Numbered from the stretch's first letter, positions 1 through 44,774 are shown. The stretch: DNA of 44,774 nt from Oscillospiraceae bacterium (GCA_031255175.1 JAIRTA010000058.1:1-44774), one strand, 5' to 3'. The notes: generated by a model not told the origin, from the sequence alone. Program-made: numbers and translations.

Positions 1-1
1 A

Positions 2-142
2 CGGAACCGCGACATCGATAATCTTTGTGTTAAACGTGACCGTGTACTCGTCGGCCGCGTACACAGGCGCGGGCAAAATGCTGAGCATCAACGCCACGGC
101 AAGAAGCCCCGCAAGCGGTGTGCGCAATTTCTTTGACATCAT
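2..142 (-). CDS. 5' part of a secreted protein (runs off the window edge)
   Basis: Not in the ORF track; read by hand as MMSKKLRTPLAGLLAVALMLSILPAPVYA-ADEYTVTFNTKIIDVAVP. Sec signal peptide with a VYA cleavage site and a purine-rich RBS (GAGGAAGGAAAG) upstream. Confidence 0.75.
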   Translation of the reverse strand, partial: MMSKKLRTPLAGLLAVALMLSILPAPVYAADEYTVTFNTKIIDVAVP

Positions 143-354
143 AGTACGCTCACTTTCCTTCCTCTTTCATTTGCTTTCTATCATATTTTGTTCACGCCGC
201 GTTTTTCCCTTGCTTTCTGTCTGCATCCATCATCTCCTCACAAAGGGTCCATTCAAAATTTACCCAAATACGGACTCTGGAGATCTTTGCGTAGAAGTTG
301 GACGGGCTGCCGTGATCGTCTCCCCCTTTCGTCGGCATGTAGCGTCTGCTCCAT

Positions 355-1164
355 CTAAAAGTCTGTATCATACTCCCACGGCTGGCCACCGCAGACACAA
401 CCACCATCAACGCGGTATTCACAGCCGGTGATGTAGGACGAAGCGTCCGAGGCGAGCAGCAGGCACACGCCCGCGATGTCCGCCGGATAGCCGGGACGGC
501 CCAGTGCGATACGGTTGAGAAGGTATTCACTGCGCCCCGGATGCGCCCACGTCGCAGTTGTGAGGTCCGTTTTGATGTGCCCTGGGCTGATGCAATTGGC
601 GCGGATGTTGTACTTTGCCCATTCCACTGCCATAGAGCGCGTCAACGAAAGTAATCCGCATTTTGTTGCGCCGTAAACGGAACACCCGCCGAGAATAGGC
701 CCCGTATTGTGCGAACCGATGTTGATGATGTTTCCGTACCTTTTTTCCTTCATATAAGGCGCGACAGCCTGCGAAACAAAGAATGCACCTTTGAGGTTGA
801 TCGCCATGATTTTATCGTAGGTGACCTCCTCAACATCGACAAGTCCTTCACGTTTGTTGACCCCCGCGCAGTTTACGAGGATATCGATTCCTCCATACTC
901 GGCGGCGACGGCCCTTGTCGCCGTCTCGATGCTCTCGCGCTTTGTCACATCAAGAACAACAGCCACCGCTCTGCCGCCCATGTCTTCAATGAGTTTTTTA
1001 CGCTTGTCCAACGCATCGACGTTTATGTCGCACAGAGCAACAGCCGCACCCGCACCCGCCAGCGCGGAGGCAAGTTCCCCACCGATACCGCCGCCCGCTC
1101 CCGTAAATAGGACGGTTCTGCCCTCAAGCGAAAACATTTTGAGCAAATTTTCTGCTATACCCAT
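355..1164 (-). CDS. SDR family NAD(P)-dependent oxidoreductase, gluconate 5-dehydrogenase/KduD-like
   Basis: TGAGGGIG Rossmann motif, NCAG, catalytic YGATK, C-terminal YITG..VDGG; start MGIAENLL at 1164 with GGAAGGA RBS. Confidence 0.9.
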   Translation of the reverse strand: MGIAENLLKMFSLEGRTVLFTGAGGGIGGELASALAGAGAAVALCDINVDALDKRKKLIEDMGGRAVAVVLDVTKRESIETATRAVAAEYGGIDILVNCAGVNKREGLVDVEEVTYDKIMAINLKGAFFVSQAVAPYMKEKRYGNIINIGSHNTGPILGGCSVYGATKCGLLSLTRSMAVEWAKYNIRANCISPGHIKTDLTTATWAHPGRSEYLLNRIALGRPGYPADIAGVCLLLASDASSYITGCEYRVDGGCVCGGQPWEYDTDF

Positions 1165-1234
1165 TCTATGATCCTTCCCCGGACGGAGACATCCGCCAAG
1201 CGGCCTTCGCGCATACGTCGTCTTCCGTCGATTT

Positions 1235-2119
1235 TTATTTTCCGATTTTGGTGCCCGACACCTTCGCGTAATATTTCGCCAGTGCACTGTGATCGTCCTG
1301 GCCACAACCGTCGGCGTGCAGCGTTTGCAACATTTCCATTACCGACGCGGTGAGCGGCAGCGGCGAACCCACGCCGTGACCCGTATCAAGCGCGTTGCCG
1401 AGGTCTTTGATGTGCAGATCGATTTTGAACCCCGGTTTGAAATTACCGTCAAATATCATGGGAGACTTCGCGTTCATAACAGTTGACCCGGCAAGCCCGC
1501 CTTTAATCGCTTCAAAAACGAGAACGGGGTCTACGCCTGCTTTTTTGGCCAGCGTATACGCCTCCGCAACAGCCGCGATGTGAATGGCAACGACAATCTG
1601 GTTGGCGAGCTTTGTCGTGTTTCCCGCGCCGATTTTCCCGCAATATACAACACTCGACCCCATGTGAGACAGTATGGGCTTGACACTTTCAACAACGGTC
1701 GTGTCGCCTCCAGCCATAATGGCGAGCGTTCCGTCTATTGCCTTTGGTTCGCCGCCTGAAACTGGCGCGTCTATCATTTTTACGCCTTTTTCGGCGCAAA
1801 TTTTTTCGACTTCAACAGAAGCAAGCGGAGCAATAGAAGACATATCAACGAGAATGAGTCCGGGCTTCGCGCCTTCGAGAACACCGCCCGCGCCGCAGAC
1901 CACCGCCTTGACATGCGGAGAATTCGGTAACATTGTGATCACGACATCAGAAACTGCACTTACATCTTTCGCAGACGTACCCGCCTTTGCACCGGCCGCA
2001 ACGACATCGTCTACATTTTCTTTTACAATGTCGAATACTGTCAACTCATACCCCGCTTTAAGCAGATTCTTCGCCATAGGTTTGCCCATAATTCCAAGTC
2101 CGATAAATCCTATTTTCAT
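1235..2119 (-). CDS. garR: 2-hydroxy-3-oxopropionate (tartronate semialdehyde) reductase
   Basis: MKIGFIGLGIMGKPMAKNLLKAG, VITMLPNSPHVK, DAPVSGGEPKAIDGTL, KLANQ, FKPGFKIDLHIKDL and DHSALAKYY all match E. coli GarR signature stretches; GGAGG RBS. Confidence 0.92.
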   Translation of the reverse strand: MKIGFIGLGIMGKPMAKNLLKAGYELTVFDIVKENVDDVVAAGAKAGTSAKDVSAVSDVVITMLPNSPHVKAVVCGAGGVLEGAKPGLILVDMSSIAPLASVEVEKICAEKGVKMIDAPVSGGEPKAIDGTLAIMAGGDTTVVESVKPILSHMGSSVVYCGKIGAGNTTKLANQIVVAIHIAAVAEAYTLAKKAGVDPVLVFEAIKGGLAGSTVMNAKSPMIFDGNFKPGFKIDLHIKDLGNALDTGHGVGSPLPLTASVMEMLQTLHADGCGQDDHSALAKYYAKVSGTKIGK

Positions 2120-2166
2120 CTTAAACCTCCATAAATAATGAGATTTTTCTCTTCGGTCCACTTTGT

Positions 2167-3090
2167 CTATTTTATTGCCAAAACTGCTTTGACAATATGT
2201 TCTTTTGTAATGCCAAAATGTTCGAGCAACTCATTGTAATTATGCGCGCTGCAACCAAAGGTATCTTCAATGCCAACAAACTCAATCGGCTTGCGGGATT
2301 TGCGCAGCACTTCCGCAACCGCGCCGCCAAGCCCGCCGATTACGCTATGCTCTTCCGCTGTGACAACGGCCTTGCAATCGGCAGCAAGCGCAATGATTTT
2401 TTCGTTGTTGAGCGGTTTGATCGTGCTGACATTGACAACCTTAACAGAAACTTTCCCTTCAAGCGCTTCCGCCGCTGCGAGAGCGAGACTTACCGCGTAA
2501 CCCGTTGCAAACACAACAACCTCCTTACCCTCCTTGATCACAAAAGGCTCACCGATTTTGAACGGCTTTCCCTCAGGGGTGACATTGGGATAATCGTTGC
2601 GATTGATGCGCAAATAAACAGGGCCGTTGTAATCTGCTATCACCCGTGTCGCTTCCACCGCTTCGTTGGCGTCGGCCGGGTTGACTACGACCATATTGGG
2701 AATAGCCCGCATAATCGCTATGTCCTCAACGCTTTGATGCGTCGCGCCGTCGCCGAAGTCGGAAAGTCCAGCGGATGAACCAACGATTTTTACATTGAGT
2801 TTTCCTATCGCGATGGTCTGTCGTATCTGATCGTAGGCGCGCCCTGCCGCAAATACGGCGAAGGTGTTGGCAAAGGGAATCTTGCCCATCTGGGCGAGTC
2901 CCGCCGCGACCGAAGTCATATTCGCTTCCGCGATCCCCATTTCAAGATGACGCTCCGGATACGCGAGTTCAAAAAGTTTCCCCATGGTAGACCCGCCCAA
3001 GTCGGCGTCGAGTACAAAGATGTTTTTATTCTCTTCACCGAGTGCCACAAGCGTTTCGCCATATGCCGTTCTTTGGTTCACATAGCTCAT
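2167..3090 (-). CDS. Transketolase, C-terminal (pyrimidine-binding) subunit of a split transketolase
   Basis: GIAEANM, DGATHQSVED, GPVYLR, VTAEEHSVIGGLG; start MSYVNQ at 3090. Confidence 0.92.
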   Translation of the reverse strand: MSYVNQRTAYGETLVALGEENKNIFVLDADLGGSTMGKLFELAYPERHLEMGIAEANMTSVAAGLAQMGKIPFANTFAVFAAGRAYDQIRQTIAIGKLNVKIVGSSAGLSDFGDGATHQSVEDIAIMRAIPNMVVVNPADANEAVEATRVIADYNGPVYLRINRNDYPNVTPEGKPFKIGEPFVIKEGKEVVVFATGYAVSLALAAAEALEGKVSVKVVNVSTIKPLNNEKIIALAADCKAVVTAEEHSVIGGLGGAVAEVLRKSRKPIEFVGIEDTFGCSAHNYNELLEHFGITKEHIVKAVLAIK

Positions 3091-3103
3091 TGTCAATCCC
3101 CCC

Positions 3104-3931
3104 TTACGCTTCAAGCTCATCGAGAGCCTTCCGGTATGTTTCATTCGTCAGAATGCCGTTGTGGAAGCCCACGACGCCTTCGGCAAAGCTGATACCCCTG
3201 CCTTTGATTGTGTGTGCGACAATCACTGTCGGCTGCCCTTCGACTTCGTCGGCAGCGTCGAGCGCGGTGAGAATTTCCCTTATGTCGTGCCCGTCTATCT
3301 CCATGACATTCCAACCAAAGGCTTTCCATTTTTCGGGCAGGGGATTCGTGTCAAAGCGTTCGCAGATCTTGCCCTGTGCTTGCAATGTGTTCTGATCGAC
3401 GATCGCCACAAGGTTATCCGCTTTGAAAACCTTCGCTGCCATAGCCGCTTCCCAAATCTGACCTTCGGCGATTTCACCATCTCCGCAGATCACATAGACC
3501 TTCGCGGGAATTTTGTCTTCTTTCAGTCCGATCGCCATGCCAAGTCCGATGGAAAGTCCCTGCCCAAGAGAGCCCGTTCCCGCTTCAATTCCGGGTGTTT
3601 TGAGAACGTCGGGATGTCCTTGCAGTATAGAACCGATCCCCTTTGTGTGCGCAAGTTCGTCAACAGGAAAATACCCCGCTTCCGCAAGCGCCGAATACTG
3701 CAATATCGCTGCGTGCCCCTTGCTGAGCAGAAAACGATCGCGGTCAGGTTTCTCCGGATTTTGGGGATCGTGATTCATTTTGTGAAAATATAAGGCCGCG
3801 ACTATGTCTGCGGCGGAACCTGAACCGCCGAGATGCCCTGCGTTGCCGATTCCCATACTGATTACCACATCGCGGCGCAGGGTTTGTGCCTTCGCCTTGA
3901 TAGCATCTAACAATTCCTGTGGATAGTCCAT
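3104..3931 (-). CDS. Transketolase, N-terminal (ThDP-binding) subunit of a split transketolase
   Basis: GHLGG, DRFLLSKGHA, QGHP, TGSLGQG, ThDP motif GDGE...N, TIKGRG; GGAGG RBS. Confidence 0.93.
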   Translation of the reverse strand: MDYPQELLDAIKAKAQTLRRDVVISMGIGNAGHLGGSGSAADIVAALYFHKMNHDPQNPEKPDRDRFLLSKGHAAILQYSALAEAGYFPVDELAHTKGIGSILQGHPDVLKTPGIEAGTGSLGQGLSIGLGMAIGLKEDKIPAKVYVICGDGEIAEGQIWEAAMAAKVFKADNLVAIVDQNTLQAQGKICERFDTNPLPEKWKAFGWNVMEIDGHDIREILTALDAADEVEGQPTVIVAHTIKGRGISFAEGVVGFHNGILTNETYRKALDELEA

Positions 3932-4043
3932 AAAATCAACCTCCGTTTCGTCAACACGATCCGCAATAGTATAGTTTGGGTGTCAAAAGTCTCGCCCGTT
4001 GCTTTCCGGGAATTTAAAATTGTGTTCTTGCAGATATTGACTT

Positions 4044-4760
4044 TTAAATTCCCAAATACGCCTTGCGTATATCGGGATTAACCAGCAGTTTCGCGCTATT
4101 GTCGGCCATGACAACTTTGCCTGTTTCGAGGACATAACCTCTGTCGGCAATTTGCAGCGCCTTGACAAGATTTTGTTCAATAATGAGCATCGACGAGCCG
4201 TTGTCTTTCATCCTTTTTAGAATACGAAAAACCTCGTCCACAACGATAGGCGCCAACCCGAGCGACGGTTCATCCAGGATGAGGAGTCGAGGTTCCATCA
4301 TCATTGCACGCCCAATCGCAAGCATCTGCTGCTGGCCGCCCGACAAAGTACCGGCGAGATATTTTTCCCTCTCTTTGAGAATCGGGAACGCATCAAAAAC
4401 CGCTTTTAACAGTTCCTGCCGTTTTGACTTTGTACGCTTTGTGTAAGAGCCGAGAATGAGATTGTCTGTTACAGAAAGATTGCTAAGGATTCCGCGCCCT
4501 TGCGGAATGTGAGCAACACCCATTTCGGCGCGAGAATAGGTGGGTTTTGACGCGAGATCGCTGTCAAACCAGGCAATCGAACCCGACTGAATCTTCACCT
4601 CACCCGATATTGTGCGAAGGATAGTCGTTTTGCCCGCGCCATTAGAGCCGACAAGCGCTACAACTTCTCCTTCGTCCACCGAAAGGCTGACATCAAAGAG
4701 GATCTTCAGGTCGCCGTAACCGGCGCAGACCTTTTCGAGCTTAAGCATTTCCAAATACAT
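4044..4760 (-). CDS. livF: Liv/HAAT-type ABC transporter ATP-binding protein (LivF-like)
   Basis: Walker A GSNGAGKT, LSGGQQQ, LDEPSLGLAP, C-terminal AYLG. Confidence 0.9.
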   Translation of the reverse strand: MYLEMLKLEKVCAGYGDLKILFDVSLSVDEGEVVALVGSNGAGKTTILRTISGEVKIQSGSIAWFDSDLASKPTYSRAEMGVAHIPQGRGILSNLSVTDNLILGSYTKRTKSKRQELLKAVFDAFPILKEREKYLAGTLSGGQQQMLAIGRAMMMEPRLLILDEPSLGLAPIVVDEVFRILKRMKDNGSSMLIIEQNLVKALQIADRGYVLETGKVVMADNSAKLLVNPDIRKAYLGI

Positions 4761-4833
4761 TCCACTCCATCTTCTTCGGAATTCTCACACGATCTCTCAC
4801 TGTCTGTCTCCGAAACATTCAGATCCCGCATCC

Positions 4834-5586
4834 TCATCGGTAATCTTCCCCCAAGTAGGCCCTGATAACTTCGGGTTTTTTCATGACCTCAAGGGGGTTT
4901 CCCTCTGTCATAAAGTGACCTTCTTCCATAACGACTACTCTGCCGCACAGTTTGGTCACGGCGGACATAACGTGTTCGATAAACAGAACGGTTATGCCCT
5001 GCTTGTTAATCTTGCGGACCATGTCCAAGCTTGTTTCCATCTCGCCCGGAGTAAGCCCCGCGAGACACTCGTCAAGCATCAGAAGCCTCGGGCGTGTGGC
5101 AAGCACACGCGCCATGTCGAGCCACTTGCGTTTTTCAATAGGCAGTTTGGTGCATTTCTGTTCCGCAATGTCATCGAACTGCACGAACTTCACAATCTCT
5201 TCCGCCGCTCTATACGCTTCTTTGAGCGTGCGATTATACAACATGGCGATCGTGTAAATGTTTTCAAACACTGTCAGATCCGCGAAGGGTTTTGGCGTCT
5301 GAAACGTCCTTCCCATGCCCAGTTTTACCCTATCGGGTACAGATTGTCCTCTGAGTTCAACCGTGCCACCATCGTCGTTGTAATAGATGATCTCTCCTTT
5401 GTCGTGGATATAAACACCTGTTATCAGGTTGACGGACGTACTCTTGCCACAACCATTCGGTCCAATAAGTCCAAGGATCTCTCCCTCGTATACACAAAAG
5501 CTCAAATCGTTGATAGCATGTACGCCCCCGAAAGACTTATCCACATTTTTCAGTTCGATTATTTTTTTATAGCCTTCAGGCAACAT
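4834..5586 (-). CDS. livG: Liv/HAAT-type ABC transporter ATP-binding protein (LivG-like)
   Basis: [32 protein letters not shown]; ATG at 5586 after GGAGGTGA. Confidence 0.9.
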
Positions 5587-6628
5587 TGTCACCTCCAACC
5601 GCTTTTTTGGAGACGAACCTCGCCTTGATATCGTCAATAATCGAAACGATGCCGTTGGGTTTAAAGAGCACCATTACCACGATCAACAGACCGTAAAGTG
5701 CCCAACCCGCACCACCGCCGCCAAAGCCTTGCAAGTAGGCATTGGAAAGTTCCAGCAGGGGTATCGTGATGAGCGCGCCGACTGTCGGTCCCCAAATTGT
5801 GCCCATGCCGCCAAGGATCGCCACTATGCCGATGCGCACCGACATGTCTTGCGACGCCAACGTGTTTGGGTCGGCAAAACCTGTCTTAAAAACATAGAGC
5901 ATCCCTGTAAACGCCATAATCGCCGAACTGATAATGAATGCCTGCAATTTTACGTTCCGCGATTTCATTCCCAGTGATTCCGCCGCGTCCTGATCTTCAC
6001 AAATAGCTCTCAGATAATACCCGAGCTTGTGGCTATCGATGTACATGATGACGAGCGTAGTAAAAATCATCCATATAAACGCTACGAAATAGAAAGGAAT
6101 ATCCGTGTCGAAATGCAACCCCCAAAGTGTGTTGCCGCTGCGAATTTTAAAAGTGAGGCCGAGCGAACCACCCGTGAAGCGTTCGTAGTAAATCAACAAC
6201 TGTCGCCAAATTGTCGTACAGGCAATGGTTGCTATAGAGAAGAACACTCCGCGAAACCTAAAACACGGCCAGCCGATGACTACGGCGAATAAAATGGCAA
6301 TGGCAACTCCGAGCCACACACTCAACCAGGGGGAAATGCCAAGCGCGGGGATTATTTTTCCGCCTGCCTGCCCGGAACCGGCAAATAGCATAATGCTGGT
6401 ATACGCGCCAATCGAGAAAAAGGTCGATGAGGCCCACGAGGTCTGTTTTCCGTATCCGCCGATGATATTCCAGGCGTTTCCCAGCGCGGCGAAGAAGAAT
6501 ACTTCCATAAGCACACGCGTGAGATATGTCCTGCTTATCACAAATGGAAAAATTAGGCAAATAAGGATGAATATCAGTGCGACAGGATGTTTTTTGATGC
6601 TTGTTAAACTGAAGATATTCTTAATCAT
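5576..6628 (-). CDS. livM: Liv/HAAT-type ABC transporter permease (LivM-like)
   Basis: Multi-TM protein with WNIIGGYG, LRAICEDQDAAESLG, LGGMGTIWGP. Confidence 0.88.
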   Translation of the reverse strand: MIKNIFSLTSIKKHPVALIFILICLIFPFVISRTYLTRVLMEVFFFAALGNAWNIIGGYGKQTSWASSTFFSIGAYTSIMLFAGSGQAGGKIIPALGISPWLSVWLGVAIAILFAVVIGWPCFRFRGVFFSIATIACTTIWRQLLIYYERFTGGSLGLTFKIRSGNTLWGLHFDTDIPFYFVAFIWMIFTTLVIMYIDSHKLGYYLRAICEDQDAAESLGMKSRNVKLQAFIISSAIMAFTGMLYVFKTGFADPNTLASQDMSVRIGIVAILGGMGTIWGPTVGALITIPLLELSNAYLQGFGGGGAGWALYGLLIVVMVLFKPNGIVSIIDDIKARFVSKKAVGGDNVA

Positions 6629-7503
6629 TACGACGCACGTCCTTCCTTTCCGAAAAGTCCGTACGGTCTGAATATCAACACCAGCATCAGCACGACGTTG
6701 ATCGCCGCCTGGGCCAGAAGCACGCCGGCGTATGAGCTTGCCAACGATTCAACCAGCCCGATAATCAGCCCGCCGACAAGTGCACCCTTGATGTTACCCA
6801 GTCCGCCGAGCACCATTGCGGACATTGCTATGGTGGAAAACTGCGCGCCCACTTTGGGTGAAAGCAGGAAGATCGGCGAGATTAGCAACCCGGAAATCCC
6901 TGCGAACACAGTCCCCATAGCAAACGCTGTTATAAAGACAGTACCTGTCTTTATCCCGAGGGATTCAGCCACAACGCGATTCTCACTGGTCGCCCTCATG
7001 GCCCTACCGATATCGGTTGAACTGAGAAACCAATTGACAAATACAGCAAACACCGCCGCCGCCGCAAACGCGATAACTCTCGCTGTAGAAAGCGAGACAC
7101 TTCCAAGCGCGATCGCCCCGTTGCGGAGCTGTTCGGACACGGCCACGCTCTTGAAGTCGGGTCCGAAAATGAGCTGGATAAGGTTTTGTATGATGTAAGA
7201 CAACCCTATCGTCAGCAATATATAGTTGCTGTCACCCTTGCCAATGACCTTCTTAATGGTGCTGGAAAAGAAGATACAGCCCGCGAGATACATTGCCGCA
7301 CCTACCGGCACAAGCAGCCAGTAGGGTAAGCTCCCCTGCGGCATAAGTGAGTACATTGCGTACGTAAAGTAAAGCCCCATAGCCAGAAAGTCGCCTTGAG
7401 CGAAATTGACTATTTTCATCACGCCGTGGATCATCGTTATGCCCACGGCAACCAGCGAATACACGCCGCCGATTAACAACCCGTTGATGATGACCTGAAG
7501 CAT
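6628..7503 (-). CDS. livH: Liv/HAAT-type ABC transporter permease (LivH-like)
   Basis: NGLLIGGVYSLVAVG, VNFAQG, GRAMRATSEN, LGGLGNIKGA, RPYGLFG. Confidence 0.9.
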   Translation of the reverse strand: MLQVIINGLLIGGVYSLVAVGITMIHGVMKIVNFAQGDFLAMGLYFTYAMYSLMPQGSLPYWLLVPVGAAMYLAGCIFFSSTIKKVIGKGDSNYILLTIGLSYIIQNLIQLIFGPDFKSVAVSEQLRNGAIALGSVSLSTARVIAFAAAAVFAVFVNWFLSSTDIGRAMRATSENRVVAESLGIKTGTVFITAFAMGTVFAGISGLLISPIFLLSPKVGAQFSTIAMSAMVLGGLGNIKGALVGGLIIGLVESLASSYAGVLLAQAAINVVLMLVLIFRPYGLFGKEGRAS

Positions 7504-7623
7504 CTTCTATCATTCTCCTCCTTGTGGAGGTGATTTTCCCAGCATGCGATACGCAGCCGGAACAAGTCGCAACACAGCGGGATTCACTGTCGGAATTACA
7601 TACCGCCGGTCGCCGTTAAATTG

Positions 7624-7666
7624 TTCCTTGCGTACGGGTGCGCGGCGCGCGCCCGTACGCAAGGAA
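7624..7666 (-). terminator. Strong stem-loop after the substrate-binding protein gene (mRNA stabiliser or partial terminator)
   Basis: TTCCTTGCGTACGGG...CCCGTACGCAAGGAA inverted repeat directly 3' of the SBP stop; no clear U-tract. Confidence 0.55.
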
Positions 7667-7678
7667 TTCCATTTTCGA

Positions 7679-9013
7679 TTAGAAAGGCTGCATAGTGTCT
7701 GGGTTGAGCAACACGCCCGTCGCAAATTCCTGCGGATACACGCTCGTGGGCTTGCCGTTTTGCCACTGCAGGATGATGGCGCGGGAATCGGTGTTCAGAC
7801 CTGTCGTGTCGTCAAAGTCACCGTAGCCGTTGATGATACCAAACCATTGGCTGTTGTCTTTGTTGAGCTTGCGAAGCTCGTCGCGAACCGCGATCGGATC
7901 GTCGGATTGCGCGTTTTCAACTGCCTCATACGCAAGCATAATTGAGAAAAGCGTCGGCCCGCCTTGTCCCGCAAGAAATTCGTTGTTCTTTTCTTCGTAG
8001 TAGGCGTTCATTTCCATCCAGCCGGCGTTCTCGACAGCACCCTTTTGGTCCCAGCACCAAGCGTCGACGGACGTAAGCCCGTTCACATTGTCTCCGAGAT
8101 CTTTGTAGAGAGACGGCCAGGTCATCGCCGCGCCGCCGCCGATTACGAGCGGGTGATAATTCAGTGTGTTCATGGCCGTGAAGATAAGTTTGAGATCGTT
8201 CGGATACGCACTCGGAAGAATGACGTCGACGCCCGCGTTCTGGATCTTTGTGATCAGCGGGGTCGCGTCTGTAAACGAACTCCCCTCATACCCTTCATCG
8301 GAGACAAGGTTGAGCCCACGCTCCACAACTTGTGTACGCGTATTGTTGGACTGGTCTGTGCCCCAGGCGTCATTGGAATAGAGGAGCCCGAGCTTCAGAT
8401 CTTTGATATCTTTGCCGGTGAGCTTCGCGTATTCGGCGAGGAAGTCAAGCTGCGTGGGAATGAACGAACTCGACGTGGCCGCCGGTTGGAACACAAACGA
8501 ACATCCTTGTTCTGAAACAGCTTTGTTCGCCGCCGCACCCGTGACTGTGGGCACTTTGTACTTTTCAAGTATCGGAAGCATTGTCAGCGCGATGGACGAG
8601 TTGGAGTTGCCTATCGCACACGTATACCCGCCTGCGGAAAGAGCGCGCTCGAGAGGAAGCGTTGCCGTGGCCGCGTCGGATGTGGAGTCGAGAACCTCGA
8701 TATGAATAGGGCGCCCGCCCAAGGAGGGAAAACCGCCAAGTTTTTCGTTGATGTACCACTGTGCCGTTTCAGCTGCGAGAGTGCACTGACGGCCCGATTC
8801 GGCCGTACCACCCGATACGCAGGCATACACAAGGAATTTGACAGGATCGCCTGACGCGCCGGTGTTGCCGGCGCCATTGGCAGGTGTCGACTCATTGGGC
8901 GCCGCGGGAGTTTCCTCCCTTGGTGCCGACGGCACCGTATTGTCCCCCGAACAACCCGCTGCCACGGAAAACGCCATGATCACAACAAGGATCAACGCCA
9001 ATTTCTTTTTCAT
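7679..9013 (-). CDS. ABC transporter substrate-binding lipoprotein (Liv/periplasmic binding protein type 1 fold)
   Basis: Lipobox AAGC after a signal peptide, P/A/N/T-rich linker, NDAWG, and a C-terminal QWQNGK..VYP typical of HAAT-family SBPs; first gene of the permease/ATPase operon. Confidence 0.88.
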   Translation of the reverse strand: MKKKLALILVVIMAFSVAAGCSGDNTVPSAPREETPAAPNESTPANGAGNTGASGDPVKFLVYACVSGGTAESGRQCTLAAETAQWYINEKLGGFPSLGGRPIHIEVLDSTSDAATATLPLERALSAGGYTCAIGNSNSSIALTMLPILEKYKVPTVTGAAANKAVSEQGCSFVFQPAATSSSFIPTQLDFLAEYAKLTGKDIKDLKLGLLYSNDAWGTDQSNNTRTQVVERGLNLVSDEGYEGSSFTDATPLITKIQNAGVDVILPSAYPNDLKLIFTAMNTLNYHPLVIGGGAAMTWPSLYKDLGDNVNGLTSVDAWCWDQKGAVENAGWMEMNAYYEEKNNEFLAGQGGPTLFSIMLAYEAVENAQSDDPIAVRDELRKLNKDNSQWFGIINGYGDFDDTTGLNTDSRAIILQWQNGKPTSVYPQEFATGVLLNPDTMQPF

Positions 9014-9252
9014 AAATGCATCCCCTTTCTATCTTGCGCGACAATAGTAACAACATTGTCTACGTGTCAAAACATTCGCCCGCCGCCCGCCGGCGACTTG
9101 CTCCGTCGCATGTTCCCCGCCTCGCGGGGAGAGGGCGGCAACAGAAAATCTCCACCCCTTCTGCGACAACCGGAACCGCCACTGGTAGACTCACACTTCT
9201 TTTCCAAGTTTTCGTCTTTTCAACTTAGAATACTATATATTTTGCCTCTTAT

Positions 9253-9276
9253 AATTGATCTGACGTCAGATCAATT
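9253..9276. promoter_or_regulatory. Perfect 24-bp palindromic operator
   Basis: AATTGATCTGAC-GTCAGATCAATT, immediately downstream of the -10 box of the ABC operon promoter. Confidence 0.8.
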
Positions 9277-9283
9277 CAGCTAC

Positions 9284-9312
9284 AGTATAGCTTTGTTGCT
9301 TTCAAAAGTCAA
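9284..9312 (-). promoter_or_regulatory. Sigma-A promoter of the ABC/transketolase operon
   Basis: TTGACT (9312-9307), 17-bp spacer, TATACT (9289-9284). Confidence 0.75.
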
Positions 9313-10033
9313 TACACAGTGTGAATTTTTGTGAGCTTTTCCGTCTGTCAACATTGCACCGGACAAACCTGCCCAAGTCGGATTTAGATTTTTCAGCGAT
9401 TCTCTTCACAAAATTATCTCACACCACTCCCCTCCTTATTTCCCCGGTCTCTCGGCCACACGCCGCCCGGAGATCCCTCGGGGTGTCCGCCGCCCGCAGT
9501 CTTTCCTATCCGTCCAGGGCGAGACCATCTGCACAAACGGTCTCCACCGGCGGCCGTTTTGTCTGTACACAAAACAACTGCCCACTCCCGGATGTATCCT
9601 CTCGACCCACACAAACCCGCTGGACCGCAGGACTTTCGACGGTTTCCACACGATTTGCTATGCTATACCCTTTTGAAGCATGCCACAGACGCCAACCACT
9701 TCTTTTTTACCATATATATTTTGCAAAGTCAAGTGGTACACGTGATATTTTTTATATATTTCGATTGAATTAAACGGAAAACACGCTATAAAACGGCACT
9801 TTTGGAAATGCATTCCCTTTTCAAAGCATCTAGACGTGTCATTTTTTATTTCCATTTTATATCGTCCTCGGCGCTCTGGACAGCGTCGGATCCAGCTGGT
9901 AGAATGGGGATGCCAACCCATAGACCATCCGCTCTCTCGGGGATGCCACTGCAAGCGTCTCCTATGTCCATGAAAACGCGCCCGCCGGGCCTCATATGCC
10001 CGGCGGAGAAACACATTGAGGAGAAAGTTACAC

Positions 10034-11194
10034 ATGATAAATAAATGCATTCTGATTCCGGACAGCTTCAAAGGCAGTATGAGTTCCGGCGAGATCTGCT
10101 CCATCATGGAGAAAGCGATTGACCGCTATTATCCGGACGCCAAAATCATCTCCATTCCCGTCGCGGACGGCGGGGAGGGCAGTGTGGACTGTTTTTTGGC
10201 GGCCCTGGGCGGAGAACGCGTCGTCACGACGGTAAAAGGACCGTACATGGAAGACATGGAAGCCTACTACGGTCAGTTGCCTGACAAAACGGCCGTGGTC
10301 GAAATGGCAGCCTGCGCTGGACTTCCCCTCGTCGGGGACAGGCGTGCCGCCGAAAAAACAACAACTTACGGGGTGGGGCAATGTATCGCACACGCGGCGG
10401 CGGCCGGCTGCAAAAAAATCATACTCTGCCTTGGCGGCAGCGCCACAAATGACGGTGGCACGGGCGCGGCGGCGGCACTGGGAATCCGGTTTTTGAACAG
10501 CCGGGGCGAGCGTTTCGTCCCCACGGGCAAGACTCTGCGCGATATCGACCGCATCGATAAGACCGAATTGCTTCCGTCCCTGCGGGACGTGGAGACCATA
10601 GCCATGTGCGATATCGACAACCCCCTCTGCGGCCCGGACGGCGCGGCACATGTCTTCGGACCCCAAAAGGGTGCGGACCCCGCCACGGTGGCGCTGCTGG
10701 ACAGTGGGCTCGCGCATATGGCGGCCGTCGTCAAACGCGACCTCGGCGCGGACATCCTTGATCTCCCCGGGGCCGGAGCCGCCGGCGGCATGGGGGGCGG
10801 CATGGCCGCTTTCCTAAACGCGCGCCTCCAGATGGGCATCGAAACCATATTGGACACCGTCAGCTTTGACAGCCTGTTGAGCGGCGCGGATATCGTATTC
10901 AGCGGCGAGGGAAGAATCGACAGCCAGTCCCTGCGCGGCAAAGTTGTGATCGGTGTGGCGCGGCGCGCGAAATCGGCGGGCGTGCCACTCGTTGTATTGG
11001 CCGGCGACGTCGCCGACGACCTGGGCCCCGCCTATGACGCGGGGGTTTCCGCCATCTTCAGCATCAACCGCGTGGCGGTTCCGTTCAGCGAGGCCAAACA
11101 CCGCAGCAAAAGGGATCTCGCTTGCACCATAGATGACCTCATGCGATACACGACACTCTTCCCGCTCACAGCAACGCCGGCAACCGGTCGATGA
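10034..11194 (+). CDS. garK: Glycerate kinase (GlxK/GarK family)
   Basis: PDSFKGS, PVADGGEG, GGSATNDGG, VFGPQKGA, GAGAAGG, GEGRIDSQSLRGK; ATG at 10034. Confidence 0.93.
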   Translation: MINKCILIPDSFKGSMSSGEICSIMEKAIDRYYPDAKIISIPVADGGEGSVDCFLAALGGERVVTTVKGPYMEDMEAYYGQLPDKTAVVEMAACAGLPLVGDRRAAEKTTTYGVGQCIAHAAAAGCKKIILCLGGSATNDGGTGAAAALGIRFLNSRGERFVPTGKTLRDIDRIDKTELLPSLRDVETIAMCDIDNPLCGPDGAAHVFGPQKGADPATVALLDSGLAHMAAVVKRDLGADILDLPGAGAAGGMGGGMAAFLNARLQMGIETILDTVSFDSLLSGADIVFSGEGRIDSQSLRGKVVIGVARRAKSAGVPLVVLAGDVADDLGPAYDAGVSAIFSINRVAVPFSEAKHRSKRDLACTIDDLMRYTTLFPLTATPATGR

Positions 11195-11972
11195 CGGCCG
11201 CGAGGGCGTGGTCGTCGCAGTCGGGGGCGGCGTAGCGGGCCGCCGCGCGGACCGCCGGGGCGGCGTTCGCCGGGGCAAAAGAGACCGCCGCGCGCAGCAT
11301 GGGCAGGTCGTTTTCCTGGTCGCCAACACAGAAAACCCGTTTGGGCGGAACCGACAGGGCGTCGGCCAGCCAGCACAGCGCCGTGCCCTTGTTGGCCTCC
11401 TTGTGCTGCATCTCCAGCAAGTTCGCGTGGGAGAAGCAGACGTCGTATTGGCCCCCGTACCGCGGGCGGAACCAGTCGCTCAGCGCCCGCAGCATCGCCG
11501 CCTCGCCCACAAACAGCGCTTTCAGCCAGTTGCCCGGAATGTCCGTCAGAGACGGCGCCCGCGCGGCGGAAACCTGGACGGCGGCGAGGTGCGCGCGCGA
11601 CGTCTCGTTGCTTCCGACGACCCAGATCCCCGTCAACAGATGCGCCTCGACGACGACCTCCGGAAAAGCCGCCCGGACGGCGGCGCACACGGGCAAATAA
11701 TCGCTGTCAAGCGGAACGGACCGCAGCACCCGGCCCTCGTCGTAGTCGTAGACGAGCGCGCCGTTGGCCAAGATCACCGGGGCATTCAGCGGGATCGCCC
11801 GCCGGGGCTGCTCGAAGGCCTGGATCGCCCGCCCCGTGGCCACGGTGAACCGCCCGCCCTCCTCGATAAACCGCCGGATCGCGGCCCGGTTTGGTTCCGA
11901 CACCTGCCGCGCCCGGTTGTAAAGTGTGCCGTCCAAATCGGACGCCAGCAAAATATTGTCAAATATTCCCAT
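11166..11972 (-). CDS. Cof-type HAD-IIB family hydrolase
   Basis: DLDGTL motif I, ATGR, NKGTAL, GDQENDLPM. Confidence 0.9.
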   Translation of the reverse strand: MGIFDNILLASDLDGTLYNRARQVSEPNRAAIRRFIEEGGRFTVATGRAIQAFEQPRRAIPLNAPVILANGALVYDYDEGRVLRSVPLDSDYLPVCAAVRAAFPEVVVEAHLLTGIWVVGSNETSRAHLAAVQVSAARAPSLTDIPGNWLKALFVGEAAMLRALSDWFRPRYGGQYDVCFSHANLLEMQHKEANKGTALCWLADALSVPPKRVFCVGDQENDLPMLRAAVSFAPANAAPAVRAAARYAAPDCDDHALAAVIDRLPALL

Positions 11973-12017
11973 TTATTCCTCCGTGTCCATCGGTCTCTCC
12001 GGGCCGCGCTCTCTCTC

Positions 12018-12109
12018 CGAGGTCCTGTGCGTGTGCGGGGCTGCGGCGGTGGAGGGCGCACACAAGGCGCGCCCCTACACGAGGTCCTGCGCGTGTGCGG
12101 GCTGCGGCG
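12018..12109 (-). repeat. GTAG-type REP-like palindrome flanked by a ~30-bp direct duplication
   Basis: Minus strand reads GTAGGGGCGCGCCTTGTGTGCGCCCT. CGAGGTCCTG(T/C)GCGTGTGCGGG(G)CTGCGGCG occurs at 12018 and 12080. Confidence 0.55.
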
Positions 12110-13010
12110 CCAGACGTGTCAGCATGGCCGTAAAATAGTCCGGGCGGGCGGCTTCAAACCGCAGCGGCCGGCCGGTCCTCGGGTGTATCAGCCGCAGCGA
12201 GGCGGCGTGCAGACACTGCCCGCGCAGCGCCCACAGGTCCGGCCCGCCGTAGAGGCTGTCCCCCAGCAGCGGATGCCCGGCGGCGCGCAGGTGCGCCCGG
12301 ATCTGATGGGTGCGGCCCGTCTCCAGCCGGCACTCCACATGGGTCGCGCCCGGCAGGCGCGCCAGCACCCGGTAATGCGTGACGGCCGGCCGCCCGCCCG
12401 CGGTCACCACCGCCATGCGCTTCCGGTTCTTCGGGTCCCGCCCGATCGCGCCCCGCCAAACGCCGCGCTCCCCGGGCAGGGCGCCCGCCGCCAGGCCCTC
12501 GTAGACGCGCGTCATCTCGCGCCCGGCGAGCTGCCCGGAGAGCGCGAGGTGCGCCGCGTCGTTCTTGGCCGCCACCAGCAGCCCCGACGTGTCTTTGTCC
12601 AGCCGGTGTACAATGCCGGGGCGCGCAACGCCGCCGATGCCGGACAGACCGCCCCGGCAGTGGTGGAGCAGCGCGTTGACCAGCGTGCCGTCCGCGTGCC
12701 CGGCCGCCGGGTGGACGACAAGCCCGCGCGGTTTGTTCACAACGATGAGATCTTCGTCCTCATACACAATGTCGAGCGGGATGTCCTGTGCGGCCGCGGC
12801 GCTCGGCGCCGGGTCCGGCCAGTCCGCCGTGAAGACCTCCCCCGCCGCCACCCGGTGGTTTTTCCCTGCCGGCCGGCCGTCGAGGGTCACTTCACCCCGC
12901 TCGCAAAGGCGCGCGAACGCGCTCCGGGAGAGCACTCCGGAGCGCGCCAAAAACACATCCAGGCGGAGGTTCTCGTCCGCCTCAGCCGCCTCAAAGCGCT
13001 GCCGCGGCAT
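12075..13010 (-). CDS. rluD: RluA family 23S rRNA pseudouridine synthase (RluD-like)
   Basis: N-terminal S4 domain (RLDVFLA), VNKPRGLVVHP, HRLDKDTSG, LETGRTHQIR, LHA. Confidence 0.92.
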   Translation of the reverse strand: MPRQRFEAAEADENLRLDVFLARSGVLSRSAFARLCERGEVTLDGRPAGKNHRVAAGEVFTADWPDPAPSAAAAQDIPLDIVYEDEDLIVVNKPRGLVVHPAAGHADGTLVNALLHHCRGGLSGIGGVARPGIVHRLDKDTSGLLVAAKNDAAHLALSGQLAGREMTRVYEGLAAGALPGERGVWRGAIGRDPKNRKRMAVVTAGGRPAVTHYRVLARLPGATHVECRLETGRTHQIRAHLRAAGHPLLGDSLYGGPDLWALRGQCLHAASLRLIHPRTGRPLRFEAARPDYFTAMLTRLAPQPAHAQDLV

Positions 13011-13485
13011 CCGTCTCGTCCTTTCCTCCGGCGGGCCGGTCGTGCCGGAACAGGAGATAAAGGCAAAACAACGCGCCGCCCGTCGTCACAAAGATGTCGG
13101 CCACATTGAAGATGGCGAACCGGACAAACAAAAACTCAAACATGTCCACCACATAACCGCTGACAACCCTGTCGAAGAAATTGCCCAGCGCGCCGCCCAG
13201 GATGAGACACAGCGACCAGCTCCCCAACGGCGTCTGCGGCCAGCGGCGCAGCAGCGCCCAGAGGATGACGCAAACAGCCGCGACCGTGAGGATCAAAAAC
13301 AGCCAGCGCCTGTTCGCCAGGATTCCAAAGGCCGCGCCCCGGTTTTCGACATAGATCATATGCACGACGCCGGGGACCAGCGGCTGTACCGCCTGCCCCG
13401 CGAGATGCTGCGTCGCCCAATATTTTATATATCTGTCGAGGCCGACGATGGCGAGCACCGAGAGCCCCTGCCAAAGACCCGTCAT
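12991..13485 (-). CDS. lspA: Lipoprotein signal peptidase II
   Basis: NRGAAFG, GGALGNFFDR, VVDM, FNVAD; ATG at 13485 overlaps the ileS stop (ATGA). Confidence 0.93.
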   Translation of the reverse strand: MTGLWQGLSVLAIVGLDRYIKYWATQHLAGQAVQPLVPGVVHMIYVENRGAAFGILANRRWLFLILTVAAVCVILWALLRRWPQTPLGSWSLCLILGGALGNFFDRVVSGYVVDMFEFLFVRFAIFNVADIFVTTGGALFCLYLLFRHDRPAGGKDETDAAAAL

Positions 13486-16235
13486 CCCGCCACAACCCCG
13501 GTGCAGCGCGGGCACAGGCCCGGGTGATCCTCATGGCCGCCGTCCCGGGTGAAGTAGCCCCAGCATCGCGGGCATTTCTCCCCCGGCGCCCGCTCGACGC
13601 GGATGGCCCGCGCCCCCCGCGAGACCGACACGGCCGACACAATGCAAACGGCGGGCAGAACATCCCGCACACTCTGCCAGAAGTCGTACTCCTCCCCTTC
13701 CGACGTGAGCAAAACATGGGCTTCCAGCGGCTTTCCGAGCAGTTTGTCGGCCCGGGCGCTCTCCAGCGCCAAATTCACCTCGTCCCGCAGCGCCACAATC
13801 CGCTCCCAGCGCGCCGCCTCGTCTTCGTCCATCACGGCAAAGGGCGGCGGCTCCGGCATCGGGTTGCACAGCACGCTGCGCGTGTCCGCCGCCGCGTGGT
13901 GCGGCATGGCGGCCCAGATCTCCTCGGAGGTGAAGGCCAGCAGCGGCGCCAGCAGACGCACCAGGGTGTCGAGCAAGATATACATCGTCGACTGCGCGGC
14001 GCGGCGCGCGGGCGCCTCCTCGGCGTCGCAATACAGCCGGTCCTTGATGATGTCGAGGTAGAAGCCGGAGAGATCGTTTACACAGAAGTTGTGCATGGCG
14101 TGTAGAATCGGATGGTATTCGAAGCGGTCGTACGCCTCGCGCACCCGCCGCACGAGACGCGCCATCCGGAAGAGAACAAAGCGGTCAAGCGGCGTGAGCG
14201 CCTCGACCGGACACATCGCGTCCGGGTTGAAGTCGTGCAGATTGCCCAGCATAAACCGGGCCGTGTTGCGGATCTTCAGATAGACCTCGGAGAGCTGCCG
14301 CAGCAGTGTCTCCGAGATGCGCATGTCGTTGTGGTAGTCCGAAGACGCCGTCCACAGGCGCAGCATGTCCGCGCCGTAGCGCCCCACGATGTCGGCCGGC
14401 GTCACCGTATTGCCGACAGACTTGGACATTTTCCGGCCCTCGCCGTCCACCGTCCAGCCATGCGTCACCACGGTCCGGTAAGGGGCCTGCCCCCCCGTGG
14501 CAACGGCCGTCAGCAGCGACGACTGGAACCAGCCGCGGTATTGGTCCCCGCCCTCCAGGTAGAGGTCGGCGGGCCAGGCGAGCACCGGGTTTGTCCGCAG
14601 CACCGCCGCGTGGGTGGAGCCGGAGTCAAACCAGCCGTCCAGCGTGTCTGTCTCTTTTGTAAACGCCGTGTGTCCGCAGACCGCGCAGACCGTCCCGGCC
14701 GGCAGGATCTCGGAGGCCGGCCGGACATACCAGGCGTTTGAACCCTCGCGGGCAAAGAGCTCCGCCACGGCGTCGACGCTCTCCGGCGTGATGTGCGGCG
14801 CGGCGCAAGCGGCGCAGTAAAAGGCGGGGATCGGCAGCCCCCAGTGGCGCTGGCGGGAGATGCACCAATCGGCGCGCTCGCGCACCATTGTCTCCATGCG
14901 CTCCGCGCCCCAGCCGGGCACCCAGGTGATGTCTTTCACCGTCTGCAGCACGTCCGTCTTCATCGCGTCCACGGACGCGAACCACTGCTGCGTCGCCCGG
15001 TAGACCACCGGGCGCTTGCAGCGCCAGCAGTGCGGATAGGTGTGCGTGAGCGACGCCACGGCCAGCAGCGCCCCCCGCGCGCGCAGATCGTCCAAAATGG
15101 CGGCGTTTGCCTTCTCGTAATACAGCCCGGCAAAGGGCCCGGCCTCGTCTGTGAGACAGCCGCGCGCGTCCACCGGCACCGGGATCGGCAGGTCGTAGGG
15201 CTTGCAGGCAAAGTAGTCCTCCAAGCCGTGGCCCGGAGCGGTGTGCACACACCCCGTGCCGCTCTCCGCCGTCACATGTTCGCCGAGGATCACGAGGCTC
15301 TCGCGGTCTAAAAACGGGTGGCGCGTCGTCACGCGCTCGAGCTGGGCCCCACTGAAGACGGCCAGTTTTTCGGCGTTCTCCCACCCGGCGACGCCGGCCA
15401 CGCTCTCAAACAGCGCCTCGGCCACAACAAACCGCTCCCCGCCCACGCGGTAGAGCCCGTAATCGAAGCGGGGGTGCAGGCTGATCGCCACATTGCCCGG
15501 CAGCGTCCAGGTCGTGGTCGTCCAGATGACGATGAAGACGGGCGATGCGTCGCCCGTCGCCCCAAAGAGGCCCCTGTCGTCCTCGACGCGGAACTTCACA
15601 TAGATGGAATCGCAGGGGTCGTCCTGGTATTCGATCTCGGCCTCGGCCAGCGCCGTCTCGTCATGGGGGCACCAATAGACCGGTTTGAGACCCCGGTAGA
15701 TGTAGCCCTTCTCGTACATTGTCCCGAAAACGCGCGTTTCCACCGCCTCAAAGGCCGGGTCCATCGTCAGATAGGGGTTGTCCCAGTCGCCCAAAATGCC
15801 CAGACGCACAAACTGGTCGCGCTGTCTCTCCACGTACTTCATCGCGAAATCGCGGCATTTGTCCCGAAAGACCGGAACGGAAATATCTTTTCGTCCAACC
15901 CCGCCGCTCTTCAAAATCTGGCTTTCGATCGGCAGGCCGTGGTTGTCCCACCCGGGGACATAGGGCGCCTGAAAGCCGGTCATGTTCTTGTAGCGCAGCA
16001 CAAAATCCTTCAAGATCTTGTTCATGGCTGTGCCGACATGGATATCATTGTTGGAAAACGGCGGGCCGTCGTGCAGCACATAGCGCGGGCGGTCCGCGTT
16101 CTTTTCCATCAAGAGTTCATACAGACGCTCCGCCTGCCACTTGGCCAGCATGGCCGGCTCCCGCTGCGCCAGAGAGGCCCGCATCGGAAAGTCCGTCTTG
16201 GGCAGGCGTATCGTGTCGTTGTAGTCGCGCGGCAT
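13482..16235 (-). CDS. ileS: Isoleucine--tRNA ligase (type 1)
   Basis: HDGPP..HVGT, GWDNHGLPIE, WTTTTWTLP, GTGCVHTAPGHG, DWCISRQR, KMSKS, C-terminal CPRC..CPRC zinc finger; ATG 16235 fits the AGGAG RBS (TTG 16241 is an alternative). Confidence 0.97.
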   Translation of the reverse strand: MPRDYNDTIRLPKTDFPMRASLAQREPAMLAKWQAERLYELLMEKNADRPRYVLHDGPPFSNNDIHVGTAMNKILKDFVLRYKNMTGFQAPYVPGWDNHGLPIESQILKSGGVGRKDISVPVFRDKCRDFAMKYVERQRDQFVRLGILGDWDNPYLTMDPAFEAVETRVFGTMYEKGYIYRGLKPVYWCPHDETALAEAEIEYQDDPCDSIYVKFRVEDDRGLFGATGDASPVFIVIWTTTTWTLPGNVAISLHPRFDYGLYRVGGERFVVAEALFESVAGVAGWENAEKLAVFSGAQLERVTTRHPFLDRESLVILGEHVTAESGTGCVHTAPGHGLEDYFACKPYDLPIPVPVDARGCLTDEAGPFAGLYYEKANAAILDDLRARGALLAVASLTHTYPHCWRCKRPVVYRATQQWFASVDAMKTDVLQTVKDITWVPGWGAERMETMVRERADWCISRQRHWGLPIPAFYCAACAAPHITPESVDAVAELFAREGSNAWYVRPASEILPAGTVCAVCGHTAFTKETDTLDGWFDSGSTHAAVLRTNPVLAWPADLYLEGGDQYRGWFQSSLLTAVATGGQAPYRTVVTHGWTVDGEGRKMSKSVGNTVTPADIVGRYGADMLRLWTASSDYHNDMRISETLLRQLSEVYLKIRNTARFMLGNLHDFNPDAMCPVEALTPLDRFVLFRMARLVRRVREAYDRFEYHPILHAMHNFCVNDLSGFYLDIIKDRLYCDAEEAPARRAAQSTMYILLDTLVRLLAPLLAFTSEEIWAAMPHHAAADTRSVLCNPMPEPPPFAVMDEDEAARWERIVALRDEVNLALESARADKLLGKPLEAHVLLTSEGEEYDFWQSVRDVLPAVCIVSAVSVSRGARAIRVERAPGEKCPRCWGYFTRDGGHEDHPGLCPRCTGVVAG

Positions 16236-16264
16236 GGACAACTCTCCTCACGTCATTTCTTCCT

Positions 16265-17002
16265 CTACGGGCGGTCCCGCGTGTCTCCGTGGCCGGCGTA
16301 TTGCTGGCCGAACTGATGCTGGATGTTCGGGAACTCAAAACGCGGGCGGGGCACCACCGTGTCCTCCTCCGGGTTCTCCTCCGGCAGCGTGCCGCCGGGC
16401 GCGAAGAGAATCTCCTGCACCACCGGCTCCTCCACCCCCTCGCCCGGCGCGGCGGGAGCGGACGGCGGGGGCGCCTCCGCGGCCTCCGGCGCCGCGGGGG
16501 GCGCGACAGGCGGCGCCGCGGGCGGCGGCGCGGCCGACGGCTGCACCTCGAAGATCATCGAGGGCACCGTCTGCGCCAGTTCCGCCTGCTGCCGGTACAT
16601 CTCAACCAGCTGGGCGGCAAAACGGACGGTCTGCTCGTGCAGCATGTGGTGCCGCCGCATCTCGTTTTCATTTTCTCCACGCAGGCGCTGGGTCAGCGTG
16701 TCGGCCTCGTGCCGGGCCTTCCGCAAAATCACGTCGGCCTGGCTCTTGGCCTCCGCCACCGATTCCTCCGCCATCCTCTGCGCCGAGAGCAGCGTCTTAC
16801 GCATGGATTCGTCCACGCTGCGGTACTCCTCCACCGTGTTGACCAGCACTTTGAGCTTGCTTTTCAACACGGCGTTTTCTTTGTACAGCGCCGCGTAGTC
16901 CTCTGTAACCTGCTCTAAGAAATCATCGACGGCCGCCATATCGTAGCCCCCGAACACGGCTTTTTCAAATTTTTTGTCTTGAACCTCTTGCGGTGTCAAC
17001 AC
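16265..17002 (-). CDS. divIVA: DivIVA domain cell-division protein
   Basis: LTPQEVQDKKFEKAVFGGYDMAAVDDFL N-terminal domain, coiled coil, Pro/Ala/Glu-rich tail; AAAGGAGG RBS, GTG start. Confidence 0.9.
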   Translation of the reverse strand: MLTPQEVQDKKFEKAVFGGYDMAAVDDFLEQVTEDYAALYKENAVLKSKLKVLVNTVEEYRSVDESMRKTLLSAQRMAEESVAEAKSQADVILRKARHEADTLTQRLRGENENEMRRHHMLHEQTVRFAAQLVEMYRQQAELAQTVPSMIFEVQPSAAPPPAAPPVAPPAAPEAAEAPPPSAPAAPGEGVEEPVVQEILFAPGGTLPEENPEEDTVVPRPRFEFPNIQHQFGQQYAGHGDTRDRP

Positions 17003-17131
17003 GCGCGCCGCCTCCTTTCACTCCGGTGGGTATTCTGCGCACACATACCCGCATACGGGCCCCGCACTGTGACGGGATGCCGCATGCGGGTGCGTCGCCG
17101 CAGTCTCTCCAATGCGCCGGCATTCACTGCG

Positions 17132-17554
17132 TTAAAAATACAGCCCGTTGTTTTCCAGTTCGTCGATCAGGTCTCCCAAAATGTCCACCCCGGACGGCGT
17201 GATGATGTATGTGCTGTTTGCCACCCGTTTGATTTTCCCATCCCTCGCATAGGCGACACCGGAGAGAAAATCCACCAGACGGCGGGCGATCTCCTTGCTG
17301 GCCGATTCCAGGTTCAGCACCACCGTGTGTGTCTCGCGCAGATGGTCGGCGATCTCGGGCGCGTTGTCGAAGCGCTCGGGCTTTACCAGCACCACTTGAA
17401 GCTGCGTCGTCGTGGGGATGGTAAGCACCTTGTCCCGCTGCGTGGACTCGGACGTCGGGACTGTGTGTCCGTTTCTGCTGGGGATGATGTCGTCAAACTC
17501 ATCCTCCTCCGAATACGGATGCGCCAGACGCTTGAGTTCATCCAACAAACCCAT
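17132..17554 (-). CDS. sepF: Cell division protein SepF
   Basis: VVLVKPERFDNAPEIADHL, VVLNLE, RRLVDFLSG, YIITP. Confidence 0.95.
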   Translation of the reverse strand: MGLLDELKRLAHPYSEEDEFDDIIPSRNGHTVPTSESTQRDKVLTIPTTTQLQVVLVKPERFDNAPEIADHLRETHTVVLNLESASKEIARRLVDFLSGVAYARDGKIKRVANSTYIITPSGVDILGDLIDELENNGLYF

Positions 17555-17647
17555 AAGATTCCTCCTCCCTAAGAAAATGTGATGGGGACGCGCAAACGCC
17601 CCGCCGGTCCGGAAAGCGCCGGACCGTTCTTTTGAAAGCGCGCAGCC

Positions 17648-18340
17648 TTATGTGCGCGGTCCAAACAGGGCAGAGCCCACTCTCACCATCGTGGCGCCGG
17701 CGCGGATGGCTTCCTCAAAGTCGTCGCTCATACCCATGGACAAAATACCCATACTGATATTATCTATGTTTTTTCGCCCAATGTCAACATATAGTTGTCT
17801 CATGACCACAAAATATTGTGTGTCGCCTGTCGCCGCGAGTGGCGGCGGGATGCACATAAGACCCCGAATCTCCATGTGCCGCAAGGAAGACAGGCGTTCG
17901 AGGCTTGTCCAAAGCGCCTCCGGCGTCCAGCCGGACTTTGTCGCCTCTCCCCCGACGTTTACCTCCAGCAAAACCGCCTGCCGCCGCCCCGTCTTCTCCG
18001 CCTGGGCGTCGACGGCCTCCGCCAGCGCGAGGGAGTCCACCGATTGGAGCAGCGCCACGCGCCCGACGACCCTCGCCACCTTGTTGCGCTGCAAGTGCCC
18101 GATGAAGTGCAGCGGCGCCCCCGCGTAAGCGCCCTCGGCGTCTTTGGCGAGCAGCTCTTGCACCCGGTTTTCGCCCACGGCGTCCACCCCGGCCGCCACC
18201 GCGGCCCGCACAGCTTCGGCGTCCGCGGTCTTCGCGGCGGCCACCAGCGCCGCCCCGGGCCGGCCGGCCTCCCGCGCGGCCCGTTCCATCCGGCGCCGAA
18301 TCGCGGCGACACGTTCGGCGATGCCCGTCGCGTCACCCAT
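17648..18340 (-). CDS. yggS: YggS/PLPBP pyridoxal phosphate homeostasis protein
   Basis: AAAK, GENRVQE, HFIGHLQRNK, GLMCIPP, LSMGMSDDF, GATMVRVGSALFG; start at 18340. Confidence 0.94.
   Translation of the reverse strand: MGDATGIAERVAAIRRRMERAAREAGRPGAALVAAAKTADAEAVRAAVAAGVDAVGENRVQELLAKDAEGAYAGAPLHFIGHLQRNKVARVVGRVALLQSVDSLALAEAVDAQAEKTGRRQAVLLEVNVGGEATKSGWTPEALWTSLERLSSLRHMEIRGLMCIPPPLAATGDTQYFVVMRQLYVDIGRKNIDNISMGILSMGMSDDFEEAIRAGATMVRVGSALFGPRT
17759..17787 (-). promoter_or_regulatory. Internal sigma-A promoter within yggS, oriented toward sepF
   Basis: TTGACA (17787-17782), 17 bp, GATAAT (17764-17759) in an AT-rich patch of a GC-rich gene. Confidence 0.6.
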
Positions 18341-18401
18341 CCAAATCCCTCCGTTGCGTTGTTTCTGATGTGTGAAAGCTCTCAAGTTTTCACACGGTCT
18401 C

Positions 18402-19622
18402 TCACGACAGCACCTTGCCGTCAAACAGGTCCTTGGCCCGGACAATGATCTCGTCGCCGGGCAGCAGCGCGTCGCTTTCCTCCGGCGTGTAGGTGACAAG
18501 GTAGTAGTTGCCCCGTTCGAGCAGGATCTCGATCTTCTTAAACCGCGCCTGGTTCAGCACCCGGCAGTACACCCCCGGCCCCTTCTCCTCGTCCATGCGT
18601 GTGGACCCGCGGGGGATGCGGATCCCCGTGTAGCTCTCGCGCAAAATCCGCACGCTCTGGCGGCGCAGATCCGCGAAGTTGATCATGTCCCGATCGCTCT
18701 CCAACACGAGCAGGCATGTGCCGTCCGCCGCCGGTTCCACCCGTTTGACGCGCGCCTGCGCCCGGTACTCGTCCGAACCGACGCGCATCTCGACCTGCGC
18801 ACCCGGTGTAAAGCTCCGCGACTCCGCCTCCGGGATGACGGCCGCGTATTGCCATGCAAAGCCGAAGATCAGCTTTCCCAAATAGGCCCCGGAGTCCGCC
18901 GCCGGAGGCCGCGCGAGGAACGCGGTGACGTCCTCGGCCGTCATCTCGTCGAGCGCCGCCGGTGTGAGAACCGCCTCATACCCGTCCACAACCCGGCTGA
19001 AAGTGCCCGGGCTGTCCGCCGTCACGGGGGTGACGTCCCAGTCGGCCGCCCGCCGCTTTGTCTGATATTCCTCCTCGAGCCGCTCAATCAGCACGTCCAG
19101 GTCCTCGCCGCCTCCAAAGGTATAATCCCGTTTGTACAGCAGGGACCGCATCTCCATGTCCTGCCCGCGCAGGTCCCGCAGGTCGCCGTTGTCGACGGCG
19201 CCGATGATGGCCAACACGCTGTCACGGATTGTCTCGTCCAACGCCGACGGGTTTGTGATGTCAACCGCGCGCCGGCGGATGTAGGCGAGCTGTTCAATGC
19301 GTTCGGAGAGCCGCCGCAGCTCCTCAAAGGTTCCCTGGACCGAGGGGTCCCGGTAGGCCACGGCCAGCGTCTCCCCCCGCGCCACCCGCGCACCCTCCGC
19401 CACCCGCGTCTCGACGATCCCGTCCGCCAGCGGCAGCGCGCGTTCGTCGCGCACAAAGACGCCGTCTGTCTCCAACGTCTCCTCCACCGTGTACAGCACG
19501 GCGTTCACCGTACCCACCGGGTCGTTGAAGGCGTCAATGACATGGTACCCCATGAAGGCCACGACAAAGACAAAGAGCAGCAAAAACACAAAGCGCGTGA
19601 CCCAAACTCCCTGCTTTTTCAT
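18402..19622 (-). CDS. HlyD/membrane-fusion-protein-like single-pass membrane protein
   Basis: N-terminal TM helix, barrel-sandwich halves (VAEGARVARGETLA; ADSPGTFSRVVDGYE), helical hairpin, C-terminal GIRIP..GVY..GDEII. Confidence 0.75.
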   Translation of the reverse strand: MKKQGVWVTRFVFLLLFVFVVAFMGYHVIDAFNDPVGTVNAVLYTVEETLETDGVFVRDERALPLADGIVETRVAEGARVARGETLAVAYRDPSVQGTFEELRRLSERIEQLAYIRRRAVDITNPSALDETIRDSVLAIIGAVDNGDLRDLRGQDMEMRSLLYKRDYTFGGGEDLDVLIERLEEEYQTKRRAADWDVTPVTADSPGTFSRVVDGYEAVLTPAALDEMTAEDVTAFLARPPAADSGAYLGKLIFGFAWQYAAVIPEAESRSFTPGAQVEMRVGSDEYRAQARVKRVEPAADGTCLLVLESDRDMINFADLRRQSVRILRESYTGIRIPRGSTRMDEEKGPGVYCRVLNQARFKKIEILLERGNYYLVTYTPEESDALLPGDEIIVRAKDLFDGKVLS

Positions 19623-19629
19623 GGCACTC

Positions 19630-19893
19630 TCATCCGACCGGGCGCGCGGTCTCTCCCTGCGGGGCGGGGGTCTCATTGGGCAGGGACACGGGGCGGAACG
19701 GAATGATCGTGGAGATGGCGTGTTTGTAAATGAGCTGCTGCCGGCCGTCGGCCTCCATCACCACCGTGAAGTTGTCAAACGCGCGCACCACGCCCTTGAT
19801 CTGAAACCCGTTGACCAGAAAGACCGTGACGTTCTGATGGTCGCGGCGGAACTGATTGAGGAATAGATCCTGATAATTTGTTGTTTTTTGCAT
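19630..19893 (-). CDS. hfq: RNA chaperone Hfq
   Basis: QDLFLN, VFLVNGFQIKG, FDNFTV, QLIYKHAISTI; lies after miaA. Confidence 0.96.
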   Translation of the reverse strand: MQKTTNYQDLFLNQFRRDHQNVTVFLVNGFQIKGVVRAFDNFTVVMEADGRQQLIYKHAISTIIPFRPVSLPNETPAPQGETARPVG

Positions 19894-19985
19894 ATACGAA
19901 CTCCTTCCCAAAACACAAGGCGGTCACAGCGGCCGGGCGATGGATCTCGGGCGTCCCCGCCGGTCGGCATTGTCCCCATCATACC

Positions 19986-20942
19986 TCAGAATAAAATAGA
20001 TTTCTCCACGATTTCAGTCGAGGCCTCGAGGAGATTTTCCGCGTCGGCGTCCAGCCACTCCGCGTCCCATTGGTGGGCAAACCAGGTGACCTGCCGTTTG
20101 GCGTAGCGCCGGGTGGCCTGTTTGATCCGCGCGACGGCCTCCGTCGGCGTGGCATCCCCATCCAGCACCTCGCCTAGCTCCCGGTATCCGATGGCGTTCA
20201 TCGCGGGGGCGTCCGCCGGCACGCCCTCGGCGCGGAGCCTGCGCACCTCTTCTAAAAACCCCAGAGACATCATCTCATCCACACGCGCGTCGATGCGCTC
20301 ATACAGTTTGGCCCGGTCGCGCCGCAGGCCGATCGTCAGCGTCTCAAAGCGCCGCAGCCGCCGGGCGCTCCGGCGCAGATGCTCCGCCATTGTGACGCCG
20401 GTCTCGCTGAAGACCTCCAACGCCCTGACGACCCGCACGTGGTCCTGCCGGTGGAGCCGCCCGGCCGTCTCCTCATCGACCGCCCGCAGCGCCTCAAAGA
20501 GCCGCTCCTCGCCGTGCATCTCGAGGTAGGCCTGCCAATAGACCCGCGCGGCCCCGCCGGAACCCGGGGCGTTGCCTCCCCCGTCGCCGTACATGCCGGT
20601 CACGAGCGCGCGCAGATAGAGCCCCGTGCCGCCCACCACAACGGGCACCCGCCCCCGCGCCAGCACCCGCTCGACCGACTGGGTCGCCTCGGCGGCGTAA
20701 CGGGCGGCGGAGTAGTTCTCCCGGGGGTCGGCCACATCGATCATGTGGTGCGGTATGTCCCCCCGTTCCTCCGCCGTGGGCTTGGCCGTGCCGACGTCCA
20801 TGCCCCGGTAGATCTGCCGGGAGTCGCAGGAGATCACTTCGCCCCCCACCGCACGGGCCAGACAGCAGGAGAGCGCCGTCTTTCCGACGGCGGTGGGCCC
20901 CACCAAACAGATCAGCGGCTGTCGCCGCTTCGGCCTTCTCAT
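19986..20942 (-). CDS. miaA: tRNA dimethylallyltransferase
   Basis: GPTAVGKT, DSRQIYRGMDVGTAKP, VGGTGLY, AIGYRE, TRRYAKRQ.TW; ATG 20942 overlaps the mutL stop. Confidence 0.96.
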   Translation of the reverse strand: MRRPKRRQPLICLVGPTAVGKTALSCCLARAVGGEVISCDSRQIYRGMDVGTAKPTAEERGDIPHHMIDVADPRENYSAARYAAEATQSVERVLARGRVPVVVGGTGLYLRALVTGMYGDGGGNAPGSGGAARVYWQAYLEMHGEERLFEALRAVDEETAGRLHRQDHVRVVRALEVFSETGVTMAEHLRRSARRLRRFETLTIGLRRDRAKLYERIDARVDEMMSLGFLEEVRRLRAEGVPADAPAMNAIGYRELGEVLDGDATPTEAVARIKQATRRYAKRQVTWFAHQWDAEWLDADAENLLEASTEIVEKSILF

Positions 20943-22852
20943 TGCCGTTTGAACTGCCGCATCATATCGGCGCGGCTGATCGAGACCGCCACCGGGCGGC
21001 CGTGCGGACAATGACGCAGCGCCGGGTCCTCCGCAACCTGGGCCGCCAGCGCCTCCGCCTCTCCGGGGTGGGAACGCCGCCCCAGTTTGACGGCCGACCG
21101 GCAGGCCACCATGTGCAGGATGTCGTCAAAGAGGCGGGGCGCCGAATCCCGGCGGCCCTCCCGCAGCCGTTCGGACACCTCATCGAGCAGCGCGGGCAGC
21201 GCCGCGGCGTCCACATCGGCCGGCGCTTCGCGCACCAGCAGCGCGCCGTCGCCGAAGTCCTCCAACAAAAAGCCCATTTCGGAGAGCATCTCCGCGTGTT
21301 CGAGCAGTACCGCCGCCGCCGCGGGCGGAGGCGTCAGTACCAGGGGCGTCAGCAATACCTGCGCCATCTGCGCCGTCCGCCTCTCTTTCAGCCGATTGAA
21401 GACGATGCGCTCGTGCGCGGCGTGTTTGTCGATCAAAAGAATTCCGTCGGTCTCCTCCACGATGAGGACCCCATCCATCACCTCGCCCACAAAGCGCCAG
21501 GGCGGCGGCGGCTCCGGATCCGCCCGGGTCTCGGCGCTCTCCGGGCGGCCGGGCCTCCCGGACGACTCCGCCGGCTGGGCGGAGCGGACCGCGGACCCAT
21601 AACCGCCGACACCCGGCCGGCTGAGCGGCAGCGCGGACGCGCCCGGCAGCTCCGCCGCGGGGGACGCGTAAGAAACCGGCGCCGGCCGGCCCGCGTCGGC
21701 GACCGGCACAGGAGGCGCGGCGGCCGGCGTGTCCGCCTGCGCGCGGTACTGCTCCGCCGTCATGGTGCGCCACGCGTCCGGCCGGGGCCGGGCCGAGGCG
21801 TGAAACGCCGCGCGCGGCACCTGCGGCGCGGATGGCCGCGCCGCCTCCCATTCCGGGCGCCCGAGCACCGACAACGCGCCGCGCACGGCGTAAAATACCG
21901 CGTCGAATATCTCCCGTTCCGAAGAAAATTTGATCTCGCTCTTGGCGGGGTGAACATTGACGTCATAGGCCGAGGGCGGCAGGTCCAGGTGCAGCACACA
22001 GGCCGGGTACCGCCCGGCCATGACGGCGTGGCGGCCCGCCTCCTCCAAGGCCGCCGTCACCGTGCGGGCATGTACGGGCCGGCCGGACACCAGGACGTGC
22101 TGGGCCTGGCGGCTGCCCTGCGCCTTCTCGGGGCGGCTGACAAACCCCCACACGCGGACCCCTCCCTGTTCGCTGGGCGGCACCTCGCACAGCCCCTCCG
22201 CAAAGGCCCGCCCGAAGACACTGTACAGACAGGAACGCAGGTTCCCGTCGCCCGGGGTGTGCAGCGTCGGGCGGCCGTCGCGCACGTATTGAAAAGAGAT
22301 CTCCGGGTGGGAGAGCGCGGCCCGCTGCACCACCGCCTGCACGTGGGCCGACTCCGTCGTGTCTTTTTTGAGGAACTTCTGCCGGGCCGGGGTGTTGTAA
22401 AAAAGATCGCGCACCACGAGGGTCGTCCCCTCGGGGCAGCCGGTTTCCCGACTCTCGGTCACCGCGCCGGCCTCCAACATGAGCGCCGTGCCCATCACGC
22501 CGCCGCGAACGCGCGTGATGAGCTGCACACGGCTCACGGCGGCGATGGCGGCCAGCGCCTCGCCGCGAAACCCCAGCGTGCGCACCGCCGTGAGGTCCTC
22601 CGCCGAACGGATCTTGCTGGTGGCATGGCGCAAAAACGCCGCCTGCGCGTCTTCCGGCGCCATGCCCTCCCCGTTGTCGGTCACCCGCAGCAGCCGCACG
22701 CCGCCGCCGGCCGACTCGACCGTCACGGCCGTGGCGCCTGCGTCGATGGCGTTTTCGATGAGCTCCTTGACCGCCGCCGCCGGCCGCTCCACCACCTCGC
22801 CGGCGGCAATGAGGTCGGCCACATGGGGCGCCAGGGTATGGATCTTCGACAT
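20939..22852 (-). CDS. mutL: DNA mismatch repair endonuclease MutL
   Basis: IAAGEVVERP, KELIENAIDA, LGFRGEAL, DVNVHPAK, DKHAAHER, ACR, CPHGRP. Confidence 0.97.
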   Translation of the reverse strand: MSKIHTLAPHVADLIAAGEVVERPAAAVKELIENAIDAGATAVTVESAGGGVRLLRVTDNGEGMAPEDAQAAFLRHATSKIRSAEDLTAVRTLGFRGEALAAIAAVSRVQLITRVRGGVMGTALMLEAGAVTESRETGCPEGTTLVVRDLFYNTPARQKFLKKDTTESAHVQAVVQRAALSHPEISFQYVRDGRPTLHTPGDGNLRSCLYSVFGRAFAEGLCEVPPSEQGGVRVWGFVSRPEKAQGSRQAQHVLVSGRPVHARTVTAALEEAGRHAVMAGRYPACVLHLDLPPSAYDVNVHPAKSEIKFSSEREIFDAVFYAVRGALSVLGRPEWEAARPSAPQVPRAAFHASARPRPDAWRTMTAEQYRAQADTPAAAPPVPVADAGRPAPVSYASPAAELPGASALPLSRPGVGGYGSAVRSAQPAESSGRPGRPESAETRADPEPPPPWRFVGEVMDGVLIVEETDGILLIDKHAAHERIVFNRLKERRTAQMAQVLLTPLVLTPPPAAAAVLLEHAEMLSEMGFLLEDFGDGALLVREAPADVDAAALPALLDEVSERLREGRRDSAPRLFDDILHMVACRSAVKLGRRSHPGEAEALAAQVAEDPALRHCPHGRPVAVSISRADMMRQFKRQ

Positions 22853-22884
22853 GGGCGACTCTCCTTATTGCTGTCTTACCTAGT

Positions 22885-22913
22885 ACCATATCACAGATTC
22901 CCCCGCCGTTCAA
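22885..22913 (-). promoter_or_regulatory. Probable sigma-A promoter of the mutL operon
   Basis: TTGAAC, 17 bp, TG-a-TATGGT (extended -10). Confidence 0.5.
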
Positions 22914-23050
22914 GGCATTTTGTGAGACGCGCCACGATTTGCCGACATTTTTGTATGGTTTTGCCGGCTGGGAGGCGCTCCGACGGCGGTCTTCCTAAAA
23001 AAACGCCCGATCGTCCCAAAAAACTACCCGCCGGTCGCCCCGGTCCCGCC

Positions 23051-23079
23051 TTGACGTACCTTGGCCGTGATGATACAAT
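23051..23079 (+). promoter_or_regulatory. Sigma-A promoter of the small His/Cys ORF and lipoprotein
   Basis: TTGACG (23051-23056), 17 bp, TG-a-TACAAT (23074-23079). Confidence 0.75.
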
Positions 23080-23131
23080 AGCGGTAACAAACATGTGTGA
23101 CGGCAGTCGGCCGGGAAGGGAGTGACGCGCC

Positions 23132-23419
23132 GTGAAGTACAGACGATGGATGATCGCGCTCTGCGTGCTGCTGGCGGCGGCGGCTCTTCTCTCGCTCGCG
23201 TACCTCGCGGAGAACGCGGGCCACACCTGCGCCGACGGTGCTTGCCATGTCTGCCGTCACATGACGGCGGCCCGCAGTCTGCTCGCGCAGCTCGGGTGCG
23301 CCCTGTTGGCGGCGGCGGGTCTGTCCGCGGTACTGTCGACCGCGTGCGCGCGCTTTTTCGCCGCCGGCGGCCCTCCGCGGCCGTCCCCGGTGCGCCTGGA
23401 AGTCAGACGGAACAACTGA
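23132..23419 (+). CDS. Small membrane protein with an HxCx4CxxC motif (putative metal-sensing leader)
   Basis: GTG start with GGAAGGGAG RBS directly after a strong promoter; TM helix, HTCADGACHVCRH, second hydrophobic stretch, tail PPRPSPVRLEVRRNN. Confidence 0.7.
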   Translation: MKYRRWMIALCVLLAAAALLSLAYLAENAGHTCADGACHVCRHMTAARSLLAQLGCALLAAAGLSAVLSTACARFFAAGGPPRPSPVRLEVRRNN

Positions 23420-23519
23420 ATGGGGCACGGGCAGATGTGCGTCGGCTTCGCCGGGCGCGCCTTCTGCCCTCTTTGCATCGCCAAATTTTCCAAAATTTTA
23501 CATTCAGAGGTGACGTCTT

Positions 23520-24101
23520 ATGAAACGTTGTGCACCGTTGCTTTTGTCGTTCTTCCTGCTGATGGGGTGCGCGTCCACCTCCGCGCCGGCCGGCGCCCGC
23601 AACGCCGCGGGGACGCAGAGCATCTCCGTCCCCACGCCCGCCCCCACGCCGTCTCCCGACGTTGTTCAGGAGACCGACGCCCCCGACGCGCCGGCTCCCT
23701 CGCCCGCCGCCCCCCATGCCGTGGTTCTTCCGGCGCCGGTGGGCAATGTCGTTGAGATCAAAGAGAAGCTCTTCATCGCCCAGACAAACGATATTTATCT
23801 GAACGCTGAGGATTACCTGGGCAAAACACTCCGCTACGAGGGATTTTTCGACGAATATGTCGACGAGTTCACCGGCAATGTCTACCGCCTTGTGCTTCGC
23901 AACGGCCCCGGCTGCTGCGGATATGACCAGACCGCCGGCTTCGAGGTCGTCTGGGACAAGGACTACCCGACCCTCAACGATTGGGTGGAGGCCACCGGTG
24001 TGCTGGAGACCTACGACGAGGACGGCGCGTCGTACCTGCGCGTGCGTCTGGCAAGCCTCAACGTCCTCGACGTCCGCGGCGCCGAATACGTGGAGAATTG
24101 A
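23520..24101 (+). CDS. Lipoprotein with a DUF1980/YcgQ(TIGR03943)-C-terminal-like CC-motif domain
   Basis: Lipobox LMGC, Pro/Ala/Thr linker, DIYLNAEDYLGKTLRYEG, RNGPGCCGYD..GFEV, DWVEATGVL; GAGGTGA RBS. Confidence 0.7.
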   Translation: MKRCAPLLLSFFLLMGCASTSAPAGARNAAGTQSISVPTPAPTPSPDVVQETDAPDAPAPSPAAPHAVVLPAPVGNVVEIKEKLFIAQTNDIYLNAEDYLGKTLRYEGFFDEYVDEFTGNVYRLVLRNGPGCCGYDQTAGFEVVWDKDYPTLNDWVEATGVLETYDEDGASYLRVRLASLNVLDVRGAEYVEN

Positions 24102-24126
24102 CATCGCGTGGAATTTGCGATACAAT
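24098..24126 (+). promoter_or_regulatory. Near-consensus sigma-A promoter for the hydrolase-mnmG-rsmG unit
   Basis: TTGACA (24098-24103, overlapping the lipoprotein TGA stop), 17 bp, TACAAT (24121-24126). Confidence 0.75.
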
Positions 24127-24198
24127 ACTGACGGTCACCTTTGGCGCGCGCCGAAGGGTATCAATACCGGCCGCAAGGCCGGAAGCGAGGTCGTCGGA

Positions 24199-25404
24199 TT
24201 GATAAGCAGAAGTCGGTATCGGGGCCGCAGCCGCCGCCGCAAGGGCATGACGGCGCTGGTGGTGATTTCGGCCGTGCTGGCGCTGGGGTTGGTCGCCGGC
24301 CTTTTGGTGTTGCCCAATTATCTCGTGTATATGCCGGACGGCCGCGTGTATTTCGATATTCCCTTCTTAAACCGGTGGCGTGAAGAGCCGCTCCCCACGC
24401 CCTCCGGCGCGGAGCTGCCTGTCCTGAGGACGCTCGACCCGCCGGTGCCCGATACCCCGACACCGACGCCGATGCCCACCCCCACACCGACGCCCGCCGC
24501 CGAACGGTCTTTCCACGCCCTGTACGCGCCGATCGCGCTGGTGCAGACGGAAGACGGCCTCAACGCGCTCCGCGCGCAGGTGACGGCCGGCGGGCCCGTC
24601 GACGCGCTGGTGCTGGAACTCAAGGCTGAGAGCGGCCTGCTGGCGTTTCGCTCGTCGATGCCCTTTGCGATCCAGGCCAAGGTGAGCGCCGAGACGGACG
24701 TCGCCGCCGCGCACATCCGCGCGCTGCGGCGCGAGGGGATCTATGTGGTGGCCGCTCTGTCCGCATTCAAAGACGCCTCGGTGCCGCAGCAGGAGTCGTC
24801 CGTCGGCGTCAAGCACGTCTCCGGGGTCAACTGGCTCGACAACACCCGTTCGCGCTGGCTGGACCCATACAAGGACCCGGCCCGGACCTACCTTCTGGGG
24901 CTGATCACGGAAGTGGCTGGGCTGGGTGTGGATGAGATCCTGCTGGACCGTTTTTCCTTCCCCGCAAGGGGGTCTTTGCACGCCATCAGCTACGGGGCCT
25001 ACGAAGACACTCCGCGCAGCGACGCGCTGGAAAGCTTCGCGCGGGAGGCGGCGGACCGGTTGGCCTCCTCTCACGTGGCGCTGTCCGTCATGTTGGAGGA
25101 CAAGACGGCGCAGACGGGGGAGGACCCCCTCGGCGGCCAGCGGCTGACGGCGCTGGCGTCTATCTTTGACCGAATATACGCGGCGGTGCCGCTGACCGAT
25201 ACGGGCGCCGCGTTCGCCCCCGTCCTGACGGCCGTATCCGCCGTGACGCCCGCGGACCGGCTCTCGGCCAAACTGGTGCCGGTGCTGACCGTTCCGGAGG
25301 ACCTGCCGCCGGAGACGCTGCAGATCTCCCTGGACGCCGCCGGCGGGCGGGAGGGCCTCGGCTGGCTGCTCATGAACGCGCAGGGCGTCTATACGGCCCC
25401 CTGA
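24199..25404 (+). CDS. Membrane-anchored putative glycoside hydrolase (DUF4015-like)
   Basis: TTG start after GAGG; Arg-rich N-terminus, TM helix, PT-repeat linker, VLELKAESG, FKD, WLDPY, GVDEILLDRFSFP. Confidence 0.7.
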   Translation: MISRSRYRGRSRRRKGMTALVVISAVLALGLVAGLLVLPNYLVYMPDGRVYFDIPFLNRWREEPLPTPSGAELPVLRTLDPPVPDTPTPTPMPTPTPTPAAERSFHALYAPIALVQTEDGLNALRAQVTAGGPVDALVLELKAESGLLAFRSSMPFAIQAKVSAETDVAAAHIRALRREGIYVVAALSAFKDASVPQQESSVGVKHVSGVNWLDNTRSRWLDPYKDPARTYLLGLITEVAGLGVDEILLDRFSFPARGSLHAISYGAYEDTPRSDALESFAREAADRLASSHVALSVMLEDKTAQTGEDPLGGQRLTALASIFDRIYAAVPLTDTGAAFAPVLTAVSAVTPADRLSAKLVPVLTVPEDLPPETLQISLDAAGGREGLGWLLMNAQGVYTAP

Positions 25405-25439
25405 CGGGGCAAAGATCTGATTCTTGAGAATGGGGAAGG

Positions 25440-27314
25440 ATGTCCATGACCTTCGATGCGGGACAATTTGACATCGCGGTGATCGGCGCCGGTCATGCCG
25501 GGATTGAGGCGGCATTGGCCGGCGCCCGTTTGGGTCTGCGCGTCGTGCTGTTTGCCATGCATCTCGACGCGGTGGCAAACCTCCCCTGCAACCCGGCCAT
25601 CGGCGGCACGGCCAAGGGCCACCTGGTGCGGGAGATCGACGCGCTGGGCGGCGAGATGGGCCGGGCGGCCGACGCGTGCTGCATCCAGTACCGCCTGCTC
25701 AACCGGGGCAAGGGCCCCGCGGTACACAGCCTGCGCGCGCAGGCCGACCGGCGCCGGTACGGCGCGCATATGAAGGCCCTGCTGGAACGCACGCCGAACC
25801 TCTGCCTCAAACAGGCCGAGATCGTCGATCTGGGCCCCGCCGGGGGGCCCGTCGCCTGGGTGGATACGGCGCTGGGCGCGCGCTACGCGGTGCGCGCGGT
25901 TGTCGTCGCGGCGGGCACCTATCTAAACGCCCGCGTGATCACCGGCGCCTCGGTGCGGGCGAGCGGCCCGGACGGGCTGATGCCCTCCGTCTCCCTCTCC
26001 GACGTGCTGCGGGCGCTCGGTCTCCCGCTCCAGCGGTTCAAGACCGGCACACCGCCCCGCGTCAACGCGCGCAGCGTGGATTTTTCCGAAATGGAGCTTC
26101 AGCCGGGCGACGACGACGCCCCCGCCTTCTCGTTTGAGACGGCGGAGAGACCGCGCAACCGGGCGGTCTGTCACCTCACGTGGACGACGCCCGAGACGCA
26201 CGCCGTCATACGCGAGAATCTGCATCTGAGCCCGCTTTACGCCGGCGTCATCCGGGGCGTCGGGGCGCGCTACTGCCCCTCCATCGAAGACAAGGTGGTG
26301 CGCTTTGCGGACAAACGCCGCCACCCGCTGTTCGTCGAGCCGACGGGACTCGACACCGAGGAACTGTATCTGCAAGGGCTGTCCTCGTCGCTGCCGGAGG
26401 AGGTACAGCGCAAGGTGCTGCGCTCCATTCCGGGGCTGCGGCGCGCCGAAGTGACGCGGCCCGCCTACGCCATCGAATATGACTGCCTCGACCCGCTCTG
26501 CCTGACCCCCGCGCTGGAGACGCGCGCCGTGCCGGGCCTCTACTGCGCCGGGCAGATCTGCGGCACCTCCGGCTATGAGGAGGCGGCGGCGCAGGGGCTC
26601 GTCGCCGGGATCAACGCCGCCCGGGCGCTGCGGGGCGAAACGCCCCTGGTGTTGGACCGCGCCTCATCCTACATCGGCACGCTGATCGACGATCTGGTGA
26701 CGCGCGGCACGGACGAGCCCTACCGTATGATGACCTCCCGGTCGGAATACCGGCTGTTGCTGCGGCAAGACAACGCCGACGCCCGCCTGACGCCGATCGG
26801 GCATGAAATCGGCCTTATCTCCCCCGAGAGATACCGCCGCACGCGCGAAAAATACGCGCAGGTGGCGCGCGAGATCGCGCGGCTGTCCGCCGCCGTGGCG
26901 CCGCCCTCCGAATCGTTCGCGGCTTTTTTGCGGGCGCGAAACAGCGCCGTGCCGACCACCGGCGTGCGCCTGTCCGACCTCGTGCGCCGGCCCGAGCTCT
27001 CCTACGACGCGCTGGCCCCCTTCGACCCGGACCGCCCGCCGCTGGCCCCCGAGGTGCAAGAGCAGGTGGAGATCACTCTGCGCTACGAGGGCTATCTCAA
27101 GCGGCAGGAAGCCCATGTGGCGCAGTTCAAGCGCATGGAGAGCCGCCTGCTGCCCGGGGACATCGACTACGCCGCGATCCACGGGCTGCGTCTGGAGGCG
27201 CGGCAAAAGCTGGACAGAGTGCGCCCGGTTTCGCTGGGGCAGGCCTCCCGCATCTCCGGCGTCAGCCCCGCCGACATGACCGCATTGATGATCCACCTGG
27301 GGCGTCCGTCATGA
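25440..27314 (+). CDS. mnmG: tRNA uridine-5-carboxymethylaminomethyl(34) synthesis enzyme MnmG (GidA)
   Basis: GAGHAG.EAA, CNPAIGG.AKG, KGPAV, RFKTGTPPR, RYCPSIEDK, AGQICGTSGYEEAAAQG, SRISGVSPAD; alternative start at 25446. Confidence 0.97.
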   Translation: MSMTFDAGQFDIAVIGAGHAGIEAALAGARLGLRVVLFAMHLDAVANLPCNPAIGGTAKGHLVREIDALGGEMGRAADACCIQYRLLNRGKGPAVHSLRAQADRRRYGAHMKALLERTPNLCLKQAEIVDLGPAGGPVAWVDTALGARYAVRAVVVAAGTYLNARVITGASVRASGPDGLMPSVSLSDVLRALGLPLQRFKTGTPPRVNARSVDFSEMELQPGDDDAPAFSFETAERPRNRAVCHLTWTTPETHAVIRENLHLSPLYAGVIRGVGARYCPSIEDKVVRFADKRRHPLFVEPTGLDTEELYLQGLSSSLPEEVQRKVLRSIPGLRRAEVTRPAYAIEYDCLDPLCLTPALETRAVPGLYCAGQICGTSGYEEAAAQGLVAGINAARALRGETPLVLDRASSYIGTLIDDLVTRGTDEPYRMMTSRSEYRLLLRQDNADARLTPIGHEIGLISPERYRRTREKYAQVAREIARLSAAVAPPSESFAAFLRARNSAVPTTGVRLSDLVRRPELSYDALAPFDPDRPPLAPEVQEQVEITLRYEGYLKRQEAHVAQFKRMESRLLPGDIDYAAIHGLRLEARQKLDRVRPVSLGQASRISGVSPADMTALMIHLGRPS

Positions 27315-27518
27315 CGGGGGATGAGAGATTGTTTTTACAAAAACAATCAATTGATGATCCACCCGGGGCTCTCGTCATGTCGGATGAGGAGAGATTGTTT
27401 TCACAAAAACAATCGATTGATGATCCGCCCGGGGCGTCTGCCATGATGGAGGATGAGGGATTGTTTTCACAAAAACAATCCATTGATGATCCGCCTGGGG
27501 CTTTCGTCATGTCGGGGG
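27284..27518 (+). repeat. 66-bp tandem array (3.5 units) spanning the mnmG/rsmG junction
   Basis: ATTGATGATCC starts at 27284, 27350, 27416 and 27482; each full unit contains GATTGTTTT(T/C)ACAAAAACAATC. Confidence 0.95.
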
Positions 27519-28153
27519 CGATGCGGACTTATTTGGGGCGGTTGCTCGCGCAGAACCGGACGCTCAACTTGACGGCCGTCCGGAACGAGGAGGAGGCCGT
27601 CGTTCGGCACATCCGCGACGCGCTGGCGCTGTCGGCGCTGTATCCTTTGGCGGGGAAATCCGTCATCGACATCGGCAGCGGCGGCGGTCTGCCGGGGATC
27701 CCGCTGAAGATCCGGGATCCGTCGATCAGGCTGACGCTGCTGGACGCCACCGCCAAAAAGGTGGATTTTTTGCGGAAGGTGTGCGACGAACTGGGGCTCG
27801 CCGACGTCGCCTGCGTTGCCGCGCGGGCCGAAGAACAGGCGCGCCGCCCCGGTTTTCGCGACGCCTACGACGTGGCCGTGGCGCGGGGCGTGGCCTTTTT
27901 GCCGGCGCTCTGCGAACTGTGCCTGCCCTTTGTAAAGCCCGGCGGCGCGCTTCTCGCGATGAAGGGCGGCGACTGTGACGACGAGGCCGCCGCCGCCGCC
28001 GAACGGATTGAAGCCCTGGGCGGCGGCGCGGCGAAGATCCTTCGCTACGCGCTCACACCGGAGATCACGCACGCCCTCGTCATCGTCCCCAAACGCCGCC
28101 CCACGCCCCCCGCTTACCCCCGGCGCTGGGCGAAAATCCTCGGGGACAGATAA
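27311..28153 (+). CDS. rsmG: 16S rRNA (guanine(527)-N7)-methyltransferase RsmG (GidB) with a repeat-derived N-terminal extension
   Basis: NLTAV, HIRDAL, DIGSGGGLPGIPL, KKVDFL, ARAEE, AMKG, TPPAYPRR; follows mnmG with an ATGA overlap; true start uncertain (27311, 27377, 27443 or 27509). Confidence 0.93.
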   Translation: MTGDERLFLQKQSIDDPPGALVMSDEERLFSQKQSIDDPPGASAMMEDEGLFSQKQSIDDPPGAFVMSGAMRTYLGRLLAQNRTLNLTAVRNEEEAVVRHIRDALALSALYPLAGKSVIDIGSGGGLPGIPLKIRDPSIRLTLLDATAKKVDFLRKVCDELGLADVACVAARAEEQARRPGFRDAYDVAVARGVAFLPALCELCLPFVKPGGALLAMKGGDCDDEAAAAAERIEALGGGAAKILRYALTPEITHALVIVPKRRPTPPAYPRRWAKILGDR

Positions 28154-28157
28154 ATAA

Positions 28158-28192
28158 CGCGGCACAAAGGGAACGGTTCCCCTTGTGCCGCG
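28158..28192. repeat. Stem-loop / REP-like palindrome after rsmG
   Basis: CGCGGCACAA-AGGGAACGGTTCCCC-TTGTGCCGCG. Confidence 0.5.
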
Positions 28193-28212
28193 GGTTGTTG
28201 TGAGGCGATGTC

Positions 28213-29286
28213 ATGCGAAAACATTATATCGACAACTTGCGCTGGATGTGTATTCTTTTTTTGTTTCCTTATCACACGCTCATGGTGTACAATACATTTG
28301 GCGAAAGCTTTTACGTCAAAGGAGCAGACGTTCAAATTGCGAGCGTTTTTATCACGGCAATATGGCCGTGGTTTATGCCGCTTTTGTTCCTGATTGCGGG
28401 CGTCAGTTCAGCGTATGCTCTCAAGACAAGGACTTTAAAAGAATATATCACGGAGCGCATATATAAGCTTCTCATCCCACTTTTATCCGGTCTGTTGCTC
28501 CTCGTTCCCATGCAGACCTATTTTGCGGAGGTATTTCACAACGGTTATACCGGCAGTTATTTTGAACAATACATTCTTTTCTTCACAAACCCTACAGATC
28601 TCAGCGGATACCACGGCGGATTCACACCCGCGCATCTGTGGTTTATATTGTATTTATTTGTCATATCCCTTGTCGCCGTCCCCCTCATGTCCGCCAATCA
28701 AAAATCCGGCCAAAAACTGTCTGTGCATAAAATTCCGTTTCCCGCGTTTTTATTGCTCTTCATTGTCCCTATTTTCAGCCAGATGATCTTGGACTTCAAC
28801 GGCAAAAGTGTCGGCGAATCTTTGACTTATTTCTTATTTGGATATTTTCTGATATCGAACGATGTTATACAGGAAAAACTGCAAAAATACCGTTTCTTCT
28901 TGCTGGGCTTTGTCGTGCTTTGTGCAGCGCTCTACATCTTCTTCGTGACGGCCATTGCATACTATCATGAGATTCTCTTTGAAATTCTATATAACCTGTA
29001 TGCATGGACCGCCATCTTGGCTATTTTGGGGTTTGGAAAACAACATCTGGATTTCACAAACCGCACGGCGTCTTATTTGTCAAAATCTTCCTTTTCTATC
29101 TATATTTTTCATCAGCAATGGATTGTGATAACCGCCTACTTCGCCCTGATGTGGACGCAGAACATCCCGTTGCAAATGCTCCTCATCTTGTCGGCAAGTA
29201 CGCTGTTGACCTTTTTGCACTACGAGGTATTTCGAAGATTTTCTGTGACGAGGTTCCTATTTGGCATAAAAACCGCGCGCCGGTGA
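28213..29286 (+). CDS. Acyltransferase-3 family (OpgC/MdoC-like) integral membrane acyltransferase
   Basis: RKHYIDNLR, WFMPLLFLIAG, ERIYKLLIP, HLWFILYLF, SFSIYIFHQ; about 10 TM segments; AT-rich relative to its neighbours. Confidence 0.88.
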   Translation: MRKHYIDNLRWMCILFLFPYHTLMVYNTFGESFYVKGADVQIASVFITAIWPWFMPLLFLIAGVSSAYALKTRTLKEYITERIYKLLIPLLSGLLLLVPMQTYFAEVFHNGYTGSYFEQYILFFTNPTDLSGYHGGFTPAHLWFILYLFVISLVAVPLMSANQKSGQKLSVHKIPFPAFLLLFIVPIFSQMILDFNGKSVGESLTYFLFGYFLISNDVIQEKLQKYRFFLLGFVVLCAALYIFFVTAIAYYHEILFEILYNLYAWTAILAILGFGKQHLDFTNRTASYLSKSSFSIYIFHQQWIVITAYFALMWTQNIPLQMLLILSASTLLTFLHYEVFRRFSVTRFLFGIKTARR

Positions 29287-29287
29287 T

Positions 29288-29317
29288 AAAAAAGCCGGTT
29301 TCATATATGAAACCGGC
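29288..29317 (-). terminator. Intrinsic terminator overlapping the stop of the zinc-ribbon membrane gene
   Basis: Perfect 24-bp palindrome GCCGGTTTCATATATGAAACCGGC (29294-29317) followed by T6 on the minus strand. Confidence 0.65.
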
Positions 29318-29999
29318 GGGCCAGTGCGGCTTGCAGTGGTTTTTTTCGGTCGATGACCAGCATCACCGCGGCGGCGGCGGCACAGGGGATCATCACCAGC
29401 CACGACCATTGGAAGAGGAGATGCCCCACTCTGTACCAGCCGACCGCGCCTTCCACCGACATGGTGAGCAGTCCGCAGGAGGCCAACACCCCGGCGGCCA
29501 GTCGCCAACCTTGCAGGGCCTTGCGCTTGACCAGCGTGCTGACCGCGAGAAAGACCAGCGTCACCGAGATCACAATGGGCAGCGCCAGCGTCAAAAACCA
29601 GGCCCCTTCCAATTGGCTCTCCAACAGCCACAAAAACAGCAGCAGCGCCCCCACGTCGAACGTCACCGCCCGGCGCAACCCCATGCGGCGCGGCCACAGC
29701 GCCAGGGGCAGGCACACCCAGGTGAGCCCGAAGCTTCCCAAAACCACCGCCGACCAGGTGACTCTCTTGTTGTACACGGAGTCGATCAGCAGGCAGATGA
29801 GCGACGCGAACACCAAGATGACCGTCATGACCACGGCGACGAAACGCCGCTCGACCAGGCTGTCGACCGCGTCAACCTTGCGGGGCGCGGCGGTCTTCTC
29901 CGCCGCCCCGGCCAGAGGATTGATCACGGGGCAGCGGCACAGCGGGCAGTCCCGCAGGGCTCCGTCCAATTCGACGCCGCAGTTGACACAGTAAGACAT
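29301..29999 (-). CDS. Zinc-ribbon + multi-TM membrane protein (DUF6320-like)
   Basis: MSYCVNCGVELD...CPLC zinc ribbon, about 6 TM helices, C-terminal RRFHI; GAGGTGGAG RBS. Confidence 0.75.
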   Translation of the reverse strand: MSYCVNCGVELDGALRDCPLCRCPVINPLAGAAEKTAAPRKVDAVDSLVERRFVAVVMTVILVFASLICLLIDSVYNKRVTWSAVVLGSFGLTWVCLPLALWPRRMGLRRAVTFDVGALLLFLWLLESQLEGAWFLTLALPIVISVTLVFLAVSTLVKRKALQGWRLAAGVLASCGLLTMSVEGAVGWYRVGHLLFQWSWLVMIPCAAAAAVMLVIDRKKPLQAALARRFHI

Positions 30000-30046
30000 A
30001 CTCCACCTCTGATTGAATTTCCCCGCCGCCCCGCCGCGCTGTCCCG

Positions 30047-31357
30047 TCAACCGTGATGAGACGCCCCCATCTCGTTGCTCTCGACCCTGACCGGGAGGCC
30101 GATCTTCACCAGCTGCGTAAAAAAGATCCGTTCCACTTGGGGCTGGGGCATGTCACGCGTGAAATTGACCGTGGTGACGCCCCCGTAGCTGACGACGGCC
30201 GCGGCCAGGCGGTTGGTGCGCGGAGGGCCCAATATCATGTCGAACCGCTCCACCAGGGGGCGCATGGCCTCCGGGACCGTTGTCGCGCCCAGATTGGAGA
30301 AGGACATGGTAAACTGCTGCTCCCCCAGTATCTGGTATGCCATTATCAGACTCGCCTTTTTTACAAACAACGGCACGCCGCGCAGCAGCGGATTGTTTTC
30401 TGAGCTGACGTTCATCGCCATCATGGAATTGAGATACTTTGTGTTGACATCTCTGCGCAGCGTATGGTGCACATGTTTTGTGATCTCGTCGAACGAATAT
30501 TCCCCCAGCCCGGGTTCCACGCCCACATTGATGAAGAGAGAAAAATTCCGCAATGTCTTCGAGGGGTAGAACCGGCGCATATCCACCGGCACAGACACTT
30601 TGACGGCCCGGCGCGCGGCGGGGGTCATCTCCCGCTGCACCCGGTGGAGGGCATAGAGCTGCACCGCCACCAGCAGTTCCGTCACCGATACGCCGCGTTC
30701 TCTGGCGGCGGCGCGCAGCGCCTCCGTCGGTATGACGCCGGTTGTCAGATGCATCACCCCGGCGCCCTCGCGGGCGCCCGGCACATGCCAGGCCCTTCGC
30801 TCTCTCCGGGAGCGCACGGCGCTCAGGTCGGCGTGTTTTTTGTAGCTGTCTTCCAGTTCCTCCGGCGTGGCCCCGCGCGCGCAGTCGAGCACGCCGTCCC
30901 CGGCGGGGATGGGATGCCCCCCCAACGCGAGGTACTGCGCCGTCAGCGTTTTCAAAAACACCATGCCGCCGCCGCCGTCCGTGAGCGAATGGAGAAACTC
31001 GACGGCGATCCTTCTCTGGTAATACCGCACCCGAAAATGAAAATATCCGTTTTCTTTCTCCCGTATGACCATGCAGGGGTTGCGCACATCCTCCTGCACG
31101 CACGGCATACCCGCGTTGTCCTCGATGTAATACCAAAACAGCCCCCGCCGCAGCCTGCTTTTGATGTGGGGGAACCTCGGCAGCACCGCGGCGAGCGCCG
31201 CTTGCAGCCTCACGGGGTCCACTTCCTCATGCAGCGTCGCGGACAGGCGGAAGATCGGATGCCACCGGGCCGTCCGCACGGCGGGATAAATCTTGGCCGC
31301 GTTATCGAGCGCGTACCAGCGCTTGTCCGGAAAAGCGGATGTAAACTGCGTGGTCAT
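30047..31357 (-). CDS. Alcohol acetyltransferase-like / condensation-domain CoA-dependent acyltransferase
   Basis: WYALDNAAKIYP, RLRRGLFWYY, catalytic HSLTDG (HxxxDG), VPVDMRRFYPSKTLRNF, FSNLG; start MTTQF at 31357 after AGGAG. Confidence 0.82.
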   Translation of the reverse strand: MTTQFTSAFPDKRWYALDNAAKIYPAVRTARWHPIFRLSATLHEEVDPVRLQAALAAVLPRFPHIKSRLRRGLFWYYIEDNAGMPCVQEDVRNPCMVIREKENGYFHFRVRYYQRRIAVEFLHSLTDGGGGMVFLKTLTAQYLALGGHPIPAGDGVLDCARGATPEELEDSYKKHADLSAVRSRRERRAWHVPGAREGAGVMHLTTGVIPTEALRAAARERGVSVTELLVAVQLYALHRVQREMTPAARRAVKVSVPVDMRRFYPSKTLRNFSLFINVGVEPGLGEYSFDEITKHVHHTLRRDVNTKYLNSMMAMNVSSENNPLLRGVPLFVKKASLIMAYQILGEQQFTMSFSNLGATTVPEAMRPLVERFDMILGPPRTNRLAAAVVSYGGVTTVNFTRDMPQPQVERIFFTQLVKIGLPVRVESNEMGASHHG

Positions 31358-31466
31358 TGTTGTTTCTCCTCTGGATACCTCTGTCGGTTTCGGCTTCCCT
31401 TTCAGTATAGCATGTTTTCGCCCTTTGCGGGGGGCCATACGGAAATTTTCTCCCGGGCGCTCTCGG

Positions 31467-31503
31467 CAAGGCGGACGACAACAAATTGTTGCCGTCCGCC
31501 TTG
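31467..31503 (-). terminator. Stem-loop downstream of the GH2 gene
   Basis: CAAGGCGGACGACAACA-AAT-TGTTGCCGTCCGCCTTG inverted repeat; weak U-tract. Confidence 0.5.
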
Positions 31504-31549
31504 TGTCATCTCCGTGTGTCTGTTTCTTCTCCGGGCCCGCGGGCCGCGT

Positions 31550-34500
31550 TCAATCGATCGAAACCGATGGTGCGGGCTGTGAGAGCGGGACATAGTCCGC
31601 GCCCCAGTAATACGCGGCGGCGCTGGCGGAGCCGGCCGGAACGGCGGCGGTACACACCGCCCTGACCAGATCGCCCGCCGCAACGGTCTGCAGATCCGTG
31701 GCAACCCCTGTCAGCCTGCCGTCTTCTCCGTAGAACGCCAAAATGATGTTCGCCCCCGCGGGCGGGGCGCTGTCCAGCACAACCGAGGCGGTGGCGGTGG
31801 CGCCGTCAATGCGCACCTGGAACGACTTGGCGTCCTCCACCGCGGCGTAGAGCGCGTTGTAGACATTGACCGCCGCAAGCTCGGCCGCCGCGCTTGTCAG
31901 CGCGTCCGCGGCGGCGTACGCCGGGTCACCGGCGTCCACGCCGACGGCCAAAGCAACCGGCATCAGGTCTTTTGCGTTCCGGTAGGCGCTGCGCTGCGTC
32001 TTTGAGAATGTCATCGCCGCGTCCGCGTCGAAATCGTCGACCGGGAGGATCGAGAAATTGTAGTCGACGGTTTTGCCGAGGGCGTTCAGAATATAGACCC
32101 CTTTGGGAATGGCCTGGGTGCCCCAGCTGGTATCGGCGCCGCGCCCGCGTGAGGCAACGTCCACATACAGGTAAGTCGGAAGGCTTGCGTCGTTGCGCCC
32201 GAATTCGTCATAGACCTGGTACGGATGCTTTTGTCTGGCGTCGCCGAACTGCGTCGGGCTGTAGTGCAGCGCATTGAACTCGACGAGGCTCGCCATGTTG
32301 TACGGCGCTTCGGCGGGGTTGTACGCGCTGGCGTTTCCTGTGAACAGATTGTTGGCCGCGAACTGGCCCGCCTTCATGACAACACCGAAGCCCGTGTCGT
32401 CCGTCACCGCCGCCCAGCGCGTGTCGAGGCGCTCGCCGGTGTCCTGGCTGGTGATATACTCGACGTAGTTCTTCGAAACCGTCGTCGAGTAGACCCCGAC
32501 GTCGGTGCCTGTCCTGCGGTCCACGTAGTTCTCCTCCGGCCCGCGCGCGAAGTAGGTGATGTTCTCCATACCCGGCACAAGCTTCATATAACCGCCGATG
32601 ACGTTCATGATGTACCGTCCCCCCACCGGCGTCGCGCCGAACACATAGTGTTCGCTCACGTTGATCTCGCCCGTCGGGTAGACTTTATACGTCGTTGTCA
32701 TCGTCACGCTCAGTGGCGAGGATGTGTTGGCGGATGTGTTGACAATCTCGACGTAGTTTGCGTATGTCGTCGCCGTGCTGTACGTCGTCGCGGTTTGTGT
32801 GCGCGACGCGCCGGACTGTTTCCATTTGATCAGCTCGACGGCGGAACTGCCGTTGGAGCCGCCGGAATACGCCTCTCCGGCCTGGTTGTCCGTCACCGGC
32901 ATATAGAAGTTCGGCTCATAACCGAGCGTGGCGAACCGGCGCCCCTTGAAGCTCATGTCGGTGAACGTGCCGGCCGCCTTGTCAAACGTGTACGCGAACA
33001 GACCGTCCGGGCCGGTGATCTCGATCGTTCCGTCCGTTTCGCCGCCCGTCCCCGCGACGCTGATCTGATCAACCGTCATCGGGACAACCGGCTTGGCGAC
33101 AGGCGCGAACGCGCCCGTTGTGAGCGGCAGCTGGTTGGCGGCGACCACATAGCCCTTCTCGGCCCACTGCGTGGCCTCTCTCTGATGGAACTGGATGTTG
33201 AAGAAATACTCCGCACCGGGCTTTGTCGTCACCGCGTCGAACTCCTGGGTGAACGTTTTGGCCGTGTGCTTCTCGTTGGCTATCGCGTACGGCTCCGGAG
33301 CCACGTCGAGAACGCCCGCGCCCTCTCTTATGACCGTGCCGTTTTCATAGAGCTGCCAGGTCATGTCGTAGGCGCTGGCGTTTGTATGCATAAACGAGTT
33401 CTTGACGGTAAACCCGACGCTTGTCGCGGTGGGCGCGCCGCTTGCCGTGACTTTCAGCCTCTGGTACAGGCGCCTGACCTCGGCGGCATGCGGTTTTGGG
33501 GTGCGGTCGGCAAGGATCACGCCGTTTGCCCCAAAGTCCAGGTCTCCGCTCGAGTTGCCCCAGTCGCCGTCGTACCCGAAGAACGTGCCGTCGCCCGAAC
33601 GGTCGCCCCGCACGCCGGTGACGGCGGACGAGGGCGGCACCGGGGTTTTGACCGACTGGTCAACCCAGTCCCAGATGAACCCGCCGGCGCTGTACGAGTT
33701 GCCTTCGGCGATCGCGACGTATGTGTCCATGTTGCCGAGCGAGTTGCCCATAGCGTGGGAATATTCGCAGTTGATCATGATCTTGCTTTGACTCGGACTG
33801 TCAAAAGAGCCGTACGACGGGTACATGCCGGCCCACATGTCGGCGTAAGATTGGGCATACTGCGCGTGGGTCGGGCGGCCGCCGCTGCCGAGCAATCCGT
33901 TCAGCTCATTTTCGCGGGCCTTGAGCGTCCAGATCGAGTACGGCGCCGACGTGGCGTTCATGGACGACTCGTTGCCGGCGGACCACGCCACAACGCAGGC
34001 CATGTTCTTGTCGCGCTCGTACATGTTGAGCATACGGTCGCGCAGCGTCTGACTAAAAACCGCACTTGTCGAATTGCCCGTGCTGTTGTGACTCTCGTGG
34101 TTGGCCTCGTCCATCACGTAAATGCCCAGTTCGTCCGCGACGTCGTAAAATCTCGTGTCGTGCGGATAGTGGGCCATGCGGATCGCGTTGACGTTGTTCA
34201 GCTTCATCAGCGTCTCGTCTCTGCGGATGAGGTCGAGCGTCATGGCGTAACCCGTGTCCGGGTTTGTCTCGTGAAGGTTTGTCCCGTAGAACGTGAGACG
34301 CTTTCCGTTCACCAGCCAGTAGGAGCCGGCCGACGCGGTGTAAACACCGCCCGAAAGCGTGTGCGTATTGGGCGCGTTGACGTATGTGGTGTACTTAAAG
34401 CCGACGCGCACGCACGTGTACTCCGTCTGCGCCCCGTTATCCACATACATGACCAGCTTGTACAGGTACGGATCCTCGGCCGACCAGAGATGCGGGTTCG

Positions 34501-37276
34501 CGAGCGGCACGGTGAACCGCGGTATCGCGAGCGAGATGTTGGTGCTGCCCGTGATGCCCGGCGTGGCGGTGTACCTGACGCCGCCGCCAAACGGCAGGAC
34601 CTCCGTGGTGGCGTTGCCGCTGCCGGTCACGCCGGAACTCGTGACAAAGTTGACGAACTGATATTCGGCCGTCTCGCTGCCTTGCGCGACGACGGCGCCG
34701 TCCGCGTCATAGAGCTTGTAGTGGACCGGCTTGGACTCCCCGCTCGTTCTCGTCGGATCCGCAAAATCGCGCACGGCGGCTTTCAGGTCAAAGATCCAGC
34801 CGGTGTCGCGCCCGTTGTTCAGATCGTCCGGCGATACGGGTCTCGTCGAGACCTCATAGTCCCAGATGTCCTCCATGTTGCGCGCCATAAGGTACGTTTT
34901 GCGGGCTATGCCGGAAAGACGGATCATGTCTTGATTTTCAAGCCACGACCCCGACGTCCAGCGGATCAGCTGCAGGGCGATCACGTTGTCGCCGACGTTG
35001 ATATACGGCGTCACGTCAAACTCATGGTGCGTCCATATGTCGGTGGTCCAGCCCACGGCGCGGCCGTTTACCCAGATGTAACACGCGCTCACGCCGTCAA
35101 AGTTTAAGAACACCTCTTTGCCGGCCCAGTCGGCCGGCACCGTGAAGTGCCTCTGGTAGGTGCCGACGCCGTTGTAGTTTGTCGGGGCGGCGGGCGCGGT
35201 CGTGCTGTTGCCGCTGTGATAGTACTGCCACGCGTTTTTGGAGTTTACGTATTGCACCTGATCGTACTTCGCGGTGCCGTCGTCGTTGAAGTTGACCTGC
35301 CAGCTGTTCGGCACCGTGATGTCGTCCCACGCGCCGGCGTCGAAATCCAGCGTGTTAAAATCACGCGGCTCCTGCCCGATACCGGCGGTCGGCCACGGCC
35401 GCTGGCCCGGATTGACGGCGAAGTTGAATTTCCATGTCCCGTTGAGCGGCAGGATATTGGCGGAGTTTGAGACCGTCCCGGCCTCGTCCGCGAACGGGTA
35501 CAGCGTGAAGTTGTCCTTGGCCTTGGCTTCGGTGTCGTACAGATAGTAGTTGGAACGCGGGTTTTCACCGCCCAGCTGGAAAACAAAGCTCGTGGATGAA
35601 TTTGTGGTCCATTCGTTGCCCGTAAACGCCAAGTCGGGCGCCACATACACGATCGTGATTTTATCCGAATCTGCCGCCGCGGGCAGGAAGGTATAATCGG
35701 CAAAGTCCGATATGGAAATTTTTACCTCTTTTGTGGTTGCGATGTTGTCCAAAGCGAGTGACCAGTTTGTGCCGCCGCCGGTCAGGGCGCCTTTCACAAC
35801 CACGTCGGCCGGGTCAACGCCGACCGCAGCCGCGGTCAGCCCGGTGACAGCCGTATCAAAGGTTATGTCGATCTTGCCGGAGCGTATCTTCGCGCCGGCG
35901 TCGCCGTCCGTCGCCGCGCTGAACCTGATGACATCCGGGGGTCTTTTGAAAAGCACGGTCTTGTCGGAGGTGCCGGGCACGAGGGGAACAATGACAAAGT
36001 TGGGGATGTTCCCTATGGTGACGGCGACCTCGCCGGCCTGCGCGTTCAATATTTGCAGCGACCAGTTTTGCCCGCTGCCCGTCACAGCGCCCTTCTCGGC
36101 CGCGCCCGCCGGGCTCAGCGTGATGACCGAGGCCGTCAGCCCGGCGATCGGCTTGTCGAATGTGATGTCGATGCTGTTTGACGTCTCCGTGGGGCTTCCG
36201 TTGGCCGACACCGTGTACATGGCCGTCGCGCCCGCGTACAGCGTGACCTTATCGGCGCCCTCGGGGCCGGCCGTAAAGTCGTAGCCCGGGACGTCCAAAC
36301 CCACGGTGACTTCGCCGGCCACCGCGTCGCTCACCGGAACCGTCCATGTCGTGCCGCCGTCCGACGTCGTCGGCGTGCCTATGGTGGCCGCGCCCGCCGG
36401 GGTCAGCGCGACGTTCGACGCCGTCAGGCCGGTCACCGCCGTGTCGAGGGTCAGCGTGATCTGCGAGGTCGAGGTCACTGCGTCGCCGTTGGCGGCGGCG
36501 CTGAACGTGGCCGGGACGATGTTTCGCTGATATAGGCCGATGTTGTCTATGTAGGTGGTCCACGTCACATTGGACAGGCGCAAGGCCTGTATCTGGATGC
36601 TGTTCAGGGCGCCGGTCCAGATAGAATTGGCGGTGTGTGCGCGGATGGATCCGGCGTTGTTTTTGGGCGCGATGTCAAATTGGATATTCGCCCCTTTTTT
36701 CAGATAGATGTTCACCGTATACCACTGCGTCAGCCCGGTTTGCCCGGTGGGCAAAATCGTCTGCGCGTTCCCGGTCGGCCCCGTGTGATAACCGATGCCG
36801 CCCGATGCCGCCACAAGCGCCAGCAGTATCGCGCCGCCGTTTTCGAACCTGATCTCACCTCTGTTGGTGGAGTTCGGGCTCCCGGGGTACCAATCGAACG
36901 ATATCAGCGCTTCGTCGGACGCGTTCAGCCCGTTCTTGGTGGCGTTGCTGAGGGTCTTGATCGCGTGGCGGTTGCCGCTGACATTGTTCAGGGCCCAAGA
37001 CAGTTTGCGCGTGGTGTTGGCACCGGCGCCGGTCCCGACGGAGGTTGTGACATTGGTCGGGGCAACATAGTTGGCCGCGGGATTCTCGAGCCCCGCGGAC
37101 GAGGCGATGCCGAAGATGTCGTTGGTGGGATTTTCGAAATCGGTGCTCTCTATTTGCATATACCCCGACGGCGGGGTCAGACTGGCCGCCTGCACCGGCA
37201 AAGAAACCGCCGGCAACATCACCATGAGCATGATAAACACAAGCGTTAGACTCAAAGCTTTGCGTGTTCTTAACAT
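31550..37276 (-). CDS. Secreted multimodular glycoside hydrolase family 2 (LacZ-type beta-galactosidase-like)
   Basis: Signal peptide (VQA), LNGTWKF, FDGV, QDMIRLSGI.R, WSAEDPYLY, NAIRMAHYP, acid/base WSAGNES, nucleophile CEYSHAMGNS, GGFIWDWVDQ, small-chain-like RGPEENYVDR. Confidence 0.92.
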   Translation of the reverse strand: MLRTRKALSLTLVFIMLMVMLPAVSLPVQAASLTPPSGYMQIESTDFENPTNDIFGIASSAGLENPAANYVAPTNVTTSVGTGAGANTTRKLSWALNNVSGNRHAIKTLSNATKNGLNASDEALISFDWYPGSPNSTNRGEIRFENGGAILLALVAASGGIGYHTGPTGNAQTILPTGQTGLTQWYTVNIYLKKGANIQFDIAPKNNAGSIRAHTANSIWTGALNSIQIQALRLSNVTWTTYIDNIGLYQRNIVPATFSAAANGDAVTSTSQITLTLDTAVTGLTASNVALTPAGAATIGTPTTSDGGTTWTVPVSDAVAGEVTVGLDVPGYDFTAGPEGADKVTLYAGATAMYTVSANGSPTETSNSIDITFDKPIAGLTASVITLSPAGAAEKGAVTGSGQNWSLQILNAQAGEVAVTIGNIPNFVIVPLVPGTSDKTVLFKRPPDVIRFSAATDGDAGAKIRSGKIDITFDTAVTGLTAAAVGVDPADVVVKGALTGGGTNWSLALDNIATTKEVKISISDFADYTFLPAAADSDKITIVYVAPDLAFTGNEWTTNSSTSFVFQLGGENPRSNYYLYDTEAKAKDNFTLYPFADEAGTVSNSANILPLNGTWKFNFAVNPGQRPWPTAGIGQEPRDFNTLDFDAGAWDDITVPNSWQVNFNDDGTAKYDQVQYVNSKNAWQYYHSGNSTTAPAAPTNYNGVGTYQRHFTVPADWAGKEVFLNFDGVSACYIWVNGRAVGWTTDIWTHHEFDVTPYINVGDNVIALQLIRWTSGSWLENQDMIRLSGIARKTYLMARNMEDIWDYEVSTRPVSPDDLNNGRDTGWIFDLKAAVRDFADPTRTSGESKPVHYKLYDADGAVVAQGSETAEYQFVNFVTSSGVTGSGNATTEVLPFGGGVRYTATPGITGSTNISLAIPRFTVPLANPHLWSAEDPYLYKLVMYVDNGAQTEYTCVRVGFKYTTYVNAPNTHTLSGGVYTASAGSYWLVNGKRLTFYGTNLHETNPDTGYAMTLDLIRRDETLMKLNNVNAIRMAHYPHDTRFYDVADELGIYVMDEANHESHNSTGNSTSAVFSQTLRDRMLNMYERDKNMACVVAWSAGNESSMNATSAPYSIWTLKARENELNGLLGSGGRPTHAQYAQSYADMWAGMYPSYGSFDSPSQSKIMINCEYSHAMGNSLGNMDTYVAIAEGNSYSAGGFIWDWVDQSVKTPVPPSSAVTGVRGDRSGDGTFFGYDGDWGNSSGDLDFGANGVILADRTPKPHAAEVRRLYQRLKVTASGAPTATSVGFTVKNSFMHTNASAYDMTWQLYENGTVIREGAGVLDVAPEPYAIANEKHTAKTFTQEFDAVTTKPGAEYFFNIQFHQREATQWAEKGYVVAANQLPLTTGAFAPVAKPVVPMTVDQISVAGTGGETDGTIEITGPDGLFAYTFDKAAGTFTDMSFKGRRFATLGYEPNFYMPVTDNQAGEAYSGGSNGSSAVELIKWKQSGASRTQTATTYSTATTYANYVEIVNTSANTSSPLSVTMTTTYKVYPTGEINVSEHYVFGATPVGGRYIMNVIGGYMKLVPGMENITYFARGPEENYVDRRTGTDVGVYSTTVSKNYVEYITSQDTGERLDTRWAAVTDDTGFGVVMKAGQFAANNLFTGNASAYNPAEAPYNMASLVEFNALHYSPTQFGDARQKHPYQVYDEFGRNDASLPTYLYVDVASRGRGADTSWGTQAIPKGVYILNALGKTVDYNFSILPVDDFDADAAMTFSKTQRSAYRNAKDLMPVALAVGVDAGDPAYAAADALTSAAAELAAVNVYNALYAAVEDAKSFQVRIDGATATASVVLDSAPPAGANIILAFYGEDGRLTGVATDLQTVAAGDLVRAVCTAAVPAGSASAAAYYWGADYVPLSQPAPSVSID

Positions 37277-37577
37277 GACATTCTCTCCTTCTCATCTTTG
37301 CACACCTGTTTTGGCCGCCCACGGCCGGACGGACGCACCGGCGCGGTCTTCGCGGCGTCCAACCGCCCGACAAGCGGGCACCACTCCGGAACGGGGCCGC
37401 CTGCACAAGCAGCCTCGCCGACGGCTGCTCCCTCTGCACAGGGCGCGGCCGCTTCGCTTCCGGACATATTCCGTGCCCCATTGGACTGCGGCGCCTTTGG
37501 CCGCTCCCCGCGCAACCCGCCGTGTGACAGGTGCGGGAGAGACGCCCGCGCGTGTATCGGGGGCATCGGTGTTTTCG

Positions 37578-37606
37578 ATTGTATTACACAGAACTCCCAA
37601 AGTCAA
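37578..37606 (-). promoter_or_regulatory. Sigma-A promoter of the GH2 gene
   Basis: TTGACT (37606-37601), 17 bp, TACAAT (37583-37578). Confidence 0.7.
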
Positions 37607-37614
37607 GGGAGGAA

Positions 37615-37668
37615 CAACGCCCCGGGGGCAACGCAGACCGTCTTGGTCGCGTTGCCCCCGGGGCGTTG
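37615..37668 (-). terminator. Long GC hairpin after the AraC gene
   Basis: 20-bp perfect stem CAACGCCCCGGGGGCAACGC / GCGTTGCCCCCGGGGCGTTG. Confidence 0.55.
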
Positions 37669-37690
37669 CATTTTGCCGGGTCGAATTTCC

Positions 37691-38542
37691 TCACGAGAGG
37701 GCCGCCGCGCGGGCCGAGTGGAATGTCCGGCGGAACCTGTCCGGCGGCATGGTGGCAAAGCGCTTGAAGTCCCGGATGAGGTGCGCCTGGTCGAAGTACC
37801 CGTTGTTGAACACGAGGGACGAAACCCCGATGTTTTTCTCCTTCAAGAGGTCTTTGAGCACGCTCTGAAACCGCATGACGCCGCTGTACTGCTTGGGGGA
37901 GCACCCGTGCGTCTCTTTGAAACGCTCCCGGCAGTAACGTTCGGAATAGCCCGTGACCTGCCGCATGTTGTTAAAAAGGACATTGCCCCGGGAGGAGCAG
38001 ATCATCATCGTGAAATAGTCGATGAACGTGGGGTCGTAGTCGTGGTCTGTCATGTGCTGGTCGGCAAACGCGCAAAACAGACGAATCCGCTCGTCAAAAT
38101 CGCCGGTCGCGCGCATCTGCGCCAGCAGTTCCTCCGCCATAGGGTAGGCCTTGCTGAAGGGCACGGCGGAATCGGCGAGTTCGCTCAGTTTGAACCGCGC
38201 GCATTTGAGGCCGAGGTTTGAGTATGGTTTGAACCCGAAATATTCGGTGTCCGGCTTGACGGTGAGCATCTTGTGCTCGAAGAACGCGCCCGAGAACAAC
38301 GCGTCGGGCTCCCGGTCGTTACACTCGATGAGGACATTGAGACACGCATCCGGCAGAATGCGGATCTGGCACAACTCCGGATTGGGGCTGGAGCGGAACT
38401 GGTAACAGAGCGCACCCTTTTTGATGCCGACTTTGTTCCAGTCGATCACCCTCTCCCGGTAATCCAAAACCCGGATGTTGAGAAGAGGCTGGAAGGGGGG
38501 GGTATTGTCCTGAAGATCTCGAAGAACATTTGCCACAATCAT
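37691..38542 (-). CDS. AraC family transcriptional regulator (DUF6597-like N-terminus)
   Basis: ILPDAC, C-terminal TGYSERY.RERFKETHG.SPKQY..VMRFQ and GYFDQAHLIRDFKRF helix-turn-helix. Confidence 0.9.
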   Translation of the reverse strand: MIVANVLRDLQDNTPPFQPLLNIRVLDYRERVIDWNKVGIKKGALCYQFRSSPNPELCQIRILPDACLNVLIECNDREPDALFSGAFFEHKMLTVKPDTEYFGFKPYSNLGLKCARFKLSELADSAVPFSKAYPMAEELLAQMRATGDFDERIRLFCAFADQHMTDHDYDPTFIDYFTMMICSSRGNVLFNNMRQVTGYSERYCRERFKETHGCSPKQYSGVMRFQSVLKDLLKEKNIGVSSLVFNNGYFDQAHLIRDFKRFATMPPDRFRRTFHSARAAALS

Positions 38543-38684
38543 TCATCGTCACTCTTTTTCTGTAGTCTCGCGGACATGAAAACCCTGTCCGCGGCGGCGG
38601 GAAAAAGGTCCGCCCTTGTCTCGCCGATCGCCCTCTCGAGCGACAACACCCGGACGGCATTCAGGATCCGACCTTTATACTATG

Positions 38685-38713
38685 ATTTTACCTGATCCGC
38701 CGCAAAAAATCAA
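38685..38713 (-). promoter_or_regulatory. Probable sigma-A promoter of the AraC gene
   Basis: TTGATT (38713-38708), 17 bp, TAAAAT (38690-38685). Confidence 0.6.
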
Positions 38714-38832
38714 GTCGGAAAGCCCAAATTTCCCCAGAAAATATCCGGCGGTGCCCCCATCAGATGGTAAAAATTTCAATTTTTCGCGCTTTCCGCCCCC
38801 TCACAACGCCACATTTTGGGCGGATATTGTAA

Positions 38833-38863
38833 AAATGGGAGGCGCAAAGCGCGCCTCCCATTT
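38833..38863. terminator. Intrinsic terminator-like hairpin, possibly bidirectional
   Basis: AAATGGGAGGCGC-AAAGC-GCGCCTCCCATTT with T-rich flanks on both strands. Confidence 0.55.
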
Positions 38864-38979
38864 GTGTTTTTCACATTTCTCTTTCATTTTTAACTTATTT
38901 TTCATATAATTCCGAAATTTTATATGAAAAAGTCCGTTTTTTGCAATCAAAATTATCATTTTTGTGTTACACTATGAAC

Positions 38980-39236
38980 AGATCACCAAAGTATACAAAA
39001 AGAAGATTCACGCGATGCGTTTTTCAGACGAAGGCTTACTGTTCTAAAAATTTCCTGTTCGGCCGCAAACGCCGCCTCCCGGGCAGTTCCGGCACCCCGC
39101 GCGGTTTGCGCACTGGGACCGCGTTTGACGCGCAAACCGTCACATTGCTTTCTTTCTTAATCTTCTTATATTTCCCTTCCTCTTAACAGAGCTGTCCGGA
39201 CAGGCGCCATGCCTTCGAGACAGCTCTCTTTTTCTT
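38980..39236 (+). ncRNA. Candidate small regulatory RNA
   Basis: Extended -10 TGtTACACT (38965-38973), internal hairpins, C/U-rich tract, terminator AGAGCTGTC...GACAGCTCT + CTTTTTCTT; no credible plus-strand CDS. Confidence 0.45.
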
Positions 39237-39345
39237 GGCGCGCGCGGGCGGCGCCTTCGCCGCGCCGCGCCGCCCAAGTGTTGAGAGCCGTGTTTTATCT
39301 TCGAAAATGCGAAAAACGCGCCGACAAAACAGCCGGGGGCGACTG

Positions 39346-40743
39346 TCAGTCGCCGTACACCGCCAGGGCGGCGCGGTAGGTCTCAAAAAGATCCAGCTTG
39401 GAGATGATCTCGAACGGGCTGTGCATCGAGAGCACCGGCACGCCGGCGTCCACGACCTCGATGTTGCGCTGCGCCATATAGACGGCCACCGTGCCGCCGC
39501 CGCCCTGGTCCACCTTGCCCAGTTCCCCGAACTGGTAGCGGATGCCGCCGCGTTCCAGCAGACCGCGCAGCCGGCCGACAGTCTCCGCCGAGGCGTCGGA
39601 GGCGCCGGCTTTGCCGCGCACGCCCGTGTACTTCATGAGGCCGAGCCCGTAATTCAGCCTGTGGGCGTTGGTCTTGTCCGACACCTCCGGGTAATTGGGG
39701 TCGAACGCGTTGCAGACGTCGGCCGACAGACAGAACGAAGATGCGAAACATGCCCCGAGCGGCACACCCTGCTCGGCGCACAGGTCGGCCATCAGGGTGT
39801 CGAAGGCGGCGCTGCGCATCCCGGTCACGCCCTCCGAGCCGATCTCTTCCTTGTCGGCCAGCAGGCAGACCGCCGTGTGCTCCGGGGCGGCGTCGAGATC
39901 CAGCAGCGCGCGCAGGGCAACAAAGCCGCACACGCGGTCGTCGTGCCCGTACCCGCCGATCAGCGAGGCGTCCAGCCCCACGTCGCGGGCGGGCAGCGCG
40001 GGCACAAGAGAGAGCTCCGCGGAGAGGAAATCCGCCTCTGTGATGCCGTACCGCCGGTGAAGCAGCGCCAGCACCGCGAGTTTGACGCGCGACTCCCCTG
40101 TCTCGGCGTCCGGGCGCGTGCCGATGAGCACGTTGAGACTCTCGCCGGTGATGGCCTCCCGGAGGTTCTTTTTCATCTGATCCCCGGCCAGATGGGGCAG
40201 CAGATCGGTGATCGTGAAGACAGGGTCATCCGGCGCGGCGCCGACGGACACCGGCACCGCGGTGCCGTCCGCCTTGACCACGACGCCGTGCAATTCCAGC
40301 GGCAGCGCCACCCACTGGTATTTTTTGATGCCGCCGTAATAATGGGTCTTCAGCAGAACCGTCTCGCTGTCCTCATAGAGCGGGCGCGGTTTCACGTCCA
40401 GCCGCGGCGCGTCGATGTGCGCGGCCACGAGGCGTATGCCCTCCTCCAGCCCGCGCCGGCCCACGACGATCAGCGTGACCGCCTTGTCCCGGTTTACATG
40501 GTAGAGTTTGTCGCCCGGGCGCACGGTCAGGCCCCGCCGGTAAGCCGAGAAGCCCCGCGCCTCGGCGCGGCGTACCGCCTCCGCGGCCGACAGCCGCTCG
40601 GTCTTCCCCACGGTCAGAAATTGTTTGTAGTCCTCCCCCAGCGCTTGCGCGCGGTCCCACTGGCCGTCTTCCAGTGTGTCAAATCCGTTCTTTGGCTGGT
40701 AAAACAGCGCCTCGCGGCGCGGACTTTTGCTCGTCTCAGACAT
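39346..40743 (-). CDS. apeA: M18 family aminopeptidase (ApeA-like)
   Basis: AAHIDAPRLD, LKTHYYGGIKKYQW, YGHDDR, DKEEIGS, KYTG.RGK.G.SDA, GKVDQGGGGT, SMHSPFE. Confidence 0.9.
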   Translation of the reverse strand: MSETSKSPRREALFYQPKNGFDTLEDGQWDRAQALGEDYKQFLTVGKTERLSAAEAVRRAEARGFSAYRRGLTVRPGDKLYHVNRDKAVTLIVVGRRGLEEGIRLVAAHIDAPRLDVKPRPLYEDSETVLLKTHYYGGIKKYQWVALPLELHGVVVKADGTAVPVSVGAAPDDPVFTITDLLPHLAGDQMKKNLREAITGESLNVLIGTRPDAETGESRVKLAVLALLHRRYGITEADFLSAELSLVPALPARDVGLDASLIGGYGHDDRVCGFVALRALLDLDAAPEHTAVCLLADKEEIGSEGVTGMRSAAFDTLMADLCAEQGVPLGACFASSFCLSADVCNAFDPNYPEVSDKTNAHRLNYGLGLMKYTGVRGKAGASDASAETVGRLRGLLERGGIRYQFGELGKVDQGGGGTVAVYMAQRNIEVVDAGVPVLSMHSPFEIISKLDLFETYRAALAVYGD

Positions 40744-40795
40744 GTTCAGGGCCCCTTTCTCTCAAACGCGGCGTGGCCGTGATTGATCTATTGCG

Positions 40796-40839
40796 TTGAC
40801 TGTCAATTGACTGTCAATTGATTGTTAATCGACTGTTAG
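40796..40839. repeat. Four tandem 11-bp palindromic units
   Basis: TTGACTGTCAA TTGACTGTCAA TTGATTGTTAA TCGACTGTTAG. Confidence 0.8.
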
Positions 40840-41435
40840 TTGGAATAATTTTCCAAAATTTGATGATAGAGCGTTTCGGCGGCGCGGACGAGGGCGTCCG
40901 GGTCCGCGTTGTTTTCGAGGACAAAATCACAGCGGGCGCGGTAGTCCTCATCGCGCCGCCCGGCGGCCACGCGGGCCCGCGCGTAAGAGGCATCCACACC
41001 ATCCCGCGCGACGATGCGCGCCAGCCGGGCCTCAAACGGCGCCAGTACGCACACCACCGCCGCGCAGCGCGCGGCCAGCGACCCGTCGAGCAGCGCCACG
41101 GCGTCCACGGCAGCCGCCCGGTACCCGCCGCGCCGCACCGCCGCCAGCAGATCTTCGATCTCCCGGATGACGGCGCCGTGGGTGAGCGCTTCCAGGGCGC
41201 GCCGCCGCGCCGCGTCGGCGAAGACGAGACGGCCCAGCGCTTTGCGGTCCAGCCGGCCGTCGAAAAACGCCGCCGGGAACGCGCACCGAATGGCCTCCAC
41301 CAGGGCCGCGTCCGTCCGCAGCAGGCGGTGGTACACCTCGTCGGCGTCGATGCAATACGCGCCGAGGCCGGCCCACACGGCCATCACCGTACTCTTTCCC
41401 GTGCCGGACCCGCCGGTCAGTCCGATGACAATCAT
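40836..41435 (-). CDS. coaE: Dephospho-CoA kinase
   Basis: MIVIGLTGGSGTGKST, IDAD, LDRKALGRLVF, LEALTH, RIVARD; true start 41435 (the ORF-track extension is spurious). Confidence 0.93.
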   Translation of the reverse strand: MIVIGLTGGSGTGKSTVMAVWAGLGAYCIDADEVYHRLLRTDAALVEAIRCAFPAAFFDGRLDRKALGRLVFADAARRRALEALTHGAVIREIEDLLAAVRRGGYRAAAVDAVALLDGSLAARCAAVVCVLAPFEARLARIVARDGVDASYARARVAAGRRDEDYRARCDFVLENNADPDALVRAAETLYHQILENYSN

Positions 41436-41500
41436 CCCCGGCCATCTCCCAAAATCAACATTTTCCCGCCCCGCCGCGGCCGTTTCGCGGCCGCAGGGCG

Positions 41501-42529
41501 CTATACGTCCCGCGTCTGAAACCCCGCGGCCTTGCGCAGGCGATTCCGGACCGCGGCCTCCACGCCGCCGCCCTCGGGGCAACGGGCAAAAAGCTGCCGC
41601 GCGTTCAGCGCGTCGAGCCGGCGCAGCGCGTCGAAGAGCGAACGGGCCAGCGAGAGCGGGTCGGACCGCGACCCGTAGCTCACCCGGGCAAGACCCGCGA
41701 AATCGTTCCACTCCTCGTCGAAGCAGAGCACGGCCACGGGTCCGGGCCGGCTGCGGGCATAGTCCGCGGCCCGAACGGCCGGACCGCGCAGGATGGTGAG
41801 CGGCGCGCGCGGGGCATAGTGGCGATATTTCATACCGGGCGCGCTGGGGGTCTCGCCGTCGGCCGGTTCCCCCCGCACCGCCGGATCGACCACCAGGTTG
41901 GGGATCACCTCGCAGAGCGACTCCCGCGTGACGCCGCCCGGCCGGAGCAGTCTCGGCGGGTGGTGCGCCACGCTCACCACGGTGGATTCGATGCCCCACT
42001 GGCAGGGGCCGCCGTCTAAAATGGCGTCGATCAGCCCCTCAAAATCCGCCCGGACATGGTCCGCCGTGGTGGGGCTGGGCCGGCCCGACAGATTGGCGGA
42101 GGGCGCGGCCAGCGGCGTCCCCGCCGCCCGGATGACCGCGCGGGCGGCCGGCAGGGCGGGCAGACGGACCGCCACGGTGGACAGCCCGGCCGTCACCGCG
42201 TCGGGCACGATGGCGCGCCGGGGCAGCACCAGCGTGAGCGGACCGGGCCAAAAACGCTGCGCCAGCGCCAGCGCGGCCGGCGGAATCTCCCGGCACAGCG
42301 CCGTCAGTGCCTCCGGCTCGGCGATGTGGACAATGAGGGGGTTGTCCGCCGGACGTCCTTTGGCCTCAAAGATGCGAACCACGGCGGATGCGTCCAGAGC
42401 GTTGGCCGCGAGGCCGTACACCGTCTCGGTGGGCATCGCGACCAACCGGCCCGCGCGCAGCAGCCGGCCCGCGGCAGCGATGTCGTCCGGCGAAGACGCC
42501 GTCAAATGCACGGTGTGGATCCGGCTCAT
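41501..42529 (-). CDS. tsaC: L-threonylcarbamoyladenylate synthase (Sua5 type)
   Basis: [64 protein letters not shown]. Confidence 0.95.
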
Positions 42530-43599
42530 GTGTCCTCCTGCGCGCGCAGCTTGTCCGCCTGGTCGGCGGTGATCAGCGCATCCATGATCTCGTCCAGGTC
42601 TCCCGTCAAAACGGCGTCGATCTTGTAGAGCGTGAGGCCGATGCGGTGGTCCGTGACGCGCCCCTGCGGGAAGTTGTAGGTGCGGATGCGTTCGGAACGG
42701 TCCCCCGTGCCCACCTGGCTCTTGCGGTCGGAGGCGATGAGCGCCTCCTGCTCGGCCCGTTTCTGCTCCAGCAGCCGGGAACGGAGAATCTTCATGGCCC
42801 TGTCCCGGTTCTTATGCTGGCTGCGTTCGTCCTGACACTCGACGACGATGCCGGTCGGCAAATGCGTGATGCGAATGGCGCTTTCGGTCTTGTTGACATG
42901 CTGCCCGCCGGCGCCGCCGGCGCGGTAGGTGTCTGTCTGCAGGTCGGCGGGGTTTACCTCAATGTCCACCTCTTCGGCCTCCGGCAGCACCGCCACCGTG
43001 ACGGTGGACGTGTGAATGCGGCCGGACGCCTCGGTGTCGGGCACCCTCTGCACGCGGTGGACGCCGCTTTCAAATTTGAGGCGCGAATACACGCCGACGC
43101 CCTCGATCATAAAGCTGATCTCCTTGACGCCGCCAAGCTCGGTCTCGTTCAGACTCAGGACATCCGTCTTCCAGCGCCGCCGTTCGGCGTACATGGTGTA
43201 CATGCGCCACAACGAAGCGGCAAACAGCGCCGCCTCCTCACCGCCGGCGCCGCCGCGGATCTCGACGATGACGTTTTTGTCGTCGTTCGGGTCGTGGGGG
43301 AGCAACAGCACGCGGATCTGCGCAAGCAGCGCCCCCCGCCGGGCGCGCGCGTCGTCAAATTCCTCCTGGGCCAGCGTCCGCAGGTCGGCATCCTGAGAGC
43401 CCTCCAAGATCTCCCGCGCGTCGGCCGCCTGCTGTTCACAGGCGGCATAGGCCCGGTAGGCCTCGACGACGGGTGCGATCTCTTTTTGCTCCTTCAGCAA
43501 TTTCGTCACGCGCGGCCGGTCGGCAAAGATCTCCGGCGTGGTCAGCAGCTGCGAGATCTCCTCGTCACGCTGCGCAAGCAATTTCAGTTTTTCCAGCAT
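42526..43599 (-). CDS. prfA: Peptide chain release factor 1
   Basis: [24 protein letters not shown] (PxT motif of RF1), [28 protein letters not shown]; start at 43599. Confidence 0.97.
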
Positions 43600-43693
43600 A
43601 GGCCGCCTCTCATACAGATAATTCCCATACAGTATATCACGTCCCGCGCCGCGAGGGAAGCACCAAAGCCCGCGCCCGGGGGCGATCGGCCGC

Positions 43694-43722
43694 ATTTCCT
43701 ATATTTGGTAAATATAGGAAAT
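43694..43722. promoter_or_regulatory. Perfect 13-3-13 AT-rich inverted repeat in the prfA / tRNA divergent region
   Basis: ATTTCCTATATTT-GGT-AAATATAGGAAAT. Confidence 0.5.
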
Positions 43723-43755
43723 TTGTATCCACCGCGTGGAGAAGAAATTTTGCCC

Positions 43756-43784
43756 TTGATTCTGCGGCGGGAGTAGAGTATAAT
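43756..43784 (+). promoter_or_regulatory. Sigma-A promoter of tRNA-Ser
   Basis: TTGATT, 17 bp, TATAAT. Confidence 0.7.
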
Positions 43785-43844
43785 GGAAAAAGATCTCGCG
43801 CACACACGAAGGGCAACACCCGACCGCAGCGGCGTTTGATACAC

Positions 43845-43933
43845 GGAGAGGTATCGAAGTGGTCATAACGGGGCTGACTCGAAATCAGTTTGGGAGCAAT
43901 CCCACGTGGGTTCGAATCCCACCCTCTCCGCCA
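43845..43933 (+). tRNA. tRNA-Ser(CGA)
   Basis: Acceptor GGAGAGG/CCTCTCC, discriminator G plus encoded CCA, anticodon loop CT-CGA-AA, long variable arm TGGGAGCAATCCCA, GTTCGAATC T-loop. Confidence 0.97.
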
Positions 43934-43935
43934 AC

Positions 43936-43970
43936 GAAAGCCTGGAGCCGCAAGCGGTTCCGGGTTTTTC
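43936..43970 (+). terminator. Terminator-like hairpin after tRNA-Ser
   Basis: GCCTGGAGCCGC-AA-GCGGTTCCGGGT followed by TTTT. Confidence 0.6.
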
Positions 43971-43982
43971 TATAAGCAGCGG

Positions 43983-44255
43983 CGTGGTGGAAAATTTGTC
44001 CAAAAAGCCGCCGTGGTGGAAAATTCGTGGTGGAATTCCACCACGAGGCCGGGACATGAATTTCCAATTTATAACAGCAAAATCTCGCCGTGGTGGAAAA
44101 ATGGTGGAACAACTCCCTGAGCTTCTATGCGAAGATATGAGATTTTGGGAGAAGAAACTCCGTCACAGGTCTAAATCGGATGACTTTTTCCGTTCCGCCT
44201 TGCCCATGCTCTCTTTCCTATTTCCACCATTTCCGCCACGAGATTTTCCACCATG
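43983..44255. repeat. Cluster of about nine (C)GTGGTGGAA(AA) motifs in both orientations (integrase arm-site-like)
   Basis: Direct copies at 43983, 44012, 44026, 44089 and 44101; inverted copies at 44036, 44221, 44231 and 44244. Confidence 0.7.
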
Positions 44256-44365
44256 AGATTTCGGGTGGAGCGCGTTGTGGTAGGCATCCAACACGGCTTT
44301 CTTTCTGTCAAGCCGCACATCCACATAGCGGGCGGTCGTCGCGTCCATGTTGGTGGAGATGTTCA
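44163..44365 (-). pseudogene. C-terminal remnant of a tyrosine recombinase/integrase
   Basis: ATTARYVDVRLDRKKAVLDAYHNALH resembles the TTxxY catalytic-Tyr tail; converges on the tRNA 3' end; no upstream catalytic domain. Confidence 0.5.
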
Positions 44366-44369
44366 GTTG

Positions 44370-44743
44370 CAACCCGAAACCGGCGCGATGAAACGTGGAT
44401 AGATTGGCTGAAACTCGCACATGAACAGGCGAAAGGCAACAAGGCGGACCCTGCCGCTCCGCGGCCTGGGGAAGTGGTGTATACCGGGGAGACCCGGCGA
44501 GAGAAAGGAATTGACGGCGGCTCGGCGCGGATCGTGTACCAGGTGACTGTCCGCACGTCGCTGGCGAACGGTCAGATGTTGATTGTTCCGAAAGTGGATG
44601 TGGCCACGTGGTGGTCTCTCATCAAACGCCTGATCTATATTGCCTGCCGTGTGGTAAGTCACGCCCGGAGAACAAGTCTATTGTTTGAGCGAAGCAATTT
44701 GTGGAAGGAAGTATTTACAGAGGTCCATGCGGTTTTCGCATAG
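44370..44743 (+). mobile_element. Truncated, internally deleted IS1380-family-like transposase
   Basis: RNRRDE..DWL..PRPGEVVY..RIVYQV..RT...GQMLIVP.VDV.TWW (central part) fused to LIKRLIYIACRVVSHARR..L.F...NLW (C-terminus); no start. Confidence 0.6.
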
Positions 44744-44774
44744 CAAATTCCAACATGGTGGATAACGTCGGTGC

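Follow-up and report, generated by a model that had tools for sequence, protein, structure and literature searches.

Organization of the locus

The window, a 44,774 nt stretch of DNA from an Oscillospiraceae bacterium (GCA_031255175.1, JAIRTA010000058.1), carries on its minus strand (355–9013) a nine-gene operon for a substrate-binding protein, a LivHMGF-type importer, a split transketolase (TK), GarR and an SDR. All genes named in the initial annotation were found where it had placed them, and their starts were refined to ATG. The features are as follows.

355–1164, minus strand: SDR-family dehydrogenase (likely start ATG 1164; ORF open to 1305)
1235–2119, minus strand: GarR-type tartronate semialdehyde (2-hydroxy-3-oxopropionate; TSA) reductase (NF008592, TIGR01505, PDB entry 1VPD)
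2167–3090, minus strand: TK C-half (TKC; Pyr and C domains) of a variant clade (Transket_pyr, Transketolase_C; ORF open to 3144)
3104–3931, minus strand: TK N-half (TKN; ThDP-binding PP domain; Pfam Transketolase_N, 1.8e-49)
4044–4760, minus strand: LivF/UrtE-like ABC ATPase (ABC_tran; 249.6 bits on the LivF model, below its cut-off of 441)
4834–5586, minus strand: LivG/UrtD-like ABC ATPase (ABC_tran and BCA_ABC_TP_C; ORF open to 5637)
5576–6628, minus strand: LivM/UrtC-like permease (BPD_transp_2)
6628–7503, minus strand: LivH/UrtB-like permease (BPD_transp_2)
7623–7667, no strand: G+C-rich hairpin (20-bp stem) in the gap that separates livH from the binding-protein gene
7679–9013, minus strand: lipoprotein substrate-binding protein of a distinct Peripla_BP_6 subfamily (lipobox AAGC; Pfam 2.5e-35)
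9029–10015, no strand: non-coding spacer with promoter-like sites and a palindrome, between the operon and the glycerate kinase gene
10034–11194, plus strand: class I glycerate kinase, divergently oriented (PF02595, TIGR00045; ORF open from 10016)

The roughly 1 kb of non-coding DNA between the operon and the glycerate kinase gene contains two promoter-like sites for the operon (9312–9284 and 9070–9041, minus strand) and a perfect 24-bp palindrome (9253–9276). No regulator gene is present in this spacer, where relatives have a GntR/FCD gene. The domain content bears out the earlier statement that the cluster is devoid of a dehydratase, a GarL-type aldolase, a carboligase, a sugar kinase and an isomerase.

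The operon genes have GC3 values of 0.54–0.66 compared with 0.85–0.88 for host genes, the glycerate kinase being intermediate (0.73). Marasmitruncus shares 83–85% nucleotide identity over exactly 356–9028 of the window, and no counterpart of the operon was found in 40 relatives. On these three grounds the operon is a horizontally acquired foreign block, and the extent of the Marasmitruncus homology indicates that exactly nine genes moved as one unit. The divergent glycerate kinase noted initially is indeed there, but it lies outside this block, as the homology stops at 9028; the gene is present in none of six same-genus genomes.

The fold of the binding protein is that of Peripla_BP_6, its predicted model (pLDDT 83) matching structures of this family. 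Source annotations call the importer a branched-chain amino acid system. The initial annotation had argued otherwise, and in line with this the binding protein scores 35.9 bits on the LivJ/K subfamily model NF011933 (cut-off 477) and is not a LivJ/K orthologue. Its closest solved structure is the L-pyroglutamate binder 8WCH (23% identity; phmmer E 4.6e-23; Foldseek E 9.6e-30, TM 0.74–0.82). Among the remaining structures of similar fold the ligands are amino acids, keto acids, aromatic acids or urea, and no sugar-acid binder is among them. We propose that the ligand of the binding protein is a sugar acid.

Conservation of the cluster and a variant transketolase

Homologues of the binding protein number 77 (39–84% identity). 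In a sample of 16 loci with a binding protein at least 57% identical, four loci (L011, L014, L019 and L020) are cut by contig ends and are not among the 12 that could be assessed. TKN, TKC and GarR occur together with a dehydrogenase (SDR and/or Zn-ADH) in ten of these 12, so the co-clustering suggested earlier is conserved elsewhere. In the remaining two, TK and GarR are missing from the vicinity of the binding-protein gene: L013 has the Zn-ADH only and L018 the binding protein alone. An independent, TK-centred sample consisted of the best 30 TKC matches across 401 genomes of the phylum with 1.5 kb flanks. Here GarR is adjacent to 5/5 TKs with the motif GSSxGxSDxxDG and to 0/25 with the canonical xxHxGxxxGEDG (Fisher p = 7e-6, counted over kin that are not independent). 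The cluster is kept in cultured Caproiciproducens, Marasmitruncus and Firmicutes FC7 as well as in many MAGs, and is common to gut anaerobes. The arrangement is more than chance.

The TK–GarR core is found with three acid-uptake systems, namely the Liv-type ABC importer, TRAP DctPQM (L080) and TTT TctCBA (L082). It also stands beside GntR/FCD regulators and once beside a LarA-type nickel-pincer 2-hydroxy-acid isomerase (L081). These carboxylate transporters and further neighbours would fit an acid substrate. Most relatives possess a second, Zn-dependent dehydrogenase and a GntR regulator, both of which are absent from the window and its genome.

The best structural relative of the TK C-half in the PDB is the split TK 6YAJ (E 9.3e-80). 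In alignments to E. coli TktA (E. coli numbering is used throughout), TKN conserves the equivalents of H26, H66, H100, D155, N185 and H261, while TKC conserves R358, S385, E411, D469, H473 and R520. The ThDP/metal motif and the catalytic residues of a canonical transketolase (EC 2.2.1.1), represented here by H26, H66, H100, D155, N185, H261, E411, D469 and H473, are all conserved in the operon TK. The phosphate-binding set R358, S385, H461 and R520 is complete except for H461, replaced by serine inside the motif GSSAGLSDFGDGATHQ. All 16 members of the clade carry the loop GSSAGLSDFGDG where canonical enzymes have xTHxGxxVGEDG. These 16/16 variant TKCs form a single, separate clade (support 100/100, stem length 0.76) within the ordinary split TKs, and it is in this clade that the operon TK falls. 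Retention of both distal arginines, together with the His461 to Ser replacement and the changed adjoining loop, would fit a donor with an anionic, non-phosphate far end; the new Asp in the loop argues against this, not being what carboxylate binding would naively call for. To our knowledge, the use by bacterial transketolases of carboxylate donors other than hydroxypyruvate is not established. A second TK pair is encoded on another contig of the genome, which makes the operon TK an extra copy.

A candidate route from an aldonic acid to glycerate

By sequence, the protein encoded at 1235–2119 is a GarR equivalog with predicted TSA reductase activity (EC 1.1.1.60). It exceeds both equivalog cut-offs (NF008592, 464.5 bits against 397; TIGR01505, 410.6 against 340.75), and its closest structure is the TSA reductase 1VPD (405 bits, E 1.5e-120), followed by 3cky at 224 bits. 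The glycerate kinase belongs to class I (PF02595, 459.7 bits, E 8.8e-138; TIGR00045, 419.8 against 168.45) and scores 307.5 bits on NF007401 (cut-off 625) and 304.9 on NF007668 (686), the 2-kinase/3-kinase equivalog models. A glycerate kinase is adjacent in eight of the 15 TK–GarR loci. Five of them have the class I enzyme (the window, L006, L007, L008 and L030) and three the unrelated MOFRL/DUF4147 kinase (L009, L010 and L012); none was seen in the other seven within the DNA covered. That two unrelated kinase families swap places in the cluster backs the earlier view of glycerate as the end product. In the whole genome (completeness 97.4%) neither Gcl nor Hyi is found over cut-off, and the HpcH/HpaI (GarL) family has no member, which leaves GarR without any other known source of TSA.

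The SDR (Pfam adh_short_C2, 5.5e-64) has only one NCBIfam match over cut-off, to a broad glucose 1-dehydrogenase subfamily (226.5 bits against 215). It had been described as gluconate-5-dehydrogenase-like. It does resemble such enzymes, its PDB matches being, in order, 4j2h, the gluconate 5-dehydrogenases 6le3 and 1vl8, and HpsO 8wwf. It is not a Gno/IdnO equivalog, falling below all three cut-offs (194.5 bits against 279, 183.7 against 369 and 182.5 against 408), nor is it the equivalog of any aldonate dehydrogenase among the NCBIfam models. Orthologues occur in ten related loci (64–88% identity).

We propose that the transferred operon serves the use of a small aldonic acid, most simply a pentonate, through SDR oxidation and TK cleavage to TSA, which is converted into glycerate; we hold the chances of this reading to be slightly better than even. 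Its chemical steps, chain length, acceptor and redox coupling are read from the gene content. The Liv-type ABC system would import the sugar acid, and the SDR would oxidize the hydroxyl at the omega-1 position, adjacent to the CH2OH end, giving a 4-dehydro-pentonate; in most relatives the Zn-dependent MDR dehydrogenase may also act here, perhaps on the epimer. The 4-dehydro-pentonate would be a ketol donor carrying a carboxylate instead of a phosphate at its far end. From it the split TK would pass the C4–C5 glycolaldehyde unit to an aldose phosphate of the pentose-phosphate pathway, for example glyceraldehyde 3-phosphate, with release of TSA. GarR would reduce TSA to glycerate and in doing so re-oxidize the NADH from the SDR step, so that the proposed route would be redox-neutral. 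Glycerate kinase would then feed phosphoglycerate into glycolysis.

We infer both the C5 chain length and the 4-keto intermediate purely from stoichiometry, by arithmetic on the known TK reaction: C5 would be the sole length at which cleavage of an (omega-1)-keto aldonate yields a C3 aldehyde acid. Transketolase prefers 3S,4R donors; on our reading of this stereo-preference, D-arabinonate and/or L-xylonate, its epimer at C4, would be the candidates. From the earlier scheme, the gene set, the conserved cluster, an importer other than LivJ/K and the glycerate end are supported; the likeness of the SDR to gluconate 5-dehydrogenases is looser than was put there, and the kinase at this locus is not part of the transferred block. 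The pathway had been called undescribed, and our literature search likewise found no published description of such a route.

A hexonate substrate is an unlikely alternative. L-Idonate or D-gluconate would be oxidized to 5-keto-D-gluconate, which TK would split to tartaric semialdehyde (C4) for reduction to a tetronate by the GarR homologue. A splitting of 5-ketogluconate by TK has been put forward as a step of tartrate formation in plants, and the pairing of Zn-ADH and SDR mirrors IdnD/IdnO: the relatives' Zn-ADH obtains 193–199 bits on the IdnD model with the IdnD structure 6dkh among its matches, and gluconate 5-dehydrogenases are among the top structures for the SDR. The neighbourhoods could also point to hexonates, since FGGY gluconokinase-like and gnd-like genes adjoin the core in L080 and a D-galactonate dehydratase adjoins L016 and L017. 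Against this, all Idn equivalog cut-offs are missed, the reductase lies well above the GarR cut-off with 1VPD by far its nearest structure, and none of the tetronate-pathway genes (OtnK, OtnC and OtnI types) is found in the core loci. A C4 product would moreover leave the two unrelated glycerate kinases recruited without a function. With a C4 acid, L-threonate or D-erythronate would become 3-oxo-tetronate, cleaved to glyoxylate and a C2 unit, and the GarR homologue would act on glyoxylate or on TSA otherwise formed. 3-Oxo-tetronate, a ketol, bears a hydroxyl on the cleavage carbon, and the SDR step has a precedent in a 2026 paper that, in the part available to us, describes an SDR oxidizing L-threonate and longer sugar acids at C3 and names dihydroxyacetone as a potential product in the title of its section 6 (PMC12994016). 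As a beta-keto acid, however, the compound tends to decarboxylate, the glycerate kinase would be left without a substrate, and conversion of glyoxylate into TSA needs a carboligase, for which there is no gene in the cluster and none over cut-off in the genome. We regard the C4 reading as improbable.

Equally improbable is a C3 scheme in which glycerate or a relative is oxidized to hydroxypyruvate, an irreversible, CO2-releasing TK donor, GarR and glycerate kinase doing the rest. Every enzyme of the cluster can be fitted into such chemistry, hydroxypyruvate, itself a carboxylate, is the artificial donor classically used with TK, and a donor of very short length could be accommodated by the altered distal loop. 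Such a donor would not need the two distal arginines, both of which are kept. Glycerate, moreover, would require no enzyme beyond glycerate kinase, so that TK, SDR and Zn-ADH would be superfluous and carbon would be lost as CO2. Finally, an amino-acid or amide importer, a spare pentose-phosphate TK and glyoxylate/glycerate genes might adjoin by chance without sharing a pathway. All parts do come from very common families, split TKs being near-universal (334/401 genomes of the phylum), and the importer carries a branched-chain annotation. The linkage is, however, kept across families and three transporter types, GarR accompanies the variant and never the canonical TK in the TK-centred sample, and the nine genes moved together into a genome that has another TK. 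We give chance adjacency very little credence.

Relation to known systems

The pentonate route proposed here would share its lower part with the E. coli glucarate/galactarate and glyoxylate pathways, in which GarL or Gcl is followed by GarR/GlxR and then GarK/GlxK: TSA would go to glycerate by way of a GarR equivalog and on to phosphoglycerate by way of a glycerate kinase of class I. The E. coli source of TSA is an aldolase or carboligase; here the transketolase would take its place. In the L-idonate pathway the Zn-dehydrogenase IdnD and the SDR IdnO meet at 5-keto-D-gluconate, and MDR and SDR dehydrogenases are likewise paired in most of the related loci, presumably on an aldonate. Gluconokinase is absent from the core here, and the keto acid would be cleaved and not reduced back.

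For the binding protein the nearest counterpart is SAR11_0655 (8WCH), described as an L-pyroglutamate-binding protein in the part of PMC11485210 available to us. Both are non-LIV members of the family, and SAR11_0655 binds a small carboxylate; its low identity and its 5-oxoprolinase gene context mean that the ligand cannot be carried over. The split TK of Carboxydothermus hydrogenoformans (6YAJ/6YAK) has the same two-chain architecture, but its loop, ATHAGLTVGEDG, is canonical with the histidine, unlike the operon loop.

A transketolase route of D-apiose catabolism (AptAB) was reportedly described by Carter et al. in 2018. There, as at this locus, the split TK is encoded within a catabolic operon that also specifies dehydrogenases and the binding protein of an ABC system. 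The apiose route differs in requiring a kinase, in its phosphorylated donor, in its product dihydroxyacetone phosphate and in having neither GarR nor glycerate kinase, both present in the window. The legend to Fig. 1 of PMC13753588, which was available in part, refers to 'one transketolase route' of D-apiose catabolism. The operon is set apart from the AptAB and SqwGH systems by its companion genes: the window and the 15 TK–GarR loci contain neither apulose kinase and apiose/apiitol dehydrogenases nor the sulfosugar isomerases and sulfoacetaldehyde reductase that accompany SqwGH.

The sulfo-TK pathway of anaerobic Firmicutes employs a dedicated two-subunit TK on a ketose with a non-phosphate anion at its far end. 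The C2 unit goes to glyceraldehyde 3-phosphate, an NADH-dependent reductase removes the aldehyde and the substrate itself is never phosphorylated. The proposed route would match it in each of these respects, including the lack of a substrate kinase. This pathway of sulfoquinovose degradation, with its SqwGH transketolase, is the subject of PMC9594981, PMC11659671 and PMC12890257, as judged from the available parts of these papers. The far end is a sulfonate there and would be a carboxylate here; the ketol arises through an isomerase there and would arise through a dehydrogenase here; and two TK rounds would be replaced by one. While the sulfo-TK product is excreted, the product here would be assimilated through GarR and glycerate kinase. 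If correct, this would be a sugar-acid route that uses a two-piece transketolase to free a C3 acid destined for glycerate.

Gene content and conservation of the cluster

The window is a complete 44.8 kb contig of a 2.5 Mb genome in 159 contigs that derives from a termite-gut metagenome. Nine closely packed genes lie on its − strand at 355–9013, together with a divergent glycerate kinase gene. After refinement against homologues, the start codon is ATG throughout the cluster.

Genes of the cluster
Within 355–9013, − strand: substrate-binding protein, a lipoprotein of the Peripla_BP_6 family
Within 355–9013, − strand: two BPD_transp_2 permeases
Within 355–9013, − strand: two Liv/Urt-type ATPases
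Within 355–9013, − strand: split transketolase (TK), N-half and C-half (TKN and TKC)
Within 355–9013, − strand: tartronate semialdehyde (TSA) reductase, GarR, above both curated GarR equivalog cut-offs (464.5 versus 397; 410.6 versus 340.75)
Within 355–9013, − strand: SDR-family dehydrogenase
10034–11194, divergent from the operon across 1 kb of non-coding DNA: class I glycerate kinase

The initial annotation described this gene set correctly, both in the parts that it named and in finding no dehydratase, aldolase, carboligase, sugar kinase or isomerase among the cluster genes. The nearest solved structure to GarR is the Salmonella TSA reductase (1VPD; 405 bits), with the runner-up at 224 bits. 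The SDR scores above the cut-off of no aldonate-dehydrogenase model. In both the SDR and GarR the second β-strand ends in an Asp, which we take to indicate a preference for NAD. The spacer between the binding-protein gene and livH contains a very stable hairpin (7623–7667) with a 20 bp stem that includes 13 G–C pairs; at this position ABC operons often hold a stabiliser that raises the amount of binding-protein mRNA.

The binding protein belongs to a tight subfamily, with 77 database proteins at 39–84% identity and the next at 24%. A scan using one genome per species yielded 32 binding-protein loci, which were mapped by tblastn, ORF clustering and Pfam/NCBIfam. The co-clustering of these enzymes, which the initial annotation had left to a neighbourhood search, is conserved elsewhere: TKN–TKC–GarR and an SDR are found 3′ of the transporter in ten of the 16 loci in which the binding protein is at least 57% identical (L006, L007, L008, L009, L010, L012, L015, L016, L017 and L030). 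The cultured organisms Caproiciproducens faecalis, Caproiciproducens sp. R1, Marasmitruncus massiliensis and Firmicutes bacterium FC7 carry the cluster. Two of the 16 loci lack TK and GarR (L013, with a Zn-dehydrogenase only, and L018, with the binding protein alone) and four stop at a contig edge. In L006, from C. faecalis, a single transporter is flanked by two TK–GarR modules (2484–18617) from two sub-clades, with TKCs that are 87% and 57% identical to that of the window; one side also holds a glycerate kinase, a Zn-ADH and two GntR genes.

Most of these binding-protein loci contain a Zn-dependent MDR dehydrogenase (Zn-ADH), usually in the interval between livF and the TK, and, 5′ of the binding-protein gene, a GntR/FCD regulator. 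No orthologue of either was found anywhere in the window's genome, and tblastn detected no degraded remnant of them in the window spacer. Judged by gene content, the window holds a trimmed version of the cluster, like that of Marasmitruncus, which is also without the Zn-ADH. No regulatory RNA was returned by an Rfam scan of 1–11400 with E values up to 1. A perfect 24 bp palindrome at 9253–9276, AATTGATCTGACGTCAGATCAATT, lies just downstream of a promoter-like site (9312–9284, − strand) and may serve as the operator of a host regulator standing in for the missing GntR; its 16-base core has two matches among 83 loci, both of them copies of the window, and none in the loci fetched from other genomes.

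Four loci centred on the TK have uptake systems other than the Liv-type ABC importer.

TK-centred loci
L080: GntR, TRAP DctQMP transporter, Zn-ADH, TK, GarR, then an FGGY gluconokinase-like gene, with a gnd-like gene further on
L081: nickel-pincer (LarA-type) isomerase, Zn-ADH, TK, GarR, second Zn-ADH
L082: GntR, GarR, TK, SDR, TctCBA transporter, Zn-ADH
L083: GarR, TK, GntR, with an SDR 6 kb off

TRAP and TTT systems transport carboxylates, and relatives of LarA racemise or epimerise 2-hydroxy acids. When the window and the binding-protein-centred and TK-centred loci are taken together, all 15 TK–GarR loci contain at least one SDR or MDR dehydrogenase. A glycerate kinase adjoins eight of them (class I in five, MOFRL/DUF4147 in three), and in the other seven there is no kinase within the DNA fetched. 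Such replacement of one kinase family by another, unrelated to it, provides good evidence for glycerate as the product. From this comparison, the invariant core is a dehydrogenase, a variant TK and GarR, supplied by an acid importer. Such a core matches what is required by the scheme of the initial annotation, in which the SDR oxidises a pentonate and the TK then releases TSA.

Proposed route, variant transketolase and substrate

In the proposed route, the SDR would oxidise an imported pentonate at C4 to 2,3,5-trihydroxy-4-oxopentanoate. The variant TK would cleave this 4-dehydro-pentonate into TSA and a transferable C2 unit, with the free carboxylate replacing the sugar phosphate, and GarR would reduce TSA to glycerate, the glycerate kinase acting next. 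The oxidation by the SDR would cancel the reduction by GarR; with both enzymes read as NAD-preferring, the route would be redox-neutral with no carbon lost and one ATP spent, which would suit a fermenter.

In an alignment with E. coli TktA, the residue numbers of which are used here, the operon TK retains all catalytic residues together with the serine and two arginines of the phosphate site. Ser takes the place of His461, a phosphate-binding residue in transketolase. Up to Asp469, the loop reads GSSAGLSDFGDG, whereas ordinary split TKs, that of Carboxydothermus with its solved structure among them, have A-T-H-A-G-x-T-V-G-E-D-G. The variant loop also gains an Asp, which would not be expected for carboxylate binding and counts against the proposal.

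As an independent sample, the C-half was searched in 401 genomes of the phylum, 334 of which have split TKs. Among the 30 best matches the variant loop is present in five, each with an adjoining GarR homologue, and GarR is absent from the 1.5 kb flanks of the remaining 25, all of which have the canonical loop (Fisher p = 7e-6, which is overstated since kin are not independent). A maximum-likelihood tree built from 42 C-halves places all 16 variants in a single clade (100/100) with a long stem, inside the canonical split TKs. In a search of 1.84 billion proteins, 16 of the 150 top-ranking cluster representatives carry the motif, and where these are named at all it is only as 'transketolase family protein'.

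The sole other TK pair of the genome is found on another contig (C87; locus L042, 467–2343), which makes the operon's TK an addition. This second pair is extremely divergent (tree branch length 2.85); its loop, GTDPGVTAAFNGGTHM, is without His461 and has Asn replacing Asp469. At least nine of the 150 best split-TK representatives lack an equivalent of His461 (P0083, P0087, P0116, P0121, P0165, P0185, P0188, P0214 and P0230), with loop motifs that include GFYSGFSDSADG and GSSAGPTQGPDG. The split-TK family may hold several further specialised subfamilies.

Transketolases take C1–C2 off a ketol and release the rest as an aldehyde. For TSA, a C3 compound, to be the piece set free, the donor has to be a pentonate that carries its keto group at C4. 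Starting from a C6 acid, the product would be a C4 aldehyde acid; from a C4 acid, glyoxylate. Neither fits a GarR equivalog followed by glycerate kinases, and neither version can be completed with the genes present. The hexonate version is still a live rival on account of L080, where gluconokinase-like and gnd-like genes are neighbours of the TK. As to other known routes to TSA, the genome has no carboligase or hydroxypyruvate isomerase above cut-off and no HpcH/HpaI aldolase. Within the pentonate reading, which we prefer, the choice of acid is narrowed by stereochemistry: TK donors are 3S,4R, so the fitting keto acid would derive from D-arabinonate or from L-xylonate, its C4 epimer. One of the two epimers might be taken by the SDR and the other by the Zn-ADH, by analogy with IdnO and IdnD, which act on gluconate and idonate, respectively.

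The model of the binding protein (pLDDT 83) has fold neighbours that bind pyroglutamate, amino acids, keto acids, aromatic acids, urea and fatty acids, and gives no decisive ligand. The nearest solved binding protein is an L-pyroglutamate binder at 23% identity, and none of the fold neighbours is a sugar-acid binder. The 13 distant homologues (39–52% identical) have a TK in no case. They are found with an IlvD/EDD dehydratase together with Fe-ADH and LacI, a DRL oxidoreductase with ALDH, a 2-hydroxyacid dehydrogenase, a xylose-isomerase-like TIM barrel or an allantoate amidohydrolase-like protein, contexts that suggest hydroxy and sugar acids without a single answer. A D-galactonate dehydratase equivalog (662–668 bits versus a cut-off of 311) directly adjoins the cluster in termite-gut Defluviitaleaceae and Oscillospiraceae (L016, 10215–11363; L017, 16216–17364; L014, 215–1363) and may belong to an adjacent sugar-acid operon or to a broader regulon.

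The logic of the pathway put forward in the initial annotation is thus well supported by comparative genomics, while the identity of the substrate and the chemistry are still inferred. Going by sequence, we give the release of TSA by the TK slightly better than an even chance, and any one named pentonate is less likely to be the substrate than this mechanism is to operate. The proposal as a whole falls a little short of an even chance: a novel TK subfamily that accepts a carboxylate for a phosphate and converts 4-dehydro-pentonate to TSA and a C2 unit, a route in strict anaerobes with neither dehydratase nor aldolase, and 'branched-chain amino-acid' importers that carry a sugar acid.

Origin of the operon

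Composition and nucleotide matches indicate that the operon (356–9028) is a foreign block in its contig. The GC content is 0.52 across 356–9028 versus 0.64 in the remaining contig, and GC3 is 0.54–0.66 in the operon versus 0.85–0.88 in the neighbouring housekeeping genes, those on the contig including IleRS, RluD, DivIVA, MiaA, MutL, MnmG and RF1. The nucleotide match to Marasmitruncus massiliensis (83–85%) and to Caproiciproducens spans exactly this block and then ends. Among 41 genomes the full-length binding protein is present only in that of the window and in none of the 40 relatives; four further 'matches' are confined to the signal peptide and linker. The glycerate kinase lies outside the transferred block, has an intermediate GC3 (0.73) and is present in none of six same-genus genomes and in five of 25 genomes overall, including the window's own. 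It is accessory as well, but separately acquired.

No sign of a chimeric contig was seen at the junction of the low-GC operon and the high-GC DNA. Logan contigs of sequencing run X1 cover 30 of 30 bins, with a depth of 16–19 on either side of the junction; short pieces that overlap one another bridge the spacer, where the depth is 12–16. Since X1 probably represents the source sample, this coverage is weak evidence against a chimera. One X1 contig spanning 352–3736 runs on upstream with 35 letters unlike the window, starting GAGCCCGCGCGGGCTC (a hairpin), and the X1 depth drops from 18.5 to 10.3 across 1–434. It seems that strains diverge precisely at the 3′ boundary of the transferred block.

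Elsewhere on the contig, the genes for an Acyl_transf_3 acyltransferase and a DUF6320 protein make up a second low-GC patch (28213–30050; 0.517), surrounded by housekeeping genes of high GC. A 1908-residue protein (31550–37276) has a GH2 β-galactosidase core at residues ∼610–1730 and ∼600 N-terminal residues without a Pfam match.

Significance and relation to known systems

To our knowledge, bacterial sugar-acid routes rely either on dehydratases plus aldolases or on kinases plus decarboxylases. No paper tying a transketolase to TSA or pentonate breakdown was found in the full-text literature searched, a body outside which lie most subscription journals and ∼1.7 million PMC articles. In two 2026 JBC papers on sugar-acid enzymes (PMC12994016 and PMC13753588) tartronate features only as an inhibitor or product, and a split-TK biocatalysis paper (PMC13663882) uses none of the terms 'apiose', 'sulfoquinovose', 'phosphate-binding', 'genomic' and 'gene cluster'.

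If correct, the proposal would add to the TK-based catabolic routes for apiose and sulfoquinovose a third, which would be the first to act on sugar acids. It would account for the ability of fermenting bacteria in termite, poultry and human guts to use oxidised sugars, such as ascorbate breakdown products and the products of acetic-acid bacteria, without an external electron acceptor. It would also correct widespread annotations as 'branched-chain amino acid transporter' and 'transketolase family protein', and provide biocatalysis with a natural TK for carboxylated ketols. The hypothesis can be tested directly in the cultured Caproiciproducens, Marasmitruncus and FC7 strains.

The closest described systems known to us are the sulfo-TK route for sulfoquinovose and the TK route for apiose. 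Compared with them, the anion proposed here is a carboxylate, the ketol would be made by a dehydrogenase and the product would be assimilated via GarR and glycerate kinase.
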